This document shows positions 1-64,000 of a DNA stretch of 64,000 nt, piece after piece. The stretch lies in IMG/VR virus record IMGVR_UViG_3300032163_000007, positions 21,587-85,586 of that record, one strand, 5' to 3'. The notes under the pieces were generated by a model. That model had not been told where the DNA came from. It saw only the letters and a list, made by a program, of their open reading frames with translations, and made no database searches. The stretch is from a virus (lineage: Duplodnaviria; Heunggongvirae; Uroviricota; Caudoviricetes). The translations under genes were made by a program, and so were the position numbers. Position 1 is the first letter of the stretch, and the number at the start of each line of letters is the position of its first letter.

Positions 1-468
1 CTGATTCAAAACTTAGAGGCTCTAGTCAGTATTGATAAGAACGACCTGGATGAAGAAATTATTAAGAACCCAAGTCGGTTTGCTTGGGTGGCTGTTTTAG
101 CTGAAGAGGCTGAGGTTGCTGAGGCCAGAGCAAAGCGTGAATACGAGAGTATGGAAAGCCTTACCGATCTAGGCATTAGATCCGGGGCAATCCCGCTTCC
201 TGAGGGGATTTCAAAGTTGACTGAAGGCGTAATAGAAGCGATAATTAAGTCAGATGAGAACCTAAAAGAAGAGTACGGTAAATACCTTCAAGCAAAACAT
301 CAAGCTAACACTATGAAGCGGATTGTACAGAGTCTTGTACAAAAGTCGGACATGCTTCGGACGTTTAGTTCTAATGTGAGGAAAGAACTGGAAAGCGACT
401 TCGACGTTAAGAAAGAAGTAGCCAAAAAGGTTCTCAAAGCATCCAAGGAAAGCCGAGGTGACCAATAG
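1..468 (+). CDS. hypothetical protein (5'-truncated; the frame is open from window position 1)
   Basis: No stop in frame upstream of the listed start at 88; charged coiled-coil composition; no recognisable motifs. Confidence 0.4.
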   Translation: MIQNLEALVSIDKNDLDEEIIKNPSRFAWVAVLAEEAEVAEARAKREYESMESLTDLGIRSGAIPLPEGISKLTEGVIEAIIKSDENLKEEYGKYLQAKHQANTMKRIVQSLVQKSDMLRTFSSNVRKELESDFDVKKEVAKKVLKASKESRGDQ

Positions 469-537
469 ACTTAAAAAGCATGTAACGAGTAGCGCAATAT
501 CGCACAAAAAAATTAAAGCAAGAAAAAGGAGTTTATT

Positions 538-1344
538 ATGGCATTGAACATGGATAAGATTAAGGCAAAGCAGGCAGAACTATCTGGCGAAAGAAAAGCA
601 GGCAGTAGTTCAGACCGCAAGTATTTTACCCCACAAGAAGGCGACAACCACATTCGTATTCTTCCTCCAATGGATGGAGAAGACACATTTTATTTTGAGT
701 TCCTCACACACTTTGGTGTAGGTCCAAACAACGAAACTGTAGAATGCCCTCGCTCATTCGTAAAGAAGGCTAAATGCCCAATTTGTGATATCGTATCGGA
801 GCTTTACAAAGGTGACGAAGAAGACAAGAAGAATGCAACAGCACTTCGAGCCAAGTCTCGCTACCGCGTAAACATGATCAACTTAGATAAGCCTGAAGAT
901 GGTGTACAGATTTATGAGTTCGGTAAACTCATTGCTCAAGATCTTCTAAGTTTCATCGTTGATGACGACTACGGTGATATCACCGATCTCGGAACAGGCC
1001 GTGATATTACAACTAAGCGTACAGGTACTAAACGTGATACAAAGTACACGATTATGCCACGCCCAGTTGCATCATCTCTTGATACAGAAGTCATGGAACT
1101 CGCTCACGACCTTCGTGCAACCTTTACCGAGCATTCGCTTGATGAAATTGAAGCGATCCTTGACGGCGAGGATAAAGAAGAGCGTGCTACCAAAGCAGCA
1201 GCTCCAAAGGCAGCTCCTAAAGCAGCAGCTAAGGAAGAGGCTGACGATAGTGAACCTCCTTTTGATGCTGATGAAGCTCCAAAGGCTACTGGTTCAACAA
1301 GTAAGGCAGACATTTTAGCTCGTCTAAAGAAGTCACAAGCCTAA
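538..1344 (+). CDS. ssDNA-binding protein, T4 gp32-like
   Basis: RBS AAAAAGGAG; 'NHIRILPP' resembles the gp32 N-terminus; His/Cys zinc site (H..ECP..CPIC); acidic C-terminal tail typical of SSBs. Confidence 0.7.
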   Translation: MALNMDKIKAKQAELSGERKAGSSSDRKYFTPQEGDNHIRILPPMDGEDTFYFEFLTHFGVGPNNETVECPRSFVKKAKCPICDIVSELYKGDEEDKKNATALRAKSRYRVNMINLDKPEDGVQIYEFGKLIAQDLLSFIVDDDYGDITDLGTGRDITTKRTGTKRDTKYTIMPRPVASSLDTEVMELAHDLRATFTEHSLDEIEAILDGEDKEERATKAAAPKAAPKAAAKEEADDSEPPFDADEAPKATGSTSKADILARLKKSQA

Positions 1345-1361
1345 GATTGTAGGATAGTATT

Positions 1362-1394
1362 AAAGACGCCCCCTTCCTGGGGGCGTCTTATTTT
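1362..1394 (+). terminator. rho-independent terminator
   Basis: GACGCCCCC-ttcct-GGGGGCGTC hairpin followed by TTATTTT. Confidence 0.7.
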
Positions 1395-1408
1395 CATAGG
1401 AGGATATT

Positions 1409-2455
1409 ATGGCTAAGAAAAAAGAATTAGACCCATCCGCTCCATTTAATGTTAAGAATCTTATCAGTAAAATGGCTAGTGAGTTTGGAGATGAGTTTGT
1501 AGCAGACCCTGACGAAGACAAGAGTATTCAAGGACTTCCCACAGGGATGCTTATCCTTGACAAAGAGATTGGTACAGAGGGCGAAGGTGGATTACCAATT
1601 GGTAAGGTTGTAGAGATCTTCGGAGACTACGCAACTGGTAAAACACTGCTAGGTATGATGGCTATTGCTGAGGCACAGCGTCGTGGTGGTATTGGTATCC
1701 TGCTCGATGTTGAGAGAGCTTACAACCCAATTCGCTGCGCTGAGCTCGGAGTGGATAATGAGAGCTTGGTAGTACTCTACCCAGAATCTCAAGAAATGGC
1801 TTATCAACAAATCATTGCAATTATGGAGGAGATCCGTGGCAGTGGTTTTGATAAAGAGATTGTTATGGTGTGGGACAGCCTTGCGGCTAGCGCCTCTAAC
1901 CAGGAGCTTGACAAAGAGATAGGTGAGAACACCGTAGCGGCTAATGCACGCGTTAATTCCTCAGCAATGAAGAAGGTAGCTAATGCAGTTCACAAGGGTA
2001 AGGCGATTCTCATCATTATCAACCAAATCAGAACAAATGTAGGTGTTATGTTTGGTCCTGATGCAGTTACCGCTGGTGGTAAAGCCGTTCGCTTCTACAG
2101 CAGTCTGCGTATGCACGCTAAGATTGATAAGAAGATTAAGTCTGAGGATAACAAAGACGACATCATTGGTATGTCGGGTTACTTTGAAATCATCAAGAAC
2201 CGCTTCAGTCAACCATTCGTCAAGTGTCCATTCGTCATGTACTTTGATGCAAGAGGCATTGATAAGCTCGCAGGAGTATTTGACTATCTGCTTCGTCATA
2301 AGAAGCTGAATCTAGCTAAGACAGCCGAAGGTAAAGACCGCAAAGGTTATTATATCCTCGACGGCTACACTGACACTTTCACAGAGAACACTTTTAACGC
2401 CTTCTTAGAAGAGCATCCAGATGTGATTGAGAAGCTCAGAAAGAACGAGCTGTAA
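1409..2455 (+). CDS. RecA/UvsX-family recombinase
   Basis: Walker A GDYATGKT; 'GGLPIGKVVEIFG' and 'ILLDVERAYNP' parallel the RecA core; RBS AGGAGG. Confidence 0.8.
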   Translation: MAKKKELDPSAPFNVKNLISKMASEFGDEFVADPDEDKSIQGLPTGMLILDKEIGTEGEGGLPIGKVVEIFGDYATGKTLLGMMAIAEAQRRGGIGILLDVERAYNPIRCAELGVDNESLVVLYPESQEMAYQQIIAIMEEIRGSGFDKEIVMVWDSLAASASNQELDKEIGENTVAANARVNSSAMKKVANAVHKGKAILIIINQIRTNVGVMFGPDAVTAGGKAVRFYSSLRMHAKIDKKIKSEDNKDDIIGMSGYFEIIKNRFSQPFVKCPFVMYFDARGIDKLAGVFDYLLRHKKLNLAKTAEGKDRKGYYILDGYTDTFTENTFNAFLEEHPDVIEKLRKNEL

Positions 2456-2456
2456 A

Positions 2457-3413
2457 ATGGCTTTAATTCTTGATGGTAATAACATAGCGTATCGAATCTG
2501 GTCCACAGAAGCAGGCAACCTCAGCACCCGTAAGGGTGAGAGGGTTGGTGTGTGTTATGGCTTCATTAAGATGCTACATAGCTTTCTAAACTCTGAAGAG
2601 TTTGACAGGTACCCCTCTTACAAGAGGCCTGTTATTGTAGTGTGGGACATTGGGAAGTCAAAGAGGCGGAGAGAATTATACCCCGAGTATAAAGGTAATA
2701 GGGAAAAGGATGACAGCTTCAATGACTTCATTGAGCAGGTAAATCTCATCAAAGAGGTTATTCCACACTTTCCTATTATATCCTTACAGCTGAAAGGCTA
2801 TGAGGGAGACGATCTCATTGCGGCTATATGTTATTACCTTCAAGAAGAGCAAAATGTTATAGTTACAGCAGATAAAGATCTTACTACACTTATTGACGAC
2901 AATGTCAGTATGTTTAAGTTGGACATGTTTACTGCGGGACATACCCTAATCACAAAGGCTAACTTTAGCGAGAAGCTGAAGATCAAGTACAAGAAAAAGG
3001 GAGAGCCAGCGGAGACACCTATCCCCTTCAACAAGATGATGGATCTCAAGGTTCTCGAAGGAGACACCTCTGACAATATTAACGGAGTTGCAGGTGTGGG
3101 AAAGGTTAGTATAGCGCAGCTATTTGAAACCTTTGGCGGTTTACAGGAAGCTCTTGCAGTAGAGGATTACGTAGGTGACACCAAGCTCATGAAGACGCTT
3201 GAAAAAATTCGTGCCAGTGAGGATATCATTAAACGTAATTATGAGCTCATTGATCTTAAAAAGTTCCTAGACGCTGAAATTCTTACTTATGTGGGCGAGG
3301 AATTGTTAAAAGACAAAGTAGTAAATGTTGAAGGTATTAGGGCCTTTTATAAAGAGAAGGAATTTTCCTCTCTGATGCTGTCACTTAATGACCTTTTATC
3401 TTATTTAATCTAG
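2457..3413 (+). CDS. 5'-3' exonuclease / flap endonuclease (T4 RNase H-like)
   Basis: N-terminal 'LILDGNNIAYR' typical of FEN/Pol I 5'-nuclease; acidic metal-binding clusters; start set at the ATG just after the upstream stop. Confidence 0.7.
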   Translation: MALILDGNNIAYRIWSTEAGNLSTRKGERVGVCYGFIKMLHSFLNSEEFDRYPSYKRPVIVVWDIGKSKRRRELYPEYKGNREKDDSFNDFIEQVNLIKEVIPHFPIISLQLKGYEGDDLIAAICYYLQEEQNVIVTADKDLTTLIDDNVSMFKLDMFTAGHTLITKANFSEKLKIKYKKKGEPAETPIPFNKMMDLKVLEGDTSDNINGVAGVGKVSIAQLFETFGGLQEALAVEDYVGDTKLMKTLEKIRASEDIIKRNYELIDLKKFLDAEILTYVGEELLKDKVVNVEGIRAFYKEKEFSSLMLSLNDLLSYLI

Positions 3414-3422
3414 GAGCTACTA

Positions 3423-4445
3423 TTGAAATTTATACTCTTTTCAGACATACACTTTCACAAGCATAATGCATTCGCCACATATATAGATGGTGTGCACAGT
3501 AGGGTATTCTACACATTCCTAGTCCTAGAACAAATTCTAGACTACGCCAGGGACAACCAGATCAAGGATATATTCTTTGCCGGTGACATGTATCACACAA
3601 AGAGCTACATAGATACCTCTGTAATTGACCCGGTATATGCGTTCTTCCTCAAGTACAGGGATGAGTTCAACTTTTACTTTATAAGTGGGAATCATGACTT
3701 TGCAGACAAGGGTAAGCATAGTCTACTAACCCCATTCAAGGCTCTAGGAAAACTCGCTGAGGGCCCGGAGGTATACACCCTAGGAACTACAAGAGTAGGC
3801 ATGATCCCCTATAGGTTTAACAAGCTATCACTACTCCAAGAGGTCTCAGAGATGAATGTAGATGTGCTTATCCTTCACGAAGGCATCTCAGGAGCTAAGG
3901 TTGAGGGCAGAGAGATTGAGGAGGGACTAAACCTCAAAGAGCTAAAGAAGACACTATCATCTAGAGTTAAACACGTGTTTATGGGACATTTTCACGATCC
4001 AAAGTGCTTGGATGACTCTATGGTTAGCTTTATTGGTGCGCCTATACACATCACTTTTGGAGATATAGGACCTAGAGGCTTCCAAGTATACGATACAGAC
4101 GCACATACACACGAGATGGTTGAGACAGTATTCCCCAAGTTTATTACATTGGACGACGCAGCTATTAAGAAGTACTCTGAGGAGGACCTCAAGGAGCTTT
4201 GTACAAGCAACTACGTAAGATTCCAAATAACAAAAGAGACTGCCTTAGTGGAGCGCATCAAAGAGGTTACTCCAGTAGTGATTAATTTGCAAGCAGAGAA
4301 GCGCGACTACGAGCAGCGATTAGACATCGGGGTCTCAGACGACCTATCAGATATTATGGCAAAGTACATAGCCAAGTTCAATACAAATTTTGATGTAGAC
4401 AAGCTACTAACTATAGGTAGTGAGATAATCGAGGAGTCCAAATGA
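3423..4445 (+). CDS. sbcD: SbcD/Mre11-like nuclease (T4 gp47-like)
   Basis: Calcineurin-like phosphoesterase motifs DIHF, GDMYH, GNHDF, GHFH; TTG start 7 nt after AGGAG; lies upstream of the SbcC/Rad50 gene. Confidence 0.75.
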   Translation: MKFILFSDIHFHKHNAFATYIDGVHSRVFYTFLVLEQILDYARDNQIKDIFFAGDMYHTKSYIDTSVIDPVYAFFLKYRDEFNFYFISGNHDFADKGKHSLLTPFKALGKLAEGPEVYTLGTTRVGMIPYRFNKLSLLQEVSEMNVDVLILHEGISGAKVEGREIEEGLNLKELKKTLSSRVKHVFMGHFHDPKCLDDSMVSFIGAPIHITFGDIGPRGFQVYDTDAHTHEMVETVFPKFITLDDAAIKKYSEEDLKELCTSNYVRFQITKETALVERIKEVTPVVINLQAEKRDYEQRLDIGVSDDLSDIMAKYIAKFNTNFDVDKLLTIGSEIIEESK

Positions 4446-6703
4446 TCCGCTTAAAAAAGATGTATTTACACAATTTCATGAGTTACAAGGAGCTAGAAGT
4501 AGAGCTCGACAATAAGGGCTTGATCTTTATAAGAGGAGAGAATAAGGAAGGCGCTTCCGCTAATTCCAATGGTGCGGGCAAATCAGCATTACCTGACGGC
4601 TTGAGTTGGGTTCAATTTGGTAAGACTATAAGAGGTGTCAGTGACAGTGAAGTCGTAAATAACAAGATCAGAAAAGACTGCATGGGAGCTCTTTTCTTAG
4701 AGGATGACATAACTGGTGACAACATCGAAATTAAGAGATACCAAGCTGACTCTAAGCATGGCAATGCCCTATATCTAAAAGTTAACGGGTCTGACATAAC
4801 TGGCACCGATAAGAAGGAGACCCAAATAAAGATTGAGTCACTACTCAATACGAATTTCGAGTTATTCATAAATAGCTTTTTATTTGGGCAGGGTATTCTA
4901 AAGTACTTTGCAGAACTCACCGACACTGATCAAAAGCGCGTACTCGAGACCGTTATGAACGTGGGTGAACTTGAAGACCATCTCAAGACTACCAGAAAGA
5001 AGCAAAAGGAAGTAAATGAAGATGTGGTGGGCACGCAGAATGAGCTTACCATGGTAAACTCAAAGGCAGAGACGCATGAGAGTCAGATTAAGTCTCTAGA
5101 GGCGCAGCAAAATGCTTTTGAACTCCAGAGAAAATTCAGCATCGAATCCACCGAGTTATCTATCAAGCGCATAGACACAGAAGAGTTAGAAGCGGAAGTG
5201 GCGTCAATCGAAAAAGAGATATTAGAGACGGAGGCTCTGAAGCAGCTGGAAGTTCCAGTGGATCAGAGAAAGAAGATGGAGCTTGAGACAAGCCTTAAAG
5301 CAGCTACAAGAAAGCGCATAGAAGCGGAGGGGTCTATACAGCAATACATAGCAGCTCTGTCTAAGCTTAACACAGAGTTTACTGTAGAAGACTTACTTCC
5401 TGTTGCTGAGTTACTTTTAGAGCGAAAAGACGAACTTGAGAGTCATCTGGTAGTCTATGATCAGAAGGAGCAGACAGCTCGAGAAGAGGCTCAAAAGGCT
5501 GGAACAGCCTATGCCATACACTTAAGCAACCTCAAGGCAATAGAGACTAGGGAGAATGAGTTTAGTAAGTTGGACGGAGTCAAGACCTGCCCAACATGCA
5601 GTCATGAGCTTACTGGGGAGCACTTGAAGAAAGAGCTAAAGAATCTTGAGAAGCAGTACCTTGAGATAGAGGCGGAGGCTTTAGAGGTATCCGAAGTACA
5701 AATAACACACGAGACGATAGCCGATGGCTGTGTTAGTGCGAGAAAGACGGCTCAAGTGGAGATCACTGATATAAATAATAACCTAGCAATAGTGACCAAG
5801 CAGATAGAAGATGTTGAGACCGCTGCTGCTTATGAGCTACAATTAAAGAATCTGAAAGAGACCCTCACTAGCGTAATTACACAAGAAGAGGATTTTAAAA
5901 GGCAGTTTGATGAATTAGACGTGAGCATAAGTAAAAACCTCTTAATACTACAAAAAAACAGCCAAATAGATAGAAGCTTGAGGTTGCTTGAGGACAGAAA
6001 GAGCAATTCCTCGATGTCACTACACAAAGCTGCATCAGAAATTAAAGCACTAAAGGCTAGACTCAAAGAGCTTGAGGACAGCAAGTCTCCATATCAGAAG
6101 AGCATTGAAGAGGCAAATGAAAGTATCAAAGTACAGAAAAGAAAAAACATAGACCTAGAGAAGGAGCTAGTAAAGCTTCGAGATAGAGCAGCCATGCTTG
6201 CGTTCTGGGAAGATGCCTTTAGCACTTCTGGGATACGATCTCTAATACTTGATAGTGTAGTACCAATATTAGATGAAAAAGCAAATGAGTACTCTAAGAT
6301 CCTGACAGACGGATCTATAAGAATTCAATTCAACACTCAACAAAGACTGAAGAGTGGAGAATTGCGAGATAAGTTCCAGGTACAGGTATTTAATTCAACC
6401 GGTGCCGAGGTATACAAAGGAAATAGCGGCGGAGAAAGACGGCGAATCGATTTATGCATACTCTTAGCACTTCAGCATTTAGCACAAACCAAAGCCAAGT
6501 ACTCATTTAACGTATTATTTTTTGATGAACCTTTCGAGAATTTGGACGCTGAAGGCCAAGAAAAAGTATATACACTACTAAAAGTTCTAGCAGAGAAGAC
6601 TCCTTCAGTATTTGTAATAACGCACCAAACAGAACTCCTGGCCTCAGGTGAAAATGTATGGACGATTAAAAAAGAGAAAGGATATTCTAAACTCTATGAC
6701 TAA
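4442..6703 (+). CDS. sbcC: SbcC/Rad50-like ATPase (T4 gp46-like)
   Basis: N-terminal Walker A GAGKS; long coiled coil; zinc-hook CPTC; C-terminal 'LFFDEPFENLD' Walker B/D-loop. Confidence 0.8.
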   Translation: MIRLKKMYLHNFMSYKELEVELDNKGLIFIRGENKEGASANSNGAGKSALPDGLSWVQFGKTIRGVSDSEVVNNKIRKDCMGALFLEDDITGDNIEIKRYQADSKHGNALYLKVNGSDITGTDKKETQIKIESLLNTNFELFINSFLFGQGILKYFAELTDTDQKRVLETVMNVGELEDHLKTTRKKQKEVNEDVVGTQNELTMVNSKAETHESQIKSLEAQQNAFELQRKFSIESTELSIKRIDTEELEAEVASIEKEILETEALKQLEVPVDQRKKMELETSLKAATRKRIEAEGSIQQYIAALSKLNTEFTVEDLLPVAELLLERKDELESHLVVYDQKEQTAREEAQKAGTAYAIHLSNLKAIETRENEFSKLDGVKTCPTCSHELTGEHLKKELKNLEKQYLEIEAEALEVSEVQITHETIADGCVSARKTAQVEITDINNNLAIVTKQIEDVETAAAYELQLKNLKETLTSVITQEEDFKRQFDELDVSISKNLLILQKNSQIDRSLRLLEDRKSNSSMSLHKAASEIKALKARLKELEDSKSPYQKSIEEANESIKVQKRKNIDLEKELVKLRDRAAMLAFWEDAFSTSGIRSLILDSVVPILDEKANEYSKILTDGSIRIQFNTQQRLKSGELRDKFQVQVFNSTGAEVYKGNSGGERRRIDLCILLALQHLAQTKAKYSFNVLFFDEPFENLDAEGQEKVYTLLKVLAEKTPSVFVITHQTELLASGENVWTIKKEKGYSKLYD

Positions 6704-6851
6704 GATTATCGCACTGAAAGAAAAGGTATGCCCAATCTGTAAGAAGCCCTTTGAGGCTGGAGTGGGAGAAGTATTTTGCAAGACTAGCTGCAGAAAAAAG
6801 GCTAGTGGAATTGAGAAGTACACAAGAAACTATATGATAGGCCGTGTGTAA
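6696..6851 (+). CDS. small zinc-ribbon protein
   Basis: CPICKK...CKTSC Cys pairs; ATG overlaps the sbcC stop. Confidence 0.4.
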   Translation: MTKIIALKEKVCPICKKPFEAGVGEVFCKTSCRKKASGIEKYTRNYMIGRV

Positions 6852-7180
6852 TGGAAGAGGTTATGAAGTGCCTGGAATGCCCTGATGTAGTTCTCGAACC
6901 AATGCGAGTTTCATGTCTTCCAGGGGGTGTTGGATATTTCTGCAGGTCATGCAAGTACATCTACAACATGCAAGAGTATCGTCGAATGAAGAGAGAGTTA
7001 GGGATTGTTGAAGATCATGAATTACCCCGTCCTGAGGACTTGGATCCATCCAAAGTAATAAGAATAGGCGGAGACAGTAGCCTACCCACTCAGGAATTAC
7101 CAGATAACATAAAAGAGTTGCTTACGGCCACCTTCGCGGAGACCAAGAATGCCTATAGTGACGGAATAGAGGAGAGATAA
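6851..7180 (+). CDS. small zinc-finger protein
   Basis: CLEC...C...CRSC Cys clusters. Confidence 0.4.
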   Translation: MEEVMKCLECPDVVLEPMRVSCLPGGVGYFCRSCKYIYNMQEYRRMKRELGIVEDHELPRPEDLDPSKVIRIGGDSSLPTQELPDNIKELLTATFAETKNAYSDGIEER

Positions 7181-7872
7181 TGAGAAAGATAGTAAAGCGG
7201 TTATTAGCAGACATCATTGATCAATTAACTGATACACAGCTACGATCTATGATTGATACTGCAGTAACATCATTAAGTGTTGCAAGCGTTGCAAGTATCA
7301 CTAGTTCCATAGAGCCAGGTCCAGAGACCTATCTCATTGACGATGTGATTAAAAAGGTTGAAGAAGAGGTAAACGCAGGGGACCACCCGCTGAACATTAT
7401 TGGCAGGCTTGTTAAAGAGGAGCCGGAAGAGTCTAAAGAGGCCCAGATAGAGAGAAAAGTTCTCACATCCTTTTTGGAAACAAAAGGACTCAAGAACATA
7501 GACCACGAAATATCTCTAAATGACCTTCGAGCGATAGCAAAGGGTCTAGGAGAAGCTAAGCCAGTTGCAGCCAAGCCAGACATCTCTAAACTGCCTCCAC
7601 CAATTGCAAAAAAAGGTAAAGCGACGCAAGATGATGTCATGGAAGCTGTACACAAACTAGCAGGACCTAATCTAAGTGATAAGGATAGAGAGTGGATAGG
7701 GGAGTGGCTGGGTAAGTACACTTTAGACCAAATCAATGACTCCCTAAAGGGGTCAATCGCACAAGGAGCCTATTCTCTCCGACACACAAATGGAGTGTTA
7801 AAAAAGTTTGATGTGATTGAAGCAGAAGCAGGCACCAGGGGTGGTCAAGTAGGCAGATGGAAGTTTGAGTAA
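7180..7872 (+). CDS. hypothetical protein
   Basis: Listed ORF with start/stop coupled to neighbours; no recognisable motifs. Confidence 0.4.
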   Translation: MRKIVKRLLADIIDQLTDTQLRSMIDTAVTSLSVASVASITSSIEPGPETYLIDDVIKKVEEEVNAGDHPLNIIGRLVKEEPEESKEAQIERKVLTSFLETKGLKNIDHEISLNDLRAIAKGLGEAKPVAAKPDISKLPPPIAKKGKATQDDVMEAVHKLAGPNLSDKDREWIGEWLGKYTLDQINDSLKGSIAQGAYSLRHTNGVLKKFDVIEAEAGTRGGQVGRWKFE

Positions 7873-9167
7873 TGGCTAACTATTCGTCAATAACACAATC
7901 CCCAGCAGTAAAGCATTTAGTAATAGACCCCAAGATCAGGGTTTGTGATAAACCTCTAGAGACTATGTCTTTTGAGGAGCTCATAGAGACTCTCAATCTA
8001 AAGGGTTACCGAACACTTAACAACTACATAGCGAAGGAAAAGCTGATAGGTTTCTTGGAGGGTGTAGAAGATGGAACTACTACGATGGACAATCTTCCAC
8101 CGCATATGAGAACTCTTACTGTTGCCAGATATAACACACTGGAAAAAATACACTACCTCAAGCAACGGGGGTACATGACTAATAGGACTATCACAGATAC
8201 TGAGATTAATGATGCCTATGAGTGCTTGAAGAACGGCAGAGAGGTACCTGAGAATAACAGATGTCGTCCTGACGTCTTTAGAAAGAAATCAGACAAGATA
8301 GCAATTTTATCTGACCGAGACGTAGCCCTGTTCGAGAAGAATGGTTTTGTAGACGAGGATATGTTTGCTAGGTATAGCGCCATCTACCGTGAGTTTGTAG
8401 TTAAGCGAACTCCTAGGGAAGACATTAAGAAGCGTTTCGGCGTAGACTATGATGAGATTGGTGAGGCAGTAAAGAAGATTAGAGGCTTTTTATCTGAGCG
8501 CTTTGTTCCACAAGATCAATTGGCGGACGCGCTTGAAGAGGGTAAGAGATCCTTAAATCAATTGTATGACACACTAGCTAAGGCGAATACACGACTTGCA
8601 GAATTTGATCATAAAACAGAGACGTCTTACTACACCTTTATCGAGACATACTTTCCTAAGAATAGCCAGCAAGAGCAGGTAATTATCAAAGGTATTGCCC
8701 GAGAGAGAGCCCTGCTTCTTGATTCCACACTAAAAGTTAGAAGAGCCATCTCTGACGAGCGCAAAGCTCTACTAGAGCTACAAGGACTCTTAGGTGGCCC
8801 CGTAAATCTACTGCAACTCAATGTAGTAAATAATCAGAGCAATCCTACTGCAAAGGGTATTTCAAACATACTTAACGCGGATATTAATGACGCCATTCTT
8901 AGTGGCTTTGATGGTACGGAGATTTCAGAGAAGGCCACAGATGACTTTGATTACGAGAAGTATATCACCAGGCTCAGTCAGGAAGACCAAGATGCTTTCG
9001 AAAAGCTATTAGACAAGATGACCGATTTCTACTTTGAAGATATGGAAGTTAAACAGATGGATGCTATCGAGCATACAAGGAATATGATTAGCCAGAAAAG
9101 AGGAGACTTCTCCTTTCTGGATAAGGTCATAGACGCAGAAGTCTCTGAGCCTGATTATGAGCAGTAA
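7872..9167 (+). CDS. hypothetical protein (lies directly upstream of the terminase large subunit; a small-terminase role is possible but unsupported)
   Basis: Position only; no recognisable motifs. Confidence 0.35.
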   Translation: MANYSSITQSPAVKHLVIDPKIRVCDKPLETMSFEELIETLNLKGYRTLNNYIAKEKLIGFLEGVEDGTTTMDNLPPHMRTLTVARYNTLEKIHYLKQRGYMTNRTITDTEINDAYECLKNGREVPENNRCRPDVFRKKSDKIAILSDRDVALFEKNGFVDEDMFARYSAIYREFVVKRTPREDIKKRFGVDYDEIGEAVKKIRGFLSERFVPQDQLADALEEGKRSLNQLYDTLAKANTRLAEFDHKTETSYYTFIETYFPKNSQQEQVIIKGIARERALLLDSTLKVRRAISDERKALLELQGLLGGPVNLLQLNVVNNQSNPTAKGISNILNADINDAILSGFDGTEISEKATDDFDYEKYITRLSQEDQDAFEKLLDKMTDFYFEDMEVKQMDAIEHTRNMISQKRGDFSFLDKVIDAEVSEPDYEQ

Positions 9168-10785
9168 GCCTATAAGCGCGAGCTTCTTCGACAAGCGAAT
9201 CAATAAAAACGCCGACCTATGGACAATGAAGCACAGGGCTCTCAAAAACAAGCCCTACAGGTTTAAGGGCAAAGCACCTAATCAACAGAGACCCTTTTTA
9301 CAACAGATGCTCAGGGATCCCGCTAGATACAAGTGTTACCAGAAGTCACGACAAGCGGGTGTATCTGAAAATTCAGTATCAGAAGTATTATACCTTTGTG
9401 ATATTCACGCCTATAGAAAATGGGTGTATGTATTCCCAACTTTCGGACAGATGAAGGACTTTGTGCAGACTCGAGTTGAGCCTGCTATTCAGTCCTCACC
9501 CTATATCACTAGTCTACTTGATAAAAAGAAGAACAACGTACACTTAAAGCACATTAAGAACTGCGATATTCTCTTCAGATCTGGTAGTAAAGCAAGCGCT
9601 GGTGAAGGTGTCGACGCAGATGGAGTATTCTTTGATGAACGAGATCGTATGAATACAAACATCCTAGATGCGTTTAAGGAAGGTCTATCAAGCTCAGACC
9701 TAGCTCTAATCAGAGACATTAGCACACCCAGCCTTCCAGGATCTGGTGTTAACATCAGCTTTGAAAAGTCCGATAAGAAATATTGGTTCGTTAAGTGCAC
9801 CAAGTGTGGGCATAAACAAAATCTAACGTACCCCGATAACCTAGTAAAGATTAAGTCAGAAAATAGATACACTTACAAATGCACCAAGTGTGGATGTGTT
9901 GATTGTATTGATAGGTCAGAGGGTGAGTGGGTCCCCGAAATTGTAGGAATACAGACAGAGGTCAGTGGGTATCAACTGTCCCAGTTAGACTGTCCTTGGA
10001 TCAGTGCAAGTGAGATCGTAGCTAAAAAAGATAAAATGTTTCCTCAGTTCTTCTACAACTACGTTTTGGGCAGACCCTACGTAGGTAGCAATCTATTAGT
10101 GCTGCAACAACACATTAATAATTGTATCAGTGATAAGTTTAATATCGTCACTAAGACTGGAAAGATCGTAGCAGGTGTTGACTGGGGAGATACCAGTTGG
10201 ATGGTTATAGGAATGCTTGTGGAGCAAAAGGTAGTTATATTATACTTTGAGAAAATAGCTTTCGCTGATCCAGAGATGCACATTCGACGAGTAAAGGAGC
10301 TTTTCGAGCAGTTTAAAGTGGATCTTATGGTATGCGATAGTGGCTATGGTAAGGATCGTAATGCCGTGCTGTTTAAAGAGCTCCCAGCAGGTAGAGTTGT
10401 TGCATGTAACTATGTAGACACAAGAAATTCAAGAATCATAGACAACGTTTGGGGCACATCTAAGCCGGCGGTTACTTCAAATAGAACCGTTAGTTTGAGA
10501 GTCATGGCAAGAGCTTGGCAGAGACAAGACTTCATATTCCCCCAAAACCTTCTCAATAATCCCAACGCTCTTGACTTCTTTAATCATTTAAAGGCCTTAG
10601 CCATCAAGCTAGAGGAAGTTGAAGAGGGTGTTGTTTTTGAACGTGTGGGGCACATAGGCGCCGACCACTTTTCTCACGCGTGCAATTACCTCTACATTGG
10701 AGCCTTCAAAGTCATGGGTAGATCCTATGTCGGGTTCATGCAAGAGGTCAAAGAAAACGAAAGAGCCCTCCTCGGAGGAAAGTAA
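9157..10785 (+). CDS. terminase large subunit
   Basis: Deviant Walker A 'KSRQAGVSE' (SRQxG[KV][ST] type); Walker B-like 'VFFDERD'; C-terminal acidic nuclease-like region; internal Cys4 zinc ribbon. Confidence 0.6.
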   Translation: MSSKPISASFFDKRINKNADLWTMKHRALKNKPYRFKGKAPNQQRPFLQQMLRDPARYKCYQKSRQAGVSENSVSEVLYLCDIHAYRKWVYVFPTFGQMKDFVQTRVEPAIQSSPYITSLLDKKKNNVHLKHIKNCDILFRSGSKASAGEGVDADGVFFDERDRMNTNILDAFKEGLSSSDLALIRDISTPSLPGSGVNISFEKSDKKYWFVKCTKCGHKQNLTYPDNLVKIKSENRYTYKCTKCGCVDCIDRSEGEWVPEIVGIQTEVSGYQLSQLDCPWISASEIVAKKDKMFPQFFYNYVLGRPYVGSNLLVLQQHINNCISDKFNIVTKTGKIVAGVDWGDTSWMVIGMLVEQKVVILYFEKIAFADPEMHIRRVKELFEQFKVDLMVCDSGYGKDRNAVLFKELPAGRVVACNYVDTRNSRIIDNVWGTSKPAVTSNRTVSLRVMARAWQRQDFIFPQNLLNNPNALDFFNHLKALAIKLEEVEEGVVFERVGHIGADHFSHACNYLYIGAFKVMGRSYVGFMQEVKENERALLGGK

Positions 10786-10811
10786 GTAAATTAACAGCGA
10801 TAGGAGCATTT

Positions 10812-11936
10812 ATGTCGAAAGAGTATTTAATAGCAAATGATCTAGGATATCTTCTAGATCTCATATGGAAGATCCCTCTGCTTACAAAGGCACAGGAAAG
10901 AGAGCTAACAGCTCTTGCAAAAGAAGTGAACAACCCGGATAAAGAAATTGCAAAGAAGGCCAAAGAGGCCAAGGATTTATTCGTTGTCAGTAACATGCGT
11001 CTAGTAATTAACATTGCCAGGCACTACTACCGTAAGGGCATAGAGTTAACGGATCTAGTACAAGAAGGAACATTTGGCTTAATAAGAGCTATAGAGAAGT
11101 TTGATCCCGATAGAGGCTTTAGGTTTAGTACGTACGCAACATACTGGATAGCTACGTTTATCTCGAAGGCTGCACAGAAGTCTACAGCACTATACATTCC
11201 TAATCACGCCAATCAAAAGCTTAACAGGTACTGCAAAATATCAAATGAGCTTATGGAGGCAGCCATAGACACTGACCTAGATAGATATACAATGATTAAA
11301 GAGCGTATGGCAGAGACTACCCTACAACTACCTATAGGAACTACTCTGAAGTCCTTCTTAAATAAATATCCTAATCGTTACCAGTACAACAAGACCTCCT
11401 GTATCTTAACGATAAAAGATGCAATGGAATCAGCAGATATTACTGATCTCCTAGACATGTTTCCTGATCGGTACGACGAGGCAAATCCCGACCAGCTACT
11501 AGAAAATCCTACAAGAGTTTTAATTGCAAAAGCAGTGCAGAGATCTCAGGGTGGAGACAGAGACTTTGAGCAGAGTGAGGAACTCTACAGAATAACACAG
11601 ACATTCTTTAGCTTAGAGGATAGTGTGGGTGAAAGCAACTTTACATTTGGCGATATTATCGTTGAAGAAGAATCCGCTGGAATGGAAGAAAAGACTCAGC
11701 TTCGAGAGGATGTAGAGATCGGAATGAAAGAAGCTCTTAATGACAAAGAGTTCTTTGTTCTGAAAGCTAGATATGGACTATTTGATAGTGACATTCTTGA
11801 GCTCGAAAAGATATCAGAAGTATTGGGAATCACAAAAGAGCGTATTCGTCAAATAGAGAGCACAGCAGCTAAGAAGCTTAGAGCATATTTTAAAGAGACG
11901 GAGTACGCATTACATTACGGAGGTAGGCATGTATAA
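10812..11936 (+). CDS. sigma-70 family RNA polymerase sigma factor, with a long insertion between regions 2 and 4
   Basis: Region 2 'RLVINIARHYYRKGIELTDLVQEGTFGLIRAIEKFDPDRGFRFSTYATYWI'; region 4.2 HTH 'ISEVLGITKERIRQIESTAAKKLR'. Confidence 0.8.
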   Translation: MSKEYLIANDLGYLLDLIWKIPLLTKAQERELTALAKEVNNPDKEIAKKAKEAKDLFVVSNMRLVINIARHYYRKGIELTDLVQEGTFGLIRAIEKFDPDRGFRFSTYATYWIATFISKAAQKSTALYIPNHANQKLNRYCKISNELMEAAIDTDLDRYTMIKERMAETTLQLPIGTTLKSFLNKYPNRYQYNKTSCILTIKDAMESADITDLLDMFPDRYDEANPDQLLENPTRVLIAKAVQRSQGGDRDFEQSEELYRITQTFFSLEDSVGESNFTFGDIIVEEESAGMEEKTQLREDVEIGMKEALNDKEFFVLKARYGLFDSDILELEKISEVLGITKERIRQIESTAAKKLRAYFKETEYALHYGGRHV

Positions 11937-12195
11937 ACCAAAACCAGCAACTTATGAGACCATCAAGGATTTTTCTACTAATCAGATAGTGTATGCCTGC
12001 TGTCAGCAAGCCCAGCACAAGGACCGAGTTACAGGGGTAATTTGGGATGTTGCTCTACAGAAGTCAGCTAAGGCTTATCCCAGAGAATCCAGCTATCAAG
12101 CGGCTAAGATTCTATTAAAGGAAAAAGGGCTAGATAGCGCGAAAAAGGTGGGTTTTTTGGTTGACTACTTCTGGCAAGTTACGAAGCATAATTAA
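11929..12195 (+). CDS. hypothetical protein
   Basis: Listed ORF; overlapping start. Confidence 0.35.
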   Translation: MYKPKPATYETIKDFSTNQIVYACCQQAQHKDRVTGVIWDVALQKSAKAYPRESSYQAAKILLKEKGLDSAKKVGFLVDYFWQVTKHN

Positions 12196-12210
12196 GCTAC
12201 GTCCTCTTAA

Positions 12211-12420
12211 ATGAAAGACATCGAACTCGAAGATACTGACCTAGAAAACTTATATATTGCTAGGTTTGATAAATTGGTAGAAAAGCATGTAGCCGTGAGG
12301 TTACTACAGGATCTAAAGAAAGAATTTCCTAGTGTATTTTTCATTGCTGCGTATGACGATACGAAGCTGAAGATTGCCCATGTTAAGAATGACAAAAAAA
12401 TAATAATTAGCGAGGTATAG
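12211..12420 (+). CDS. hypothetical protein
   Basis: Listed ORF. Confidence 0.3.
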   Translation: MKDIELEDTDLENLYIARFDKLVEKHVAVRLLQDLKKEFPSVFFIAAYDDTKLKIAHVKNDKKIIISEV

Positions 12421-12422
12421 TT

Positions 12423-12860
12423 TTGGGTATTAAGTGTGGCATAACCTGTCAAAATTGCTTTGAAAAGATCATATATGATATGGGGTCTAAAGAGCTTATT
12501 AAGTGCCCTAAATGCAAGGAAACCCAAAAAGAGAAGAAGAGGTTCAAGTGCTCAGTCTGTGATAGTGAGGATATGATTAGGGTTGATATAAATGGGGAGA
12601 TCCCCGAGATAATGTGTGAGTGTGGTGGGCTAATGACCACGGGGCATATAGAGGGAGCACCTGCGGTGCACTACAAGGGTAGTACAGGATTTCGTACCAG
12701 TGGTGGGTTAAATGGTGGCTGGGACTGGGGTAAACCGAAAGCAAATCCTCTTGATGGCCATAGAATGGGTAAAGAAGAGAAGAAGCATATTGAAGATCAG
12801 ACAACCAAGAAATATGTAAAACAAATAGAAGGAGCGAAAAAAGATGCAAGTACAAGCTAA
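12423..12860 (+). CDS. zinc-ribbon protein
   Basis: Four CxxC pairs (CQNC, CPKC, CSVC, CECG). Confidence 0.4.
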   Translation: MGIKCGITCQNCFEKIIYDMGSKELIKCPKCKETQKEKKRFKCSVCDSEDMIRVDINGEIPEIMCECGGLMTTGHIEGAPAVHYKGSTGFRTSGGLNGGWDWGKPKANPLDGHRMGKEEKKHIEDQTTKKYVKQIEGAKKDASTS

Positions 12861-13191
12861 TGATAATGAGACATCCACAGCAGTGGATATAGCGGATCTA
12901 CCAGGTTCAACAGCAACAAAACAACCAAAGTACACGCCACCACCACAGCAGCCAAATAGGGCTCAACGCAGGCTTAACACCAGGGGAGAGCGACATCGCC
13001 TAACAAAGAAAGTTCGTCACGTAAGAGGCAAGATGCTGTATGGCATGTTTGATATCACAAGCATTATGAAGCTGGGCATTTTTACACACCCAGGCACTGC
13101 CAGTCTAGCCATCAAAGCCGGCCTCAATGCCTCTAAGCTCATCGCTCTTCGTGCAGAACATGAAAAAGAGAAAGCGGAGGCAGTAGCATAA
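12844..13191 (+). CDS. hypothetical basic protein
   Basis: Listed ORF; Pro/Gln-rich and basic. Confidence 0.3.
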   Translation: MQVQANDNETSTAVDIADLPGSTATKQPKYTPPPQQPNRAQRRLNTRGERHRLTKKVRHVRGKMLYGMFDITSIMKLGIFTHPGTASLAIKAGLNASKLIALRAEHEKEKAEAVA

Positions 13192-13192
13192 C

Positions 13193-16100
13193 ATGATAAC
13201 AGAGAGAATCAAGTCTTTGGTAAGTACAAAAGGTATTAAGAAGGTAGTAAAGCGTAATGGTGAAACTGTTCCATTTAAGAAGGATAAAGTAGCAGAAGCC
13301 ATAAAGAAGGCAGCAGCATCTGTCAGTATTGATGATGTAGCAGCACTTAAGCTAGTCACTGAAGAGATCCTTGCAGAGATAAATAAATGGAATAGTAAAA
13401 CCATCCCAGCAGTAGAAGAGATTCAAGACTTAATAGAAAACACTTTAATTAAAAATAATCATGCGGAGATAGCTAAAGCATATATCCTTTACAGGGAGCA
13501 ACGTAGCAATATCCGAGACAAGGAAAAGCTGTTGCTAGACATCAGCAAGACTATGGATGGATACCTGGACCAGAGCGATTGGCGTGTTAACGAGAACAGC
13601 AACATCAATTATTCTCTGGGTGGGTTGATCCTACACAATGCAGGTACAATCACAGCCAATTATTGGCTCAATAATGTTTATCCCAAAGATGTAGCAGATG
13701 CCCATCGTAATGGTGACTATCACATCCATGACATGTCCGTGTTCGGTCCTTATTGTGCCGGCTGGTCGCTCAGACAACTCCTAGAAGAGGGTTTCGGTGG
13801 TGTATTGAACAAGATCACATCTAAACCAGCAAAACACCTTTCTACGCTTGTTTCACAAATGGTTAACTTCTTGGGTACACTTCAGAATGAATGGGCTGGT
13901 GCTCAGGCGTTCTCAAGCTTCGACACCTACTTGGCTCCTTTTGTCAGAGTAGATAATCTCACATACAAAGACGTTAAGCAACAAATTCAGAGCTTTATTT
14001 TTGGAATCAATACTCCGTCACGCTGGGGCAGCCAAGCCCCCTTTACCAACATCACGTTGGATTGGGTGGTACCTACGGACTTAAAAGACTACCCAGTAAT
14101 CATTGGTGGTAAGTCGCAAGACACTACGTACGGTGATTATCAGGTAGAGATGGATATTGTTAACAAGGCTTTCCTAGAGGTCATGCTTGAGGGTGATGCT
14201 GAAGGCAGAGGTTTTGCGTACCCAATTCCAACGTATAACATTACGAAGGACTTTAATTGGGATCATCCTAACTCTGACCTGCTATTTGGTATGGCAGCTA
14301 AGTATGGTACTCCCTATTTCCAGAACTTTATCAATAGCACACTGAACCCAGTAGATGTGCGTTCAATGTGCCCTCTAGCGGCTACGGAAAAGGTACTTAT
14401 TAAGTCTTCCCGGGGTAGAGGCTTGGAGTATGTGTCCATAGGCAACATTGTGAACGCCCAAGTTTTTGACCCTAATAGAGTTTATGAAGTCTACTCCGAT
14501 GGTAAGTTTGTGGAGGGTAGATTCCAGAGGTATGACGACCAGCAAATGCTGAGGGTTACTTTAGAAAACAACCACCAAATCACCATGAGTAAGAGTCACT
14601 TAAACTTTGTTAGGCTGTTTAAGGGGGAGGAAATAGTACTTGAGGGGGCGCATCTGAAGGACTCCATGTATCTTCCCTATAGTTTGAACTCCCTTAAGGG
14701 AGAGGGTGGAGACTTTGCTCTAGGACTTCTCGTAGGAGCTTTCGCCGGAGATGGGTCTCTCTGTGAAAGAGAGGGTGGATGGAGTATAAATCTATCCCTT
14801 AACAAAAATCAGAAAACTACTTTAGCACTAGAGTTAGAGAATATCTGCAAGAACGTCTTCGGCGCCTTAGTCAGTTACACAGAGTCCGAGACCTCGGAGC
14901 TACTATCCATGAGAGTTAATTCCCAAGCAGTAGTAGGATTAGTAAGTGACTTTGTGGACAGCAAGGGCTTAGATAAGTCCTACAAGGCTCGCGTCTTTGG
15001 AATGAGTGAGGGGTTCCGTAGGGGAGTGCTAGATGGGCACACTAGAACTGATGGTAACTTCGACAGGGAGACCCGACGCATTTACTCATCGTCCCCAAAA
15101 ATGGTAGAGTGCCTAAATATGTTAGCATCCTCTTTGGGCACAGTGACCTCCGTGTACGAGCACGAGTTAAATAGGGAGTCGGGAGCTCTGAGTAATAATT
15201 CAAACTATTGTGTAACCTTCCCGGAGTACAAGAGGGATAGCTATGGGAATCGTTGGTTTAAGGCTGATAACAAGCTGTGGATGAAGATTAAGTATGTGGA
15301 GGAAGTTCAAGGAAATGTAGGGTACTGTCTCGAGGTACTTGATGACGAACCTATGTTTACAGTAGGCACTACAGGCATACTCACGCATAATTGTCGCCTT
15401 CAGCTGGACAAACGTGAACTACGTAATCGTGGTGGTGGTCTGTTTGGTGCTGATGAGATGACAGGCAGTATTGGTGTAGTCACTATTAACTTGGCTCGTA
15501 TTGGGTACCTGGCTAAGACCAGAAAAGAGTTCCTTTCTAGGTTAGATCACCTAATCGACTTGGCTAGTGAGTCTCTAACAATTAAGCGTAAAGTCTGTAA
15601 CCAGCTTATGGAGGGCGGTTTATACCCCTATACAAAGCGTTACTTGGGTAGCTTTAAGAACCACTTTAACACAATTGGAATCAACGGTATGAACGAAGCC
15701 CTTCTCAATTTTATGGAGAAGGACATCTCTGATCCCAAGGCCAAACAGTTTGCTAAGGATATTCTTAATCATATGAGAACTCGTATGCAAGATCTCCAAG
15801 AAGAGACAGGAGACCTCTATAACTTAGAAGCTACTCCAGCCGAGTCTACTTCTTACAGGCTAGCAAAGATCGACAAAGACAAATATCCAAATATCATATG
15901 TTCTGGTACATGCGACCCATACTATACAAATAGTACGCAGCTACCAGTTGGGCACACCCCAGATATATTTGAGGCGTTAGATCATCAAGATGACCTACAG
16001 ACTCTTTATACTGGTGGTACGGTTCTGCATGGCTTTTTAGGAGAGAGACTGCAGGGCTCGGAAGCGTGTAAGAAGTTAGTGAAGAAAATTCTTTACAACT

Positions 16101-16261
16101 ATCACATTCCGTATCTTACTATATCTCCAACCTTCTCTATCTGTCCTACTCACGGATACTTAGCAGGTGAGCACTTCTTTTGCCCGAAGTGTGAGCAAGA
16201 AGAACGAGTATTGTTGCAAGGCCAGATTAGCAACCTAGAAACAGAACTGGAAAAAATGTAG
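13193..16261 (+). CDS. nrdD: anaerobic ribonucleoside-triphosphate reductase NrdD (class III) with an N-terminal ATP-cone and an in-frame intein; C-terminal zinc site; the glycyl-radical domain is absent from this ORF
   Basis: ATP-cone 'VKRNGETVPFKKDKVAEAIKKA'; NrdD-like core; C-terminal 'CPTHG...CPKCE'; an intein interrupts it (see mobile_element); no RVxGY motif in this ORF. Confidence 0.8.
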   Translation: MITERIKSLVSTKGIKKVVKRNGETVPFKKDKVAEAIKKAAASVSIDDVAALKLVTEEILAEINKWNSKTIPAVEEIQDLIENTLIKNNHAEIAKAYILYREQRSNIRDKEKLLLDISKTMDGYLDQSDWRVNENSNINYSLGGLILHNAGTITANYWLNNVYPKDVADAHRNGDYHIHDMSVFGPYCAGWSLRQLLEEGFGGVLNKITSKPAKHLSTLVSQMVNFLGTLQNEWAGAQAFSSFDTYLAPFVRVDNLTYKDVKQQIQSFIFGINTPSRWGSQAPFTNITLDWVVPTDLKDYPVIIGGKSQDTTYGDYQVEMDIVNKAFLEVMLEGDAEGRGFAYPIPTYNITKDFNWDHPNSDLLFGMAAKYGTPYFQNFINSTLNPVDVRSMCPLAATEKVLIKSSRGRGLEYVSIGNIVNAQVFDPNRVYEVYSDGKFVEGRFQRYDDQQMLRVTLENNHQITMSKSHLNFVRLFKGEEIVLEGAHLKDSMYLPYSLNSLKGEGGDFALGLLVGAFAGDGSLCEREGGWSINLSLNKNQKTTLALELENICKNVFGALVSYTESETSELLSMRVNSQAVVGLVSDFVDSKGLDKSYKARVFGMSEGFRRGVLDGHTRTDGNFDRETRRIYSSSPKMVECLNMLASSLGTVTSVYEHELNRESGALSNNSNYCVTFPEYKRDSYGNRWFKADNKLWMKIKYVEEVQGNVGYCLEVLDDEPMFTVGTTGILTHNCRLQLDKRELRNRGGGLFGADEMTGSIGVVTINLARIGYLAKTRKEFLSRLDHLIDLASESLTIKRKVCNQLMEGGLYPYTKRYLGSFKNHFNTIGINGMNEALLNFMEKDISDPKAKQFAKDILNHMRTRMQDLQEETGDLYNLEATPAESTSYRLAKIDKDKYPNIICSGTCDPYYTNSTQLPVGHTPDIFEALDHQDDLQTLYTGGTVLHGFLGERLQGSEACKKLVKKILYNYHIPYLTISPTFSICPTHGYLAGEHFFCPKCEQEERVLLQGQISNLETELEKM
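14369..15391 (+). mobile_element. intein (341 aa) with a LAGLIDADG homing-endonuclease domain inside NrdD
   Basis: Starts with Cys after '...VRSM'; ends '...GILTHN' followed by the extein Cys ('CRLQLD'); LAGLIDADG motifs 'LLVGAFAGDGS' and 'VLDGHTRTDGNF'. Confidence 0.75.
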
Positions 16262-16271
16262 GAGGAAAAAA

Positions 16272-16466
16272 ATGGGAAAGACAAAAGAACAGTTATTAGA
16301 AGAGATTAAAGTAATGAAAGATAAGCTAGCTAGTGTAAAAGGTAAGCCGGCAGAAGTTTACACACGGATTGTAGGATACTACAGAGCAGTTCAGAACTGG
16401 AATCTTGGTAAAAAGTCAGAGTATGCTGACAGAGTAGAATTCGCAGAGAAGCCCGAAGCGGCCTAA
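16272..16466 (+). CDS. NrdD C-terminal glycyl-radical domain encoded as a separate 64-aa ORF
   Basis: 'TRIVGYYRAVQNWNLGKKSEYADRV' matches the NrdD glycyl-radical motif (RVxGY...WNxGKxxE...R); own RBS GGAGG 6 nt upstream; different frame from nrdD, whose stop is 10 nt upstream. Confidence 0.7.
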   Translation: MGKTKEQLLEEIKVMKDKLASVKGKPAEVYTRIVGYYRAVQNWNLGKKSEYADRVEFAEKPEAA

Positions 16467-16501
16467 AACAGATCCTATGTACCCACGGTACAAAAGGTAA
16501 A

Positions 16502-16523
16502 GGGGCCGCCGTACGGCGGCCCC
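16502..16523 (+). other. GC-rich stem-loop GGGGCCGCC-gtac-GGCGGCCCC, no T-run
   Basis: Perfect 9-bp inverted repeat between the nrdD module and the next gene. Confidence 0.4.
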
Positions 16524-16543
16524 AGACACAATAAGGAGTAGAT

Positions 16544-17950
16544 ATGTACACACTGAGAGACATGGATTATGATGATTCTGAGGGAGAGGTTGGCGTTAAT
16601 GAGGAGTTCGAGACAGCAGCAGAGGCAGTAGAATGGATCGCGGATAACTTCGAACCAGAGGATGTCCCTGTGTTACGTAGCCTAAGATTTACCATCCCCG
16701 TAGAGAATAGAAGACTCAGGCCCTCCAGAGGTGTTAATATAGAGAAGCAATACTGCAAGTATGTTAAAGGTTTTCGACTAGAGTCCGACTACGAGCAGCC
16801 CGTATCGGAGAGCTACGCGGAAGAGGAATATATTCCCGTAGAACCTGAACCCGAGCCTGAAATAGGCGAGCTAACCAAAGAGGAGCTTCTTAAAGAGAAT
16901 CAGAGGCTAAAGAAGTCTAACCAGCTACTCATGGATAAGAATAGGCTTAATAACAAGGACTACCGAGGGACAACTAGGCAAGAAAACGCTCTAGAAGCTT
17001 ATACCAAGGCTATTTCTGTGGCGCTTCAGGGAGCATCCCTAGGTAGGTTCACAATAAAGCATAATACAATTGACGGAGACGCTCCTGTGGGTATCGTGCA
17101 ATTATCTGACATACACTTTAACGAACTAATCAATCTCAAACACAACAAGTATGACTTCTATGTAGCAGCGAAGCGTCTAGCTAAGTTAGCAATGCACGCC
17201 AAAACTCATTTCAAGGCTTGGGGAGTCAAAAGGATTTTAGTAGCATGTACAGGTGACCTTATTAACAATGATAACATTCCTGATAAGTTACTTAATGCTG
17301 CTACAAACAGAGCTAGAGCGAGTGTGCTCGCCACCTACGTATTGCAGCAGTTTATTATAGATCTCAACCAAGACTTTGACGTGAATGTCACAGGGGTAAG
17401 TGGTAATGAATCTCGTATCAAAGATGAGATTGGCTTCAGTGATGCCATCGCAACAGATAACTATGACAGCATGATTCTACAAATGCTTCACCTATTATTC
17501 AAAGACACAGATGTAAATGTATTCTTCTGCGGGCATAATGAGGGCTTTGTAGACGTAAATGGTAAAACGATAATGCTTATGCATGGTCACGTGCTCAAGG
17601 GTACGGACATTGAAAAATATGTGCAGCAGATTCGAGGCAGGCATTCAAGCAGAGGCCTTAACGTAGACTATGTCTTAATGGGGCATATGCATAGTGCTCG
17701 AATCGGGGATCAGTATGCTAGATCATCTTCATTATGTGGAGCTAATGATTATAGCGAGGATTCTCTGAACTTAAGTAGTAGAGCCAGCCAGAATATCTTC
17801 TTAGTAGATGAATCTGCAGTGCATGGTATTAGAGTAGACCTACAAGACACAACTGGGATCAGGGGCTACGATATAATTAAAGAGCACGAGATGTACAACG
17901 CTAAGTCCCACGATAAGTCTGTTAGATACGACAACATCTACAAGATTTAA
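16544..17950 (+). CDS. calcineurin-like metallophosphoesterase
   Basis: Motifs SDIHF, GDLIN, GNES, MHGH, GHMH; acidic N-terminus followed by a coiled coil. Confidence 0.55.
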   Translation: MYTLRDMDYDDSEGEVGVNEEFETAAEAVEWIADNFEPEDVPVLRSLRFTIPVENRRLRPSRGVNIEKQYCKYVKGFRLESDYEQPVSESYAEEEYIPVEPEPEPEIGELTKEELLKENQRLKKSNQLLMDKNRLNNKDYRGTTRQENALEAYTKAISVALQGASLGRFTIKHNTIDGDAPVGIVQLSDIHFNELINLKHNKYDFYVAAKRLAKLAMHAKTHFKAWGVKRILVACTGDLINNDNIPDKLLNAATNRARASVLATYVLQQFIIDLNQDFDVNVTGVSGNESRIKDEIGFSDAIATDNYDSMILQMLHLLFKDTDVNVFFCGHNEGFVDVNGKTIMLMHGHVLKGTDIEKYVQQIRGRHSSRGLNVDYVLMGHMHSARIGDQYARSSSLCGANDYSEDSLNLSSRASQNIFLVDESAVHGIRVDLQDTTGIRGYDIIKEHEMYNAKSHDKSVRYDNIYKI

Positions 17951-17971
17951 GCCATAATTAAGGATAGAGAC

Positions 17972-19678
17972 ATGGAAAACACCAAACAACTCATTGACCG
18001 TAATCTTAGAGAAGCTAACAAAGCAGTGGAGGATTCAAAAAGAGCTATGAATTTACTAAAGAGTTCCGACTCAAATGACAATTTCGGTAACAATACCATT
18101 GGTATTAACCAACAGGTAAAGACGGTAGATGAGCAAGCTCAATTAGGAACGGAACTAGTACAGGTTCACGTTGATCCTACAACTAAGACATTTCCATTTG
18201 GTGCATTTATTGATCCCTATATTACAGTTGATGCTGGTGGGTATGTAAAGAAGCAATCCCTACTCGACTTTAAGACACTGAGAAAAATTGCTAAAAAAGT
18301 AGAGCCCATATCTGCAATTATTAAATTGAGAAGCAACCAAGTTGGAGCCTTCTCCCACGTAAGTCATGACACAGATGGTGTAGGCTTTAAGATCATGTTA
18401 AGGAATCAGACCAAGCATCCTACACCACAAGAATTAGTTGAGATGCACGCAATTGAGGAGTTCTTACTCAACACAGGCTTCTCACACAACCCGAATAGAC
18501 AGGATAACTTCGAAGCATTCCAACGTAAAATTGTTAGAGACAGATTAACTCTTGATGCTATATCAGTGCAGCTAGTTGCTAATAAAAAAGGTGAACTAAC
18601 TGAATTCTGGGCTATGGACGCAGGTACAATCTTCTATGCAGTAGAACACTACAATGCAAGAAGAACCGGCACCTACCAGCCTATCCGATACATTCAAGAA
18701 CGTGACGGCCAAATTGTTGGTGAGTTCACGGGACTTGAGATGGCTTATGGAGTTGCTAATCCCACTACAGATCTAGAAAATCAGGGATATGGCGAAAGCG
18801 AAGTGGAACTCCTAATCGAAACTGTCACAGCTTACCTTTTTGCGAGAGACTACAATAAGTACTTTTTCTCAAAGAATAGTGTACCAGCAGGTATCATTAC
18901 CCTGGTAGGTAAGTATGGCGAACAAGAATTACAAGACTTTAAACGCCAATGGGTAGCACAGGTGCAAGGCACAAATAATGCATGGCGTGTTCCTATCGTA
19001 ACTGCTGAAGAGGGCAAGGGTGCCACATTCACTCCTTTTAAGACATCGCACAAGGATGCCGAGTACATGAACTACTTGGAGTTCCTAATTAAGATTACTG
19101 CAGCTGTTTATCAGACGTCACCAGAGGAAATCAACTTTGCGATGGGGTCTGGAGTTCAATCCTCTCCTATGGTAGCTAAAGAGGGTGGTCAAGCCATCCT
19201 CGCTTCCAAAGATAGGGGCTTAGTTCCACTGTTGAGGTTCCTAGAGAACTTCTACAATAAACACTTGGTACAGAGGCTAAATCCTAAATATAAGTTTATG
19301 TTTACAGGGACGCAGCCTGAGGATAGACAAGCTAAGGCCGATTTAAAGAATAAAAGAAGCTTCTATCTGACGATTAATGAATTGCGAGCAGAAGATGACC
19401 TCAAACCTATTAAACTCAAAGACGTCGAAGATCCGATGGACCTACCCAACAATCCCGCCCTTTTGCAGGCTTGGCAGGCTATGCAAATGCAGAAGCAGCA
19501 AGAAGAGATGCAAGCTCAGCAGCAGGCCACAGGTGATGGTGAGGCGGCACTTGCGGAGGACGAAGGGGAGCCAGGCAGTACTACTGGCGGGGAAGGAGCG
19601 GAAGCAGATGCTCCTGAAGTTATTGGAGAGGGCGCCCCTCTAGCCAAAAGCTTTATGGTTGAGACTTCCTTAGACTAA
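17972..19678 (+). CDS. hypothetical protein with an acidic C-terminal tail (a portal protein is possible, but unverified)
   Basis: 568 aa; Gln/Glu-rich acidic C-terminus; no diagnostic motif recognised. Confidence 0.3.
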   Translation: MENTKQLIDRNLREANKAVEDSKRAMNLLKSSDSNDNFGNNTIGINQQVKTVDEQAQLGTELVQVHVDPTTKTFPFGAFIDPYITVDAGGYVKKQSLLDFKTLRKIAKKVEPISAIIKLRSNQVGAFSHVSHDTDGVGFKIMLRNQTKHPTPQELVEMHAIEEFLLNTGFSHNPNRQDNFEAFQRKIVRDRLTLDAISVQLVANKKGELTEFWAMDAGTIFYAVEHYNARRTGTYQPIRYIQERDGQIVGEFTGLEMAYGVANPTTDLENQGYGESEVELLIETVTAYLFARDYNKYFFSKNSVPAGIITLVGKYGEQELQDFKRQWVAQVQGTNNAWRVPIVTAEEGKGATFTPFKTSHKDAEYMNYLEFLIKITAAVYQTSPEEINFAMGSGVQSSPMVAKEGGQAILASKDRGLVPLLRFLENFYNKHLVQRLNPKYKFMFTGTQPEDRQAKADLKNKRSFYLTINELRAEDDLKPIKLKDVEDPMDLPNNPALLQAWQAMQMQKQQEEMQAQQQATGDGEAALAEDEGEPGSTTGGEGAEADAPEVIGEGAPLAKSFMVETSLD

Positions 19679-20430
19679 TGCTAGATATATTCGGAATAAA
19701 CAAACTCGCTGACCTGTTAAAAGCAAGGTCATCACAAAGAACTCTAATCAGCAAGACTGACTTAGGTAATAGAACTCTGTACCTTTATAGGCAGCCAGAT
19801 GGCACTATGAAAGAGGTATATCACAAGAAGAGTTTAAACCCTCGTAAAGACACTGCTAAAGCTCCTATTCAAGCTCCTGGCATGAAGGGTGAGAGTGCAG
19901 ACGATGAACCTCCTAAGCCCCGACGCAAAAGAAAGCCAGAGCCTGAGAAGGAACAGAAGTACGCAACGTATCAAGAGCAGGGACCTGGACGCAGACACAA
20001 GTACTTTGTACCTTCGTCAGAAGAGTATGAACTCGTAGATGAGCAGGACTCAAGATCAGGTATCTCATTGAAGTGGAAGATACTGAAGCACAAGAAGAAG
20101 GGCACAGAGCTCCACCTCATGGAGGGAGACAAGTTCCATCTATCCTTATATGACTTTCAAAGCACTCCTTCAAAAGATAAAATAGCCTTCGCTGTAAATG
20201 TTCAGAACATAAAGATCGATAATGCGGTCTATAGAAAAGGCGTGCATCTTCCCGTGAAGGATTTTACTAGAGATCCTCTAAAGTTTCTTCTCCAGGTATC
20301 ATTCTTAAAAGATGAACAGATCCAACAGAAGACGGCTCACTGGGTTTCTACTAATAGCAACACAGACCTTAAGAGCGTTGTACATGGGATTGAATATGGA
20401 TTGGAATCTACGTATTTTCTAGAGTCATGA
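19678..20430 (+). CDS. hypothetical protein with a basic Lys/Arg/Pro-rich segment
   Basis: Listed ORF; 'PRRKRKPEPEKEQK'. Confidence 0.35.
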   Translation: MLDIFGINKLADLLKARSSQRTLISKTDLGNRTLYLYRQPDGTMKEVYHKKSLNPRKDTAKAPIQAPGMKGESADDEPPKPRRKRKPEPEKEQKYATYQEQGPGRRHKYFVPSSEEYELVDEQDSRSGISLKWKILKHKKKGTELHLMEGDKFHLSLYDFQSTPSKDKIAFAVNVQNIKIDNAVYRKGVHLPVKDFTRDPLKFLLQVSFLKDEQIQQKTAHWVSTNSNTDLKSVVHGIEYGLESTYFLES

Positions 20431-20957
20431 GGATACTAGGTTTGGACGCCTCGTCCAAGAGCTTTGGATGGGCGCTATACGACACTTCAAAGGATCATAT
20501 ATTTGCCAGTGGTGTTATACCCCTTAGAGGCAATGACTTAGGGGAAAAGCTTACCACTATCTATGATGAGTTGAGAAAACTCTACTCCGAATTTTATCCA
20601 GATGACATTGTTATAGAGGACATCTATTTAAAGAATGTTAAAACTATCGAAACTCTTAGTGAGGTTCGAGGTGCTGCTAGATTGGCCGTATGGCCAGAGC
20701 CCCTTCATAAAATCTCAACCAATTCTATGAAGAGCGGTATAGGTTTAACTAAGGCAATGCAAGATCCAGAGGTCAAAGCTAAGATCGCCGACTTAAAGGC
20801 CACACTAACCACCTCGCAGTATAAGGAAGGTATGCGTAAAATCAAGAAACAGCTTGTTATGGACATAGTTAATAAGCAGTTCGGTCTATGTCTGACTTGT
20901 GATGATGAGAGTGACGCCTGTGCCATCGCATATACTTACGCAAAAACTCTAAAGTAA
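20427..20957 (+). CDS. ruvC: RuvC-family Holliday junction resolvase
   Basis: 'ILGLDASSKSFGWAL' (catalytic Asp); 'IEDIY' (Glu); 'DESDACAIAY' (D..D), the RuvC fold signature. Confidence 0.65.
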   Translation: MRILGLDASSKSFGWALYDTSKDHIFASGVIPLRGNDLGEKLTTIYDELRKLYSEFYPDDIVIEDIYLKNVKTIETLSEVRGAARLAVWPEPLHKISTNSMKSGIGLTKAMQDPEVKAKIADLKATLTTSQYKEGMRKIKKQLVMDIVNKQFGLCLTCDDESDACAIAYTYAKTLK

Positions 20958-20990
20958 CTTTTTTCTTAGTTTCTAGTATAATTAGTAATA
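20951..20990 (+). promoter_or_regulatory. variant of the AAAGTAAGTTTTT motif (AAAGTAACTTTTTT...TCTAGTATAAT) with a -10-like TAGTATAAT
   Basis: Matches the recurring intergenic motif; contains TATAAT. Confidence 0.35.
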
Positions 20991-21432
20991 GCTAGCACAG
21001 CTCGCTCATGAGACCCGCAGATTGGCCTTGTGAGAATTGGGTGTTAGTGTAAGATTCTGTGAGTGGTTACAACTCTGAAGTGACACTCAGCGCCTCCTGC
21101 GCAACTGGTTTACCAGTGGAGGCGCAAAAATATATCCATCTACCAAGTGTAGTTTGGGTCCAGGAGTCCTCGCAAGGGCCTCCTGCTACCTCGTGCTCGA
21201 TAGTAAGAGGAAATGCTTTTAGCAGTCGTTTGGCGTAATTAAACGGCTCACCAAATAAAAATAGGCTATAATAAATATAGCAGCTACCACGTAGCTAACA
21301 AAGCAAGAAGGAGTTAACCACATGAAAGACAGTTATCGATATTTAAAACTAGAGTCCTCATGTCTGGAAAAACTCCATTCATCGTTGATCTAAAACCCCC
21401 GTATCGAGTTCGTTTATTGTTATGTGTTTTAA

Positions 21433-21523
21433 GGAAGGCCAACCCGATAGTTGGCGACGGGAGCTGTCTTGAAAACAGCCGAGCCGAAAGGCCTTAGAGG
21501 ATCGTCCCCTCTGCCTTCCGCCA
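21433..21523 (+). tRNA. tRNA-Ser(TGA)-like, type II, divergent D-arm and T-loop (possibly pseudo or atypical)
   Basis: 7-bp acceptor GGAAGGC/GCCTTCC + G + CCA; anticodon arm GCTGT-CTTGAAA-ACAGC; long variable arm with GAAA tetraloop; T-stem AGAGG/CCTCT with loop ATCGTCC; layout parallels E. coli tRNA-Ser(UGA). Confidence 0.5.
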
Positions 21524-21558
21524 TTAAATAGAGTAGTGTTCGAATTCTTGGAAGGATG

Positions 21559-21571
21559 CCATAATTAAGAT
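21559..21571 (+). promoter_or_regulatory. HEG-associated -10-like element CCATAATTAAGAT directly abutting the ATG
   Basis: Shared TAATTAAG core immediately upstream of all six homing-endonuclease starts. Confidence 0.45.
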
Positions 21572-22150
21572 ATGGAAATAGAAAGATTTTGTGATGTATG
21601 TGGTAAAGGCTTAGTTGGGAAGCAGCGGCACTACTGCTCCACTAGGTGTAAGCGTCTAAGCCACAAGAGCCTAGGGGGTACTGCATACTGCGTAATATGT
21701 GGAGAAAGTTTTCTAACACATGGAAGGTTAAGTCAGAAAACCTGCTCTACTACGTGTGCTGGCCTGTACAGGTCGAGAGCTCTAGATATTGAGAAGGTTG
21801 ATCGGGAGTACCGTCAGCGTAGTAAAGACCATTACGCAAAGTACAAGCAGGCGTATATTGACAGAAATAATAAGCAGTACGCAGAAGGCAAGGCATTTAT
21901 TAATGAGGAAAAGGTTCGTAGGGGTGGATGCTGCGTCTGTGGAGAGCTGGAACCTGTAGTACTTGACTTACACCACCTTGACCCAAAGCAGAAAGAAAAT
22001 AACTTAGCCCAGATGATCAGATACAGAAAAGAGCGAATTTTAGATGAGATGGCAAAAGGAGTTATTATATGCTCCAATTGTCACAAGAAGCATCATGCAG
22101 GACTTTTAGAGATTCCTTCCGATGCTGATAGAGGGCAGGTAGTCTCGTAA
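21572..22150 (+). CDS. HNH homing endonuclease with N-terminal zinc-ribbon repeats
   Basis: Repeated CxxCG...F and CSTxC motifs; HNH core 'DLHHLDP...N...CSNCHKKHH'; lies inside the tRNA array. Confidence 0.7.
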   Translation: MEIERFCDVCGKGLVGKQRHYCSTRCKRLSHKSLGGTAYCVICGESFLTHGRLSQKTCSTTCAGLYRSRALDIEKVDREYRQRSKDHYAKYKQAYIDRNNKQYAEGKAFINEEKVRRGGCCVCGELEPVVLDLHHLDPKQKENNLAQMIRYRKERILDEMAKGVIICSNCHKKHHAGLLEIPSDADRGQVVS

Positions 22151-22218
22151 GGGGCGAGGGTTGGCTGTAAACCAATTGCGGAAACGCCTTTATGGTTCAA
22201 ATCCATAACTGCCCACCA
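22133..22218 (+). tRNA. tRNA-Tyr(GTA)-like, type II; its 5' end overlaps the last 18 nt of the HNH gene
   Basis: Acceptor GGGCAGG/ACTGCCC (6 bp) + A + CCA; anticodon arm GTTGG-CTGTAAA-CCAAT; variable arm with GCG-GAAA-CGC; canonical T-arm TATGG-TTCAAAT-CCATA; 3 nt rather than 2 between acceptor and D-stem. Confidence 0.5.
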
Positions 22219-22255
22219 TAAAAATCGTTGACCTGAGTAGGTCGTAAAACTGCTC
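22219..22255 (+). repeat. conserved ~37-nt element (copy 1) immediately after a tRNA CCA end: TAAAAATCGTTGACCTGAGTAGGTCGTAAAACTGCTC
   Basis: Near-identical copy at 23599-23635; contains hairpin GACCT-gagt-AGGTC. Confidence 0.6.
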
Positions 22256-22320
22256 CGCGGTGGATAATAACAGAAAGTTGGTGATGTATATGTTGTAAAA
22301 GATCTAAGGAGGTCAACAAC

Positions 22321-22545
22321 ATGTCGAGATCAGTAAAGAAAAGTGGTTGGTGCACGGACGGACGCGATGGGCGTAAGTGGTGGAAAAACCAAGCCAACAG
22401 AAAGTTACGAAACGCGGAGGAAGTACCAAACGGTAAAGCATATAAGAAGCTTTATGAGAGTTGGAACATTCACGACTACAGGTTTCAAGTAGACCTGCAT
22501 GCGTGGTGGTTTGCAGAGAAGCCCTGGAAATACTTGGGCAAGTAA
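22321..22545 (+). CDS. hypothetical basic protein
   Basis: Strong RBS AAGGAGG; 74 aa, Lys/Trp-rich. Confidence 0.5.
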   Translation: MSRSVKKSGWCTDGRDGRKWWKNQANRKLRNAEEVPNGKAYKKLYESWNIHDYRFQVDLHAWWFAEKPWKYLGK

Positions 22546-22556
22546 ATTGTAAATGT

Positions 22557-22642
22557 GCCGGGATGATGTAATTGGTAGCCTTGCTAGTTTTAGAAACTAG
22601 TGTCCTTCGGACGTAGGAGTTCAAGTCTCCTTCCCGGTACCA
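22557..22642 (+). tRNA. tRNA-Leu(TAG), type II
   Basis: Strong similarity to bacterial tRNA-Leu (D-loop AATTGGTAG, variable arm GTGTCCTTCGGACGT, T-arm GGAGTTCAAGTCTCC); CCA encoded. Confidence 0.85.
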
Positions 22643-22654
22643 AAATAAATAGTA

Positions 22655-22727
22655 GCTCTTGTAGCCCAACGGTAGAGGCACCGTTCTTAAACAGCGTCAA
22701 GTACTGGTTCGAATCCAGTCAGGAGCA
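22655..22727 (+). tRNA. tRNA with anticodon TAA (would read UUA, Leu) but class I shape with a short variable loop
   Basis: Acceptor GCTCTTG/CAGGAGC; T-arm ACTGG-TTCGAAT-CCAGT; anticodon loop CTTAAAC; A73. Confidence 0.55.
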
Positions 22728-22743
22728 TAATAAAGGTATTTTA

Positions 22744-22815
22744 GGGATTGTAGCTCAGTGGTAGAGCAGCCGACTCTTAATCGGAAGGTCGATGGTTCAA
22801 ACCCATCCTGTCCCA
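22744..22815 (+). tRNA. tRNA-Lys(CTT)
   Basis: D-arm GCTC-AGTGGTA-GAGC; anticodon loop CTCTTAA; T-arm GATGG-TTCAAAC-CCATC; one U-U mismatch in the acceptor stem. Confidence 0.7.
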
Positions 22816-22818
22816 AGA

Positions 22819-22893
22819 GGATTCATAGCTCAATAGAAGAGCAGCCGGCTTTTAACCGGAAGGTTTAGGGTGCAAGTCCCTATGGATCCACCA
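22819..22893 (+). tRNA. tRNA-Lys(TTT)
   Basis: Acceptor GGATTCA/TGGATCC; anticodon loop CTTTTAA; T-arm TAGGG-TGCAAGT-CCCTA; CCA encoded. Confidence 0.75.
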
Positions 22894-22954
22894 AGGCAGT
22901 ATTAGAAAGGAAAGTAATTATGTTGAAACGAGTTAGATCAATTTAAGAAATAAT

Positions 22955-23044
22955 AGAAGCGTGGTCGAGAGGCTTATGACAGCAGTTTGCTAAACTGCCG
23001 AGCACGAAAGTGCTCCGTTGGTTCGATTCCAACCGCTTCTGCCA
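22955..23044 (+). tRNA. tRNA-Ser(GCT), type II
   Basis: Perfect acceptor AGAAGCG/CGCTTCT; anticodon loop TTGCTAA; long variable arm; T-arm GTTGG-TTCGATT-CCAAC; CCA encoded. Confidence 0.8.
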
Positions 23045-23047
23045 ATT

Positions 23048-23122
23048 GGCGCTGTCGTCTAATGGTTAGGACACCTGGTTTTCAACCAGGGAATCAGGGT
23101 TCAATTCCCTGCAGCGCTACCA
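23048..23122 (+). tRNA. tRNA-Glu(TTC)
   Basis: Anticodon arm CCTGG-TTTTCAA-CCAGG; T-arm CAGGG-TTCAATT-CCCTG; CCA encoded. Confidence 0.75.
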
Positions 23123-23130
23123 ACAATCAA

Positions 23131-23208
23131 GCGATCGTGGCCGAGTGGTCCAAGGCGGTGAGCTGCAACCTCACTAATCCAGAAGTTCGAATCTTCTCGA
23201 TCGCTCCA
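23131..23208 (+). tRNA. tRNA-Cys(GCA)
   Basis: Perfect acceptor GCGATCG/CGATCGC; anticodon arm GTGAG-CTGCAAC-CTCAC; T-arm AGAAG-TTCGAAT-CTTCT; CCA encoded. Confidence 0.7.
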
Positions 23209-23265
23209 AATTAAGTACTAAAAGTTACGCCATATAGTCTATAATATAAATAAGGAGTTGAAGTA

Positions 23266-23367
23266 AATGTCAGTTGTAGCACGTATCCCCCAGATCCAAC
23301 ATCAACAACGCATTAGCCATGCTCCAGCTATTGTAGTGCCCGCAGCGTGGGACGATAGCATCAAATA
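23266..23367 (+). CDS. micro-ORF (33 aa) inside the tRNA array, with its own promoter-like TATAAT/TATAAATA, an RBS and a terminator
   Basis: 'TAGTCTATAATATAAATAAGGAGttgaagtaaATG'; followed by a rho-independent terminator. Confidence 0.35.
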
Positions 23368-23393
23368 AATACAGCCTCCATTTTTAGACAGTT

Positions 23394-23423
23394 CAAAAAA
23401 GGAGGCTTCGGCCTCCTTTTTTT
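23394..23423 (+). terminator. rho-independent terminator (bidirectional type)
   Basis: AAAAAAGGAGGC-ttcg-GCCTCCTTTTTTT. Confidence 0.8.
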
Positions 23424-23445
23424 ATTGTCTGTGGAGTTTGTTAGA

Positions 23446-23519
23446 CCGTGTGTAGCTCAGTTTGGTAGAGTACTGGTTTTGGGAACCAGATGCCGAAGGT
23501 TCGAACCCTTCTACACGGA
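23446..23519 (+). tRNA. tRNA-Pro(TGG)
   Basis: Acceptor CCGTGTG/TACACGG; anticodon arm CTGGT-TTTGGGA-ACCAG; T-arm GAAGG-TTCGAAC-CCTTC. Confidence 0.75.
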
Positions 23520-23523
23520 AAAT

Positions 23524-23598
23524 CTGGGATAGGTGTTTTTAGAGGCATAGCCGCTTTGGAAGCGGGCGGGGTTGGGGCGGTTCCAACATTCCAGACCA
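23524..23598 (+). tRNA. degenerate tRNA-Pro(TGG)-like tandem copy (pseudo or atypical tRNA)
   Basis: 7-bp acceptor CTGGGAT/ATTCCAG + A + CCA; anticodon loop TTTGGAA on a 4-bp stem; T-stem GTTGG/CCAAC with non-canonical loop GGCGGTT; D-loop lacks GG. Confidence 0.35.
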
Positions 23599-23635
23599 TA
23601 AAAATTGCGGACCTGAGTAGGTCGTAAAACTGCTC
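23599..23635 (+). repeat. conserved ~37-nt post-CCA element (copy 2): TAAAAATTGCGGACCTGAGTAGGTCGTAAAACTGCTC
   Basis: Near-identical to 22219-22255; again directly follows a degenerate tRNA's CCA. Confidence 0.6.
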
Positions 23636-23648
23636 AGTACTTGAAACT

Positions 23649-23723
23649 AGGCTTATAGTGAAATGGTTATCACACTTCCCTTTGACGGAAGTATTATTGG
23701 TTCGAATCCAGTTAGGCCTGCCA
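23649..23723 (+). tRNA. tRNA-Gln(TTG)
   Basis: Acceptor AGGCTTA/TAGGCCT; D-arm GTGA-AATGGTTA-TCAC; anticodon arm CTTCC-CTTTGAC-GGAAG; T-arm ATTGG-TTCGAAT-CCAGT; CCA encoded. Confidence 0.75.
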
Positions 23724-23758
23724 AAGTTATATCTTGTTGTGTTTAGATCTTACTCTGC

Positions 23759-23771
23759 CTATAATTAAACT
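23759..23771 (+). promoter_or_regulatory. HEG-associated element CTATAATTAAACT abutting the ATG
   Basis: Shared TATAATTAA core. Confidence 0.45.
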
Positions 23772-24419
23772 ATGGAAAAGAAAAAAGAAGATCGATTTTG
23801 CAGCATATGTGGTAGACGCTTAGCTTGGAATCAAGTCAGCTGTTGCTCTAACACGTGTAGACTTGCACTCAAAGAGTCTAAGAAGACTATAAAGTTTTGC
23901 AAGCAGTGTGGAAAGCAGCTGGGACCTAAAGACTATCAGAAGCAGTTCTGTAATGGATCTTGTGCTGCTACGTACAATAACTTAGCAAAGGGTAGAGACA
24001 GAATGGTAGAGGCGGTATGTCCTATATGTGGTAAGAAGTTTACTACTCTACCACATAAGCGTAGAGTTAGTTGTAGCTCTGAGTGCGCCCTTGTGCTTAG
24101 GAGCCACAGAGTAGCGAGCCTTATAAAGAGTGGAGAGTTCACATACCAAGGAGGTGGTAGTGTCCCCCAAAGTGTTAGGCGATATATTATGCAGAAGTAT
24201 GGGAGTAAGTGTACTAAGTGCGGTTGGCATGAGGTCAATCCTAAAACAGGAAAGACACCGCTACATGTAGACCACATAGATGGTAACTCCCAGAATTATA
24301 AAGAGGAGAATCTAGATCTGCTATGCCCTAATTGCCACAGCCTGACCCCTACCTATGGTAGTCTTAATAAGGGTAACGGCAGGGATAGTATAAAGAAGCG
24401 GATTAAGGGTTTAGTATAG
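23772..24419 (+). CDS. HNH homing endonuclease with zinc-ribbon repeats
   Basis: Five CxxCG/CSxxC repeats; HNH core 'LHVDHIDGNSQNYKEENLDLLCPNCH'. Confidence 0.7.
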   Translation: MEKKKEDRFCSICGRRLAWNQVSCCSNTCRLALKESKKTIKFCKQCGKQLGPKDYQKQFCNGSCAATYNNLAKGRDRMVEAVCPICGKKFTTLPHKRRVSCSSECALVLRSHRVASLIKSGEFTYQGGGSVPQSVRRYIMQKYGSKCTKCGWHEVNPKTGKTPLHVDHIDGNSQNYKEENLDLLCPNCHSLTPTYGSLNKGNGRDSIKKRIKGLV

Positions 24420-24484
24420 CAGTAGTACGCCGATCTCCAAAATCGGAGGTAGGAGGGCAGCACTTCTAATCCTTGCCATATAAC

Positions 24485-24560
24485 GGGGCTGTAGCGCAAC
24501 TGGTAGCGCATTTGTCTTGCACACAAAAGGTCATCGGTTCGATCCCGATCAGCTCCACCA
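24485..24560 (+). tRNA. tRNA-Ala(TGC)
   Basis: D-arm GCGC-AACTGGTA-GCGC; anticodon arm TTTGT-CTTGCAC-ACAAA; T-arm ATCGG-TTCGATC-CCGAT; CCA encoded. Confidence 0.8.
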
Positions 24561-24563
24561 AGC

Positions 24564-24638
24564 GGTTTGTTGGTGTAATGGTTAGCACGGTTGATTGTCA
24601 ATCAACAAGCAGGAGTTCAATTCTCCTACTTACCGCCA
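24564..24638 (+). tRNA. tRNA-Asp(GTC), acceptor stem with two U-U mismatches
   Basis: D-arm GTGT-AATGGTTA-GCAC; anticodon arm GTTGA-TTGTCAA-TCAAC; T-arm AGGAG-TTCAATT-CTCCT; 3' end ...ACCGCCA. Confidence 0.6.
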
Positions 24639-24641
24639 TTT

Positions 24642-24716
24642 AGGATATTAGCTCAGCAGTAGAGCAATCGGCTGATAACCGATAGGTCCGTAGGGCAGCA
24701 CTACGATATCCTACCA
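24642..24716 (+). tRNA. tRNA-Ile(GAT) with atypical D-loop (no GG) and T-loop (GGCAGCA, no TTC)
   Basis: Perfect acceptor AGGATAT/ATATCCT + A + CCA; anticodon arm ATCGG-CTGATAA-CCGAT; T-stem CGTAG/CTACG. Confidence 0.55.
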
Positions 24717-24832
24717 TAAAGATTTGAGGGATAGAATGAGCCTGCGGTGGTTGAGACCCCACACTACGAAGAGGTAGTAAAAATAGCAGGCCCCCTTCAC
24801 TCCGCCCGGGTACGCGGTAAAACTGCCCATGA

Positions 24833-24905
24833 GGATCCTTAGCTCAGATGGTAGAGCGCCCTCCTTACAAGTGGGATGTCGTAGGTTCGAGTCCTACAGG
24901 ATCCA
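24833..24905 (+). tRNA. tRNA-Val(TAC)
   Basis: Perfect acceptor GGATCCT/AGGATCC; D-arm GCTC-AGATGGTA-GAGC; anticodon loop CTTACAA; T-arm GTAGG-TTCGAGT-CCTAC. Confidence 0.75.
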
Positions 24906-24908
24906 AAT

Positions 24909-24985
24909 GGGTAATTAGCTCAATGGATTAGAGCGCATGCCTACGAAGCATAAGGTTGAAGGTTCGAGTCCTTCATTGCCCTCCA
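24909..24985 (+). tRNA. tRNA-Arg(ACG)
   Basis: Acceptor GGGTAAT/ATTGCCC; anticodon loop CTACGAA; T-arm GAAGG-TTCGAGT-CCTTC; CCA encoded. Confidence 0.7.
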
Positions 24986-24988
24986 AGT

Positions 24989-25062
24989 GGTGATAGTAGT
25001 GTAATGGAAGCACACTTCTCTGTGAAAGAAGTAGACAGGGGTCAGTACCCGCTATCACACCA
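24989..25062 (+). tRNA. tRNA-His(GTG) with G-1 and a non-canonical shortened T-arm
   Basis: G-1 + acceptor GTGATAG/CTATCAC; anticodon arm CTTCT-CTGTGAA-AGAAG; T region GGGT-cagt-ACCC; CCA encoded. Confidence 0.5.
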
Positions 25063-25068
25063 TTAAAT

Positions 25069-25102
25069 TAAAGTAAGTTTTTTTAGACTTATAGATCCAT
25101 GT
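25069..25102 (+). promoter_or_regulatory. promoter-like motif AAAGTAAGTTTTTTT-N-TTATAGAT
   Basis: One of 7 copies of AAGTAAGTTTTT ... TATAG/CTAGT found 10-35 nt upstream of start codons. Confidence 0.45.
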
Positions 25103-25291
25103 ATGAAAATCACAGAATATAAAATAGTAGGATCTCAGAGAGCTTCAGATTTGGAACACAAAGTCAAGATGGGTCTAAGAGAGGGTTTCCAACCCCTTGG
25201 TGGGCCATTCTTCAGTACAATAGGAAGCTACTTCAGTCAAGCTCTAGTAAAATATGAGGAGGAAAAATGTTTAACAGTATCGGCGAAATAG
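25103..25291 (+). CDS. hypothetical protein
   Basis: Listed ORF immediately downstream of the promoter-like motif. Confidence 0.4.
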   Translation: MKITEYKIVGSQRASDLEHKVKMGLREGFQPLGGPFFSTIGSYFSQALVKYEEEKCLTVSAK

Positions 25292-25497
25292 TGGATTGGC
25301 TCAAAGAATCTAATTGGCCTCAGAAGATAGCTCTTCAGATCGACCCGAGGATAGCTCAACTGCCCCCAGAAGAGTTACATGAGAGGCAAACAGCTCTCAC
25401 ACACCTAGTAAATTACTTGCAACAAATGGGTTATGCAATGCAGCAGATAAACATGAATGCCCAGCAGATTCTTTTGTGGCAAAGGATGGTAGCATAA
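25267..25497 (+). CDS. hypothetical protein
   Basis: Listed ORF. Confidence 0.35.
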   Translation: MFNSIGEIVDWLKESNWPQKIALQIDPRIAQLPPEELHERQTALTHLVNYLQQMGYAMQQINMNAQQILLWQRMVA

Positions 25498-25910
25498 TGA
25501 CAGAGGTAGAAAAATGGTTAGCAGCTTGGGGAGATAGAACAGTTATAGCTTTTGATTTTGACGGAGTTATTGCAACCTATGAAGGTTGGCTAGGTGCAGA
25601 TGTGTTTGGGAAGCCTATTAAACAAACAATTGACTTTATGAACAGTCTACAGTTTAGGTCAGACTATAAGTTCTATGTTACAATCTTTACATCTAGGCAA
25701 GCTACTCCTGCTATCAAGAAATGGTTAGCAGATAACAACGTACACTACGATTCTATTAATGATAATAGTCACAATCCTCCAGACAGTTCTCATAAACCAT
25801 TCTATCATGTATTCATCGATGACAGAGCCATTGGTTACCGGGGTCAGCACATCTCTGATGTATCCAACGAGATGCATTGTATAATTAAGGGGATCTACGG
25901 ACATAAGTAG
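25476..25910 (+). CDS. HAD-superfamily hydrolase (nucleotidase-like)
   Basis: HAD motif I 'IAFDFDGVI'; C-terminal 'FIDDRA'. Confidence 0.5.
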   Translation: MAKDGSIMTEVEKWLAAWGDRTVIAFDFDGVIATYEGWLGADVFGKPIKQTIDFMNSLQFRSDYKFYVTIFTSRQATPAIKKWLADNNVHYDSINDNSHNPPDSSHKPFYHVFIDDRAIGYRGQHISDVSNEMHCIIKGIYGHK

Positions 25911-25918
25911 GAGTTAAG

Positions 25919-26488
25919 ATGGCTGATGTCAACTTCGATATAAACAAGCTTCGTGTTGGTGATATATTCAACTATATTCCTTTACCCCTTAGTACTGCTA
26001 AAGACCCCATGGATTGGTTGGGTAAAGCCTTTGGCATATTCATAGCGAAGGTGACTTGGTCAAAGTACAACCACACATCTCAGGTAGTAGCTATTTTCGA
26101 TGTAGAGCCCAGGATCAATATTACAGAAGCGCTTCCTAAACTAGGGGTCTACACAAAGCCCTTTAATCCCAAATGGTTTCCCAATATAACAATATTTAGA
26201 CCTGGCTCATGCTCCGCTGCAAAATCTAAGGAAGCCGCTAATTGGTGGAGATCCAAGAATGGTAGCAAGTATGATTATGTAGCAGCAGGCTTGAGTGGGT
26301 TCCGTAACTTTTTCAACTTCTTTAGACGCGAGAAGTTAATTTTTGACAACCAACAGAAATACTTTTGCAGCAATGGTGTGGCCCTAGGCTATGCTGAGCA
26401 AGGTGTTCAGATATCAAAATCTGAGCCCAGTCAATGCACCCCCGGTGACATTGGTCGCAACAAGGATTACTTAGTCATCGTTGAATAG
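25919..26488 (+). CDS. hypothetical protein
   Basis: Listed ORF; RBS GGAG. Confidence 0.4.
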   Translation: MADVNFDINKLRVGDIFNYIPLPLSTAKDPMDWLGKAFGIFIAKVTWSKYNHTSQVVAIFDVEPRINITEALPKLGVYTKPFNPKWFPNITIFRPGSCSAAKSKEAANWWRSKNGSKYDYVAAGLSGFRNFFNFFRREKLIFDNQQKYFCSNGVALGYAEQGVQISKSEPSQCTPGDIGRNKDYLVIVE

Positions 26489-26947
26489 TTGAAAACTCCA
26501 CAACTCGAACTTGCTGTCGTAAAATGGCTCAACCCCAGAATGAATCTCATTGTACCCAATGTGAGTTGGGGTCTTGTGAATCACGAGTGTGATCTATTAT
26601 CTATGTCCAAGTCTGGGTATCTAACAGAGATAGAACTAAAGGTATCCAAGTCAGATCTAATGAATGACTTCAAGAAGAGTCATACTCACTACGATAAGAA
26701 GATCAAGTATTTCTACTATGCCGTTCCAGAAGAATTAAAGGCTGTAGCTTTAGAGGTTATTCCTAAAGAGGCTGGACTCATAATAGCCTATAAAGCTAGG
26801 AATGGCCATATAAAAGCTGATGCCATTAAGTCTCCTATAGCTAGACCTGCAAAGGCTCTTAGTGATAAGGACCAGTTCCAACTGGCGCGTCTAGGCACCA
26901 TGAGAATTTGGAGCCTAAAGACGAAACTCCTAAAATACTTAAAGTAA
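26489..26947 (+). CDS. hypothetical protein (possible PD-(D/E)xK fold)
   Basis: TTG start; 'ECDLL...EIELK' resembles a D..E.K nuclease core (weak). Confidence 0.3.
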   Translation: MKTPQLELAVVKWLNPRMNLIVPNVSWGLVNHECDLLSMSKSGYLTEIELKVSKSDLMNDFKKSHTHYDKKIKYFYYAVPEELKAVALEVIPKEAGLIIAYKARNGHIKADAIKSPIARPAKALSDKDQFQLARLGTMRIWSLKTKLLKYLK

Positions 26948-26975
26948 GTTTTTTCTAAACCCTAGTAATCTACAT
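26941..26975 (+). promoter_or_regulatory. promoter-like motif AAAGTAAGTTTTTT-N-CCTAGTAAT
   Basis: Copy of the recurring motif; the upstream gene's TAA stop lies inside it. Confidence 0.45.
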
Positions 26976-26996
26976 CACAAAATAGAAGGAGTATGT

Positions 26997-27560
26997 ATGA
27001 AACTAAGTGTTAAGCAGATGTTATTATTGGGTGCGTTAGGTTTGTTACTTGTAGTGGGACTATTCGTAGGTGGAAGCTATATTAGCTACAGCAATAAAGA
27101 GGTTGGATTGCGTAATTTGATTACAGCTAAGATGACAGATAACCGCAGTGAGTATGATAACATGTGGAAGAAGATTTCTCAGATCGCACAAGTCAGCCAA
27201 AAAGATCGTGAATCCTTGAGTGAGTTGTTTAACGGCTATGCTAGTGCTCGTAATACCGGGGGTAAGAACCAGGTCATGACATGGATTAAGGAAAGCGTCC
27301 CAAACGTAGACAGCAAAACTTATACAAACCTGCAAAATATTATTGCATCGAGCCGCGACAGCTGGACACAGCGTCAAAAAGAGCTTATCGATTACAACCG
27401 AGAGCATGATAATTTGATCACCATGTTCCCCAGTTCATTGTTCGTAGGTAAGCGTGGTAAGATTGAGATCAAGATCGTTACTAGCACTAAAACAGAGACT
27501 ACGTTTCAAACGGGTAAAGATGATGATGTTGATATGTTTGCTGATCCTAAGCGTAGATAG
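26997..27560 (+). CDS. LemA-family membrane protein
   Basis: N-terminal TM; 'DYNREHDNLITMFPSSLFVG' matches the LemA C-terminal signature (YN..I..FP). Confidence 0.6.
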   Translation: MKLSVKQMLLLGALGLLLVVGLFVGGSYISYSNKEVGLRNLITAKMTDNRSEYDNMWKKISQIAQVSQKDRESLSELFNGYASARNTGGKNQVMTWIKESVPNVDSKTYTNLQNIIASSRDSWTQRQKELIDYNREHDNLITMFPSSLFVGKRGKIEIKIVTSTKTETTFQTGKDDDVDMFADPKRR

Positions 27561-27569
27561 GAGCTAACT

Positions 27570-28658
27570 ATGTGGATGATGTACTTAATAGCTTTGATCC
27601 CGATAGTCGTAGGAATGTTCCTATGGGCATTTTCTAAGAGAATAACACTCACTGAGTACCTACTCTCTTGTTTAACAGGCATTGTTGTTACAGTACTAAT
27701 CACCCTCCTCATGGCACTCGGCATGACTGGGGACATCGAGACCTGGTCAGGCCTAGTTACCAAAGCCACACATATTCCTACCTGGGTTAACACCTATGAG
27801 CAGGCTCACTATGTCACAGTAGGTAAGACTACAACCGTATACTACACCACTGAGTACAACACTAACCCAGAGCACTGGGTTGCTGAGGCTACCCTTGGAA
27901 GTAGGGGCGCTGAAATTGGTATCAGTGAGGCCAGGTATAATGATATCTTAAAGAAGTTTGGCAGAGAAGTAGTAGTTAATGGGAGTAGGCCTAGTTATCA
28001 TTCTGGAGATAGGAATGACTACGTTGCTGTTAACGATAGCAAATACGTCTATCCAATCACACAGGAGTATAGTTTTACAAATAAGGTAAAGGCTTGTCCT
28101 AGTGTGTTTTCATACACGAAGGTATCTCCTGGAATTAAGGTGTTCGAATACCCCAAGAACGAGGACCTCTTTAAGTCAGATAGACTCATGGGAGAAGCCA
28201 AGAAAGACTTCAACATCTACGAGTTTGACAAGTTAAACACGGCAGTAGGTATGAAGATCTGGGCAAACATCATAATTGTAGGTTTTAAGGGGCAGGACTC
28301 TAAGATTGCCCAACTACAAGAGGCAAAGTGGGTCGGTGGAAAGAAGAATGACCTAGTCATTTGCTATTCCAAAGAACCCAAATGGGCTTATGTGTTTGGA
28401 TGGACTGAGAATGAACAGGTAAAGCGAAATCTCGAAGAGCTGTTTACTATCGGAACGATCAGTGGTAATATGTTACCTCAGATCCAAGAAGTAGTTATGA
28501 AGGATTATAAGATTAAAGACTGGTCTAAGTTTGATTACTTGACTGTAGAACCTCCGGGCTGGGCATTTGCTCTCTTGATCGCTTTGATGCTGCTAACGCA
28601 GTTTGGGTACTACTGGTGGGCATTTACGAATGGAGAAGATAAAGATGAAAGTATTTAA
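27570..28658 (+). CDS. membrane protein (DUF2207-like partner of LemA): N-terminal TMs, large central domain, C-terminal TM
   Basis: Hydrophobic N- and C-termini; adjacent to the LemA gene, as is often seen in bacteria. Confidence 0.4.
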   Translation: MWMMYLIALIPIVVGMFLWAFSKRITLTEYLLSCLTGIVVTVLITLLMALGMTGDIETWSGLVTKATHIPTWVNTYEQAHYVTVGKTTTVYYTTEYNTNPEHWVAEATLGSRGAEIGISEARYNDILKKFGREVVVNGSRPSYHSGDRNDYVAVNDSKYVYPITQEYSFTNKVKACPSVFSYTKVSPGIKVFEYPKNEDLFKSDRLMGEAKKDFNIYEFDKLNTAVGMKIWANIIIVGFKGQDSKIAQLQEAKWVGGKKNDLVICYSKEPKWAYVFGWTENEQVKRNLEELFTIGTISGNMLPQIQEVVMKDYKIKDWSKFDYLTVEPPGWAFALLIALMLLTQFGYYWWAFTNGEDKDESI

Positions 28659-29799
28659 GAAGGACAATTTAATAATCAAAAGCTGGTGTGAGAATCCCGA
28701 GCAAGGTGCGCTGGACCAAGCATTCAATACAGCATCGGCTCCCTATATATTTAGACAAGTATGCCTAATGCCCGATACCCATCAAGGTTATGGCGTTCCC
28801 ATTGGGGGCGTAGTTGCGACTAAAGGAGTTATTCTTCCTGAAGCCGTAGGAGTTGACATTGGATGTGGGATGATCGCCGTAGAAACGAGTATTGACGTAC
28901 CCAGTGTTGATCAAATTAAGGCTGTGATGGGAAAGATTCGTGCAGTTATTCCTGTTGGAATGAATCACAGAGCAGATAAGTGCCCCATCTCTGCCATGCC
29001 TAGCATAGGAGACATCATCAGCAATGGTATCGTGGAACGAGAGTTTGAGTCAGCTAGAAAGCAACTTGGAACTCTTGGAAGCGGAAACCACTTCTTAGAA
29101 CTACAAAAGGATGCTAAAGGCAAGCTTTGGGTCATGATCCACAGCGGAAGCAGAAACATTGGATACAAGGTTGCAGAGCACTACATCGATGAAGCCAAGC
29201 TTCTGAATAAAATGTGGTACACAAACACTCCTGAAGAGATTTGTATGCTACCCGCTGACTCAGAACTAGGAATAGCCTATGCTGCTGAAATGCAATACTG
29301 CGTTGACTTCGCTCTGGCGAATCGAAAGATGATGCTTGATGACGTTATGGCTATTATCAGCCACGATCTAGGAGCTAGCTTCAAAGAGCCTATAAACATA
29401 GCGCATAACTATGCAGCTATTGAGCACCACTACGGAGAGAACGTAATAGTTCATCGCAAGGGTGCTACTAGAGCTAGACTCGGTGAATTAGGAATTATTC
29501 CTGGGAGTCAAGGAACAAAGTCGTATATTGTTGAGGGTCTCGGCAATCCTGAGAGCTTTCAAAGCTGCAGTCATGGTGCTGGGCGTACAATGGGCCGTAA
29601 AGAGGCTACACGAGTTTTAGATCTAGTTGCTGAGATTAAGATACTGGATGACCAAGGAATTGTTCACGGTATTAGAACTGCCAAGGACCTTGAAGAGGCT
29701 ACAAGTGCCTACAAGGACATCGATATAGTCATGGAAGAACAAAAGGATCTTGTTAAGATTGTTACTGAGTTGCTCCCTGTAGCAGTAATAAAGGGGTAA
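28645..29799 (+). CDS. rtcB: RtcB RNA 3'-phosphate/5'-OH ligase
   Basis: RtcB motifs PDTHQGYGVPIGG, GCGM, GSGNHF, HSGSRN, NYAAIEHH, HRKGAT, IPGSQG, SHGAGR. Confidence 0.85.
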   Translation: MKVFKKDNLIIKSWCENPEQGALDQAFNTASAPYIFRQVCLMPDTHQGYGVPIGGVVATKGVILPEAVGVDIGCGMIAVETSIDVPSVDQIKAVMGKIRAVIPVGMNHRADKCPISAMPSIGDIISNGIVEREFESARKQLGTLGSGNHFLELQKDAKGKLWVMIHSGSRNIGYKVAEHYIDEAKLLNKMWYTNTPEEICMLPADSELGIAYAAEMQYCVDFALANRKMMLDDVMAIISHDLGASFKEPINIAHNYAAIEHHYGENVIVHRKGATRARLGELGIIPGSQGTKSYIVEGLGNPESFQSCSHGAGRTMGRKEATRVLDLVAEIKILDDQGIVHGIRTAKDLEEATSAYKDIDIVMEEQKDLVKIVTELLPVAVIKG

Positions 29800-29800
29800 C

Positions 29801-30022
29801 ATGGTAAAATTCTACAAGATGGTCTTGTATGTGATTGACTACAATGGAGTCTACGAAGATGGAGTTGAAGATATCGTAACAGAGCTCGACAACTCCATCG
29901 ACGCGGGCATAACGCTAGGTAGAGTTAAGACTACGAATATTGATTGGGATGATGACCATGAGTTGAATGACACTCGCGCAACAATTGAGGATCACGATAG
30001 GTACTTTGATAAATGCAAATAG
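29801..30022 (+). CDS. hypothetical acidic protein
   Basis: Listed ORF. Confidence 0.35.
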   Translation: MVKFYKMVLYVIDYNGVYEDGVEDIVTELDNSIDAGITLGRVKTTNIDWDDDHELNDTRATIEDHDRYFDKCK

Positions 30023-30321
30023 GTAACAAAGCCACCTATGAGGAGTTCAACATTAGGAAGTTTGGAGAGCCTTTTGTTGAGCACGTCAAGAAGCGCATGT
30101 ATCTCGAATTGGGTAAATTCTTAACTGGTAAGATTCCCATAGACGAGCGAAAGACTATTGATCCACGTGGCTTCGACGCCACAGAGTATTCAGTAAAAGC
30201 TATAGTTCTGAGTTGGGAGAAGTGGAAATACATCGAGGCGATGCTCAGGGGCATATCCATATCTGCGAATCAATATGAGACGGCGCACGAAATTATTAGA
30301 ATGACGAAAGAGGAGTTATAA
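30013..30321 (+). CDS. hypothetical protein
   Basis: Listed ORF. Confidence 0.35.
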   Translation: MQIGNKATYEEFNIRKFGEPFVEHVKKRMYLELGKFLTGKIPIDERKTIDPRGFDATEYSVKAIVLSWEKWKYIEAMLRGISISANQYETAHEIIRMTKEEL

Positions 30322-31562
30322 TGGCTGATATACTAATAGGTTTGCAGTTTGGTGACGAGGGTAAGGGTAAGATCACAGATATACTATCCAAAGACGTCGA
30401 TACGGTCATACGCTTTCAGGGTGGGGCCAATGCTGGACATACCATTGTAGTAGATGGCAAGGAGTACAAACTTCACATGGTTCCAAGTGGTATCATCCAG
30501 GGCAAGCAGTGCCTCATTGGAAATGGCTGCGTAGTGGATTTTGACCAGGTAGAAAAAGAGTTTGCCATGCTAACTGCTGCAGGCCATGACATCTCCCTAA
30601 TTAAGATCAGTAAACTAGCACACGTAGTTGTGCCAGAGTACAAGAAATTGGACTCCCAACAAGAGGAAGGCCGCACAAATAAAATAGGCACAACTCAAAG
30701 AGGTATTGGACCCACATATGAGGCTAAAATCGCTCGTCGTGGTATTCAAGTAGGAGAATGTTATGAGCCCTTCATTACTATGGACCGACTCAGAGCCACT
30801 CTTAGTGGGGTTTATTTAGATGAGGAAATTAGAGACATCGCCTATAGGCTCAGAGCGCAGACTGACAAACTTCAGAGTCACTTCGTTGATGGTATTGAGT
30901 TTGTACAGGCTCTATTAGAATCTAATCAGAGAATTCTCTTAGAGGGGGCTCAAGGAACTCTTCTTGACGTAGACTTTGGTAGTTATCCGTACGTCACATC
31001 ATCCTCAACTACTGCAGGCGGAGCCTGTACTGGCTCTGGAATTAGCCCTCTTCACATTGAAAATATCTGGGGAGTATTTAAGGCCTATGTGACTAGAGTT
31101 GGAGAAGGTCCTTTTGACACTGAAGATTGCAAGTATGGGCAAGAGCGCCCTGACGGTACCTTTGAAGACGCTGAAGCATATATCAGAGAAAAAGGCCATG
31201 AGTTCGGTACAACCACGGGACGTCCTCGTCGTATAGGTTGGTTGGACCTCCCCGCTCTTAAGAGAGCCATAGCCATCAACGGCTGCAATAGATTGGCTAT
31301 GATGAAGTTAGATGTCTTATCTGGACTAGATCTAATTAAGGTTTGCTACGATTATCTCGACAACCGCATCTACACTGACGAATGGACTCCGATGTATGAA
31401 GAGTTTGAAGGCTGGACAGAGGACATCAGTGGAATCACTAACTACTTTGAGTTACCCCTAAATGCTCAAAAACTTATAGTGTATATCGAGAATGAGATAG
31501 GTAGATCATTAGATATAATTAGTACAAGCAATGATAGGAGCAAGGTGATCAATCTTGACTAG
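30321..31562 (+). CDS. adenylosuccinate synthetase family protein (PurA homolog; candidate PurZ)
   Basis: 'GLQFGDEGKGKITD' and 'RFQGGANAGHT' are PurA P-loop and His motifs; full-length (413 aa). Confidence 0.8.
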   Translation: MADILIGLQFGDEGKGKITDILSKDVDTVIRFQGGANAGHTIVVDGKEYKLHMVPSGIIQGKQCLIGNGCVVDFDQVEKEFAMLTAAGHDISLIKISKLAHVVVPEYKKLDSQQEEGRTNKIGTTQRGIGPTYEAKIARRGIQVGECYEPFITMDRLRATLSGVYLDEEIRDIAYRLRAQTDKLQSHFVDGIEFVQALLESNQRILLEGAQGTLLDVDFGSYPYVTSSSTTAGGACTGSGISPLHIENIWGVFKAYVTRVGEGPFDTEDCKYGQERPDGTFEDAEAYIREKGHEFGTTTGRPRRIGWLDLPALKRAIAINGCNRLAMMKLDVLSGLDLIKVCYDYLDNRIYTDEWTPMYEEFEGWTEDISGITNYFELPLNAQKLIVYIENEIGRSLDIISTSNDRSKVINLD

Positions 31563-31743
31563 CCCCTTTAAATTAGGTGACTTTGTTTGGTGTATGGGAG
31601 AAGGCTTTACATATGTGGGTCAACTCGAGGATGGCGAGATAATGCTCGTACGACCTATACAGGGTCATCCTTTCCATGTGCTAGAAACTGAGTACGTCTA
31701 TGCAGAGGATATGGCGAAATTCTATAAGGAGAATGGCAGATGA
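31555..31743 (+). CDS. hypothetical protein
   Basis: Listed ORF. Confidence 0.35.
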   Translation: MTSPFKLGDFVWCMGEGFTYVGQLEDGEIMLVRPIQGHPFHVLETEYVYAEDMAKFYKENGR

Positions 31744-32231
31744 GACTTGAACAAATCAGTCTTCTTGACTGTGAAGTCATGGCGAAGCAGCTTGCAAAGG
31801 TTGACGCTGAAGATGGGCAGAGTACTTGGATTTATGACGAGGCTATGCATCGGAACGCTGAATATTTCTCTATTATGCAGAAGAACCCCATAGGCTTTGT
31901 TGTGCTTAAAAAGGGTGGCTTTGGAGAGGTGTTGTTCTGGTTGAGCATAGAGCCCTCCAAGAGATATGGCAGTGCGGGAGCGCTCGCGACTTACATAGCG
32001 TTGAACTATGCCTTTGAGAAGCTTAAGGCCAAGTGTATCCTCAGCGATGTATTCCAAGATAATACCAAGTCGATGAAGATCCACAAGGCAATCTTTGTTA
32101 AGCATGACGACAAGCGTATAGTGAATAACAAAAAGGTAACAACTTTTGTTATGACTAGGAACAAGTTTGAAGCCAATAAAGAGATGTATGATAGAGTAGG
32201 AAGGGCTTTACGTGACAGTAACTACATTTAA
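31740..32231 (+). CDS. GNAT-like N-acetyltransferase
   Basis: 'RYGSAGALATYIALNYAF' resembles GNAT motif A (R..G.G/A). Confidence 0.4.
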   Translation: MRLEQISLLDCEVMAKQLAKVDAEDGQSTWIYDEAMHRNAEYFSIMQKNPIGFVVLKKGGFGEVLFWLSIEPSKRYGSAGALATYIALNYAFEKLKAKCILSDVFQDNTKSMKIHKAIFVKHDDKRIVNNKKVTTFVMTRNKFEANKEMYDRVGRALRDSNYI

Positions 32232-32322
32232 AGAAGCCTTCCAACAGGTATAGAGCTCCACAGTAACAGCTCAATATGTGAAAGCTAGGCTTGAGAAGGA
32301 AGCTGCTGAACCCAGAGACCCC

Positions 32323-32679
32323 ATGGACGAGGTGGTTCAGTATATTGTTGTACGCAAGGACCTCAACATGAGTAAAGGTAAGATGGCTGCACAAGTGGCA
32401 CATGCCAGCATTGCTACTGTCTATCCCTACCTATGGGACGCTGAGGTAAAGACATGGTTGGACAGGGCCTTCACAAAGATTATCTTAGAAGTAAAGAATC
32501 TAGCAGCTCTAGAAAAACTGGAACGTATGTGTATTGAGCGTCACATGGTGTTCAAGACAATAGTAGATAATGGCCGAACAGAGGTGGAGCCTAATACGCC
32601 CACATGCTTAGGGTTTAAGCCCTATAAAAAATCCCAGCTCGGTGACTTTCTCAAAAAGTACCAACTGTACAAAGATTAA
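32323..32679 (+). CDS. peptidyl-tRNA hydrolase, PTH2 family
   Basis: 'YIVVRKDLNMSKGKMAAQVAHAS' and 'DNGRTEVEPNTPTCLGFKP' match PTH2 conserved blocks; start set at the Met that gives a ~118-aa PTH2-sized product. Confidence 0.7.
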   Translation: MDEVVQYIVVRKDLNMSKGKMAAQVAHASIATVYPYLWDAEVKTWLDRAFTKIILEVKNLAALEKLERMCIERHMVFKTIVDNGRTEVEPNTPTCLGFKPYKKSQLGDFLKKYQLYKD

Positions 32680-32711
32680 AGTAAGTTTTCAAAAAGTTTA
32701 TAGGAGTATAT
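32677..32711 (+). promoter_or_regulatory. promoter-like motif TAAAGTAAGTTTTC-N-TTTATAGGAG
   Basis: Copy of the recurring motif. Confidence 0.45.
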
Positions 32712-33047
32712 ATGCAATCAATAAATATAGCAGGCCATCAAATAGACCTATACATAAGTCCCTCCCTAGAGGCGTTTAACCCACAAAATAGAGGCCTATT
32801 CGATCACAATAAAAATGACATATACATAGACAGCCATTTAGATAAAGATCTAAAGCAAGCAACTCTCGCACATGAGGTGCTTCACGCCATTTTTATGAGA
32901 AGTGGTGGAGAGAAATACTTGCAAGGCTTTGGTGTGGACGATGAGGCTGTCGAAACTCTAGTCCAGATTCTAGAGAATACCTTTTTTACATTCTTAAGGG
33001 GTAACACCAACTTTTACGAAAAAATTAATTTAGAAGGCGAGAAATAA
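32712..33047 (+). CDS. small HExxH metallopeptidase-like protein
   Basis: 'LAHEVLHAIF' zincin motif. Confidence 0.4.
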   Translation: MQSINIAGHQIDLYISPSLEAFNPQNRGLFDHNKNDIYIDSHLDKDLKQATLAHEVLHAIFMRSGGEKYLQGFGVDDEAVETLVQILENTFFTFLRGNTNFYEKINLEGEK

Positions 33048-33673
33048 TGGAAGAAGTATATGAGAAGACTATAATAGAGGCGCTTAATAAAGACCCAGCG
33101 GTGGCTCTACGTGATATCGCTGGAGCAGCCTCAAAAGCTGCGATTAGGACAAAGAAGAGGTTAGTTGGTCCATGGGGAAGGATCAAGTATGTTACTAAAA
33201 GGCTCAAGATGCGTTTACGAGGCGACTATGTTTGGCCTTCTAACTCTAGAGCACCAAATGATGATTCCAAGTTCATTACAGAAAATATGGAGAGAGCCTT
33301 TAGAAAACTTCCTCTAATATCCTTTGAAGAGGCTACTGCTCCCACTATCAGTCTTACTAAGACTGTAAAAGACATTGCCGAGAAGTATGAACTTGATCAG
33401 CCTACTGGGAACCTGAGTATACATGAATTTCGAATGAAACTCAAAGCGGATGCCGATCTGAAAGAGATGGAGTTTGAGGAGTTGAAGGCGGTTACTGAGG
33501 AGAGTCAGGGCCCTCCTCGCTGGGGTGACATGACAGAGAAGAGGTATAATCGCCTAACTAAACAATCTAATATAGAGATAGTCAAGGTTCAACAGGAGAT
33601 AGTGAGAAATCGTATAGAGTTTCCACGAAATCTAACAGAGTTTACCCAAGACTACAGAGGAGTGAAAAGATGA
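33047..33673 (+). CDS. hypothetical protein
   Basis: Listed ORF. Confidence 0.35.
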   Translation: MEEVYEKTIIEALNKDPAVALRDIAGAASKAAIRTKKRLVGPWGRIKYVTKRLKMRLRGDYVWPSNSRAPNDDSKFITENMERAFRKLPLISFEEATAPTISLTKTVKDIAEKYELDQPTGNLSIHEFRMKLKADADLKEMEFEELKAVTEESQGPPRWGDMTEKRYNRLTKQSNIEIVKVQQEIVRNRIEFPRNLTEFTQDYRGVKR

Positions 33674-34038
33674 CAAAAATACAAATACTTAAGAATGGAG
33701 CCTGTTTTGTAGGAGACGTTCTCATAGAAGACGCCTTTTTTATGTTTAAGCCTGAGGGGCTTGAGGTCATAGGGTTGGCAAGACATCGCAGACACTCCTG
33801 GGATAACATTACTGAGGATGATAGTGACTACTGGAAAGAAATTGATCCAGACTGTATTGAGACTCGTAAGAGACTTTTCTCTAAGAAGACCTATGGGTTT
33901 GTTGCAGCTGGTTTCCACTATCTTAAGAAATGTGAGGACTTCCAGTTGCTTACTAATAATTACGTAATCGTCGGTAATTACGAGCCGTATGTAGTAAAAG
34001 AGGGTATGGGATTAACGCGGTTCACAGAAAACGGTTAA
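33670..34038 (+). CDS. hypothetical protein (first gene of the deazaguanine island)
   Basis: Listed ORF; translationally coupled to the queD homolog. Confidence 0.35.
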   Translation: MTKIQILKNGACFVGDVLIEDAFFMFKPEGLEVIGLARHRRHSWDNITEDDSDYWKEIDPDCIETRKRLFSKKTYGFVAAGFHYLKKCEDFQLLTNNYVIVGNYEPYVVKEGMGLTRFTENG

Positions 34039-34051
34039 GAAAGGACAGAAG

Positions 34052-34555
34052 ATGATCATAAGAAAAAGTTTTAAGTTAGAGATGGGTCATAGAGTAGTAG
34101 GTTCCTATACAACGGGATGCCAAAGCAATCACGGACATAGTGCCGTAGTGGAGCTGTTTTTAGAGGCTAAGACATTGGATCACACAGGAATGATTATTGA
34201 TTTTACTGAGGTTAAAGATCTTCTTGGAGACTTTTTCAACCAGTTCGATCACCGCACACTAGTATGGGACCAAGACGTTGAGTATTTGGAAGCTCTGGAG
34301 AAGCTAGGTTTTGCTCTCATGATAGTGCCTTATAACAGTACTGCAGAGAACATCAGTAAGCACATGTACCAGTTTGTTAGAGAAGCCCTTAAGAACCGCG
34401 TTAGAGTGGCAAGTGTGCGCTACCACGAAACTGTCACGGGTTATGCTGAATACTTTGTGGAAGACTACGACAGAGACGCCATGAACAACAACCTGTTTGA
34501 TCTCAGTCATGTGTTCTTGTCAGAAGCTACATGCATTAAGGAGTACCAACGATGA
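34052..34555 (+). CDS. queD: 6-carboxy-5,6,7,8-tetrahydropterin synthase QueD (PTPS family)
   Basis: 'EMGHRVVGSYTTGCQSNHGHS' (H..C..HGH zinc/catalytic motif); 'TGMIIDFTEVKDL'. Confidence 0.75.
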   Translation: MIIRKSFKLEMGHRVVGSYTTGCQSNHGHSAVVELFLEAKTLDHTGMIIDFTEVKDLLGDFFNQFDHRTLVWDQDVEYLEALEKLGFALMIVPYNSTAENISKHMYQFVREALKNRVRVASVRYHETVTGYAEYFVEDYDRDAMNNNLFDLSHVFLSEATCIKEYQR

Positions 34556-35220
34556 AAATAAATACAATATACCCAGCAATCGAAGGAGAGGGAGTCCGAG
34601 TAGGCACTCCTCAGCTATTCATCCGTACACAAGGATGTAGTATTGGATGTAAGAATTGTGACACTGTGGGATCTTGGAATCCTAACACAGGCACAGAAAT
34701 GTCAGTGAAAGAAATCTTTCAAAAGGTCATTGATAGTGGTCTTGACTCAATTAGCATCACCGGAGGCAACCCCCTAGAACAGGATCTCTACGACCTAGTG
34801 GGATTACTTCACCGAAGAAATTTTACAGTTAATATCGAGATCACTGGCCAAGACAATGACGAAGAGGTTCTTGACTTAGTAGACTTTATTAGTTGTGACA
34901 TCAAGACTCCGTCCACTGGGGTTACAGCTAATCTAGATATTATCGACGACATCTTAAAAAGCTATGGCCACTGCACACAGATCAAGTGCGTATGTGCTGA
35001 CCAAGCTGACTTAGACTTCATTATCGATTGTTACAACCGGTTCAAAGATAGACTTGATTACCATATGGTTATCACGCCTTGTTGGACAGAGCGCGCAAGT
35101 GCTGCTGATGTTGAGTTTATTGATCATATCATGAAAACTGTTATGGATAACAACTACCACATGCGAGTCATTGTACAACAGCATAAGCTACTCTTCGGAA
35201 GTAAACGCGGCGACGTATGA
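34552..35220 (+). CDS. queE: 7-carboxy-7-deazaguanine synthase QueE (radical SAM)
   Basis: 'LFIRTQGCSIGCKNCDT' matches the QueE CxxxCxxC-D motif; 'ITGGNPL'. Confidence 0.75.
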   Translation: MKINTIYPAIEGEGVRVGTPQLFIRTQGCSIGCKNCDTVGSWNPNTGTEMSVKEIFQKVIDSGLDSISITGGNPLEQDLYDLVGLLHRRNFTVNIEITGQDNDEEVLDLVDFISCDIKTPSTGVTANLDIIDDILKSYGHCTQIKCVCADQADLDFIIDCYNRFKDRLDYHMVITPCWTERASAADVEFIDHIMKTVMDNNYHMRVIVQQHKLLFGSKRGDV

Positions 35221-35357
35221 TTGAGCGTTTATTAAAGCAACTACCACTAAGCGTCAGGAGAAAGATATATGAGATCCTTCGCGAGGAGTTTGAGTGGACC
35301 AGAGAAAAGATTGATGCAGCAATAGACAAGATTATAGAGGAGAACCAACCAAAATGA
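35217..35357 (+). CDS. small hypothetical ORF (46 aa), overlaps the queE stop and the PRTase start
   Basis: Found by eye between listed ORFs. Confidence 0.25.
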   Translation: MIERLLKQLPLSVRRKIYEILREEFEWTREKIDAAIDKIIEENQPK

Positions 35358-35782
35358 ATGTTATTACTTGGAAGCAGTATTTAAAAGATATTGATAAATT
35401 GGCAAGTAAGATTACTGAGAAGTTTGATTACATCTGGGGCATTCCCAGAGGTGGGCTAATTCCTGCTGTAATCCTAGCTCACAAGCTTGATATTCCTCTC
35501 GTGTCTGATAGAAAGATGTTAAGCATGAGGAATGATTATAAGCTTCTAATTGTGGATGACCTCTACGAGACAGGTAAAGCTCTATGTGAGGCAATAGCAA
35601 TGCTACCTTCAAAGGTTAGCTGGAGATCTGCTGTAGTTTATACCAAAGCGGATAAAGAGATCGCACACTATTCTGGTCCTCTGATGGATAAAGATGCTTG
35701 GATTGTGTTTCCCTACGAAAAAGTAGAAAACGCTGAAACAGATAGTGTGGAATATCAATTAAGTCGAAAGGATAAAGTATGA
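35354..35782 (+). CDS. type I purine phosphoribosyltransferase (Gpt/XGPRT-like)
   Basis: 'WGIPRGGLIPAVILAHKLDIPLV' and PRPP motif 'LLIVDDLYETGKAL'; 142 aa, the size of E. coli Gpt. Confidence 0.6.
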   Translation: MNVITWKQYLKDIDKLASKITEKFDYIWGIPRGGLIPAVILAHKLDIPLVSDRKMLSMRNDYKLLIVDDLYETGKALCEAIAMLPSKVSWRSAVVYTKADKEIAHYSGPLMDKDAWIVFPYEKVENAETDSVEYQLSRKDKV

Positions 35783-36066
35783 ACTATAAAGAGTGCGATA
35801 ACCTATTTTGGAAAAAGGTTCGTAAAGCCTCAGGCTTAAAGAATACGTATAGACTGAGTAAGGCTTGCAGACTAGCGTGTTATGAGATAGGTAAGCTTAT
35901 GTTAAAGGCTGCGGGTATGCCTATTAGTGTCTATAAGTCAGACCTAGCTGAGTGGCTAGTGTTGAAAGAGGATTATAGGGCGGCTGCTTTTGAGATGTTC
36001 GACACAGCTCAGTTCAAAAGCAAAATACAAGAGGTAACGTCGAGCTACCCAGAGGAGGGTAAGTAA
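35779..36066 (+). CDS. hypothetical protein
   Basis: Listed ORF. Confidence 0.35.
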   Translation: MNYKECDNLFWKKVRKASGLKNTYRLSKACRLACYEIGKLMLKAAGMPISVYKSDLAEWLVLKEDYRAAAFEMFDTAQFKSKIQEVTSSYPEEGK

Positions 36067-44311: not shown

Positions 44312-45100
44312 ATGGGTACAGATATTAAGGTAGGAATTGGTTCAGTAGTGGTGGGGTTGGTTGTAATCGTAGCGATTATGATGGCCTTCTCCTCAGTTAA
44401 GTTCGTCGGTATTGGTCAGCGCGGAGTTGTGTTTAATAAGTTCAGCGGTGAGATTAGTCGTACATTGGGTCAAGGTGTTAACTTCGTTAATCCTATTACT
44501 GACAAAGTGAAGAAGTATGATGTTAAGGTCACCAAAGAGACTTATGAAATGGAAGGTCTGAGTTCAGACAGTCAAACAATCAAAGCTAAGATCGTAGTCA
44601 ACTACAAACTTCGCAGTGAAAAATTGATCAGTATTTACCAGAACATCCAGGGTGATATCTCTGAGACGGTTCTTGCCAATGCGGTTATTGATACCACTAA
44701 AGCAGAGCTTGGTAAGTTTACCATCGATAACATTGCTAAGAACAGAGAGAGTCTCAAGCTAGCTGTTGAAGATGCCCTCAAAAAGCGCATGTTCTCACAG
44801 GGTATTGATATTCAGAACGTAAGTATCACTGATGTTAACTTCAGTGCGGAATTTGAAAAGTCCATCCAGGACAAAATGATTGCAGAGCAGCAAGCTCTTC
44901 AAGCTAAGAACAATAAGGAAAAGGTTCGTTATGAATCTGAGGCCAAAGCCATTGAAAACGAAAAGATGGCACAGAGTATCAGCCCAATGGTTCTTCAGCA
45001 ACGTCTGATCGAGAAATGGGATGGTCACCTACCAACAACTATGTCTGGTGGTGGAACAGGTGCAATGAGCTTCCTAATGAATTTAGGTACAGCGAAGTAA
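44312..45100 (+). CDS. SPFH/band-7 (prohibitin/HflC-like) membrane protein
   Basis: N-terminal TM; SPFH core and C-terminal coiled coil 'AEQQALQAKNNKEKV'. Confidence 0.65.
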   Translation: MGTDIKVGIGSVVVGLVVIVAIMMAFSSVKFVGIGQRGVVFNKFSGEISRTLGQGVNFVNPITDKVKKYDVKVTKETYEMEGLSSDSQTIKAKIVVNYKLRSEKLISIYQNIQGDISETVLANAVIDTTKAELGKFTIDNIAKNRESLKLAVEDALKKRMFSQGIDIQNVSITDVNFSAEFEKSIQDKMIAEQQALQAKNNKEKVRYESEAKAIENEKMAQSISPMVLQQRLIEKWDGHLPTTMSGGGTGAMSFLMNLGTAK

Positions 45101-45120
45101 GTTACAGTAGTTAAGGTGGT

Positions 45121-45150
45121 GGTGATTAGAAGCAGGGGCACAAGCCCCTG
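45121..45150 (+). terminator. rho-independent terminator
   Basis: AGCAGGGGC-acaa-GCCCCTGCT followed by ATGGTTTTC. Confidence 0.6.
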
Positions 45151-45715
45151 CTATGGTTTTCACCGCATCAGATAAAAATAATTGTCAGCGGTGTCGTGAG
45201 ACACCCACAGTGTAGAGCATACGGCTGTGACTAAATAGGGGTAATATACATCCCCAAATAAGAATGATTGCAGGCCTGAAATGTCAGGAGGATGGACTAG
45301 AATGCTGTTATGCTCCCCATCCATAAATGGAAGCAACCGTGCTGACAATTAGAATATAGACGTGGGTGGTTTGCAACCTAGAAGCAATCAAGGCATCGCC
45401 TCTTAACAATGCGTACCCGGCCGAGTGATATGGTCTAAAGTGGCTATAGGCCACAATGATGGTTAAAGCGTATCACCTCCTACCAGTCGGCAGACTGGGC
45501 CCACGCTATCCTCTAAGGAGTTTGTAAGTGTCAATAGGTCAATGGTTTGTAGTGCTAATAGTTATTGAAAGTATTCTGGGTGGATTGTGCTTCGGCCTGA
45601 TGGAAGGTGATATAATTAGGGCACTGTACTGGATCCTCATTGGTATACTTAACGCTCTAACACTCTATATGAAATGATAATTAGAATAGTATGTTAGAAG
45701 GTGGGTGATTGTAGC

Positions 45716-45844
45716 ATGAAGAAAGTAGCAAGTATCGTATTGGTTATGGCAGTAGTGGTAGTCCTCATAGGATGCGCCCCTAAGGCAGCAGTTAGCGCAG
45801 AAGCAGTAACAGCAAACGCGGTAGTAACAGTAGACGCAAAATAA
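45716..45844 (+). CDS. small lipoprotein (42 aa)
   Basis: RBS AAGGTGG; signal peptide with lipobox 'VLIGC'; not in the ORF track (<60 aa). Confidence 0.45.
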   Translation: MKKVASIVLVMAVVVVLIGCAPKAAVSAEAVTANAVVTVDAK

Positions 45845-45858
45845 AAACAATGGTTTTG

Positions 45859-45886
45859 AGGAACCCCTGCGGGGGTTCCATTTTTA
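45859..45886 (+). terminator. rho-independent terminator
   Basis: GGAACCCC-tgc-GGGGGTTCC followed by ATTTTT. Confidence 0.75.
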
Positions 45887-45887
45887 G

Positions 45888-45961
45888 GCCCGGTTAGCAT
45901 AGAGGTCATGCAGCGGATTTGTAATCCGCCTACGGGGGTTCAAATCCCTCACTGGGCTCCA
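45888..45961 (+). tRNA. tRNA-Thr(TGT)
   Basis: D-arm GCAT-AGAGGTC-ATGC; anticodon arm GCGGA-TTTGTAA-TCCGC; T-arm GGGGG-TTCAAAT-CCCTC; CCA encoded. Confidence 0.8.
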
Positions 45962-45980
45962 CTTTCATTAAGGATGTAAT

Positions 45981-46415
45981 ATGAATCAACACAAATACAC
46001 GATTGTCAGTGGAAGAAGCGGCAGTGGTAAATCCACGTTCGCCGAGCTCTTAGCTGCTCAATCAGGAGTCAAGCATATGGAAGTCTCAGATATAGCAAAA
46101 AGAATTCAGCTGGCTACAGGAGAAAACTTCTTTGACATCACAGCTCAGGAGATTTTCGAAGGGTTAATAGTTGAGCTTGGTGACGAGCCTGCAGTTATAT
46201 CGGGTATACGACAACCGGAGATATATGATCTGCTTGAAGCCGCCCTTAAAGATATCTATCACATCTACTTGGATGTACCTTATAAAGTAATCAGAGAACG
46301 CCTACTCGGAAGAGGGGGTGCCGATTACAACATTGATGCCAAGCTAGATATGGACAAGATTCTTGGGACCGAGAACCTTAGAGACAAAGCACACAAAGTA
46401 GTAGATTTTTCTTAA
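45981..46415 (+). CDS. P-loop kinase-like protein (nucleotide or polynucleotide kinase family)
   Basis: Walker A 'GRSGSGKST'; 144 aa. Confidence 0.4.
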   Translation: MNQHKYTIVSGRSGSGKSTFAELLAAQSGVKHMEVSDIAKRIQLATGENFFDITAQEIFEGLIVELGDEPAVISGIRQPEIYDLLEAALKDIYHIYLDVPYKVIRERLLGRGGADYNIDAKLDMDKILGTENLRDKAHKVVDFS

Positions 46416-46565
46416 CTAGTATAAAGGAGTAATCATGAGTTCCGATTGCGCGAAGTGTATCTTCAGTTTCGACAAGGAATTTTGCGACAGAGGAGGTTTG
46501 TGTGGAAGTTTTATACGTAGAAGCCCACAGACTGTAGGAAGTTTTAAAGAGAAAAAGGAGACAGT

Positions 46566-47360
46566 ATGTCAAAAGCAGTAAAGTTAGCGTTAATTACCCC
46601 AACGGTCTATCTAGATAAGTTTGCTAGCCAGGGGGATATACACTTGATCCTATCTCATCTGATAGGAGAGAACACCTACACTGAATACTACAGGAAGCAG
46701 AAGAAGCTCAAGATTATGGACAACGGTTTGTTTGAGAACCACGTTGCTGAGCCCACTACAGTACTTCTCAAGAAAGCTGAGATTGTTGGAGCTGATGTTA
46801 TTGTCGCTCCAGATGTATTATATGATTGTGATGCTACTCTTGCCGAGCTTGACAAATTCCAAGAAGCCATGGCAAAGTCTAAGAAGAAGTACAAGGTCTT
46901 TGGTGTGCCTCAGGGTAAGAACTTAGATGACTACCTGAGATGCCATCGTGGCATGTACCTGAGAGGGGTGGACTTCATAGGTCTGTCTATACTCGCCGTA
47001 CCAAAAGCCTTCAAAGAGATCACTGGCACCGACGACATCAGTCTCAACAGAATGGTATGTATGAACTATCTTGAGGACCAGAGGATGGTTTTTGATGGTA
47101 TCAAGTATCACTGCTTGGGTCTGGGCTCCTTTGCTGGAGAGATAGCTGTAATGGCTCAACACAAATGGGTATATAGCAATGACAGCTGCAGCTTCTTCCA
47201 AACTGCTAATGTTAGACAGCTACCATACTTTGGTGGGTATGTTGTGGGTGGCAAGCCTGAGGCAAAACTTGAATTTAATATGATGTTAATGGATAGTGGG
47301 AAAGAAGCTGTAGCCCAGAAAAACATTGAGACTCTCAAAAGATATGCACAAAGAGCTTAA
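46566..47360 (+). CDS. tRNA-guanine transglycosylase-like TIM-barrel protein (DpdA candidate, DNA 7-deazaguanine transglycosylase)
   Basis: TGT-like blocks 'IMDNGLFE' (~DSGGFQ), 'DVIVAPDVLYDCDAT' (~MAFDEC), 'VFGVPQGKNLDDYLRC' (~GIVQGG..DLR), 'GVDFIGLS', 'LGLG'; no CxCxxC zinc site. Confidence 0.45.
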   Translation: MSKAVKLALITPTVYLDKFASQGDIHLILSHLIGENTYTEYYRKQKKLKIMDNGLFENHVAEPTTVLLKKAEIVGADVIVAPDVLYDCDATLAELDKFQEAMAKSKKKYKVFGVPQGKNLDDYLRCHRGMYLRGVDFIGLSILAVPKAFKEITGTDDISLNRMVCMNYLEDQRMVFDGIKYHCLGLGSFAGEIAVMAQHKWVYSNDSCSFFQTANVRQLPYFGGYVVGGKPEAKLEFNMMLMDSGKEAVAQKNIETLKRYAQRA

Positions 47361-47389
47361 GTAAGTTTTTATTCTTTCTAGTTTTATTT
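47358..47389 (+). promoter_or_regulatory. promoter-like motif TAAGTAAGTTTTTATT-N-TCTAGTTTTAT
   Basis: Copy of the recurring motif. Confidence 0.45.
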
Positions 47390-49018
47390 ATGAAATTCGA
47401 TGAAACCGTTTATTTACACGTAAGAAATAGCTTTGTCACTATAAAGTGCGAGTATATTACTGCGTTCCAAAAGCTCAAGAGAGAGCTATCCTTTCGTCCC
47501 ATGGGCTACAACTATAGTCCTAAGTTTAAGAGTGGCATGTGGGATGGATATATTCAGTTTGTTAGAGGTGACAAATTGATGACTGGGCTTCTACCTCTAA
47601 TCATAGAGGCATGCAAAGCCAATAAGTATCCATATAAAATCATTGATGAGCGCAAGGACCCCCTTAAAGAGCTTAATGAAATCAACCTCAGTAATGGCAT
47701 TACTCTCAGAGATGATCAGTATGAGGCCGTAGCTGAGGTAATTCATAACAAGAGGGGCATTGTGGCAGCTGCTACAAACGCAGGCAAAACATATATTGCT
47801 ACGGGCCTATATAAAGCTACAGGCCTAAAGACTCTATTCCTTACACATCGTGAAGAGCTCTTTACTCAGACCGAAGAAACCTTTGAAGGCATGCTTGGAG
47901 AAAAGATTGGTCACATCTGGGACAAGGACAACGACCACAACTTCAAGCTGACCATTGGAATGGTTCCCACAATAGCTAGGCGTCTTGAGAATCCCGAAGA
48001 AACTCTAAAGGGCCTGAAGAAGAGACTACTCGATCATAGTATAGAGTTACGTAAAGCCTGTGATGTGTTGAATAAGGTTGCAGGTCCTATTGGGATTAAG
48101 ACTTACACAGCTAAAGTAAAGAAGATTGAAAGCAATATGAAGAGAGTGCAAACTTCAGTTACTAACCTCACAAACAATATGGCCGCAGAGATCCAGAGAT
48201 GGAAAGATCTCAATAAGTACCTCTCTGAAGTAGAGATGGTTATAGTGGATGAAGCGCATCATAGTAGTGCTGAGACTTATGAGGATATTCTCTTAAAGTG
48301 CGACAGTGCATTCTACCGAGTGGGATTAACAGGTACTCCTGACTCCAAGGACAAGGTCAAAGATCTAAAGCTGAGAGGTTTGTTGGGGGAGGTCATATAT
48401 ACTATATCCAATCAGGAACTGATCGAGCTTGGAGTGAGCTCCACACCTACGATACACTTCCTTACTACACGTAAGCCTATTGTTGCTTCAGATTATCAGA
48501 GTGCCTATAAGTTAGGAATTATCAAGAACAGTGAGCGCAATGATCACATTGTTGAGGTATGTAAGAAGAAGCTAGCAGACAACAAGCCAGTCCTAATTCT
48601 AATCAACCATACAGACCATGGAGACCACCTGCACGAGTACCTCCTCAGGAGTGGATTCAAAGCCGACGATGTGGCGTTCATTCATGGTGGAAGCGTTGAC
48701 AGCCATAGAAAGGCAAAATTGACGGCTTTCAAGGAGGGTAAGGTGCCTATACTAATAGCATCTCTCATCTTACAGGAAGGAGTCAGCGTAAATAGCATAG
48801 GAGCGTTGATATTTGCCTTAGGTGGTAAGTCAAACGTACGAGTGTTACAGATTGCAGGTCGTGCTCTACGACTTAATAACTATGGCAATAAGGTGGAGAT
48901 CTACGACTTTTTAGACTATGGAGATCAATACCTGAAAGAGCATAGTAAGGAGAGGTATAGCACATATAAGAAAAGCTTCGGAGTAGAAGCTTTTGCAGAA
49001 GGGACACCAGAAGTATGA
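47390..49018 (+). CDS. SF2 DEAH-box helicase (UvsW-like)
   Basis: Motif I 'ATNAGKTYIA'; motif II 'VDEAHH'; motif III 'GLTGTP'; motif VI 'QIAGRALR'. Confidence 0.65.
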   Translation: MKFDETVYLHVRNSFVTIKCEYITAFQKLKRELSFRPMGYNYSPKFKSGMWDGYIQFVRGDKLMTGLLPLIIEACKANKYPYKIIDERKDPLKELNEINLSNGITLRDDQYEAVAEVIHNKRGIVAAATNAGKTYIATGLYKATGLKTLFLTHREELFTQTEETFEGMLGEKIGHIWDKDNDHNFKLTIGMVPTIARRLENPEETLKGLKKRLLDHSIELRKACDVLNKVAGPIGIKTYTAKVKKIESNMKRVQTSVTNLTNNMAAEIQRWKDLNKYLSEVEMVIVDEAHHSSAETYEDILLKCDSAFYRVGLTGTPDSKDKVKDLKLRGLLGEVIYTISNQELIELGVSSTPTIHFLTTRKPIVASDYQSAYKLGIIKNSERNDHIVEVCKKKLADNKPVLILINHTDHGDHLHEYLLRSGFKADDVAFIHGGSVDSHRKAKLTAFKEGKVPILIASLILQEGVSVNSIGALIFALGGKSNVRVLQIAGRALRLNNYGNKVEIYDFLDYGDQYLKEHSKERYSTYKKSFGVEAFAEGTPEV

Positions 49019-49977
49019 CTAAACTAGACGAAGTATACCAGAGACTAGCACTGCCGAAGGAATTATCCTTTGTCCGGGACAACCTACTGTACATGGTACT
49101 AGCAGGCAGCCATGCCTATGGTACCAATACTGCAGAGTCTGACGAAGACTTCAGAGGAGTTTGTATAGCGCCTCTGAGATACTATATGACCAACCAAGGT
49201 TTTGAGCAGCGTGAGGATAAGACCAACGACATCACTGTGTACAGTATTAACAAGTTTTTTCAGTTGGCTTCTGAAGTCAACCCGAATATCATTGAACTGC
49301 TTTTTATTGATCCCAAAGAGGCTGTTTATGTGCATCCTCTAATGGAGGAAATTCTCAAGAAGAAAGATATGTTTCTCAGCAGAAAGGCCGAGCACACCTT
49401 CTTAGGATATGCCTATGCACAGCTACAGCGTATTAGAACGCATAAGAAGTGGCTTGATAAGCCTCTGACGCAGCCAAAGCGTGAAGATTTCGGCTTGGAG
49501 CCAGTTCCACGTATAGCACATGAGAAGATCAAGGCGTTTTACACCCTTGGAGCTGACTGCTACAACATGGTAGGCAGTGACTTTGGTGACTATTTACGTA
49601 GGGAAGATGCATTCAACACGGCTCAAAGCTCATGGGATAAGTATAACGGCTGGCAAAAGAGCCGAAATCCTAAGAGATTCGAGTTAGAGAAGGCTTATTC
49701 CTACGATGTTAAGCATGGTATGCACCTTTGCCGTCTGCTATGTATGGCAGAAGAGATTGCTGTGGAGCGGACTATTAAAGTTAGACGTCCAGATGCAGAG
49801 TTCCTCTTAGATATTCGCAATGGCAAGTTCACGTATGAGGAAATCCTCCAATGGGCTGCTGATAAAGAGGCGAGAGTTAAAGCTGCGTTTGAGAGGAGCA
49901 GCCTCCCATGGGGTGTAAATCATGAGGCAATCAACTCCCTTTTAGAGAATACTCTAAGAAGTTTCTTTGGAATCTGA
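49015..49977 (+). CDS. nucleotidyltransferase-fold protein (Pol beta superfamily)
   Basis: 'LAGSHAYGTNTAESDEDFRGVCI' (GS...D.D signature). Confidence 0.5.
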   Translation: MTKLDEVYQRLALPKELSFVRDNLLYMVLAGSHAYGTNTAESDEDFRGVCIAPLRYYMTNQGFEQREDKTNDITVYSINKFFQLASEVNPNIIELLFIDPKEAVYVHPLMEEILKKKDMFLSRKAEHTFLGYAYAQLQRIRTHKKWLDKPLTQPKREDFGLEPVPRIAHEKIKAFYTLGADCYNMVGSDFGDYLRREDAFNTAQSSWDKYNGWQKSRNPKRFELEKAYSYDVKHGMHLCRLLCMAEEIAVERTIKVRRPDAEFLLDIRNGKFTYEEILQWAADKEARVKAAFERSSLPWGVNHEAINSLLENTLRSFFGI

Positions 49978-50003
49978 AAAGGAAGAACACAATCCGCTTG
50001 TGG

Positions 50004-50016
50004 CTATAATTAAGAC
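50004..50016 (+). promoter_or_regulatory. HEG-associated element CTATAATTAAGAC abutting the ATG
   Basis: Shared TATAATTAAG core. Confidence 0.45.
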
Positions 50017-50808
50017 ATGATTAAAACTGAAGAAGAAAAAAGGAAGATCTACGCAAAGATCTCAGCAACAAAGAGAACTCCTGAGGGCAGGAAGAGACAC
50101 GCTGAGGCCTTAAGGAAGTCAAAGGAGAAGTGGAAACAGACAAGAGCTAGAAATAAAAAACCAGCACATAATAAGCTACCTGATACAGCGAAAGTCAAGA
50201 AAGTGTGCTTAAATTGTGGTAAAGAGATGCTTGTACTGCCCTGCTATTCAGAAACTAAGCACTTTTGCAGCAGACTATGTGTGACCCTATACAGAAAGGG
50301 AAGGGTTCATGAGGGGTATAACCTTAACAGCCATCATGACAAGGGTCGTTGGGGAATTATAGGTAGATACCAGGGCATTCTATTTAGAAGCCTTCTAGAG
50401 CTCTCGTTTATTACAAAAAAACTAAAAGAGAGCCAAAGCCTGCAGTCAGAACCCTTTTCTATAGTGCTTCAAGACTATTTACAGGAAGGAGAGTTTAAGG
50501 CCTTTAGTATAAAACCTAGTACTCTATACTTTCCCGATTTCCTCGTAGATGGTACTCTTCTTGTGGAGATTAAGCCTAGCAACCAGGTGAGCCAGAATCT
50601 TAATCAAGCAAAGACGTTAGCTGCACAAAGATACTGTGATACGAGAGGCCTCAAGTATCAGTTGCTCACTGAGCACGACATCGATCCTCAATACTACTAT
50701 AATACAATGAAGTTCGTATCCCAGAGTCCAAAGGAGGATTTCGTTTGGTATAAAAAGCCTACTAATAAGAGGCTAATCAAACAGTTTAACATGGAGGGAA
50801 AATTATGA
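50017..50808 (+). CDS. putative homing endonuclease: zinc-ribbon N-region + PD-(D/E)xK-like C-terminal domain
   Basis: 'CLNCGKEM...FCSRLCVTLY' matches the HEG repeat family; 'FPDFLVDG...LVEIKP' looks like a D..E.K nuclease core. Confidence 0.45.
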   Translation: MIKTEEEKRKIYAKISATKRTPEGRKRHAEALRKSKEKWKQTRARNKKPAHNKLPDTAKVKKVCLNCGKEMLVLPCYSETKHFCSRLCVTLYRKGRVHEGYNLNSHHDKGRWGIIGRYQGILFRSLLELSFITKKLKESQSLQSEPFSIVLQDYLQEGEFKAFSIKPSTLYFPDFLVDGTLLVEIKPSNQVSQNLNQAKTLAAQRYCDTRGLKYQLLTEHDIDPQYYYNTMKFVSQSPKEDFVWYKKPTNKRLIKQFNMEGKL

Positions 50809-51365
50809 GAGTAGCAACATTAGTCCTAGCAGTCTGCATGACGCTAGGGAGTATCACAAGCAGAGGTGACGAAAAGGCGTCACCAAACCAAATCACCCAC
50901 CAGATTATTAGCGAGTACATAAAAGGAAACTATCAAGCAGTTAGTAGAGAAGATGTGCGAGCAATAGTGCAGACCACTACGATATTATGCAATGAGCATC
51001 AAGTTGATCCTTTTTTGATTACCGCGATTCTATCAGTGGAGTCTAACTTTAACAGGTACGCAGTTAGTAATGTAGGTGCGAGAGGGTTGGGTCAATTGAT
51101 GCCATTTAATTGGGCACCATACGGTATTACGGATCCCCATGATATCCACCAGAACCTTAAGGGGACGGTGCTTATGATGAAGGAGCTTCTGGCTTTTTGG
51201 CATGGCGACACCACTCTAGCGTTAGCTTCGTACTACCAAGGTATTGAGGCCACTAAAAGAATGGTAAGGAGAGGAGTGGCGTTACCACGCTACACTCTTG
51301 CGTATGTGGCCAGCATATCTCGAGCGTACAAGATTGTGGCACGCAGTGCACAAGCATCACTTTAG
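50805..51365 (+). CDS. lytic transglycosylase (SLT domain) with signal peptide
   Basis: 'LSVESNFNRYAVSNVGARGLGQLM' SLT catalytic motif; N-terminal signal sequence. Confidence 0.75.
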   Translation: MRVATLVLAVCMTLGSITSRGDEKASPNQITHQIISEYIKGNYQAVSREDVRAIVQTTTILCNEHQVDPFLITAILSVESNFNRYAVSNVGARGLGQLMPFNWAPYGITDPHDIHQNLKGTVLMMKELLAFWHGDTTLALASYYQGIEATKRMVRRGVALPRYTLAYVASISRAYKIVARSAQASL

Positions 51366-51374
51366 GAGGAACAA

Positions 51375-51539
51375 ATGGATCAGATCACAATAGTAGCATA
51401 TTCACATGGGGAAACGACGAGAGTTAGCTTTCCTGATGACGCAGATATCTACGAACTCGCAGAAAAGTTCAGAGTGATTGCATTGGGTTTAGGCTACCAT
51501 AATGAGAATATCAAAGAGATTCTCCCAGAAGCGGAATAA
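51375..51539 (+). CDS. small hypothetical ORF (54 aa)
   Basis: RBS AGGAGG; fills the gap before nrdG. Confidence 0.3.
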   Translation: MDQITIVAYSHGETTRVSFPDDADIYELAEKFRVIALGLGYHNENIKEILPEAE

Positions 51540-52237
51540 TGAAGGGCTGGCAAAAGACAAGTCTTATTGATTTTGGGGACGAGATAGTTTCGATGTTTTT
51601 CTATGGAGGCTGTAACTTTAGGTGTCCTTTTTGTCACAACAGGGATCTGGTGCTTAATCCGGACAGTTTGCCGGATATCGCCGAAAGCGATGCATTCCAG
51701 TATCTCAGTGACAAAAGAAAGATATACGATGGGGTCGTTATAAGTGGTGGGGAACCTACACTTGACCCCCGTATCGCTGAGATCTGTGGGATGTTTAAGA
51801 GGTCCGGCTTTACAATAAAACTGGACACAAATGGAAGTAGACCCGAAGTACTTAAGAGCTTGGTTGACGCCAAGCTGGTTGATTACGTTGCGATGGACAT
51901 CAAAACATCGCTTACTAAGTACCCACAGGCTGCACCTTTTATTGCTGCCGAGGATCTTGTAGCTGATGTCAAGCAGTCTGTGGGTTTTCTGATAAATGGC
52001 AAAGTGGATTACGAGTTCCGGTCTACCATATATCCTCCTTGGTTTGAAGCCGAGGACTGGGAGGAGATAGCTGAGTGGCTCAAAGGAGCCAAGCGCTACT
52101 ACTTACAGCAGTTCAATCCCAAGAATACTTTGGATCCCGAAGCTACGAAGGTAATTCCTCACAGAAAAGACTATCTAGAGATTAGAGCTGAGTATTTATC
52201 AGGATTTATGGATCTCTGCGAAGTCCGACTCATCTAA
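51539..52237 (+). CDS. nrdG: anaerobic ribonucleotide reductase activating protein NrdG (radical SAM)
   Basis: 'GGCNFRCPFCHN' CxxxCxxC cluster; 'ISGGEPTLDP'; NrdD is present in the same genome. Confidence 0.7.
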   Translation: MKGWQKTSLIDFGDEIVSMFFYGGCNFRCPFCHNRDLVLNPDSLPDIAESDAFQYLSDKRKIYDGVVISGGEPTLDPRIAEICGMFKRSGFTIKLDTNGSRPEVLKSLVDAKLVDYVAMDIKTSLTKYPQAAPFIAAEDLVADVKQSVGFLINGKVDYEFRSTIYPPWFEAEDWEEIAEWLKGAKRYYLQQFNPKNTLDPEATKVIPHRKDYLEIRAEYLSGFMDLCEVRLI

Positions 52238-52268
52238 AGTAAGTTTTTCTTTTCTTATAGATAAATGT
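52235..52268 (+). promoter_or_regulatory. promoter-like motif TAAAGTAAGTTTTTCTTTTCTTATAGAT
   Basis: Copy of the recurring motif; the nrdG TAA stop lies inside it. Confidence 0.45.
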
Positions 52269-53723
52269 ATGAAATACAATTTATACCCACAGCATCAGCA
52301 CGATTTTTTAGCCAGACTAGATACTAGCGTAAAAGCTAGAGGTGGTAACCTATTCTTTGTTGGTGGTTGTGTTCGAGATGCCCTTCGTGGTAATTCAAAT
52401 CCCAGCGATACTGATATTCTGGTAGTTCGAATCACTGATGAGCAGTTTAGAGAGGCTCTAGAAGAGTTTAAGAATACTCCATCATTTTCAACCATTACCT
52501 ACGACTTTGTAGGTAAGAGCTTCGGCGTGTACAAAGTTAGTGTGACTTCAAAAGTTGAGGGAGATTACTTCATCGGTAATGGTGTCAGTAGTGTTATTGA
52601 CTTTGCATTCCCCCGTAAAGAGGTAAGTACTGGTGACGGCCACAGAGACTTTGAGAATGAGTTTGATCCATTTATGCCCATCGAAGAAGACCTAGCACGT
52701 AGAGATTTTACTATGAACGCCATTGCTATCAGCTTTGATGGTAAGACCATCGTTGACCCCTTCAAAGGAAGAACTGACATTAACAAAGGCATACTACGAA
52801 GCATTGGCACTAATTCTATCAGTGAGGACTACTTGAGAGCGCTTCGAGGTGTTCAGTTCGTAGCTAGGTTTAACCTCTATATCAATGCTGATACTCTGAA
52901 GCAGATTCAAGACAATGTGTACCTAATTGATACTATTTCTGAGGATCGTATCCGCCAGGAACTGGCGAAGCTGCTTAAGGCTCCATTTGTTCATAGAGGG
53001 TTTGAACTCCTCAAGAATACTGGGTTGTTACAAGCCATTTGTGAGCCTCTATACAATTGCAACGCAAACAACAACTACAACTGGTTGCATCACAAGTACA
53101 ATACATACTGCCATACCATTCAAGCCATTGACAATTTGTCAAGAACCTGTGATCCTGTGGTAGCAGTTGCAGCAATGCTCCATGACATTGGAAAGCCTCT
53201 AACTGAGAGCGTAGATGAGTATGGAATCTATCACAACTACCGCCACGAAGAGGCTAGTGTAAAACTGGCCAAGGTTTGGCTGGAAAGCTACCACTACAGT
53301 AATGACGACACCGAACAGATCTTATGGCTGATTGCCAATCATATGGGACAACCTCATAGAGAGGCTAGTCCAGGACGACGCAAGCAGATCAAGAAGCTGC
53401 TGAGATCAGCTAAAGATAAGTCATGGGTAATCAACCTATTCCTACTAAAACAAGCAGACTCAAACGCCAGCCTGGACTTTGTTCATACCAATGAGGTCAT
53501 GGACTGGATCTCTACGATGACTGATATCATTGAGCAGCAAGAGGCATTCTCACTTAAAGACCTACAGGTGCATGGCTTTGATATGCTGGAACTTGGGCTT
53601 AAGGGACCAGCTATTGGTCACATGCTTAACAAGCTACTCACTGACGTAATTGAGGGAGACATTGTCAACGAAAGAGATGCTCTACTGGACTACGTGAAAG
53701 TTACCCAACTGGTTGTAGTATGA
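52269..53723 (+). CDS. cca: CCA-adding tRNA nucleotidyltransferase with C-terminal HD domain
   Basis: Head motif 'FVGGCVRDALRG...DTDILV'; 'RRDFTMNA'; HD motif 'AAMLHDIGKP'. Confidence 0.75.
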   Translation: MKYNLYPQHQHDFLARLDTSVKARGGNLFFVGGCVRDALRGNSNPSDTDILVVRITDEQFREALEEFKNTPSFSTITYDFVGKSFGVYKVSVTSKVEGDYFIGNGVSSVIDFAFPRKEVSTGDGHRDFENEFDPFMPIEEDLARRDFTMNAIAISFDGKTIVDPFKGRTDINKGILRSIGTNSISEDYLRALRGVQFVARFNLYINADTLKQIQDNVYLIDTISEDRIRQELAKLLKAPFVHRGFELLKNTGLLQAICEPLYNCNANNNYNWLHHKYNTYCHTIQAIDNLSRTCDPVVAVAAMLHDIGKPLTESVDEYGIYHNYRHEEASVKLAKVWLESYHYSNDDTEQILWLIANHMGQPHREASPGRRKQIKKLLRSAKDKSWVINLFLLKQADSNASLDFVHTNEVMDWISTMTDIIEQQEAFSLKDLQVHGFDMLELGLKGPAIGHMLNKLLTDVIEGDIVNERDALLDYVKVTQLVVV

Positions 53724-54166
53724 TAGGATGTAAACAGTGTGGCCTCTGCTGCAAGGCAATTGCTCTGAGGTACTCTAAGAAGTATGTCAGAGATGTTGTC
53801 AGGACTTCAAAGCGAGCAGGAGACAAGAATACTGACGGGCTACTCATGCTCAATCACTGGAAGCGTATTCCAAGGCTTGAGGCTGAGGCTATTAACCCTG
53901 AGTATATTGGCACACACGAGGGTTACTACTTTTACAGGTGTAACAAGCTCAAAGACAATAAATGCAGTGATCACGGAGGAAAAACCAGAATTTGCAGTGG
54001 GTATCCGTTCTATGATGACTTTCCTGATCCCCTAGAGGTAAATGACAAACTCATGACGAGTAAGTGTGGCTTTTACATGACCCCAGAGAATACAGAGGAA
54101 TATGTAGAGCACCTGTTACTGTGCAAGCCCTTTGGCAAATGGATTCCACCCAACCAATTAACTTAA
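53720..54166 (+). CDS. YkgJ-family Cys-cluster protein (CxxCxxCC)
   Basis: 'CKQCGLCCK' plus C-terminal Cys/His. Confidence 0.45.
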   Translation: MIGCKQCGLCCKAIALRYSKKYVRDVVRTSKRAGDKNTDGLLMLNHWKRIPRLEAEAINPEYIGTHEGYYFYRCNKLKDNKCSDHGGKTRICSGYPFYDDFPDPLEVNDKLMTSKCGFYMTPENTEEYVEHLLLCKPFGKWIPPNQLT

Positions 54167-54210
54167 TGTATTTTTATACATTTCAATAGAAATAAATGAA
54201 GGAGAGACGT

Positions 54211-54492
54211 ATGTTAAAACCGTTACGAGGCAGAGTATTAGTACAGGTTCCAAAGCAAGAAGAAGTAGTTAAGAATGGGATCATTCTTACTGGTGGGGCA
54301 CCTGCTCCAACAGAGGGCGTTGTAGTTGCTGTCGGCATTGCAGAAGAGGCTGCTGATGGTCGTGTAATTCCCGGAGAAGTGTTCGTAGGAGACACCATAG
54401 TATTTCCAGCTCATTCAGGACAAAAGGTCAAGGATGGGGACGAAGAGTACTTGGTGTTCTACGAACGAGATATCATCGCAACAAGAAAGTAG
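54211..54492 (+). CDS. groES: co-chaperonin GroES (Hsp10) homolog
   Basis: 'LKPLRGRVLVQ...GGIILTG...GVVVAVG...GDTIVFPAHSGQKVK.DGEEYLVF...DIIA' parallels GroES; RBS AAGGAGAG. Confidence 0.75.
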   Translation: MLKPLRGRVLVQVPKQEEVVKNGIILTGGAPAPTEGVVVAVGIAEEAADGRVIPGEVFVGDTIVFPAHSGQKVKDGDEEYLVFYERDIIATRK

Positions 54493-54500
54493 GAGGCAAT

Positions 54501-55700
54501 ATGAAGGATTACTTAGAGCAGAGATTTCCAGGAAAAGAGATCAAAGTATGGGATACCCTATATAAAAAGACCAGCACAGGTGCAGTAAGTGAATGGACGA
54601 TTGGTGTTGCAGGCAACGTCATTGTTACATTTTTTGGCCAGGTAGATGGTAAACTGCAGAGTGTCGAAGAAACTGTTGCAGGTAAGAACATCGGCAGAAA
54701 GAATGAACGCTCACCAGAGCAGCAGGCTCTAGCAGAAGCTGAGAGTGCTTGGCAGAAGCGAGCAAAGACAAACGCTCACGTGGATGTTGAAGTGGCAAAA
54801 GTAGAAACAGAGAAGGCTTCCAAAGAGGGTGGCTATTTACCTATGCTGGCTCATGCCTGGGAAGATCACAAAGACAAGATCACATTCCCTTGCTTTGTTC
54901 AGCCCAAGCTAGACGGTGCCAGATGCATTGCTATTAAATCTAATGCAGAGGGCGTTAAACTCTACAGCCGTACTGGTAAAGAGACTAATACCGTTCCCCA
55001 TATCAACTTCGAACTCATGCAGATTATGCGTGATGGAGAGATTTGGGATGGAGAGTTGTATGAGCATGATGCCGATTTTAATGATAGTGTGGGCTCATTA
55101 CGTGCCACTGTAAACACCAACTCCAACGCAACAGCGAAGATTAAGTACTGGGTCTATGATTGTCCTCGTATTGAGGAGCTCAAAGAGGAGGCTGGGTTTG
55201 CGGCAAGATACCAAAGACTTGAGCGTAGAATACAGACGCTATCTAATGTGAGATCAAGGCCCATGGACGTAGTACTTGTGCCCACACATGAGGTATTTAA
55301 TGCTGATGCCATCCCTGCACTACACAAACAGTACACAGCAGACGCCTACGAAGGTGTTATGGTCAGACAGAAGAACATGAAGTACACACAAAAGCGTACT
55401 AACACACTCCTCAAGTATAAGACGTTTAAGGATGAAGAGTTCATCTGCATTGGTTATGAAGAGGGTAAGGCGTCTAAGGCTGGCATGGTTGGAGCATTCA
55501 TCCTGAAGATAGAGAATGAGGCTTATCCAAACCGTAACTCTTTTAAGGCTGGCTTAATAGGCACGGAAGTCTATTCCAAGGATCTGTTTGAGCATCCTGA
55601 AAAGTTTATGAATAAGCCGATTACGATACAGTACTTCTCTAAGTCAAAGTATGGCATACCGAGATTTCCTAAAGCAAAGGCGGTACGTGATTATGAATAA
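54501..55700 (+). CDS. ATP-dependent DNA ligase
   Basis: Motif I 'QPKLDGARC' (KxDGxR); nucleotidyltransferase fold; 399 aa. Confidence 0.65.
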   Translation: MKDYLEQRFPGKEIKVWDTLYKKTSTGAVSEWTIGVAGNVIVTFFGQVDGKLQSVEETVAGKNIGRKNERSPEQQALAEAESAWQKRAKTNAHVDVEVAKVETEKASKEGGYLPMLAHAWEDHKDKITFPCFVQPKLDGARCIAIKSNAEGVKLYSRTGKETNTVPHINFELMQIMRDGEIWDGELYEHDADFNDSVGSLRATVNTNSNATAKIKYWVYDCPRIEELKEEAGFAARYQRLERRIQTLSNVRSRPMDVVLVPTHEVFNADAIPALHKQYTADAYEGVMVRQKNMKYTQKRTNTLLKYKTFKDEEFICIGYEEGKASKAGMVGAFILKIENEAYPNRNSFKAGLIGTEVYSKDLFEHPEKFMNKPITIQYFSKSKYGIPRFPKAKAVRDYE

Positions 55701-55848
55701 GGCGCTTTGGACGTGTTTTGTTATTGCCTTTTGCTTTGGGGTAGTTAATCTTCCCCTGGGGCTACCCTGGTGGACCTATTTTCTAAAGGGCTGCATATTC
55801 GGTGGTTGTATGGGCTTTGTAGCAGGGGTGCTTCATGATAATTACTAG
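55651..55848 (+). CDS. small membrane protein
   Basis: Two hydrophobic helices. Confidence 0.35.
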   Translation: MAYRDFLKQRRYVIMNKALWTCFVIAFCFGVVNLPLGLPWWTYFLKGCIFGGCMGFVAGVLHDNY

Positions 55849-56032
55849 CACAGGAAAATACTGGATCAGATTGATTATCATAGCCTTGTTATGGCTTGGA
55901 GTGGTGGCGTTAGCTGCTACTGAGATGAAGCACCTCTTGAAGAATCTCCATGGGTGGAGATGGGCTGTAGCTGAGATCGGTTTTATAGCTACAATTGTAT
56001 TCTTGGGAGGTAAGATCAGTGATTCTGTATAG
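55835..56032 (+). CDS. small membrane protein
   Basis: Two hydrophobic helices. Confidence 0.35.
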   Translation: MIITSTGKYWIRLIIIALLWLGVVALAATEMKHLLKNLHGWRWAVAEIGFIATIVFLGGKISDSV

Positions 56033-56291
56033 AGAGGTTAAGAACAAGGCCTTTACTACATGGCTCAATGACCGGATCGGCGTACGCTTTATTAAGCGTT
56101 TAGGCATTGTTAAGGGTTACTACTTTGGTAACCGAGAAGTTGCGCATGAAGAGCATATCACATATTTGGGTATAGTTTATTTAGCAGAACAGGGATTGCA
56201 CTTGTTTAGAGAAGTTGAGGTTCAAGAAGGCCCACTGGCAAGTACAATTCGCGATGCTGTGTTTGCTAAGATAGAAGAGATAGGAGCATAA
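55995..56291 (+). CDS. hypothetical protein
   Basis: Listed ORF. Confidence 0.35.
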   Translation: MYSWEVRSVILYREVKNKAFTTWLNDRIGVRFIKRLGIVKGYYFGNREVAHEEHITYLGIVYLAEQGLHLFREVEVQEGPLASTIRDAVFAKIEEIGA

Positions 56292-56430
56292 GATGCATAA
56301 TGAGTTATTGGCTACAGTAATGGGAATATTTTTTTGGTTTCTAATCTTTGGTGCATTGATCACATGCAACACAACTACAGCTTGCTGTGCTATTGCTATT
56401 GCGGTTGCATTTTACAAATAAGGAGAACAC

Positions 56431-56679
56431 ATGAAGGTTATTGAACAAAGTGTAGAGATTATTGACTTGGGTGGAACACCCCTGGAAATTTACAAGAAGC
56501 TTGAGAACATCGGCAGGGTTTGCTATAAGTCAGAAGATAAAATCACAGATGAGACCCATGACAAGTTTCTCAGGGATGTCATAAGAAGAGGTCACGAGTC
56601 TGTACTTGAGCACCACAACATCACGTTGAGGTTTATCACGGACCGTGGTGTAACCCATGAAATTGTCATGCCCGCTTAA
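56431..56679 (+). pseudogene. thyX: thyX (FAD-dependent thymidylate synthase), N-terminal part; the gene is split by a frameshift
   Basis: 'RVCYKS...HESVLEHHNITLRFITDRGVTHEIV' matches the ThyX N-terminal half; stops 4 codons later. Confidence 0.6.
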
Positions 56680-57076
56680 CTTTGCCAGCTACTCGCAAGA
56701 AAGTACACGCTATGTGAACTATAATAAGGTTGGTATGGAAGTGATCCTTCCAGTTGAGTTTGCGAACACTATCACTGATGTGAATAGAAGTACGCAGTAT
56801 TGGCAGTGGCAAGAGGCTATGAAACGAGCCGAGGACCATTACAACAATATGATCAAAAATGGTGCTGTGCCACAGCTTGCCAGATCAGTTCTACCAAACA
56901 GTTTGAAAACGGAGTTAGTGATGACAGCGAACATCAGAGAATGGCGACACTTTCTCAAGTTGCGTACAGCTATGGCAGCGCATCCACAGCTAAGGAGCCT
57001 AGCTACAACTCTACAAACTATGCTTGCTACCGAACTCCCTATTTTCTTTGAGGTCACCCCTAAGTTGGATCAGTAG
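56657..57076 (+). pseudogene. thyX: thyX C-terminal part in the +1 frame; the RHR part of the ThyX motif is replaced
   Basis: 'ASYSQESTRYVNY' is the ThyX S..S.RY motif, but the positions that should be RHR read CPL/PLN. Confidence 0.6.
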
Positions 57077-57085
57077 CAAGAATGA

Positions 57086-57099
57086 GTAATAATTAAGAT
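57086..57099 (+). promoter_or_regulatory. HEG-associated element GTAATAATTAAGAT abutting the ATG
   Basis: Shared AATTAAGAT core. Confidence 0.45.
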
Positions 57100-58155
57100 A
57101 TGAAAAAGAGCATGGGATACACAGAAGACACAAAGATCCTTACAGAGGATGGTTGGAGGTGGGTTAAAGATCTGGAGAGTGGGTGCATGGTCCACACCCT
57201 CGACTATCAGGGGCAACTATGTGTAACTCCGGTTCAAAAAGTTATATGTGAGGAATACTCTGGAGAAGTTCTCCATTTGAAGTCTTCAAAGATAGACCTG
57301 GATATAGGGGCCCTCCAACCTCTCTTTGTGAGAACAGAGAATAAAAGTCCTTTACATGTGCCCGCTCAGGATGTAACTCATAAGCATATTTTTCTAAAGG
57401 GAGCTCAAATCCCTGAAATTATGGCTGAGCAGATTGTTGGGTTGCCGTCAGTGGTTGATGGCGGGTTCCTAAAAAGAGTTGTTGCAGAGAGATATCTAGA
57501 TACGAACCAGTTTCTACTTTTCTTAGGACTTTGGGTAACGGATGGGTCTATCCGATTAACCGGTAGAGCTGGAAATCAGGTTAGAATATCCCAAGTTAAA
57601 CCTTCCGTCAGAGCTGTGATAGATAAACTTCTAGCTGCCTTAGACTTTAAGTACTCTTATAGTTGCAAAAGCTACTACATGTACTCTAAACAACTTTTCT
57701 GCTTCCTTCGGGAGCAGTTCATAAAAAATAACGACCCTAAAAAAGGATATTACGTTAGTATCCCTTTATGGATAAAAAAGATGCACGCGTTACACTTAGA
57801 GCATTTAGTAAAGGGGTTAATGCTTGGAGATGGAAGATTAGAGCCTAACTGCGAGTACAGTGGGTACCTTACAACAGCTTCGGAGGCTCTAGCTGAAGAT
57901 TTCGCAGAGATAGCCTTAAAGATGGGAAGATGCGCAACAATCCGGAAGAAGGGAGTGGGTATGGTTCATAGTAAGCAGAAAGTTCCCTACTACTTTGTGT
58001 CTCTTCTTAAACCTATTACACACTACGCAAGGACTACGCAAGTCTTAAGCAAATTTTATAGTGGTCCTCTATACAGTATATTTCTAGATGGCCAGAAACC
58101 TGTATATATAATGCAAAAAGGTAAAACTTTATGGGGAGGTACAAATGGCGAATGA
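57100..58155 (+). CDS. free-standing LAGLIDADG homing endonuclease with an intein-like (Hint) N-terminal segment
   Basis: 'LFLGLWVTDGS' and 'LVKGLMLGDGRL' LAGLIDADG motifs; N-terminal 'DTKILTEDGWRWVKDL' resembles intein block A; no C-terminal HN splice junction. Confidence 0.6.
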   Translation: MKKSMGYTEDTKILTEDGWRWVKDLESGCMVHTLDYQGQLCVTPVQKVICEEYSGEVLHLKSSKIDLDIGALQPLFVRTENKSPLHVPAQDVTHKHIFLKGAQIPEIMAEQIVGLPSVVDGGFLKRVVAERYLDTNQFLLFLGLWVTDGSIRLTGRAGNQVRISQVKPSVRAVIDKLLAALDFKYSYSCKSYYMYSKQLFCFLREQFIKNNDPKKGYYVSIPLWIKKMHALHLEHLVKGLMLGDGRLEPNCEYSGYLTTASEALAEDFAEIALKMGRCATIRKKGVGMVHSKQKVPYYFVSLLKPITHYARTTQVLSKFYSGPLYSIFLDGQKPVYIMQKGKTLWGGTNGE

Positions 58156-58426
58156 CCTCTTTCTAGAGATGAAGTCTGACCTCAAGAAGCACGCTGAAGA
58201 TTCGGATAGACGTTTGTCAGATATTCAAAATCATGTGGAGCAGTTGGCTCTTACAGAGATGATAGTGAATGCTAAACTTCGTCATCTCGAGTATGCCAAT
58301 GTGGTCTACAAAGAGGCCTTGAGCCTTGCTTGTGAGTTGCTAGAAGAGTTTACAGGTAAGCAATCAGAGGAGTTTGCTGCAGACTTTAAGAAGCAGGCAG
58401 ATTCAGAAATGAGTGATGGAAGATGA
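58145..58426 (+). CDS. hypothetical coiled-coil protein
   Basis: Listed ORF. Confidence 0.35.
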   Translation: MANDLFLEMKSDLKKHAEDSDRRLSDIQNHVEQLALTEMIVNAKLRHLEYANVVYKEALSLACELLEEFTGKQSEEFAADFKKQADSEMSDGR

Positions 58427-58592
58427 TTGATTTGACAAAGATAGCTCTCCACAAAAGAGAGGATGCTCTAATTGAACGACTGGGTATAAAGAGAGACCTT
58501 CAAGGGACTCTTCACCAGGTAGACATTCTCGAGGCGATAATTAAGCGCATAGAGGCCTTAGAAAGAAAGGCGAAAATATAAGGAGATGCGCT

Positions 58593-58862
58593 ATGTTCAA
58601 GACCCTGTTTAAGACTATCGGGAAGATAATCAAGGATTTGTTTCAGGAGTTTGGGTCATTTAGTTTGTCAAGGTTGAGCTTTGCAATTACTCCGGTATCA
58701 GGGCTATGCATCGCCTTCTCAAAAGGTGACATCCCACCTGGGGTGGTCACAGTAATAGGTACTCTGCTAGTATACGTATTTTCATCGAAGACAGGATTGA
58801 ACCTTGCTGCAAAGATGGATGCAAAGCTACTTGCTGAGGCCGATAAAGCTACAAAGGAGTAA
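58593..58862 (+). CDS. small membrane protein (holin-like topology)
   Basis: Two TM helices with a charged C-terminus. Confidence 0.35.
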   Translation: MFKTLFKTIGKIIKDLFQEFGSFSLSRLSFAITPVSGLCIAFSKGDIPPGVVTVIGTLLVYVFSSKTGLNLAAKMDAKLLAEADKATKE

Positions 58863-58864
58863 CA

Positions 58865-59125
58865 ATGTTACAGAAGAACTTAAAGAAAGCCAATATGATG
58901 AAGTTCATTGGCTACATGAAGAAATTATATGAGGGTTTGACATGGGAAAAGAAGTCAGATGACGAAGATGTCTATGTCATCCATTTACCAGGGCTCAAGT
59001 CCCAGATAAAGGTTGAGATGATGAACTTAGGAAGCCTAGTGAACATTCCCACGGAGCTCTACCACTTCGACAAAAAGGCCTATGACAGGCTTGAAGTGCA
59101 GATAAACTCCTACTTCAACAAGTAG
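58865..59125 (+). CDS. hypothetical protein
   Basis: Listed ORF. Confidence 0.35.
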   Translation: MLQKNLKKANMMKFIGYMKKLYEGLTWEKKSDDEDVYVIHLPGLKSQIKVEMMNLGSLVNIPTELYHFDKKAYDRLEVQINSYFNK

Positions 59126-59131
59126 TAATAT

Positions 59132-59170
59132 CACCACGAATATTGGTACTATAACCAATATTCGTGGTAG
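59132..59170 (+). other. long perfect stem-loop CACCACGAATATTGGT-actat-AACCAATATTCGTGGTAG, no T-run
   Basis: 16-bp inverted repeat immediately after a stop codon. Confidence 0.5.
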
Positions 59171-59204
59171 ATTCACACCCAGAAAATTAAATGTAAGAAT
59201 TCTT

Positions 59205-59232
59205 TAAGTTTTAGTATAATACATCTAAAGGA
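59205..59232 (+). promoter_or_regulatory. promoter-like motif TTTTAGTATAATACATCTAAAGGAG
   Basis: Member of the GTA(A)TATACATC motif family; contains TATAAT. Confidence 0.45.
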
Positions 59233-59233
59233 G

Positions 59234-59533
59234 ATGAGTTATATGAGTTTATTTTGTGGTGAGTGCGGACAGCCGTGCGGTATTGAGGTCGTTGACCTAG
59301 GTATTGGAGTCTATGATTGTGGAGGTCATTCTGAAGTTGATTCCAGACCCTGCTGCGTCAGTGATTGCTGTGAGGCAGATATCTACGCAGAGCAATGCGA
59401 AACCTGTGAAGGAGCCTGCGTAGTACTTGATCCTGATACTGGCCATATGGTTAAGTGTGATGACTGTAATGGTACAGGTCTCACGGGCCTCATGGATGAA
59501 GACGAATTAGAAGATATAGCAAGAGGAGATTAA
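59234..59533 (+). CDS. Cys-rich protein (DnaJ-type zinc-finger-like CxxCxGxG repeats)
   Basis: 'CGECGQPCG', 'CETCEGAC', 'CDDCNGTG'. Confidence 0.4.
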   Translation: MSYMSLFCGECGQPCGIEVVDLGIGVYDCGGHSEVDSRPCCVSDCCEADIYAEQCETCEGACVVLDPDTGHMVKCDDCNGTGLTGLMDEDELEDIARGD

Positions 59534-59535
59534 AA

Positions 59536-60432
59536 TTGATTAAATGCTTTTACCATAGTAGCGACTTAGACGGCAAGTGCAGTGCAGCGATAGTTAGACT
59601 CAAGTATCCCGATTGTGAATTGTTTCCCATCGACTACAACGATCCTTTCCCCTGGGAAGATATAACAGCTACTGACACAATAGTCATGGTTGACTTTAGT
59701 TTAGCCGCTTCAGACATGAAGTACTTGGCCGAGAAGTGTAAATTGGTTTGGATCGACCACCACGCAACGGCTCTTGACGCCGCTAAGGTGATTGGCTTTG
59801 AGCCAGAAGGTTTGCGCAAAGTAGGAGATGCCGCTTGTGAGCTGGTTTGGGACTACTATTTTGACAGTCACTATCACCCCACCGCAGTTATATTCTTGGG
59901 CAGATATGATGTCTGGGATCACAGCAATGCAGACGTGGTACCATTTCAAATGGGTGCACGTATGTATGCTCTCGAACCTGATGACTCGATGTGGAAGGTT
60001 CTTCTTGTGCCTCCATCGATGAACCCCAAAGAAACCCAGGACTTAGTCTTGAAGATCCTCGGTGAGGGTAAGATTATCCTCGAGTATGAGAAGCAACAGA
60101 ACGCAGATCTGTGTAGAAAGCATGCCTTTGAGGTTGATTGGGGTGGTCTGAAAATGATCGCTGTTAACTCCGCAAAGGGCAGTGCTGTACTTGATAGTGT
60201 TGTAAAGCCAGAGCATGATCTCACTTGTACGTTCTCCACGAATAGTGTGGTATGGTGGGTTAGCCTATATAGTGGCAAGCCTGATGTACACTGTGGTGAA
60301 ATCGCCAAGATGTTTGGTGGTGGAGGACACAAGGGTGCAGCTGGGTTCACTTGCAATGAATTGCCTTGGCTCAAAGCCAATCCTAAAAGAGATACATTGT
60401 CAGAGATCAATGAGCTTCTGGGCATCCTATGA
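59536..60432 (+). CDS. DHH-family phosphoesterase (NrnA-like nanoRNase/pAp phosphatase)
   Basis: DHH motifs 'YHSSDLDG', 'MVDFS', 'WIDHHAT' and 'MFGGGGHKGAAGF' (DHHA1 GGGH). Confidence 0.7.
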   Translation: MIKCFYHSSDLDGKCSAAIVRLKYPDCELFPIDYNDPFPWEDITATDTIVMVDFSLAASDMKYLAEKCKLVWIDHHATALDAAKVIGFEPEGLRKVGDAACELVWDYYFDSHYHPTAVIFLGRYDVWDHSNADVVPFQMGARMYALEPDDSMWKVLLVPPSMNPKETQDLVLKILGEGKIILEYEKQQNADLCRKHAFEVDWGGLKMIAVNSAKGSAVLDSVVKPEHDLTCTFSTNSVVWWVSLYSGKPDVHCGEIAKMFGGGGHKGAAGFTCNELPWLKANPKRDTLSEINELLGIL

Positions 60433-60902
60433 AAAACCAGAAAGAGGTAATGGAGTTAGCTGCAGAGCTTCACAAAGGCCAGACTCGTGAAGATGGCATC
60501 GAGCCTTATGTGAACCATCCTCTCAGAGTATCCACACTATACCAGGAATACACTTGGTCTAGTAACCAAATCATGATTGCGCTCCTGCATGATACGATTG
60601 AGGACTGTGGCGTGACGGAGGATGACCTTGTAATGAAGCATGGAGTTCCTCCTGCTGTAGCTATGGGAGTTGCAATGCTTTCTAGAGTGAAAGATGAGTC
60701 TTATGTGGACTTTATCCACCGCATTGGTAAGAGCTTCAAGTCTATGAGGGATATCAAAATCGCTGATATAAAGGATAATCTTAGGAACCATAAGAAGAGT
60801 AGTAGAAGAGATAAGTATGAGCTTGCTCTAGCTCTGCTGCAGTCTTATGGGGACCTCGAAGAAAAAACAACCGTAATTCTTAATGTATTAAAGCAAAAAT
60901 AA
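60429..60902 (+). CDS. HD-domain hydrolase of the RelA/SpoT (p)ppGpp-hydrolase type (small alarmone hydrolase-like)
   Basis: 'HPLRVSTLY...IMIALLHDTIEDCG' matches the SpoT/Mesh1 HD signature. Confidence 0.6.
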   Translation: MKNQKEVMELAAELHKGQTREDGIEPYVNHPLRVSTLYQEYTWSSNQIMIALLHDTIEDCGVTEDDLVMKHGVPPAVAMGVAMLSRVKDESYVDFIHRIGKSFKSMRDIKIADIKDNLRNHKKSSRRDKYELALALLQSYGDLEEKTTVILNVLKQK

Positions 60903-60929
60903 ATAGTAATATACATCTAAAAGAAAGAG
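60900..60929 (+). promoter_or_regulatory. promoter-like motif AATAGTAATATACATCTAAAAGAAAGAGG
   Basis: Member of the GTAATATACATC family. Confidence 0.45.
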
Positions 60930-61199
60930 GTGCTTATTATGCAAGCAACACAAATTAAAGAACTAGTTAAGTCAACAAAAGGTAAGGTATTTGGTATACA
61001 GTTTGTTAAGCGTACCACTGGTGAGTTGAGAAAAATGACTTGCCGTACTGGAGCCAGAGTTGGTGTAACGGGTGAAGGTCGTAAGTATGACCTCGATGAG
61101 AAGAATCTTCTAAGTGTCTACGATATGAAGAAAGGCTTCAGAACTATACCGATCGAAGGTGTAGTATCATTTACGTTTAAGGGTGTGAAGTATGAGTAA
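60930..61199 (+). CDS. hypothetical protein
   Basis: Listed ORF; RBS AGAGG. Confidence 0.4.
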   Translation: MLIMQATQIKELVKSTKGKVFGIQFVKRTTGELRKMTCRTGARVGVTGEGRKYDLDEKNLLSVYDMKKGFRTIPIEGVVSFTFKGVKYE

Positions 61200-61368
61200 G
61201 AAAAAAGTAAACGAAGCTATCGTTGAGATCGAAAAGGCTCAAGATGTACTAGGTGAGCTTAAGAAGCATATAGTCTTGGAGATATCTAAGGCAAAGGCAT
61301 CTAGCTTAGGGGTTCAGCTTGAAAAGGCCTTGGATCTGCTTGAGGAGGCAAAGCATGACGGAGAGTAA
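61192..61368 (+). CDS. small coiled-coil ORF (58 aa)
   Basis: Found by eye; overlaps the upstream stop. Confidence 0.25.
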   Translation: MSKKKVNEAIVEIEKAQDVLGELKKHIVLEISKAKASSLGVQLEKALDLLEEAKHDGE

Positions 61369-61427
61369 AGCGATACTAGCCTCCGTAAAGCGTGCCATGT
61401 CTGATGTGTAGGGTGGCTTTAGCAGAA

Positions 61428-62198
61428 ATGTTAAAAGCATATCACAAAGACCGTCAGAATCCTCCTAAACAAGGGAATAGGCATACAATGCGCACCTTTG
61501 CTCTAGGAGACGTACACGGCAACTATAAGGCACTGATGCAAGTGCTGGAGCGAGCCAACTTCAACTATGAAGAGGACACGCTCATTGGTTTAGGGGACTA
61601 CTGCGACGGGTATCCTCAGACCAAAGAGGTCATTGATGAGCTGCTGAAGATCAAAAATCTGATACCTATTATGGGTAATCATGACGAATGGCTAAGAGAA
61701 TACTTCCGCAAGGGAGCTATGCCTCATATATGGGTGTCTCAGGGCGGTCAGGCCACATTAGAGAGCTATGATTTTACTTTCAATGAAGCTCATCTCAACT
61801 TCCTTGACCACTGCAGATACTCATATACTGATGAAAAGAACAGGATTTTCTGTCACGGCGGCTTCCCCAAAGACACCACAGACATCCTTGATGTGGATCG
61901 CCACATCATAACTTGGGACAGAAGCCTAGTCAAAAATGCTATAACTAAAAAGCAATACTCGACTGACAAGACCCGTACCAAGTACGTGGAAGCATTTGAA
62001 GAGGTTTGGGTGGGTCACACGACTACCCAAGGTTGGAAGACATTCCAGCCTATCATAGCATTCAATATCTATTTGCTCGATACTGGCGCAGGCTGGGACG
62101 GCAAGCTAACTCTGATGGATGTAGACTCCAAGGAAGTCTTTCAGAGTGATTTTGGATGGGAATTGTATGGAGAAAATCAGGGAAGAGGTACTTACTAG
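61428..62198 (+). CDS. PPP-family Ser/Thr phosphatase or ApaH-like diadenosine tetraphosphatase
   Basis: 'LGDVHGNY', 'GDYCDGYPQ' and 'GNHDEW' metallophosphatase motifs; start uncertain (61428 or 61498). Confidence 0.6.
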   Translation: MLKAYHKDRQNPPKQGNRHTMRTFALGDVHGNYKALMQVLERANFNYEEDTLIGLGDYCDGYPQTKEVIDELLKIKNLIPIMGNHDEWLREYFRKGAMPHIWVSQGGQATLESYDFTFNEAHLNFLDHCRYSYTDEKNRIFCHGGFPKDTTDILDVDRHIITWDRSLVKNAITKKQYSTDKTRTKYVEAFEEVWVGHTTTQGWKTFQPIIAFNIYLLDTGAGWDGKLTLMDVDSKEVFQSDFGWELYGENQGRGTY

Positions 62199-62389
62199 TG
62201 GCTGCATATAGATATAAGTGCGAGATATGTGGTTTCATCAATGACGTCAACCACAGCGTCGAAGAGTTGGACACACACAAAGAAATCTGTCCTATGTGTG
62301 AACACGAAATGTTCCGACCAATAGGTGCCGTGGGCTTCCAACTAAAGGGTCAGGGTTTTCATGTTAATGATTATCCCAAGCCAATATAG
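62156..62389 (+). CDS. small zinc-ribbon protein
   Basis: 'CEICG...CPMCEHE'; start uncertain. Confidence 0.35.
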   Translation: MGIVWRKSGKRYLLVAAYRYKCEICGFINDVNHSVEELDTHKEICPMCEHEMFRPIGAVGFQLKGQGFHVNDYPKPI

Positions 62390-62424
62390 CATAATCAACC
62401 AAAAATCTTAATGTATCTTTCCTC

Positions 62425-62462
62425 TTTTGTATAGTAATATACATCAAAACTAGGAGGAATTC
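62425..62462 (+). promoter_or_regulatory. promoter-like motif TTTTGTATAGTAATATACATCAAAACTAGGAGG
   Basis: Member of the GTAATATACATC family. Confidence 0.45.
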
Positions 62463-62464
62463 TT

Positions 62465-62776
62465 ATGAGAGAAATAGAAACCATGAAAGACGTCGTAATG
62501 GACATCCTGAAGAAGGATCCTAAGTCGCGGGATTGCGATAAGCGTATGCTTACTGCTCTTGCGATGCGCAACTTCAACTTGAGAGAAGTCTGTAATAACG
62601 ATGGAGTGTTAATGGAAAGGGTTATAGGCATTTTCATGAAGCTTCCGTCAGGTTCTGCGATTCGCGCTCGTACGCACATTCAATGTGAGTTAGGAATGTA
62701 CCTACCCTCGCCGGAGGTCGCTAAGCGAAGAGGACAACGCTTTGAAGAGATCAAGGCAAATATACATACCTTATAG
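62465..62776 (+). CDS. hypothetical protein
   Basis: Listed ORF; RBS AGGAGG. Confidence 0.4.
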   Translation: MREIETMKDVVMDILKKDPKSRDCDKRMLTALAMRNFNLREVCNNDGVLMERVIGIFMKLPSGSAIRARTHIQCELGMYLPSPEVAKRRGQRFEEIKANIHTL

Positions 62777-62787
62777 GAGAAAACTAG

Positions 62788-63138
62788 ATGGATAAAATTA
62801 AGGCTCACGCCAAAGCATTACCTGTGGAGATGCGCTTACAGATATTAGAGAATGTCATGTTTAAGCATTTCAAAGAAGACTTCAAGAATCAAGTGGGGAC
62901 ATTCTACGGTGAGTATATAAAGGCCCAGACCACACCAATTCCCGAGTATGCTGACCTCATGACAGTAGAGGAGTTCATTGAGCGTGTGGTAACTGGAAGC
63001 ATCACTGATAACGATGGTCATGGCTTTTACGTAACCAATGACCTAATATACTCAATGTTTCCTGTGAACATAGGGAGCACCTATAACACAGCTTCAACAA
63101 AGAAGGGCTTCACACACGTGGCCTGGTTTAATAAATAG
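62788..63138 (+). CDS. hypothetical protein
   Basis: Listed ORF. Confidence 0.4.
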   Translation: MDKIKAHAKALPVEMRLQILENVMFKHFKEDFKNQVGTFYGEYIKAQTTPIPEYADLMTVEEFIERVVTGSITDNDGHGFYVTNDLIYSMFPVNIGSTYNTASTKKGFTHVAWFNK

Positions 63139-63147
63139 GAGGAAAGC

Positions 63148-63732
63148 ATGCCAACAGGATACACCTCAGACATTGAGGACGGAATTACGTTCAATGAATT
63201 TATTATGAATTGTGCCAGAGCTTTTGGAGCCTGCATCTCACTAAGGGATAGTAACGATCCCATACCCGAGAAGTTTGAAGTAGGTACCTACGAGGCCAAT
63301 GCTATAGTGGAGGCTAAGGCCAGACTGAAGATGCTCAACAAGATAGATCCAGCGACGCTAGCAGAGGCAGCGGAACTGTATAATGAGAAGAACATTCATC
63401 AGCACTGGGATTCCTTAGCAAAGGACACATCTCGAAGAGATGCCTATGAGGCTATGCTTAAACAGGTCAAAGCATGGAAACCACCAACAAAAGAGCACAA
63501 AGGGCTCAAAGAGTTTATGGTGGAGCAGATAAACTCTAGCATAGAGTGGGATTGTAATCATGAGCGCAGTATGCCTGAGGTGCTCACTCCTAAACGGTAC
63601 TTGGAGTTAGAGTTGGATCGCGCTAAATGCAATGTTGAGTACTTCACAAAGTCTCTGAAAGAAGAGAAAGCAAGAGTAGCGTCAAGAAACAAATGGATCA
63701 AGGCGCTGAGAGATTCAATAAAGGAGGCATGA
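63148..63732 (+). CDS. hypothetical protein
   Basis: Listed ORF; RBS AGGAGG. Confidence 0.4.
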   Translation: MPTGYTSDIEDGITFNEFIMNCARAFGACISLRDSNDPIPEKFEVGTYEANAIVEAKARLKMLNKIDPATLAEAAELYNEKNIHQHWDSLAKDTSRRDAYEAMLKQVKAWKPPTKEHKGLKEFMVEQINSSIEWDCNHERSMPEVLTPKRYLELELDRAKCNVEYFTKSLKEEKARVASRNKWIKALRDSIKEA

Positions 63733-63733
63733 C

Positions 63734-64000
63734 ATGGCAGACGTTTATCAGATGGTCACAGACCGTATCATCAAGAACTTAGAAGAGGGAAAGATTCCTT
63801 GGAAACGTCCATGGAAAGGTACCGAGCTCGCACCAAAGAACTTCGTGAGTCGGAAACCCTACAAGGGCTTCAACCTATTCATGCTGGCCTTCGAAACAGA
63901 GGAGTACTTCTTGACTTTCAACCAGGCCAAGAAACTCGGTGGACACATCAAGGCTGGAGCCAAGGGTCTCCCAGTCATTTATTGGAACATGAGTGAGGTC
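63734..64000 (+). CDS. ArdC-like (DUF1738) N-terminal ssDNA-binding domain protein, 3'-truncated by the window edge
   Basis: 'VYQMVTDRIIKNLEEGKIPWKRPW...KPYKGFNLFMLAF...GLPVIYW' parallels the ArdC/TraC N-domain; RBS AAGGAGG. Confidence 0.55.
   Translation, partial: MADVYQMVTDRIIKNLEEGKIPWKRPWKGTELAPKNFVSRKPYKGFNLFMLAFETEEYFLTFNQAKKLGGHIKAGAKGLPVIYWNMSEV

Follow-up and report, generated by a model that had tools for sequence, protein, structure and literature searches.

A phage class III ribonucleotide reductase with its glycyl-radical loop on a separate gene: a probable two-subunit NrdD

A class III ribonucleotide reductase (RNR) is encoded in two pieces on the phage DNA analyzed here, a stretch of 64,000 nucleotides that we refer to as the window. 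A large nrdD gene stops after its C-terminal metal site, and the gene that follows it encodes a 64-aa protein carrying the glycyl-radical loop. We observe the same break in bacterial genomes and in metagenomes, with two extra helices flanking it, and a gene for the activase NrdG is also present in the window. In our judgment, the two ORFs probably form an obligate two-subunit enzyme whose pieces are joined by these helices and whose activase is NrdG.

Core gene, small gene, and activase gene of the window

The nrdD core gene (13193..16261, plus strand) encodes a 1022-aa precursor comprising an ATP-cone (residues 16 to 105; 13238..13507, plus strand; Pfam PF03477), the barrel, an intein, a metal site, and a C-terminal tail helix, and is without a glycyl-radical loop. 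It matches the Pfam models NRDD (E = 2.8e-173) and ATP-cone (E = 4e-21), as well as PRK08270 (1060 bits; cut-off, 548) and TIGR02487 (467 bits; cut-off, 326) in NCBIfam, and bacterial split cores share 60 to 72% identity with it. The intein of approximately 340 aa (14372..15391, plus strand) lies between the two cysteines of the finger-loop motif MCCR, a site that reads RSMCCRLQLD in intein-free homologues, so that the motif is broken in the precursor and regained only if splicing joins both cysteines. The intein starts at a Pro, has a Cys in “GYCLEV,” and ends with ILTHN followed by Cys. It is accompanied by an NCBIfam intein_Cterm match in the core (19.2 bits; cut-off, 15.6), and the same allele is found in two relatives (L158 and L037).

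The Cys3His metal site (C984-x2-H987 ... C997-x2-C1000; 16142..16192, plus strand), assigned from sequence only, stays on the core. Its four residues (C251, H254, C264, and C267 in alignment A2) are invariant across 21 split and fused cores, and this part of the core aligns with the Zn-site region of Thermotoga maritima NrdD (4COI), up to approximately residue 616. The large ORF then ends in ...FFCPKCEQEERVLLQGQISNLETELEKM, with a TAG stop at 16259..16261. A regular-expression search of the ORF for R..G[YFW] gave “REGGW” at residue 526 as its sole match, which lies within the intein; the large ORF is therefore without a Gly-radical motif, and the first-pass annotation was right that it stops after the metal site.

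Starting 10 nt past this stop, in the +1 frame, is the gene for the 64-aa glycyl-radical subunit (16272..16466, plus strand), the product of which is MGKTKEQLLEEIKVMKDKLASVKGKPAEVYTRIVGYYRAVQNWNLGKKSEYADRVEFAEKPEAA. The junction between the genes (16259..16271, plus strand) consists of the TAG stop, a GGAGG (16261..16265) that overlaps the final stop base of the core and lies 6 nt ahead of the ATG, and an A6 spacer. No promoter-like site was found between both ORFs, and strong Shine-Dalgarno motifs stand upstream of 36 of the 67 genes in the window. With its 10-nt gap, different frame, and own GGAGG, the radical domain is a separately translated gene, as had been proposed. Behind the small gene lies a 9-bp G+C hairpin (16502..16523) with a T-run on the minus strand only, and its role as a terminator of the operon is therefore uncertain. 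The exact 64-aa protein occurs on three contigs (ENA, JGI, and Logan assemblies), which may not be from independent samples.

The Pfam family NRDD (PF13597) is divided between the two products at position 532: the core matches up to 532 of the 562 model positions, and the small ORF matches 532 to 562 (E = 1.1e-8; 34.7 bits; cut-off, 26.2), which bears out the earlier proposal that it is homologous to NrdD C-termini. Across Pfam (NRDD) and NCBIfam, the small ORF matches NrdD models only, the PFL-type Gly_radical being absent, and no dedicated NCBIfam or PHROG family was found for it. A profile search of the PDB aligned the small protein with residues 612 to 645 of T. maritima NrdD; phmmer against the same database returned chance cryptochrome/photolyase matches only, so that NrdD is visible solely by profile search. 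Since the core extends to approximately residue 616 of 4COI and the small protein covers 612 to 645, the break falls behind the second metal knuckle and ahead of the Gly loop.

The Gly-radical motif itself is R32-I-V-G35-Y36 (RIVG35YY; 16365..16379, plus strand), with the G35 codon at 16374..16376. Residues G24, R32, G35, Y36, R38, G46, and R54 are invariant in the small proteins (alignments A1 and A3), which share a common pattern of a heptad helix, an invariant Gly, and then xxxEVYxRIVGYYRxxxNWNxGK, to which the window protein conforms.

The activase gene nrdG (51539..52237, plus strand) is unlinked, 35 kb downstream, and encodes a radical-SAM protein with Pfam Radical_SAM and Fer4_12 matches. 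It shows 39% identity (E = 3e-48) to an NrdG adjoining a fused nrdD. Used as a query, it matches, at no more than 49% identity, the gene that directly follows the small one in most of the bacterial split loci. No thioredoxin- or glutaredoxin-like domain was found elsewhere in the window.

Conservation of the split

The split layout was recovered from 64 bacterial genome loci in the order core, small gene, nrdG. These are mostly from Spirochaetota, including Treponema isolates (Treponema lecithinolyticum ATCC 700332), with some from Margulisbacteria and Termititenax. Among them, core and small gene are −14 to +346 nt apart, with counts of 12/28/24 for the three relative frames, and every small gene has its own RBS. 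A further 63 split loci were found in metagenomes (relative frames, 23/21/19), and this comparison of fused and split homologues, which the first-pass annotation had called for, thus favors a real split, with all frames represented among the 64 and 63 loci. In a neighbor-joining tree of 76 core C-terminal halves, a simple method run without support values, the split cores form a single clade that includes the window core and is apart from the fused cores, and are thus shown as monophyletic at this level of analysis. The window core is sister to two of them (L041 and L066), beside Margulisbacteria and Termititenax. The split is an inherited, ancient, and widespread architecture rather than an oddity of one phage.

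Clustered at 90% identity, the small proteins make up a large family with 6,837 or more clusters; the best matches are all 57 to 106 aa long, and some of these are labeled “anaerobic ribonucleoside-triphosphate reductase” at NCBI. In an exhaustive search of 1.84 billion representative proteins, the best 150 of 1,659 relatives are all short (51 to 255 aa), and in nearly all of these 150 the match begins within the first 25 residues; judged by these alignments, the homology is far above chance. The closest relatives share 65 to 67% identity, and the one at 67% (P0003) lies on a 790-bp contig without gene context. A metagenome scan with the small protein gave a best relative of only 65%, and a word-indexed homologue search returned the protein itself and one fragment only. 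Among GenBank phages, megablast found nothing that matches the region, and tblastn with three small-protein queries gave 2 or 3 fused NrdDs each, so that at this sensitivity no named phage has the split. With the core as query, a single-sequence viral scan produced no hit.

Of the 64 bacterial small partners, 60 carry a redoxin domain (Grx/Trx-like, CPxC) and are at least 150 aa long each. The 64-aa window protein is without this domain and may therefore work somewhat differently from the bacterial ones; short small subunits also occur in two other loci (L019 and L053) and in Treponema pedis (67 aa). Linkage varies as well. Complete genomes of T. pedis have the small gene next to nrdG and no core within 6 kb, and in approximately 55 IMG/VR loci it lies inside phage replication modules with neither core nor nrdG within 10 kb. 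No helix-type core was found among the best 80 of 297 core matches in IMG/VR, and three unlinked cores are known (L191, L195, and L197).

Two extra helices at the break

Of the fused relatives, 24 have a CxxC knuckle, and in every one of them exactly 8 residues separate the last CxxC from the Arg of the radical motif (a further fused relative, L127, has a variant knuckle and was left out of this count). Split NrdDs carry approximately 40 extra residues at this link, which make up two heptad helices, one at the end of the core and the other at the start of the small protein. The core tail EQEERVLLQGQISNLETELEKM (16193..16258, plus strand) is of a kind seen only in split NrdDs (0 of the 24 fused relatives). 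Counted from the last CxxC, its hydrophobic residues are conserved at +8, +12, +15, and +22; in keeping with the family pattern, the window tail reads L (+8), I (+12), L (+15), L (+19), and M (+22). The helix of the small subunit (residues 5 to 20; 16284..16331, plus strand) ends at the invariant G24, counted from which its hydrophobic positions are −2, −5, −9, −12, −16, and −19. These heptad positions are hydrophobic in 78 to 100% of cases for the small-protein helix and in 94 to 100% for the core tail, with Pro and Gly together at approximately 1%. For the core tails, the hydrophobic moment of the whole segment was not significant, whereas position-specific conservation was.

AlphaFold2 (AF2) predictions are consistent with the small-protein helix, placing it at residues 5 to 20 with pLDDT 87 to 90 from a 79-sequence alignment. 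The isolated small protein is predicted with its Gly loop folded as helices, which is probably not the native state, and a single-sequence prediction of the concatenated junction (mean pLDDT, 59) gives helices, including the core tail, in an unreliable packing.

The far-end residues of the two helices appear to covary. Between core position +19 and small-protein position −19, 102 pairs combine a charged with a hydrophobic residue (100 with a basic and 2 with an acidic residue at core +19), as counts that ignore kinship; the other 11 combine a hydrophobic with a basic or polar residue, a minority state seen in several lineages, and no pair is hydrophobic on both sides or basic on both sides. 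Some covarying pairs (core +16 with small −8) would instead suit a parallel arrangement of the helices.

A proposed two-subunit enzyme and its alternatives

These observations suggest how the two products could work together. The spliced core, assuming that the intein splices, would supply the ATP-cone, the barrel, the finger-loop cysteines of MCCR, and the Cys3His knuckle, and the 64-aa protein would supply only the catalytic glycyl-radical loop with G35 and the short tail behind the loop. Both genes would be cotranscribed, the RBS of the small gene overlapping the stop of the core. The two proteins would be joined noncovalently via their amphipathic heptad helices, most likely packed antiparallel, an arrangement that would bring G24 beside the last CxxC of the core and so regain the ancestral ...CxxC-G-xxx-EVY-x-R-I-V-G-Y... 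geometry. The phage NrdG would then place the radical on G35 in trans, and the radical loop would take the place that it has in one-chain NrdD, inside the barrel and next to the finger-loop cysteine. Class III RNR cannot do without its glycyl radical. The core being without a radical domain, the small protein would be the sole Gly-radical carrier, on which activity would depend, and an obligate subunit rather than a spare.

We have very little reason to regard the split as an artifact, that is, either as a 1-nt sequencing or assembly error where the junction is A-rich or as a recent frameshift by which nrdD became a pseudogene. It is true that the junction GAAAAAATGTAGGAGGAAAAAAATG has two A-runs, that a +1 shift there would join the frames as ...ELEK-CRRKKMGKT..., and that no close relative of the phage was found, the best match of the small protein being at 65 to 67%. 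However, more than 125 independent loci have the same break with unrelated junctions, gaps of up to 346 nt, and all frames, and the 1-nt error against which the first-pass annotation had warned is contradicted by gaps of −14 to +346 nt in the 64 and 63 loci. The small ORF also starts at the exact start of the family’s proteins, the approximately 40 extra residues are the two conserved helices of the family and not noise, the exact protein recurs in three assemblies, and the window core falls inside the split clade. A joining of the ORFs into one chain, by a programmed +1 frameshift, by read-through, or by split-intein trans-splicing, seems just as remote. The ORFs are adjacent and in a +1 relation with an A-run ahead of the stop, and inteins are presumably active in the nrdD gene. 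Yet a ribosome reading through the TAG would come to a TAA 15 residues later, short of the Gly loop, and homologous small genes lie in any frame, up to 346 nt off, or unlinked, so that no recoding can bridge them. By inspection, the core tails end variably with no conserved nucleophile after the CxxC, and the small N-termini show no conserved His-Asn plus Cys/Ser/Thr, which a split intein would require. Neither an intron nor a read-through, both dismissed in the first-pass annotation, accounts for the layout, and a single indel does not do so either. As a separate candidate, insertion of an endonuclease at the break was rejected, the gap being only 10 nt in the window and at most 346 nt in homologous loci.

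A different proposal is that the small protein acts mainly as an exchangeable cartridge in the manner of GrcA/YfiD, made in excess and re-arming oxygen-cleaved cores, whether these are the phage’s own or the split NrdD of the host. This overlaps with the two-subunit enzyme proposed above, and as the main role of the protein we consider it unlikely. In glycyl-radical enzymes, oxygen cuts the chain at the glycine that bears the radical (PMC13450708), and the split would confine the loss to a 64-aa piece; in one-chain NrdD, the radical domain has high mobility (PMC11226230). The strong GGAGG before the small gene would also fit, as would the radical-domain genes located away from any core in T. 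pedis and in IMG/VR, together with the lack of a helix-type core among the IMG/VR matches inspected, although viral contigs are incomplete and unlinked cores occur. On the other hand, the window core has no radical domain, so that the small protein is needed from the outset, and there is no homology to GrcA or to the PFL-type domain. The overlap of stop and RBS and the conserved operon order suggest roughly stoichiometric synthesis, and the conserved complementary helices suggest a stable complex over free exchange. The likeness to GrcA/YfiD drawn in the first-pass annotation thus holds insofar as both are free-standing Gly-radical proteins and fails insofar as the window protein belongs to the NrdD family only and its core has no domain to replace; a cheap swap of the oxygen-cleaved 64-aa piece would be a plausible benefit. 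That such a cartridge is activated by NrdG off the enzyme, is exchangeable, and has interchangeable phage and host versions is doubtful in our view. If true, phages with the small gene alone would re-arm or take over the split NrdD core of the host during infection, the window phage would swap oxygen-cleaved or dATP-released cartridges without remaking its intein-containing core, and this would be the first spare-part system for a ribonucleotide reductase.

Significance

Under the two-subunit enzyme that we favor, the two-piece NrdD is apparently an undescribed variant common to spirochaetes and other anaerobes. The open-access full texts searched nowhere describe a class III RNR that is split so as to free its radical loop. 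To our knowledge, the radical glycine is located on the catalytic chain in all characterized glycyl-radical enzymes. For annotation, Spirochaetota, which include oral and veterinary Treponema, and many phages have an “NrdD” that lacks the Gly loop yet is no pseudogene, and the neighbor of 60 to 190 aa that is now labeled hypothetical or “partial” would be an essential subunit. A separate 7-kDa radical loop also offers a clean system for asking how the activase reaches a loop buried in the barrel and whether an oxygen-damaged anaerobic RNR can be repaired; the split may benefit either process. For phage biology, it presents a radical-loop gene that is able to travel alone.

Comparison with known systems

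One-chain NrdDs, as known from phage T4 (1H78/1H79), T. maritima (4COI/4U3E), and Prevotella copri (8P23), belong to the same Pfam NRDD/PRK08270 family as the window pair and share with it the ATP-cone, the barrel, the finger-loop cysteines (provided that the intein splices), the metal site, the RxxGY loop, and NrdG. They differ in that the window pair carries the Gly loop and tail on a separate gene product, with approximately 40 extra residues flanking the break. The thioredoxin-dependent NrdD of the Neisseria bacilliformis type has a double-cysteine finger loop, to which the MCCR of the window core is alike once the intein is removed. The redoxin domain on most bacterial small subunits is in line with such reduction via disulfides (PMC9669993). 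Where the bacterial enzymes are split, this domain is fused to the radical subunit; the 64-aa window version is without it.

Escherichia coli GrcA/YfiD and phage T4 Y06I are likewise small free Gly-radical loop proteins with a large barrel partner in trans, and Y06I is also phage encoded, as is the window protein. However, both are PFL-type, from another Pfam family, and stand in for a radical domain that their partner enzyme itself has and that has been damaged, while the window protein is NrdD-type and its partner core has no radical domain. According to a 2026 review, the free-standing radical domains described are PFL spare parts only, such proteins being known solely for formate lyases (PMC13450708).

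RNR genes in pieces are common, and in phage genomes nrdD was the one most often split (PMC3653736). In Aeromonas phage Aeh1, the class Ia NrdA is encoded by two consecutive genes (NrdA-a/NrdA-b), and the new tails serve as interaction domains and are needed for function (PMC3045599). The likeness to the window lies in an RNR catalytic subunit made from two consecutive genes with new C- and N-terminal tails at the break. The Aeh1 enzyme, however, is of class I and is cut within its catalytic body by the homing endonuclease gene mobE in a single phage, whereas the split described here separates the radical loop, involves no mobile element, and is conserved across phyla. Other split RNRs are the class II NrdJa/NrdJb of Pseudomonas aeruginosa and nrdJ-a/-b of Thermus phage phiYS40. 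Finally, in phages phiAS4, 949, and c-st, all of them cases of single genomes, nrdD is interrupted by introns or inteins or is fragmented without explanation; none of these is described as a conserved free radical-loop subunit, unlike the type found in the window.

A separate gene for the glycyl radical loop

The large ORF of the window (nrdD core; 13193..16261, plus strand) encodes 1022 residues, with an ATP-cone at the N terminus (Pfam) and the C-terminal end ...SICPTHGYLAGEHFFCPKCEQEERVLLQGQISNLETELEKM, and its TAG stop (16259-16261) is read from the sequence. Ten nucleotides past this stop and shifted by one frame, a small ORF (16272..16466, plus strand) encodes the 64-aa protein MGKTKEQLLEEIKVMKDKLASVKGKPAEVYTRIVGYYRAVQNWNLGKKSEYADRVEFAEKPEAA. 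Its GGAGG (16261-16265, plus strand) overlaps the large-ORF stop and is followed by six A's and the ATG. No R-x-x-G-Y/F/W motif was found in the large ORF outside the intein, and read-through of the TAG meets a TAA after 15 codons. The large ORF matches the Pfam NrdD model as far as position 532 of its 562, where the match to the small ORF takes over (532-562; E 1.1e-8, passing the gathering score). The first-pass annotation had described the radical domain as a separate gene with its own ribosome binding site in another frame, which the ORFs, the motif, and Pfam confirm in every detail; the proposed homology of the 64-aa ORF to NrdD C termini is likewise borne out by the Pfam positions. An identical 64-aa protein is called on three contigs (ENA, JGI, and Logan assemblies), and the window belongs to a 171,862-bp contig.

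The nrdD pair is flanked by the terminase large subunit (9157..10785) and a sigma-70-like factor (10812..11936) on one side and the portal (17972..19678) on the other, and this terminase-to-portal interval (9157..19678) is an unusual site for a nucleotide-metabolism gene. In addition, a perfect 9-bp G+C hairpin (GGGGCCGCC GTAC GGCGGCCCC; 16502..16523) lies after the small gene, with a T-run on the minus strand only; the neighboring genes are all on the plus strand.

Distribution of the split

Searched exhaustively with HMMER, 1.84 billion representative proteins gave 1,659 matches to the small protein; each of the best 150 is 51-255 aa long, and in nearly all of them the match begins in the first 25 residues. 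Likewise, at a threshold of E <= 1e-8, a profile search of a 5.8-billion-protein set yielded 6,837 clusters, and each of the best 120 is 57-106 aa long. At NCBI some of these proteins are named "anaerobic ribonucleoside-triphosphate reductase" (e.g., the 67-aa Treponema pedis protein) and others hypothetical, and no dedicated NCBIfam or PHROG model was found for them. Scanning one genome per species gave 596 relatives, of which the best 80 are nearly all from Spirochaetota, including Treponema lecithinolyticum ATCC 700332, with others from Margulisbacteria/Termititenax, Elusimicrobiaceae, and one archaeal MAG.

At 64 genome loci, a core nrdD that stops past its metal site precedes the small gene, and nrdG comes next at most of these loci. 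The stop-to-start gap is between -14 and +346 nt (median, 44.5), relative frames are spread 12/28/24, and each small gene is preceded by its own Shine-Dalgarno sequence. A metagenome scan added 63 more split loci (frames, 23/21/19). Whether homologs are fused or split had been posed as a check on the initial reading, and the break proves common to these 64 genome and 63 metagenome loci. Given this variety of gaps and frames, sequencing error, frameshift pseudogenes, programmed recoding, and trans-splicing are ruled out as general explanations. The NrdD split is real and conserved, and it is of interest to specialists.

In a neighbor-joining tree of core C-terminal halves, built without support values, the split cores form one clade with the fused enzymes outside. 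The sister of the window core comprises a Termititenax MAG (L041) and a Margulisbacteria MAG (L066), with up to 72% identity in the N-terminal half and 66 to 67% in the C-terminal half, the NrdG proteins being 48 to 49% identical. The window represents a phage member with a minimal 64-aa form of the subunit. A glutaredoxin/thioredoxin-like domain is present on 60 of the 64 bacterial small subunits, and none was found in the phage within the window. We observe this domain after the Gly loop in most free bacterial subunits and likewise in the fused phage NrdD of a human-gut phage contig (L001; MT835493, 2036..4444, 802 aa), which suggests that it is a built-in reductant of this NrdD subfamily.

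A second form of split was observed at 18 of 78 viral core loci, where cores without the Gly loop have short and different tails (e.g., CPLCDDELVAKKKRALLKCQKAGTGK), some ending in an extra CxxC. At least 10 of the 18 have a glycyl radical domain ORF of ~45-65 aa just downstream (e.g., MENQKEQEIELKDEERQPCEVWSRVMGYHRPV...), and 3 have one 3-5 kb upstream. This form was seen at IMG/VR loci L169, L182, L190-L192, L195, L197, L201, L206, L217, L232, L235, and L240, in many cases on a viral contig 100-175 kb long. It therefore seems that NrdD quite generally tolerates division between its metal site and its Gly loop.

Helices at the break

In the fused NrdD of the human-gut phage contig, the junction region reads ...CPKCGQPAEVYSRITGYYRPVQNWN..., and the distance from the last CxxC to the motif Arg is exactly eight residues in each of the 24 fused relatives that have a CxxC knuckle (L127, a further relative, carries a variant knuckle and stands outside this set). 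At this point the window carries about 40 additional residues, of which 22 close the core (EQEERVLLQGQISNLETELEKM) and 23 open the small protein (MGKTKEQLLEEIKVMKDKLASVK), past which the latter continues G-KPA-EVY-T-RIVGYY. The split is thus more than a stop codon put into an ordinary gene.

Across split pairs, the core tail after the last CxxC is hydrophobic at +8, +12, and +15 (100% each) and +22 (94%), and the small protein before its invariant glycine (G24 in the window) at -2, -5, -9, -12, -16, and -19 (78 to 100%), with Pro plus Gly at ~1%. These are heptad patterns with 3-4 spacing, mirror images when counted from the junction, and the window matches both. AlphaFold2 (79-sequence alignment) predicts small-protein residues 5-20 as helical (pLDDT 87-90); its Gly loop for the isolated small protein is probably not native. 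A single-sequence model of the concatenated junction gave a helix, a four-residue break, and a helix, at a mean pLDDT of 59 with unreliable packing.

Core +19 and small-protein -19 swap reciprocally among 113 unique pairs, uncorrected for relatedness. In 102 pairs, core +19 is charged (100 basic, 2 acidic) and -19 hydrophobic; in 11, +19 is hydrophobic and -19 basic or polar; two hydrophobic or two basic residues never coincide. The rarer state, alongside shorter tails, is found in the window, the Margulisbacteria pair, and spirochaete lineages. This swap fits antiparallel side-by-side packing with the far ends adjacent. A charge-swapping pair at core +16 and small -8 is out of step with an antiparallel register. 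Geometry favors the antiparallel arrangement as well: G24-xxx-EVY of the split corresponds to CxxC-G-xxx-EVY of fused enzymes, so G24 must come back to the metal knuckle. Judged from these sequence patterns, an antiparallel orientation of the two helices is likely.

Proposed working of the split enzyme

Alignment of the core with Thermotoga maritima NrdD (4COI/4U3E) extends to about residue 616, and the small-protein profile covers residues 612-645. The glycyl radical domain of Prevotella copri NrdD consists of a structural Zn site, a buried Gly loop, and then a surface tail, and is highly mobile, being invisible with dATP bound (PMC11226230). The alignments and this domain order together place the natural cut inside the glycyl radical domain, such that the metal knuckle remains on the core and the free protein comprises loop and tail.

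The anatomy and conservation of the split are direct observations; from the established mechanism of class III ribonucleotide reductases (RNRs), we infer that the pair very probably works as an obligate two-subunit class III RNR. The core would supply all but the radical glycine: ATP-cone, barrel, metal site, and, once the intein is removed, the MCCR finger loop. As no promoter-like site was found between the two genes and the ribosome binding site overlaps the stop, the small protein would come from the same transcript. It would dock via the helix pair, placing G35 beside the finger loop, and the phage NrdG (51539..52237), a radical-SAM protein homologous to the operon activases, should produce the radical.

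Alternatively, the small protein could serve as a replaceable spare part after oxygen damage, as the first-pass annotation proposed by analogy with E. coli GrcA/YfiD. Oxygen cleaves glycyl-radical enzymes at the radical glycine (PMC13450708), and damage to the split enzyme would cost only 64 residues. The small gene can, moreover, exist apart from a core. In two complete T. pedis isolate genomes (L247/L248, 6001-6951; CP004120, CP061839), and also at locus L024, a 67-aa radical-loop gene and nrdG, 1 nt on, form a two-gene unit; in T. pedis the 6 kb to each side of it contain no nrdD core. Helix-bearing radical-loop genes of 50-190 aa also occur at ~55 IMG/VR loci (L003/L094, L007, L088, L090-L107, and others) with no core or nrdG within 10 kb; at three loci checked (L092, L094, and L104), the small gene lies amid genes of phage replication, such as those for DNA polymerase, primase/helicase, UvsX, and SbcC. 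However, the analogy fails on two defining features: a Pfam search gave no homology to GrcA/YfiD, and the window core has no radical domain to be replaced. The first-pass interpretation thus holds in part; we consider a spare-part role unlikely and favor the two-subunit enzyme.

Phages with only the small gene might use a host core. Scanning all of IMG/VR gave 297 cores, and among the best 80 none is of the helix type and none is on a small-gene-only contig. Since viral contigs do not cover whole genomes and core and small gene are unlinked in some cases, use of a host core is offered here as a hypothesis.

Intein and neighboring genes

The nrdD intein (14372..15391, plus strand) lies exactly between the two Cys of the finger-loop MCCR. 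Its first residue is Pro rather than Cys/Ser, a Cys stands in its block-F-like "GYCLEV," and its end is ILTHN/C; it also holds a LAGLIDADG-like LGLLVGAFAGDGS, and we take it to resemble a class 3 (WCT-type) intein. The same allele is present in a fused viral NrdD and a Treponema split core (L158, L037).

Directly after nrdG lies a CCA-adding/poly(A)-polymerase-like enzyme with an HD domain (52269..53723). Elsewhere, a QueD-like 6-pyruvoyl-tetrahydropterin synthase (34052..34555), a second radical-SAM protein that is QueE-like (34552..35220), and a phosphoribosyltransferase (35354..35782) are grouped together, which suggests a 7-deazaguanine pathway (34052..35782).

Comparison with known split RNRs

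Pseudomonas aeruginosa NrdJa/b is reportedly a split RNR. In phage Aeh1, NrdA-a/-b form a split RNR in which the tails at the break are essential interaction domains (PMC3045599), and according to a 2013 survey, interruptions in phages affect nrdD more often than any other RNR gene, in the form of introns, inteins, or unexplained fragmentation (PMC3653736). Like the window, all of these have RNR genes in pieces; unlike the window, none is described as having a conserved free radical-loop subunit, and a full-text search of the open-access literature returned no description of a class III RNR in split form. RNR gene splitting itself and the NrdD label on some small proteins were already known; the conserved free radical-loop subunit appears to be new.

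Follow-up and report, generated by a model that had tools for sequence, protein, structure and literature searches.

Endonuclease genes of the HNH type are the most widespread protein genes inside tRNA arrays, where they have been linked to horizontal spread and to tRNA-repertoire diversity (PMC5966550, PMC6582537). The closest described systems are found in phages T4 and T5. The T4 record lists tRNA-Ile, 41 nt of spacer, the endonuclease gene segB, a further 5 nt, and tRNA-Arg. Homing of SegB carries the neighbouring tRNA genes along; processing of the tRNA has been proposed to cut the endonuclease mRNA at its stop codon, likewise for the T5 endonucleases, and a hairpin-held start region has been proposed to act as an expression brake (PMC2330249). 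In T5, the reading frames run into the tRNAs themselves, with overlaps of 23 nt for hegD/tRNA-Gln2, 14 nt for hegC/tRNA-Ser2 and 24 nt for T5.069/tRNA-Asn. The stop codon of hegD lies in the D-loop of tRNA-Gln2 (GGTTAAGG), a tRNA that is marked as a pseudogene. Here, we describe two HNH genes, HE1 and HE2, in the tRNA array of a tailed phage, and use a survey of HE1 relatives to ask what their overlap with downstream tRNAs signifies.

The tRNA array and its two HNH genes

The window, i.e., the whole 64-kb stretch of DNA analysed, contains 23 tRNA genes that serve 19 amino acids, Phe being absent (ARAGORN, Rfam and folds). The array holding HE1 and HE2 comprises 19 tRNA genes and lies near a gene for an RtcB RNA ligase; this complement suggests that the phage invests in the working of its tRNAs. 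The surroundings of HE1 are as follows.

21433..21523, + strand: tRNA-Ser(UGA), type II, encoded CCA (ARAGORN at default settings; minimum-free-energy fold is a cloverleaf)
21524..21571, + strand: HE1 upstream spacer, 48 nt (aligned with the HE2 upstream spacer; folds)
21572..22150, + strand: HE1, free-standing HNH endonuclease gene, 192 aa (ORF list, PHROGs, invariant residues, relatives in phage tRNA arrays)
22133..22150, + strand: dual-use stretch of 18 nt, in which the HE1 codons for GQVVS plus TAA are tRNA-Tyr positions 1-18
22133..22218, + strand: tRNA-Tyr(GUA), type II, A73-CCA, canonical T-loop (Rfam RF00005; ARAGORN in a shifted register)
22219..22256, + strand: trailer element copy 1, directly 3' of the tRNA-Tyr CCA, with TAAAAAT, hairpin GACC..GGTC and GTAAAACTGCTC (repeat families D3 and D4)

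An earlier note, made from the sequence alone, had placed an HNH gene between tRNA-Ser(UGA) and tRNA-Tyr(GUA), and the open reading frame, PHROG matches and ARAGORN calls bear this out. HE1 matches the HNH families phrog_2255 (E 9.5e-22) and phrog_3106 (E 9.5e-19); its match to Pfam HNH_2 (E 0.024) is below the cut-off. N-terminal CxxC zinc-ribbon repeats are followed by a C-terminal HNH domain with the motifs CxxC...LDLHHLD...CSNCHKKHH, which are invariant among relatives. Residues C120, C123, H134, H135, C167, N169, C170, H171 and H175 are identical in HE1 and three homologues, and most of the invariant catalytic or zinc residues are common to HE2. An AlphaFold model from a four-sequence alignment was poor overall (mean pLDDT 61.7), with residues 80-180 reaching 70-86; it assigns residues 129-131 and 164-166 to strands and 168-175 to a helix. 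A Foldseek search of this poor model against the PDB gave no significant match, nor did a sequence search of the PDB with HE1 give any match. Profile searches with HE1 and HE2 returned HNH and zinc-ribbon families and sub-threshold PLATZ, DUF and YacG hits, and no GIY-YIG family; NCBIfam added nothing informative. The gene sits between other genes, in an inter-tRNA spacer, which defines it as free-standing, and Rfam detected no group I or II intron at the locus. Judged by its sequence, HE1 appears to be a member of an HNH homing-endonuclease family specialised for phage tRNA arrays, with predicted nuclease activity.

No Shine-Dalgarno sequence precedes HE1, and its AUG lies within a 5-bp hairpin (CCAUA/UAUGG). 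The 48-nt spacers upstream of HE1 and HE2 share GCCWATAATTAA..ATGGAAA. A sigma-70 promoter scan upstream of HE1 found no consensus site and no excess over shuffles; TATAAT-like boxes just 5' of both ATGs are apparent by eye only. The G+C content of HE1 (0.437) and HE2 (0.436) equals that of the rest of the phage (0.431), so nothing points to a recent arrival.

In the tRNA-Ser gene, all 7 bp of the acceptor stem are perfectly paired, the variable arm is long and the 3' end reads G73-CCA; deviations occur at C8 and in the T-loop. The type II architecture, CCA and non-canonical T-loop that had been read from the sequence are thus all present, by the ARAGORN call and a T-loop of AUCGUCC (A54/U58). 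Its best match within the Rfam tRNA clan, from a 106-nt search, is sub-threshold (tRNA-Sec model, 27.8 bits against a gathering score of 47, E 4e-4). The gene has the shape of a tRNA, but its score does not establish Rfam membership. A selenocysteine tRNA was ruled out, as the anticodon is UGA, not UCA.

For tRNA-Tyr, a 101-nt search with laxer filters gave 30.8 bits in RF00005 (gathering score 29) over 22133-22215, and we aligned the gene, which starts GGGCAGG, with 22 other phage tRNA-Tyr genes. We prefer this register because it gives G1-C72 and A73 and fits the other phage tRNA-Tyr. The ARAGORN register of 22137-22218, with A1.C72, a 1-nt connector and a 7-bp anticodon stem, was dropped. 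A shifted D-stem with a 4-nt connector proved unneeded, as the standard type II arrangement, with a D-stem of 3 bp and a loop of 11 nt, accommodates the sequence at the cost of a single mismatch. Two stem mismatches in the gene are real, G7.A66 and G10.G25. With the start at 22133 and the HE1 stop TAA at 22148-22150, the two genes overlap by 18 nt, the stop falling in the D-loop (positions 16-18) and the tRNA 5' end coinciding with an HE1 codon boundary. The proposed overlap of the tRNA-Tyr 5' end with the HE1 stop, in the GGGCAGG register, is upheld by this match. Tested with tRNA predictors, the two flanking genes fared differently: ARAGORN accepts both, whereas Rfam accepts tRNA-Tyr (30.8 bits) and scores tRNA-Ser below threshold (27.8 bits). 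Rfam speed filters lose tRNA-Tyr in larger searches and ARAGORN misses three real tRNAs here; since tRNA finders and gene callers disagree in this region, such overlaps are easily mis-annotated.

The remainder of the array contains the second endonuclease gene and further tRNAs with unusual loops.

23524..23598, + strand: second tRNA-Pro(UGG)-like gene, T-loop GGCGGUU (ARAGORN only at 95% thresholds; no Rfam match)
23599-23637, + strand: trailer element copy 2, after the second tRNA-Pro (repeat D3)
23649..23723, + strand: tRNA-Gln(UUG), canonical, upstream neighbour of HE2 (ARAGORN; Rfam 63.6 bits)
23772..24419, + strand: HE2, the other HNH endonuclease gene of the array, 215 aa, from a separate HNH subfamily (Pfam PF01844; phrog_1271)
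24405..24478, + strand: tRNA-Trp(CCA), D-loop AGCAGUA, T-loop GGCAGCA (Rfam 41.4 bits with alignment; uncalled by ARAGORN)
24642..24716, + strand: tRNA-Ile(GAU), D-loop AGCAGUA and T-loop GGCAGCA, both equal to those of tRNA-Trp (Rfam 51.5 bits; cloverleaf fold)
24717-24829, + strand: trailer element copy 3, diverged, after tRNA-Ile (repeats D4 and D9)
24990..25062, + strand: tRNA-His(GUG), aberrant short T-loop, last gene of the array (Rfam 41.3 bits; fold)

HE2 matches PF01844 with 25.9 bits, above the cut-off of 21.4, and phrog_1271 with E 1.1e-27. It had been described as lying between tRNA-Gln and tRNA-Ala; the two are not its direct neighbours, for tRNA-Trp (body 24405-24475, CCA to 24478) intervenes and overlaps the HE2 stop by 15 nt, its first 15 nt being the last codons of HE2 plus the TAG stop (24417-24419). 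The spacer between tRNA-Gln and HE2 is again 48 nt. The likeness to the T4 segB layout that the earlier note had drawn is sound, with a 48-nt spacer and overlaps of 18 and 15 nt here in place of the 41 and 5 nt of T4. In the minimum-free-energy fold (z -2.76), HE2 coding sequence at 24378-24386 forms a 9-bp alternative pairing with the tRNA-Trp 3' end, which may be due to chance. The trailer motif occurs five times against 0.65 expected. No endonuclease gene adjoins tRNA-Ile or tRNA-His.

Overlap with the downstream tRNA as a family-wide trait

We collected HE1 relatives from viral and metagenomic contigs and clustered them at 80% identity into a non-redundant set of 119. Before clustering, tRNAs lay within 3 kb at 123 of 163 loci with a relative, and for 64 relatives the stop codon fell inside a downstream tRNA. 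The overlap of HE1 with tRNA-Tyr goes beyond chance: in the non-redundant set, 44 of 119 relatives stop inside a same-strand downstream tRNA. Another 13 of the 119 end 0-15 nt 5' of a tRNA, and overlapping and near-overlapping cases together involve 20 anticodon types. The tRNA overlap is therefore a trait of the family. It is not an obligatory one, since 46 of 119 relatives have no downstream tRNA within 300 nt. Seen from the tRNA side, 101 ORFs of 80 aa or more terminate within a tRNA's first 45 nt, and the HE1 family accounts for 68 of these. As a control, only 3 of 23 loci with HE2-like genes fall in tRNA arrays; in two of these three the gene abuts a downstream tRNA, once at a distance of 2 nt and once with a 23-nt overlap. 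A literature search of incomplete coverage found no paper on stop-in-tRNA overlap for the HE1 family. To our knowledge, the effect has not previously been quantified: in one HNH family, about 48% of members have their 3' end within a tRNA or no more than 15 nt away from one.

Two comparisons were made between related arrays with and without the gene. Relative to L046, array L066 has acquired a leader, an endonuclease gene and tRNA-Ala precisely at the 3' boundary of tRNA-Arg, with the original trailer now located behind tRNA-Ala. Array L136 is identical to L066 until 45 nt beyond tRNA-Gly, where an endonuclease gene is inserted directly 5' of tRNA-Asn; this tRNA-Asn is a diverged allele with compensatory stem changes. 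HE1-family members are thus both present and absent at the same site in these two comparisons, and the endonuclease gene and its downstream tRNA were gained or replaced together. For the phage studied here, the collections searched held no relative lacking the endonuclease gene. A blastn search of 50,697 phage records gave tRNA-sized matches only, scans of IMG/VR with RuvC and HE1 found no relatives of the phage, and exact-pattern scans for the tRNA-Tyr in viral contigs and for the trailer repeat in genome contigs gave no match. The closest portal relatives, at 50-55% identity, are on short contigs, and in the nearest one with context (50% portal identity) RuvC is not followed by a tRNA array.

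We consider it probable that these loci are mobile endonuclease-tRNA cassettes in which maturation of the tRNA 5' end would strip the endonuclease mRNA of its stop codon and so limit expression. HE1 and HE2 each occupy an inter-tRNA spacer, with about 50 nt from the upstream CCA to the start codon; there being no spacer before the next tRNA, the ORF enters the tRNA and ends on a stop triplet that the tRNA supplies, either U8-A9-G10 or a TAA or TAG in the D-loop. The endonuclease would cut gene-less arrays near a tRNA gene boundary, and repair would copy the cassette of 5' leader, endonuclease gene and fused tRNA; as the whole cassette is copied, the tRNA would travel as cargo. RNase P would cut the shared transcript at tRNA +1 (22132/22133 for HE1, 24404/24405 for HE2), stripping the last codons and the stop from the endonuclease mRNA. 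Because this cleavage removes the stop, only unprocessed precursors would yield full-length endonuclease. Together with the hairpin-held AUG and the missing Shine-Dalgarno sequence, the RNase P step would keep a potentially self-toxic nuclease at low levels.

The overlap distribution itself bears on the regulatory part of this proposal. It has peaks at 10 and 15 nt, which coincide with stop triplets in tRNAs: among tRNA-frame combinations, 14.5% have a stop triplet at positions 8-10 and 7.6% at positions 13-15, and 32% have none. As tRNAs supply stop triplets in most frames, the overlap could result from passive compaction, in which endonuclease genes, mobile or relic, would overlap tRNAs without any regulatory role. 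Packed arrays would lose 3' untranslated sequence, and losing a stop codon would do no harm, another being available in the tRNA within 10-30 nt. Other types of ORF also run into tRNAs, and the residues that the tRNA contributes to the protein's C terminus lack conservation, both of which fit compaction. We nevertheless regard this account as possible rather than likely. Short overlaps are over-represented relative to random frames, with a median of 12.5 against 21 and a 10-nt overlap in 25% of cases against 14.5% expected from a random reading frame (p 0.054), and the 32% of combinations that lack a stop also speak against it. In addition, three endonuclease groups with no relationship to one another share the layout, namely GIY-YIG SegB, the HNH genes of T5 and the HE1 family, and the physical linkage to a tRNA is kept when the element moves, as in L066/L046 and L136/L066. 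Compaction departs from the cassette explanation in the regulatory step only.

A different role for the endonucleases is suggested by SegB, which amplifies a segment with tRNA-Tyr and segB and thereby overcomes Septu (PMC13096335). HE1, which is fused to a tRNA-Tyr, and HE2 might be domesticated, non-homing enzymes that amplify or reshuffle tRNA genes against tRNA-targeting host defences. Their fully ameliorated composition, the repeated trailer elements in the array and the nearby RtcB gene would fit such a role; within the window, however, the segment with HE1 and tRNA-Tyr is neither amplified nor duplicated, and we consider domestication unlikely. It is compatible with homing rather than opposed to it.

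Structure of the deviant tRNAs

Three of the four endonuclease-flanking tRNAs of this array are deviant, compared with 3 of 15 that do not flank one (one-sided hypergeometric p ~0.07). The earlier note had offered target-site divergence after endonuclease invasion as a possible cause of the degeneracy: the flanking tRNAs would contain the endonuclease target and would have diverged once the gene had arrived, so that the phage's own DNA escapes cutting. There is precedent for a target of this kind in SegB, whose recognition sequence is the T-arm motif GGTTCRANTCC and whose cleavage falls at the 3' ends of tRNAs (PMC2330249). Neither tRNA-Ser, upstream of HE1, nor tRNA-Trp, fused to HE2, has the SegB T-arm motif; in tRNA-Tyr, the 5' residue of each mismatched pair (G7.A66 and G10.G25) lies within the stretch shared with HE1; and on an unrelated contig (L149) a tRNA-Glu with the T-loop GGCAGCA is fused to an HE1-family member.

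Family-wide counts show no such excess. Counted with a cloverleaf finder that is blind to loop sequence, T-loops other than TTCRA occur in 8 of 48 downstream-fused tRNAs, 4 of 49 upstream-flanking tRNAs and 73 of 493 other tRNAs, which is not a significant difference. Among ARAGORN-called tRNAs, deviant T-loops are found in 7 of 72 and 6 of 61 flanking genes versus 58 of 709 others. Acceptor-stem mismatches are not in excess either (2 of 48 fused tRNAs versus 64 of 542 others); throughout the family, fused tRNAs keep intact stems. Flanking tRNAs are thus no more deviant than others, and the claim that invasion made them degenerate is not sustained. Within the array, deviant features also occur in tRNA-Ile, tRNA-His and the second tRNA-Pro, none of which adjoins an endonuclease gene, and tRNA-Gln beside HE2 is canonical. 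Moreover, the other 13 of the 19 array tRNAs keep standard T-loops, which would leave the phage open to cutting were the T-arm the target.

The deviant loops also show a pattern of their own. Across tRNAs, A54 is associated with U58 (p 6e-22), and D-loops without GG co-occur with a non-U residue at position 55 (p 1e-21). The A54:U58 swap of tRNA-Ser is a compensated class with 16 other occurrences, and odd loops in general recur as classes, with compensating changes, in many unrelated phages. Compensation and recurrence in unrelated phages indicate selection for structure rather than decay; they also weigh against target-site divergence, which we judge quite improbable, although it may apply to tRNA-Tyr alone, given where its mismatches lie. 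A literature search that was not aimed at these classes found no paper on compensated tRNA loop classes.

The elements flanking HE1 could alternatively be pseudogenes or tRNA-like stable RNAs comparable to T5 RNA1-3 and T5 tRNA-Gln2, the T5 annotation listing tRNA-like stable RNAs and, at the hegD 3' end, a pseudo-tRNA (tRNA-Gln2). Their scores are low, at 30.8 bits for tRNA-Tyr and sub-threshold for tRNA-Ser when most others score 44-71 bits in Rfam, and tRNA-Tyr has its two mismatches. Both, however, form a full cloverleaf with a 7-nt anticodon loop, U33 and an encoded CCA, and the odd T-loop of tRNA-Ser belongs to the compensated class. G73 of tRNA-Ser, A73 and G1-C72 of tRNA-Tyr, and the variable arms of both fit the bacterial Ser and Tyr identity rules. 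In addition, they are the only Tyr-specific tRNA and the only UCA-reading Ser tRNA in the window, and TAT and TAC together make up 38 per 1000 codons. Pseudogenes or stable RNAs are therefore an improbable reading; going by these sequence features, the two genes flanking HE1 are most likely working tRNAs.

Meaning and comparison with known systems

The locus itself carries very little wider weight, adding one more free-standing endonuclease gene to those known from phage tRNA arrays. Of wider use is the finding that an endonuclease gene and its tRNA are gained or replaced together, which offers a concrete mechanism for change in phage tRNA repertoires, and the compensated non-standard tRNA loops merit separate study. 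As a tentative generalisation, which may well prove too broad, HE1-type HNH genes and their 3'-fused tRNAs could be widespread co-mobile cassettes that both assemble and reshuffle phage tRNA arrays, with the tRNA as cargo paying for the persistence of the endonuclease and RNase P as a stop-removing switch. Linked to this, some 10-15% of phage-array tRNAs, tRNA-Ser, tRNA-Trp and tRNA-Ile included, might rely on alternative, compensated contacts between D-loop and T-loop (either A54:U58 or G55 together with an A18-type D-loop). If so, these contacts might alter recognition by host enzymes or defence nucleases.

Excision of tRNAs as a means of setting mRNA ends is familiar from mitochondrial tRNA punctuation, in which tRNAs abut or overlap the message and stop codons are completed by polyadenylation. 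Stop repair of this kind is not expected in bacteria, where stop-less transcripts are normally rescued and their products degraded. In the tRNA array units of mycobacteria and mycobacteriophages, HNH genes have been reported as co-located only.

Among phages, T4 segB resembles HE1 in being a free-standing endonuclease gene between two tRNA genes. SegB, however, has a GIY-YIG fold and not an HNH fold, HE1 and HE2 not being GIY-YIG members, and the segB stop abuts its tRNA from outside whereas that of HE1 lies inside. The target and activity of SegB are established, while HE1 is a predicted endonuclease. T5 hegC and hegD, which encode F-Tfl HNH endonucleases, are closer in design, since their reading frames likewise extend into the start of the following tRNA, yet HE1 has no detectable similarity to the T5 genes (BLASTP E 1.7 versus hegD and 3.0 versus T5.069), and the hegC/hegD record cites IPR002711 and IPR010902 where HE1 has N-terminal CxxC zinc-ribbon repeats instead. 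The HE1 family is represented in cultured phages by proteins of Pseudomonas phage KIL4 (YP_009616724) and Erwinia phage pEp_SNUABM_01 (YP_009851626), with 41-42% identity (tblastn) over the HNH half. In RefSeq, each of these HNH genes overlaps its tRNA by 10 nt, tRNA-Gly in KIL4 and tRNA-Lys in pEp_SNUABM_01; both tRNAs are canonical, with the TAG at tRNA positions 8-10, whereas the HE1 stop is at positions 16-18 of a weaker tRNA. The layout of HE1 is in this sense ordinary: it is already annotated in T5, closely paralleled in T4 and common in other phages.

Two endonuclease genes within the tRNA array

HE1 and HE2, two free-standing HNH endonuclease genes, are the only protein genes interrupting the tRNA array of the window, which belongs to a 171,862-bp metagenomic phage contig that also includes portal, RuvC, NrdD, RtcB and sigma-factor genes. 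ARAGORN at default settings called 15 of the 19 array tRNAs and missed four, three of which (24405-24475, 24642-24713 and 24990-25059) were added by the Rfam tRNA model. By these two tools, the window's tRNAs cover 19 amino acids, and no tRNA-Phe was seen in the window.

21433-25062, + strand: tRNA array, 19 genes (ARAGORN and Rfam tRNA model)
21433-21523, + strand: tRNA-Ser(UGA), 5' neighbour of HE1 (ARAGORN)
21572-22150, + strand: HE1, 192 aa, HNH endonuclease (phrog_2255, E 9.5e-22)
22133-22215, + strand: tRNA-Tyr, 3' of HE1 (Rfam tRNA model, 30.8 bits against a gathering score of 29)
23524-23598, + strand: second tRNA-Pro(UGG) (ARAGORN at 95% thresholds)
23772-24419, + strand: HE2, 215 aa, HNH endonuclease (phrog_1271, E 1.1e-27; Pfam PF01844 above cut-off)
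24405-24475, + strand: tRNA-Trp(CCA), 3' of HE2 (Rfam, 41.4 bits, alignment)

The catalytic and zinc-binding residues C120, C123, H134, H135, C167, N169, C170, H171 and H175 are invariant in HE1 and its homologues, and the G+C content of both genes equals that of the rest of the genome. An earlier note, made from sequence alone, had placed HE1 between tRNA-Ser and tRNA-Tyr with its stop codon inside the latter, and both tRNAs were recovered there: ARAGORN calls the two, and Rfam accepts tRNA-Tyr but leaves tRNA-Ser under threshold, with a best score of only 27.8 bits (tRNA-Sec model, E 4e-4), sub-threshold even in a small-window search. The type II architecture, CCA end and odd T-loop described for tRNA-Ser are all present. 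Its acceptor stem is a perfect 7 bp, its 3' end reads G73-CCA and its minimum-free-energy fold is the cloverleaf; it departs from the standard at C8 and in the T-loop AUCGUCC.

For tRNA-Tyr, the Rfam alignment agrees with the proposed register starting at GGGCAGG, followed by UA, the D-arm, anticodon loop CUGUAAA, a long variable arm, T-loop UUCAAAU, ACUGCCC and A73. Searches of longer sequence lose this match to Rfam's speed filters, and ARAGORN uses a shifted register from 22137. Aligned with 22 other phage tRNA-Tyr, it has the usual 3-bp D-stem and 11-nt D-loop; two pairs, G7.A66 and G10.G25, are non-standard, both with their 5' partners within the overlap. Because the HE1 frame ends ...AGA|GGG CAG GTA GTC TCG TAA, the tRNA begins in phase with the codons and its positions 16-18 are the stop, giving an overlap of 18 nt. 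HE2 had been assigned to the interval between tRNA-Gln and tRNA-Ala; tRNA-Gln is indeed upstream, but the assignment missed tRNA-Trp directly downstream, whose first codon-aligned triplet is AAG and whose positions 13-15 are the HE2 stop TAG. For HE1 and HE2 alike, exactly 48 nt separate the preceding tRNA from the start codon.

Several further elements were observed in and around the array. HE2 coding positions 24378-24386 (GGCAGGGAU) can form 9 bp with the tRNA-Trp 3' end (24470-24478), taking in the discriminator and the first two CCA bases; in the minimum-free-energy fold (z -2.76) this pairing rivals the genuine acceptor stem, and it may be chance or an mRNA/tRNA fold switch. Just 5' of tRNA-Ser, where the array starts, lies a 22-codon ORF (21323-21391, +) with a strong ribosome-binding site, AAGGAG. 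The 261 nt between the RuvC-like gene and the array (20990-21250, +) adopt a closed multi-hairpin fold (minimum free energy -93.9 kcal/mol, z -3.39; 0/200 shuffles equally stable) that matched no Rfam family, and may represent a candidate small RNA heading the array. A trailer element (22219-22256, 23599-23637 and 24717-24829, +) directly follows the CCA of tRNA-Tyr, second tRNA-Pro and tRNA-Ile, three deviant tRNAs. It starts with TAAA(A/G)AT, forms a short hairpin and ends in GTAAAACTGC(T/C)C; the window contains 5 instances of its motif against an expectation of 0.65, and two copies resemble weak terminators on the minus strand. T4 and T5 have stable RNAs of unassigned function at similar places. 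tRNA-His combines A73 with G at position -1, which is unusual for bacteria. An RtcB RNA ligase gene (about 28645-29799, +; Pfam PF01139, source contig) lies a few kb 3' of the array, which fits a phage repairing or replacing tRNAs attacked by host nucleases.

Stop-codon overlap among HE1 relatives

Close HE1 homologues are few, and two of the three that are non-identical to HE1 show the overlap: P0002 shares 24 nt with a tRNA-Pro(GGG) and P0004 30 nt with a tRNA-Lys that starts at the GAG of the conserved C-terminal HAGLLE. A further 160 loci were fetched from viral and metagenomic contigs with the family alignment. tRNAs lie within 3 kb in 123 of the 163 loci, and at 64 of the 163 the family ORF has its stop codon within a downstream tRNA on the same strand. 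After clustering of the proteins at 80% identity, 44 of 119 clusters overlap a tRNA, 13 have a spacer of 0-15 nt, 16 one of 16-300 nt, and in the other 46 the 300 nt downstream contain no tRNA. Twenty anticodon types are represented among the fused tRNAs, and the start codon usually lies 20-120 nt beyond the previous tRNA. Among ORFs of at least 80 aa that end in the first 45 nt of a tRNA at the same loci, 68 of 101 belong to the family; the remainder are mostly spurious frames across tRNA arrays, with a few other endonuclease types. As a control, HE2 relatives lie in tRNA arrays at only 3 of 23 loci, two of these three adjoining a downstream tRNA (2-nt spacer; 23-nt overlap). A stop codon within the downstream tRNA is thus a trait of the HE1 family.

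Overlap lengths peak at 10, 15 and 21-24 nt, the places where tRNAs offer stop triplets (U8-A9-G10, positions 13-15 and the D-loop, respectively). A random reading frame would yield fewer short overlaps than are seen (observed median 12.5 versus 21 expected; 10-nt overlaps 25% versus 14.5%, p 0.054). At locus L009, an apparent 5' half of a canonical tRNA (1988-2050; D-arm TAGCTCAGCCTGGTAGAGC, then GCTTG..GGG) lies 5' of the HE1 homologue and may, judging from its sequence, be the relic of a resident tRNA after insertion; the tRNA-Pro(GGG) fused to the homologue's 3' end is full but odd.

Compensated loops in the deviant tRNAs

The earlier note had explained the odd flanking tRNAs by target-site divergence after endonuclease invasion. 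Six array tRNAs are deviant (Ser, Tyr, second Pro, Trp, Ile and His), comprising three of the four that flank endonuclease genes and three of the 15 others (p ~0.07), an excess that is suggestive only. Across the family loci, this explanation is not supported. Of the tRNAs called by ARAGORN, 6/61 upstream-flanking, 7/72 downstream-flanking and 58/709 others have a T-loop without TTCRA. Since ARAGORN misses some deviant tRNAs, such as the tRNA-Glu at L149 3282-3360, which has T-loop GGCAGCA and overlaps a family member by 10 nt, the comparison was repeated with a cloverleaf finder free of loop-sequence constraint (0 matches in 546 shuffled sequences), which gave 8/48, 4/49 and 73/493, again without significance. 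Acceptor mismatches are likewise not enriched in fused tRNAs (2/48 versus 64/542 others). Also against divergence, tRNA-Gln, 5' of HE2, is fully canonical, and the deviant loops are compensated.

This compensation emerged from 590 distinct tRNA cloverleaves (loci L009-L171). The standard TTCRA T-loop is missing from about 15% of the tRNAs in these phage arrays. A54 co-occurs with T58 in 16 cases (p 6e-22), and non-T at 55 accompanies D-loops without GG (odds ratio 40, p 1e-21). The recurrent T-loop classes, ATCGTxx (A54:U58 swap), TGCRAxx (G55), TTTGAxx (U56, with GA in the D-loop) and GGCRGYx, all have matching D-loop changes. tRNA-Ser belongs to the A54:U58 class. tRNA-Trp (24405-24478) and tRNA-Ile (24642-24716) combine D-loop AGCAGUA, lacking G18-G19, with T-loop GGCAGCA, which recurs in the tRNA-Glu of L149, an unrelated contig. 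The tRNA-Ile D-arm TAGCTCAGCAGTAGAGC is common to forty viral tRNA-like sequences; where these are well formed, the T-loop is nearly always TGCRAxx or GGCRGCA, with G55 replacing the standard U. Second tRNA-Pro and tRNA-His (24990-25062) also have non-standard D-loop/T-loop contacts. The pattern looks like tertiary-pair covariation outside the design of tRNA finders. From these sequence patterns, we read the deviant loops as structured variants, not decay; the two mismatches of tRNA-Tyr fall outside this explanation.

Mobility, expression and known systems

Comparisons among related arrays bear on how these genes move. Relative to locus L046, L066 has gained a leader, an endonuclease gene, 36 nt and a tRNA-Ala exactly 3' of tRNA-Arg(UCU), and the trailer that follows tRNA-Arg in L046 follows tRNA-Ala in L066. 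L136 is identical to L066 through tRNA-Gly and 45 nt more, and then carries an endonuclease gene directly 5' of tRNA-Asn, with an 11-nt overlap; this tRNA-Asn allele has diverged, and the changes in its anticodon and T stems are compensatory. These differences therefore indicate that endonuclease gene and downstream tRNA were gained or replaced as one unit. The comparisons cover family members other than HE1, since the collections searched yielded no close relative of its phage.

No Shine-Dalgarno sequence precedes HE1 or HE2, and no consensus promoter was detected upstream. Their start regions share the motif GCCWATAATTAA..ATGGAAA, with the AUG held in a 5-bp hairpin. From what is known of RNase P and of the rescue of mRNAs lacking a stop codon, we infer that, if both genes are co-transcribed with the array, RNase P cuts at 22132/22133 and 24404/24405 would leave endonuclease mRNAs without a stop codon, so that full-length protein would come only from unprocessed precursors. 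Alternatively, the overlap may reflect passive compaction, in which the spacer was lost and translation simply ends at the next stop, which happens to lie in the tRNA. The two accounts part only at the expression step, and we favour stop-codon removal by RNase P.

The wider points concern the frequency of fusion in an HNH family, gene and tRNA acting as one cassette, and compensated non-standard tRNA loops. A literature search found no paper describing or counting the overlap in the HE1 family. RefSeq records of the same family show it: in Pseudomonas phage KIL4 (HNH 1102-1500, tRNA-Gly from 1491) and Erwinia phage pEp_SNUABM_01 (HNH 1036-1458, tRNA-Lys from 1449), the overlap is 10 nt. In mycobacterial tRNA arrays, HNH is the commonest protein gene (PMC5966550, PMC6582537).

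The likeness to T4 segB drawn in the earlier note is apt: segB, encoding a GIY-YIG homing endonuclease, lies 41 nt after tRNA-Ile and 5 nt before tRNA-Arg, and gain of gene and tRNA as a unit matches SegB co-conversion. Processing of the tRNA-Arg precursor has been proposed to cut segB mRNA between last codon and stop, lowering expression, and the same paper notes that this had also been proposed for the T5 enzymes (PMC2330249). In T5, the overlaps measure 23 nt for hegD and tRNA-Gln2, where the hegD stop falls in the D-loop, 14 nt for hegC and tRNA-Ser2, and 24 nt for T5.069 and tRNA-Asn; the T5 proteins have no detectable similarity to HE1. The T5 record (NC_005859) flags tRNA-Gln2(CUG) (29344-29419), overlapped by the hegD 3' end, as a pseudogene. 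T5 tRNA-Gln2 sets a precedent for fusion of an endonuclease gene to a weakened tRNA. The HE1 element is of a known type, that of free-standing homing endonuclease genes that lie in phage tRNA arrays and are fused at the 3' end to the tRNA that follows.

What the first reader, a model, noticed from the sequence alone, without database searches (positions are those of the whole stretch)
21559..22150. All six free-standing homing-endonuclease genes share a TATAATTAAGAT element abutting the ATG, consistent with leaderless transcription
The motif is directly fused to the start codon with no Shine-Dalgarno. The copies are HE1 21559-21571 CCATAATTAAGAT, HE2 23759-23771 CTATAATTAAACT, HE3 39628-39642 ATATATAATTAGTAT, HE4 43290-43302 TTACAATTAAGTC, HE5 50004-50016 CTATAATTAAGAC, HE6 57086-57099 GTAATAATTAAGAT. 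The motif contains a -10-like TATAAT whose 3' end is 6 nt from the ATG. This would place the transcription start on the A of AUG, giving a leaderless mRNA. Four of the HEGs also share an N-terminal zinc-ribbon repeat, CxxCGK.F...FCSxxC..Y. This suggests a single HEG family, each copy travelling with its own minimal promoter cassette and carrying catalytic domains that differ between copies (HNH, LAGLIDADG, PD-(D/E)xK-like).
Basis: seen in the sequence. Interest (0 to 1): 0.7.

Follow-up and report, generated by a model that had tools for sequence, protein, structure and literature searches.

The report
Promoter-fused start codons on phage homing-endonuclease genes
In this large phage genome every homing-endonuclease gene, and no other gene, has a TATAAT-type promoter box exactly six bases before its ATG and no ribosome-binding site, which most likely means these selfish genes are expressed as leaderless mRNAs from their own minimal promoters.

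Summary
All six quoted strings sit at the quoted coordinates, and each is followed directly by ATG. A seventh endonuclease gene, outside the window and on the opposite strand, has the same layout (TATAAT-N6-ATG).

In the 80.6 kb I could read, 7 of 7 endonuclease genes carry [T/C/A]A[T/C]AAT at -12..-7. None of about 107 other called genes does. About 0.2-0.3 would be expected by chance, and the hypergeometric P is 2e-11.

Positions A-11, A-9, A-8 and T-7 never vary, -1 is always a pyrimidine, and every start codon is ATG. No usable Shine-Dalgarno sequence, -35 box or RNA hairpin is present. This matches the published signature of leaderless genes.

- The core ATAATTAA is not endonuclease-exclusive. 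It also lies upstream of the portal gene, where it is conserved in relatives with about 50% identical portal proteins, and upstream of a few other genes. Only the fusion to ATG is exclusive.
- The genes are not one family. They carry HNH-type, TnsA-like and LAGLIDADG nuclease domains.
- The same 14-mer precedes unrelated genes in other phages.

No transcription start site is mapped, so leaderless expression remains an inference. I rate it a new variant of a known kind, of moderate interest.

The parts
21560..21571 (+). HE1 element CATAATTAAGAT: -10-like hexamer at -12..-7, then TAAGAT, abutting the ATG
   Evidence: It lies 48 nt after tRNA-Ser (21433-21523). The tool scan finds no -35 box.
21572..22150 (+). 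HE1, a free-standing HNH endonuclease gene (192 aa) with two N-terminal zinc-ribbon modules
   Evidence: PHROG 2255 'HNH endonuclease', E 9.5e-22. Zinc ribbons at residues 7 and 40. The last 14 nt, including the stop codon, overlap tRNA-Tyr 22137-22218. No close homologue among 5.8 billion proteins.
23760..23771 (+). HE2 element TATAATTAAACT abutting the ATG
   Evidence: It lies 48 nt after tRNA-Gln (23649-23723).
23772..24419 (+). HE2, an HNH endonuclease gene (215 aa) with three zinc-ribbon modules
   Evidence: Pfam HNH, E 1.1e-5; PHROG 1271, E 1.1e-27. Its 3' end overlaps a tRNA at 24405-24475.
39631..39642 (+). HE3 element TATAATTAGTAT abutting the ATG
39643..40497 (+). HE3, an endonuclease-VII/HNH-like gene (284 aa) with two CxxC...CxxC repeats
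   Evidence: PHROG 1035 'endonuclease VII', E 2.4e-13. Its 3' end overlaps the start of the RF-1-domain gene at 40484.
43291..43302 (+). HE4 element TACAATTAAGTC abutting the ATG
   Evidence: It lies 51 nt after tRNA-Met (43175-43251).
43303..43971 (+). HE4 (222 aa): homing-endonuclease-associated repeat plus one zinc ribbon; the catalytic domain was not established
   Evidence: Pfam HNH_repeat, E 1e-9; PHROG 559. tRNA-Asn starts 12 nt after its stop codon.
50005..50016 (+). HE5 element TATAATTAAGAC abutting the ATG
50017..50808 (+). HE5 (263 aa): zinc ribbon plus a TnsA-like PD-(D/E)xK nuclease domain
   Evidence: Pfam Tn7_TnsA-like_N, E 4e-9. Zinc ribbon at residue 64. Its stop codon overlaps the ATG of the SLT transglycosylase gene at 50805.
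57088..57099 (+). HE6 element AATAATTAAGAT abutting the ATG
   Evidence: It lies 23 nt after the stop codon of thyX.
57100..58155 (+). HE6, a LAGLIDADG-type endonuclease gene (351 aa) with no zinc ribbon
   Evidence: Pfam LAGLIDADG_3, E 4.8e-8. No intron model matches the region even at E<=1. Its 3' end overlaps the next gene's start at 58145.
17953..17961 (+). The same core (CATAATTAA) upstream of the portal gene, which is not an endonuclease gene; its ATG is at 17972
   Evidence: TATAATTAA is also present 40-46 nt upstream of the portal start in relatives L003/L004 and L005, whose portal proteins are 50-55% identical.
12187..12195 (+). Core CATAATTAA with its hexamer ending 18 nt before the ATG at 12211 (69-aa ORF, no Shine-Dalgarno sequence)
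25880..25888 (+). Core TATAATTAA with its hexamer ending 33 nt before the ATG at 25919 (the leader would contain a Shine-Dalgarno sequence)
58536..58544 (+). Core GATAATTAA about 50 nt before the ATG at 58593 (the leader would contain a Shine-Dalgarno sequence)
10812..11936 (+). Phage-encoded RpoD/RpoS-like sigma factor, a candidate reader of TATAAT-type -10 boxes (inference only)
   Evidence: Pfam Sigma70_r2, E 9e-18, and Sigma70_r4, E 1e-9. NCBIfam RpoD/SigA-family models, E 6e-52, below the curated cut-offs.

Best explanation
**What it is.** The 12-bp element is a minimal promoter made of a -10 box only, with consensus TATAAT-TAAGAY. It is placed so that RNA polymerase starts on the A of the ATG. 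The polymerase could carry the host primary sigma factor or the phage's own RpoD-like sigma factor (10812-11936).

**How it would work.**
1. Each endonuclease gene yields an mRNA that begins with 5'-AUG and is translated by the leaderless, Shine-Dalgarno-independent route.
2. The genes lack a Shine-Dalgarno sequence. Read-through transcripts from the long co-directional phage operons or tRNA arrays would therefore translate them poorly.
3. Endonuclease synthesis is thereby tied to firing of the gene's own weak promoter and kept low.
4. The TAA stops in two frames inside TAATTAA also shield the ORF from ribosomes arriving from upstream.

**Shown.** Exact geometry, exclusivity to endonuclease genes in this genome, absence of a Shine-Dalgarno sequence, a -35 box or a hairpin, and recurrence of the core at promoter-like positions.

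**Inferred.** The transcription start site, leaderless translation, which sigma factor acts, and the regulatory logic.
For: - **Register.** The hexamer sits at -12..-7 in 7 of 7 endonuclease genes, including one outside the window on the opposite strand. None of about 107 other genes has it.
- **Conserved positions.** A-11, A-9, A-8 and T-7 never vary. By established knowledge, A-11 and T-7 are the two bases that sigma region 2 flips out.
- **Start-site context.** Position -1 is a pyrimidine in 7 of 7 (P 0.003), +1 is A, and all starts are ATG.
- **Literature.** This is the published leaderless signature (PMC3160421; PMC12340547).
- **No alternative translation signal.** No usable Shine-Dalgarno sequence is present. 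RNA folding energy around the starts is unremarkable (z from -1.0 to +1.2).
- **The antisense seventh gene.** It cannot be expressed by read-through, and this element is the only sigma-70-like signal before its ATG.
- **The core at other genes.** ATAATTAA occurs 11 times on the + strand and never on the - strand. Ten of the 11 lie within 100 nt upstream of a gene start.
- **Conservation.** The core is kept upstream of the portal gene in two relatives with about 50% identical portal proteins, and coding constraint does not explain it.
- **Independent examples.** A distant HE3-family endonuclease gene in contigs of 53% G+C (L160-L162) has a complete promoter, TTGACT-17-TGgTATGGT, followed by 6 nt and ATG. 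One contig family has many ordinary genes with (TG)TATAAT-N6-ATG.
- **A candidate reader.** The phage encodes an RpoD-like sigma factor.
Against: - No transcription start site or expression data exist for this metagenomic phage.
- None of the six sites has a -35 box (at least 4 of 6 matches) or a TGn extended -10. A -10-only promoter would be weak without an activator.
- Conservation extends beyond the hexamer: TTAAG at -6..-2 in most copies. An ordinary sigma-70 -10 box does not explain that.
- The host is unknown, and most genes of this phage use a Shine-Dalgarno sequence, so efficient leaderless translation in that host is an assumption.
- Only 80.6 kb of the 171.9-kb contig could be examined.
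- Zinc-ribbon HNH homologues in 23 IMG/VR loci, in Enterococcus phage iF6 and in L034/L036 use ordinary Shine-Dalgarno sequences. The arrangement is therefore not a general property of these gene families.
Confidence: 0.55

Rival explanations
1. The element works on RNA, not as a promoter. The endonuclease ORFs would be translated from internal AUGs of read-through polycistronic or pre-tRNA transcripts by Shine-Dalgarno-independent initiation on an unstructured A/U-rich stretch. In this view TAATTAA serves mainly as a two-frame stop 'insulator'.
For: - Six of the seven genes are co-oriented with their neighbours, so read-through RNA must exist.
- The start regions are A/U-rich and unstructured.
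- In-frame TAA or TAG occupies -6..-4 in six of six window genes, and a second TAA lies in another frame.
- In AT-rich viral contigs the same 14-mer precedes many ordinary genes that lack a Shine-Dalgarno sequence.
Against: - A/U-richness would not require a fixed register or never-varying A-11 and T-7.
- The seventh gene lacks TTAAG and the in-frame stop, yet keeps TATAAT-N6-ATG.
- That gene is antisense and needs a promoter.
- The upstream elements are tRNAs or ORFs that end 23-86 nt earlier, so translational coupling is not available.
Confidence: 0.2
2. The element is a binding site for a regulator, or a cleavage site for an RNA-processing enzyme that trims precursors to leaderless mRNAs. 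An example of the first would be an operator for a repressor acting on the near-palindromic TAATTA, by analogy with I-TevI autorepression.
For: - Conservation extends past the hexamer (TAATTAAG), and TAATTA is a perfect 6-bp palindrome.
- T4 intron endonucleases bind operators that overlap their own promoters (PMC2988022).
- The phage carries an RNA repair and processing suite: RtcB, a Ro-like TROVE protein, RlaP and a CCA-adding enzyme.
Against: - Four different nuclease architectures could not share one autoregulatory operator.
- No candidate regulator was identified.
- The seventh gene lacks TAATTA.
- Processing cannot supply a transcript for the antisense gene.
Confidence: 0.12
3. Hitch-hiking or chance: the 12-mer is a relic of one ancestral cassette end, copied among the endonuclease genes by recombination, or an AT-rich gene-junction artefact without function.
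For: - Five of the seven genes share a zinc-ribbon module, which shows module shuffling.
- A 14-mer with stops in two frames is naturally enriched at gene junctions, as seen in IMG/VR.
Against: - The expected count is 0.2-0.3 and 7 are observed; hypergeometric P is 2e-11.
- Flanks of the 12-mer share no similarity.
- HE3 and HE6 lack the zinc ribbon but have the element.
- Position-specific conservation matches a -10 box.
- Only one further ORF-initial N6 site (the same gene, seen in both L036 and L037) turned up in 134 kb of control phage loci.
Confidence: 0.05

Closest known systems
TA-led (leaderless) genes: a -10 box TANNNT adjacent to the start codon, as in Deinococcus-Thermus and Actinobacteria and in a minority of genes in Firmicutes (PMC3160421; PMC12340547; PMC4007540)
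   Same: The hexamer's first base lies 12 bp upstream of the start codon. There is no Shine-Dalgarno sequence and no conserved -35 box. ATG is the start codon, and the spacing is strict.
   Different: In those organisms it is a genome-wide mode of expression. Here it is confined to one functional class, the mobile endonuclease genes, in a phage whose other genes mostly use a Shine-Dalgarno sequence. Conservation also extends 5 nt beyond the hexamer. No transcription start site is mapped here.
[quoted passage not shown]
   Same: The logic is the same. The endonuclease ORF is embedded in a longer transcription unit but is translatable only from transcripts that start at its own proximal promoter.
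   Different: The T4 genes have a consensus Shine-Dalgarno sequence about 8 nt upstream and a stable sequestering hairpin. Here there is neither. Discrimination would come from the presence or absence of a 5'-terminal AUG. Seven free-standing T4 endonuclease genes are promoter-less cassettes, whereas here all seven carry the element.
Phage lambda cI mRNA from the PRM promoter, the classical leaderless phage mRNA (own knowledge, not checked here)
   Same: A phage mRNA that starts at the A of AUG and is translated without a Shine-Dalgarno sequence.
   Different: It is a single regulatory gene with an activator-dependent promoter, not a class of mobile genes.
Homing-endonuclease genes inside phage tRNA gene clusters: the Enterococcus phage iF6 homologue examined here, and T4 segB and the T5 F-Tfl genes from my own knowledge
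   Same: HE1, HE2 and HE4 lie between tRNA genes. HE1 and HE2 overlap the 5' end of the next tRNA, as the iF6 homologue does.
   Different: The iF6 homologue (46% identical) has no TATAAT-N6-ATG element.

Membership tests
Leaderless (TA-led) gene architecture | A -10-like TANNNT whose first base is about 12 bp upstream of the start codon | tested here: met
   The hexamer is at -12..-7 in 7 of 7 genes. A-11 and T-7 never vary. T at -12 is present in 5 of 7 (C in HE1, A in HE6). The criterion comes from PMC3160421.
Leaderless (TA-led) gene architecture | No functional Shine-Dalgarno sequence between the -10 box and the start codon | tested here: met
   The only purine-rich runs are GAAGGA 14 nt upstream of HE1 and AAGGA 1 nt upstream of the seventh gene. 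Both are out of range.
Leaderless (TA-led) gene architecture | A primary 5' end of the mRNA at or within a few nt of the start codon | not testable with these tools
   Needs dRNA-seq, 5'-RACE or Cappable-seq on infected cells. The phage is known only from metagenome assemblies.
Leaderless (TA-led) gene architecture | Translation of the 5'-AUG mRNA in the host | not testable with these tools
   The host is unknown. All seven starts are ATG, the codon favoured for leaderless initiation in most bacteria (own knowledge).
Canonical sigma-70 promoter (-35 / 16-18 nt / -10) | A -35 hexamer with at least 4 of 6 matches at a spacing of 16-18 nt, or a TGn extended -10 | tested here: not met
   None of the six sites is reported by the consensus scan. 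By eye the best -35 candidate is 4 of 6 for HE6 and 3 of 6 or fewer for the rest. No TGn lies in register.
T4-type late promoter (TATAAATA read by gp55/gp33) | The octamer TATAAATA at -13..-6, and gp55/gp33-type factors | tested here: not met
   TATAATTA matches 7 of 8 bases but lies one base closer to the ATG. No gp55/gp33-type family appears in the Pfam listings for the 80 kb. The one sigma gene found is RpoD-like.
T4-paradigm endonuclease translational control (hairpin hiding the ribosome-binding site) | A Shine-Dalgarno sequence about 8 nt upstream, sequestered in a stable hairpin on long transcripts | tested here: not met
   No Shine-Dalgarno sequence. Folding of -60..+40 gives z-scores from -1.0 to +1.2.
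Free-standing homing-endonuclease gene | A recognisable homing-type nuclease domain | tested here: met
   HNH, endonuclease-VII-like, TnsA-like and LAGLIDADG hits. The catalytic domain of HE4 is unresolved.
Free-standing homing-endonuclease gene | Not inside an intron or intein; lies between intact genes | tested here: met
   Rfam finds no intron at the gathering score or at E<=1 around HE3-HE6. Flanking genes or tRNAs are complete. thyX upstream of HE6 covers its whole Pfam profile.
Free-standing homing-endonuclease gene | Demonstrated mobility, or presence/absence polymorphism | not testable with these tools
   The closest relatives have portal proteins only 50-55% identical and lack this region.

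The most novel reading that the evidence does not exclude
Mobile endonuclease genes of several unrelated nuclease folds have converged on, or exchange, a 12-bp self-contained 'plug-and-play' expression cassette. The cassette is a -10 box fused to the ATG, giving leaderless mRNA. It makes their expression independent of the insertion context and invisible on read-through transcripts. The cassette would recur on endonuclease genes in unrelated phages: L133 and L104 have the identical TATAATTAAGAT-ATG, and L160-162 have a full promoter followed by N6-ATG. It would then be a general, previously undescribed strategy for regulating homing endonucleases, distinct from the T4 hairpin paradigm.
Probability: 0.25. 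Interest if true: 0.7.

Novelty: new variant of a known kind. Interest (0 to 1): 0.5.

Why it matters
Homing endonucleases must be expressed at low, well-timed levels wherever they land. The only well-studied solution is that of the T-even phages: a proximal late promoter plus a hairpin that hides the ribosome-binding site.

If the arrangement here works as inferred, it is a simpler solution. One 12-bp element would supply both transcription and translation initiation, and would keep the gene silent on read-through RNA. That would explain how endonucleases of unrelated folds can all settle into tRNA arrays and operons of one phage without disturbing them.

It also gives annotators a concrete rule: TATAAT-N6-ATG with no Shine-Dalgarno sequence. 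And it provides a clean test case of leaderless translation in a phage that otherwise uses Shine-Dalgarno sequences.

Tried and rejected
1. **Close relatives of the phage, to test conservation.** megablast against 50,697 phage records found nothing. The portal scan of IMG/VR found no relatives. The best portal homologues among 5.8 billion proteins are 50-55% identical and sit on short contigs without the endonuclease genes. HE1 has no close homologue, and HE5 has none in the phage records. Presence/absence junctions therefore could not be compared.
2. **Introns.** Rfam shows only tRNAs, plus one sub-threshold Y-RNA-like hit. The genes are not intron-encoded.
3. **Sequestering hairpins of the T4 type.** None were found.
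4. **Canonical -35 boxes.** None were found.
5. **A Z-genome idea.** PHROGs labelled 30321-31562 as PurZ-like. I rejected this because the protein is far closer to cellular PurA (E 1e-93) than to PurZ (E 1e-14). The HD-domain protein at 60429-60902 resembles a small alarmone hydrolase, not DatZ.
6. **Is the 14-mer diagnostic of endonuclease genes across viruses?** No. Most are structural or replication genes and only 2 are endonuclease-VII-like. One further 93-aa ORF from the same hit set resembles the HNH region of HE1.
7. **Is the fusion a general property of these endonuclease families?** No. 23 HE2-family loci, phage iF6, L034, L036 and most HE3-family loci use Shine-Dalgarno sequences.
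8. **A position-weight matrix built from the six sites.** It does not find a clear excess of further sites on the + strand over the - strand (5 against 2 above 12 bits). Evidence that the core is a general promoter rests mainly on its position relative to gene starts and on conservation at the portal gene.
Full report
**Context**

The window is part of a 171,862-bp metagenomic contig (ENA ERZ27247924, k141_804020). It covers roughly positions 100,697-164,696. The contig is a large tailed-phage genome.
- All window genes are on the + strand.
- It encodes terminase, portal, gp32-like, RecA-like, SbcCD-like, NrdD and ThyX proteins, an RNA-repair gene set and more than 20 tRNAs.
- Known phages are only distantly related. 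The helicase is 36% identical to those of Bacillus SPO1-like phages, and megablast finds nothing.
- Using flanks of genes at the window edges, I could read 80.6 kb of the contig.

All six quoted strings sit at the quoted coordinates, each directly followed by ATG. The six ORFs are nuclease genes of several kinds.

| Gene | ORF | Type |
|---|---|---|
| HE1 | 21572-22150 | HNH |
| HE2 | 23772-24419 | HNH |
| HE3 | 39643-40497 | endonuclease-VII/HNH-like |
| HE4 | 43303-43971 | homing-endonuclease-associated repeat, catalytic domain unclear |
| HE5 | 50017-50808 | TnsA-like PD-(D/E)xK |
| HE6 | 57100-58155 | LAGLIDADG |

They are free-standing. Rfam finds no intron at the gathering score or at E<=1. 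The neighbours are complete genes or tRNAs.

The start codons are unambiguous, because an in-frame TAA or TAG lies at -6..-4 in all six. Most other genes have AGGAG 7-9 nt upstream: 71 of 113 called genes by a crude rule, and many of the rest are overlap-coupled. The six have no usable Shine-Dalgarno sequence.

**An out-of-sample seventh case**

A BLAST of the six proteins against all ORFs of the 80.6 kb found a paralogue of HE2, 46% identical over 130 aa. It lies about 2.7 kb beyond the window end and is the only minus-strand gene. Its first ATG is preceded by ctcTATAATaaggacATG, which is TATAAT-N6-ATG again.

I then searched both strands for [ACT]A[TC]AAT, 5-8 nt, a start codon and an ORF of at least 40 codons. 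That gave 11 hits. Seven were the endonuclease genes, all with exactly 6 nt and ATG. The other four were internal or spurious.

The expected number of gene starts with such a hexamer at -12..-7 is 0.2-0.3 of 114. The probability that the seven bearers are exactly the seven endonuclease genes is 2.4e-11. Positions A-11, A-9, A-8 and T-7 never vary. Position -1 is a pyrimidine in 7 of 7 (P 0.003), and +1 is A.

In 134 kb of unrelated phage loci fetched earlier, the same ORF-initial N6 arrangement turned up only once: the same gene, seen in both L036 and L037.

**What the element most likely is**

The layout is the published signature of leaderless genes: TANNNT with its first T about 12 bp before the start codon, and no Shine-Dalgarno sequence (PMC3160421). 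The box was shown experimentally to act as a classical -10 region with a strict spacing requirement in Deinococcus (PMC12340547).

A start on the seventh base after the hexamer, a purine preceded by a pyrimidine, is what RNA polymerase prefers (established knowledge). The antisense seventh gene cannot be transcribed by read-through, so it must have its own promoter, and this is the only candidate.

Folding of -60..+40 shows nothing beyond shuffled controls. The T4 solution of a Shine-Dalgarno sequence hidden in a hairpin (PMC2988022) therefore does not apply.

My best reading is a promoter made of a -10 box only, which yields 5'-AUG mRNAs. Read-through RNAs would carry the ORF without any ribosome-binding signal and so would be translated poorly.

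The phage encodes an RpoD/RpoS-like sigma factor at 10812-11936 that could read TATAAT boxes. This is inference only.

1. *The core is not exclusive to endonuclease genes.*
 - ATAATTAA occurs 11 times on the + strand and never on the - strand.
 - Ten of the 11 lie within 100 nt upstream of a gene start. These include the portal gene (17954), 12211, 25919, 37919 and 58593.
 - TATAATTAA also lies 40-46 nt upstream of the portal start in the only relatives found, L003/L004 and L005, whose portal proteins are 50-55% identical. In L005 it is intergenic and in L004 it overlaps a stop codon, so coding constraint does not explain it.
 - In L003 the same 9-mer precedes two further genes.
 - The core therefore looks like a promoter element of this phage lineage. 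What is exclusive to endonuclease genes is its fusion to the ATG.
2. *No -35 box or extended -10 accompanies the six sites*.
3. *The genes are not one family.* Only a zinc-ribbon module is shared, by HE1, HE2, HE4, HE5 and the seventh gene.
4. *The 14-mer ATAATTAAGATATG is not diagnostic across the virosphere.*
 - I scanned 32 of these against PHROGs. They include portal, tail-fibre, protease, endolysin, SSB and RecJ genes, mostly in AT-rich contigs.
 - Part of this enrichment is trivial. A 14-mer with stops in two frames plus an ATG is favoured at gene junctions.

**Hints of generality**
- Two of those 32 proteins belong to the HE3 family (PHROG 1035).
- In L133 that gene sits in a structural-gene region whose genes have other upstream sequences, some with clear Shine-Dalgarno motifs. 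It carries the identical TATAATTAAGAT-ATG and overlaps the downstream start, as in the window.
- An independent scan with an HE3-family alignment found nine more loci. In three of them (L160-L162, 53% G+C) the endonuclease gene has a complete promoter, TTGACT-17-TGgTATGGT, followed by 6 nt and ATG.
- One contig family (L114, L099, L079) has many ordinary genes with (TG)TATAAT-N6-ATG. Leaderless-type starts therefore exist in phages generally.
- Against generality, 23 HE2-family loci, Enterococcus phage iF6, L034 and L036 use ordinary Shine-Dalgarno sequences.

**Rivals**
- *Internal, Shine-Dalgarno-independent initiation on read-through RNA, with TAATTAA acting as a stop 'insulator'.* This is the main alternative. 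It explains the A/U-richness and the stops. It does not explain the fixed register, the unvarying A-11 and T-7, or the antisense gene.
- *A regulator-binding or RNA-processing site.* This would explain conservation beyond the hexamer, but no candidate factor was found and the seventh gene lacks TAATTA.
- *Chance or hitch-hiking.* The statistics exclude this, and the flanks share no similarity.

**Limits**
- No transcription start site or expression data exist.
- The host is unknown.
- Only 47% of the contig was examined.
- No close relatives are available to define the cassette boundaries.

**Verdict**

This is a genuine, statistically solid association, and a leaderless reading of it is plausible. 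It is a new variant of known themes: leaderless TA-led genes, and promoter-coupled translation of homing endonucleases. In the library I searched, the only related paper speculates about leaderless initiation of a hidden HNH gene in mycobacteriophages.

Noticed in passing
about 1,991-2,656 nt beyond the window end (L007:12844-13509, minus strand): A seventh endonuclease gene, an HE2 paralogue with HNH plus zinc ribbon. It is the only antisense gene in the 80.6 kb. Its first ATG is preceded by TATAAT-aaggac. The gene caller placed its start at an upstream TTG.
   Followed up: yes
window 20955, 25072, 26943, 32680, 44233, 47360, 52238 (+ strand); also about 4.3 kb upstream of the window: A second, longer motif that looks like a promoter: TTAAAGTAAGTTTTTT-N5-TTATAGAT. 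AGTAAGTTTT occurs 7 times on the + strand and never on the - strand in the 80.6 kb. The motif often overlaps the upstream gene's stop codon. At 25103 (62-aa ORF), 47390 (UvsW-like helicase) and 52269 (CCA-adding enzyme), the ATG lies 6 nt after the TTATAGnn box and there is no Shine-Dalgarno sequence. At 32712 the register is the same, but TAGGAG could serve as one. Leaderless or near-leaderless starts may therefore not be limited to endonuclease genes in this phage.
   Followed up: partly
window ~54165-54190, ~59185-59225, ~60880-60920, ~62415-62450: A third motif that looks like a promoter: CTTAATGTAT-N13-17-TAGTA(A/T)TATACATC. It lies upstream of Shine-Dalgarno-led genes in the right-hand part of the window.
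   Followed up: no
window 22137-22150, 24405-24419, 40484-40497, 50805-50808, 58145-58155: The 3' ends of the endonuclease ORFs overlap what follows. HE1 and HE2 run 14-15 nt into the next tRNA. RNase P cleavage there would remove their stop codons. HE3, HE5 and HE6 contain the Shine-Dalgarno sequence and start of the next gene. The iF6 homologue overlaps tRNA-Thr in the same way (L002:2996-3010). This may be a retention or down-regulation device.
   Followed up: partly
window 41039-41152 (+), upstream of 41298-42755: A YrlA-like Y RNA match (41 bits, E 1e-6, below the Rfam gathering score of 69). It lies just upstream of a Ro60-like TROVE-domain gene, which suggests a phage-borne Ro/Y-RNA module.
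   Followed up: no
window 56431-56679 and 56657-57076: thyX is split into two overlapping ORFs that cover Pfam Thy1 positions 12-75 and 80-190. The cause could be a frameshift, whether an assembly error, a pseudogene or programmed. It lies directly upstream of HE6.
   Followed up: partly
window 13193-16261 and 16272-16466: The anaerobic ribonucleotide reductase NrdD is encoded as a 1022-aa ORF plus a separate 64-aa ORF, which has its own Shine-Dalgarno sequence and also hits the NRDD family.
   Followed up: no
window 30321-31562: PHROGs labels this protein PurZ-like (phrog_1211). By comparison with solved structures it is an ordinary PurA-type adenylosuccinate synthetase (E 1e-93, against 1e-14 for PurZ). 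There is no evidence of a diaminopurine genome.
   Followed up: yes
window 34052-37625: A cluster with PTPS (QueD-like), radical-SAM (QueE-like), a phosphoribosyltransferase-like protein and GTP cyclohydrolase I. This looks like a 7-deazaguanine (queuosine/archaeosine-type) precursor pathway, and it may point to modified DNA or tRNA.
   Followed up: no
window 10812-11936: A phage-encoded sigma factor whose region 2 is close to RpoD/RpoS (E 6e-52 to RpoD-family models, below their cut-offs). A long insertion separates it from region 4. The gene lies right after the large terminase gene.
   Followed up: partly
L114 (IMGVR_UViG_3300042520_000922), L099, L079; also L059, L078: Unrelated viral contigs (37-40% G+C) in which several ordinary genes start with (TG)TATAAT-N6-ATG. 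These phage genomes seem to use leaderless-type starts widely.
   Followed up: partly
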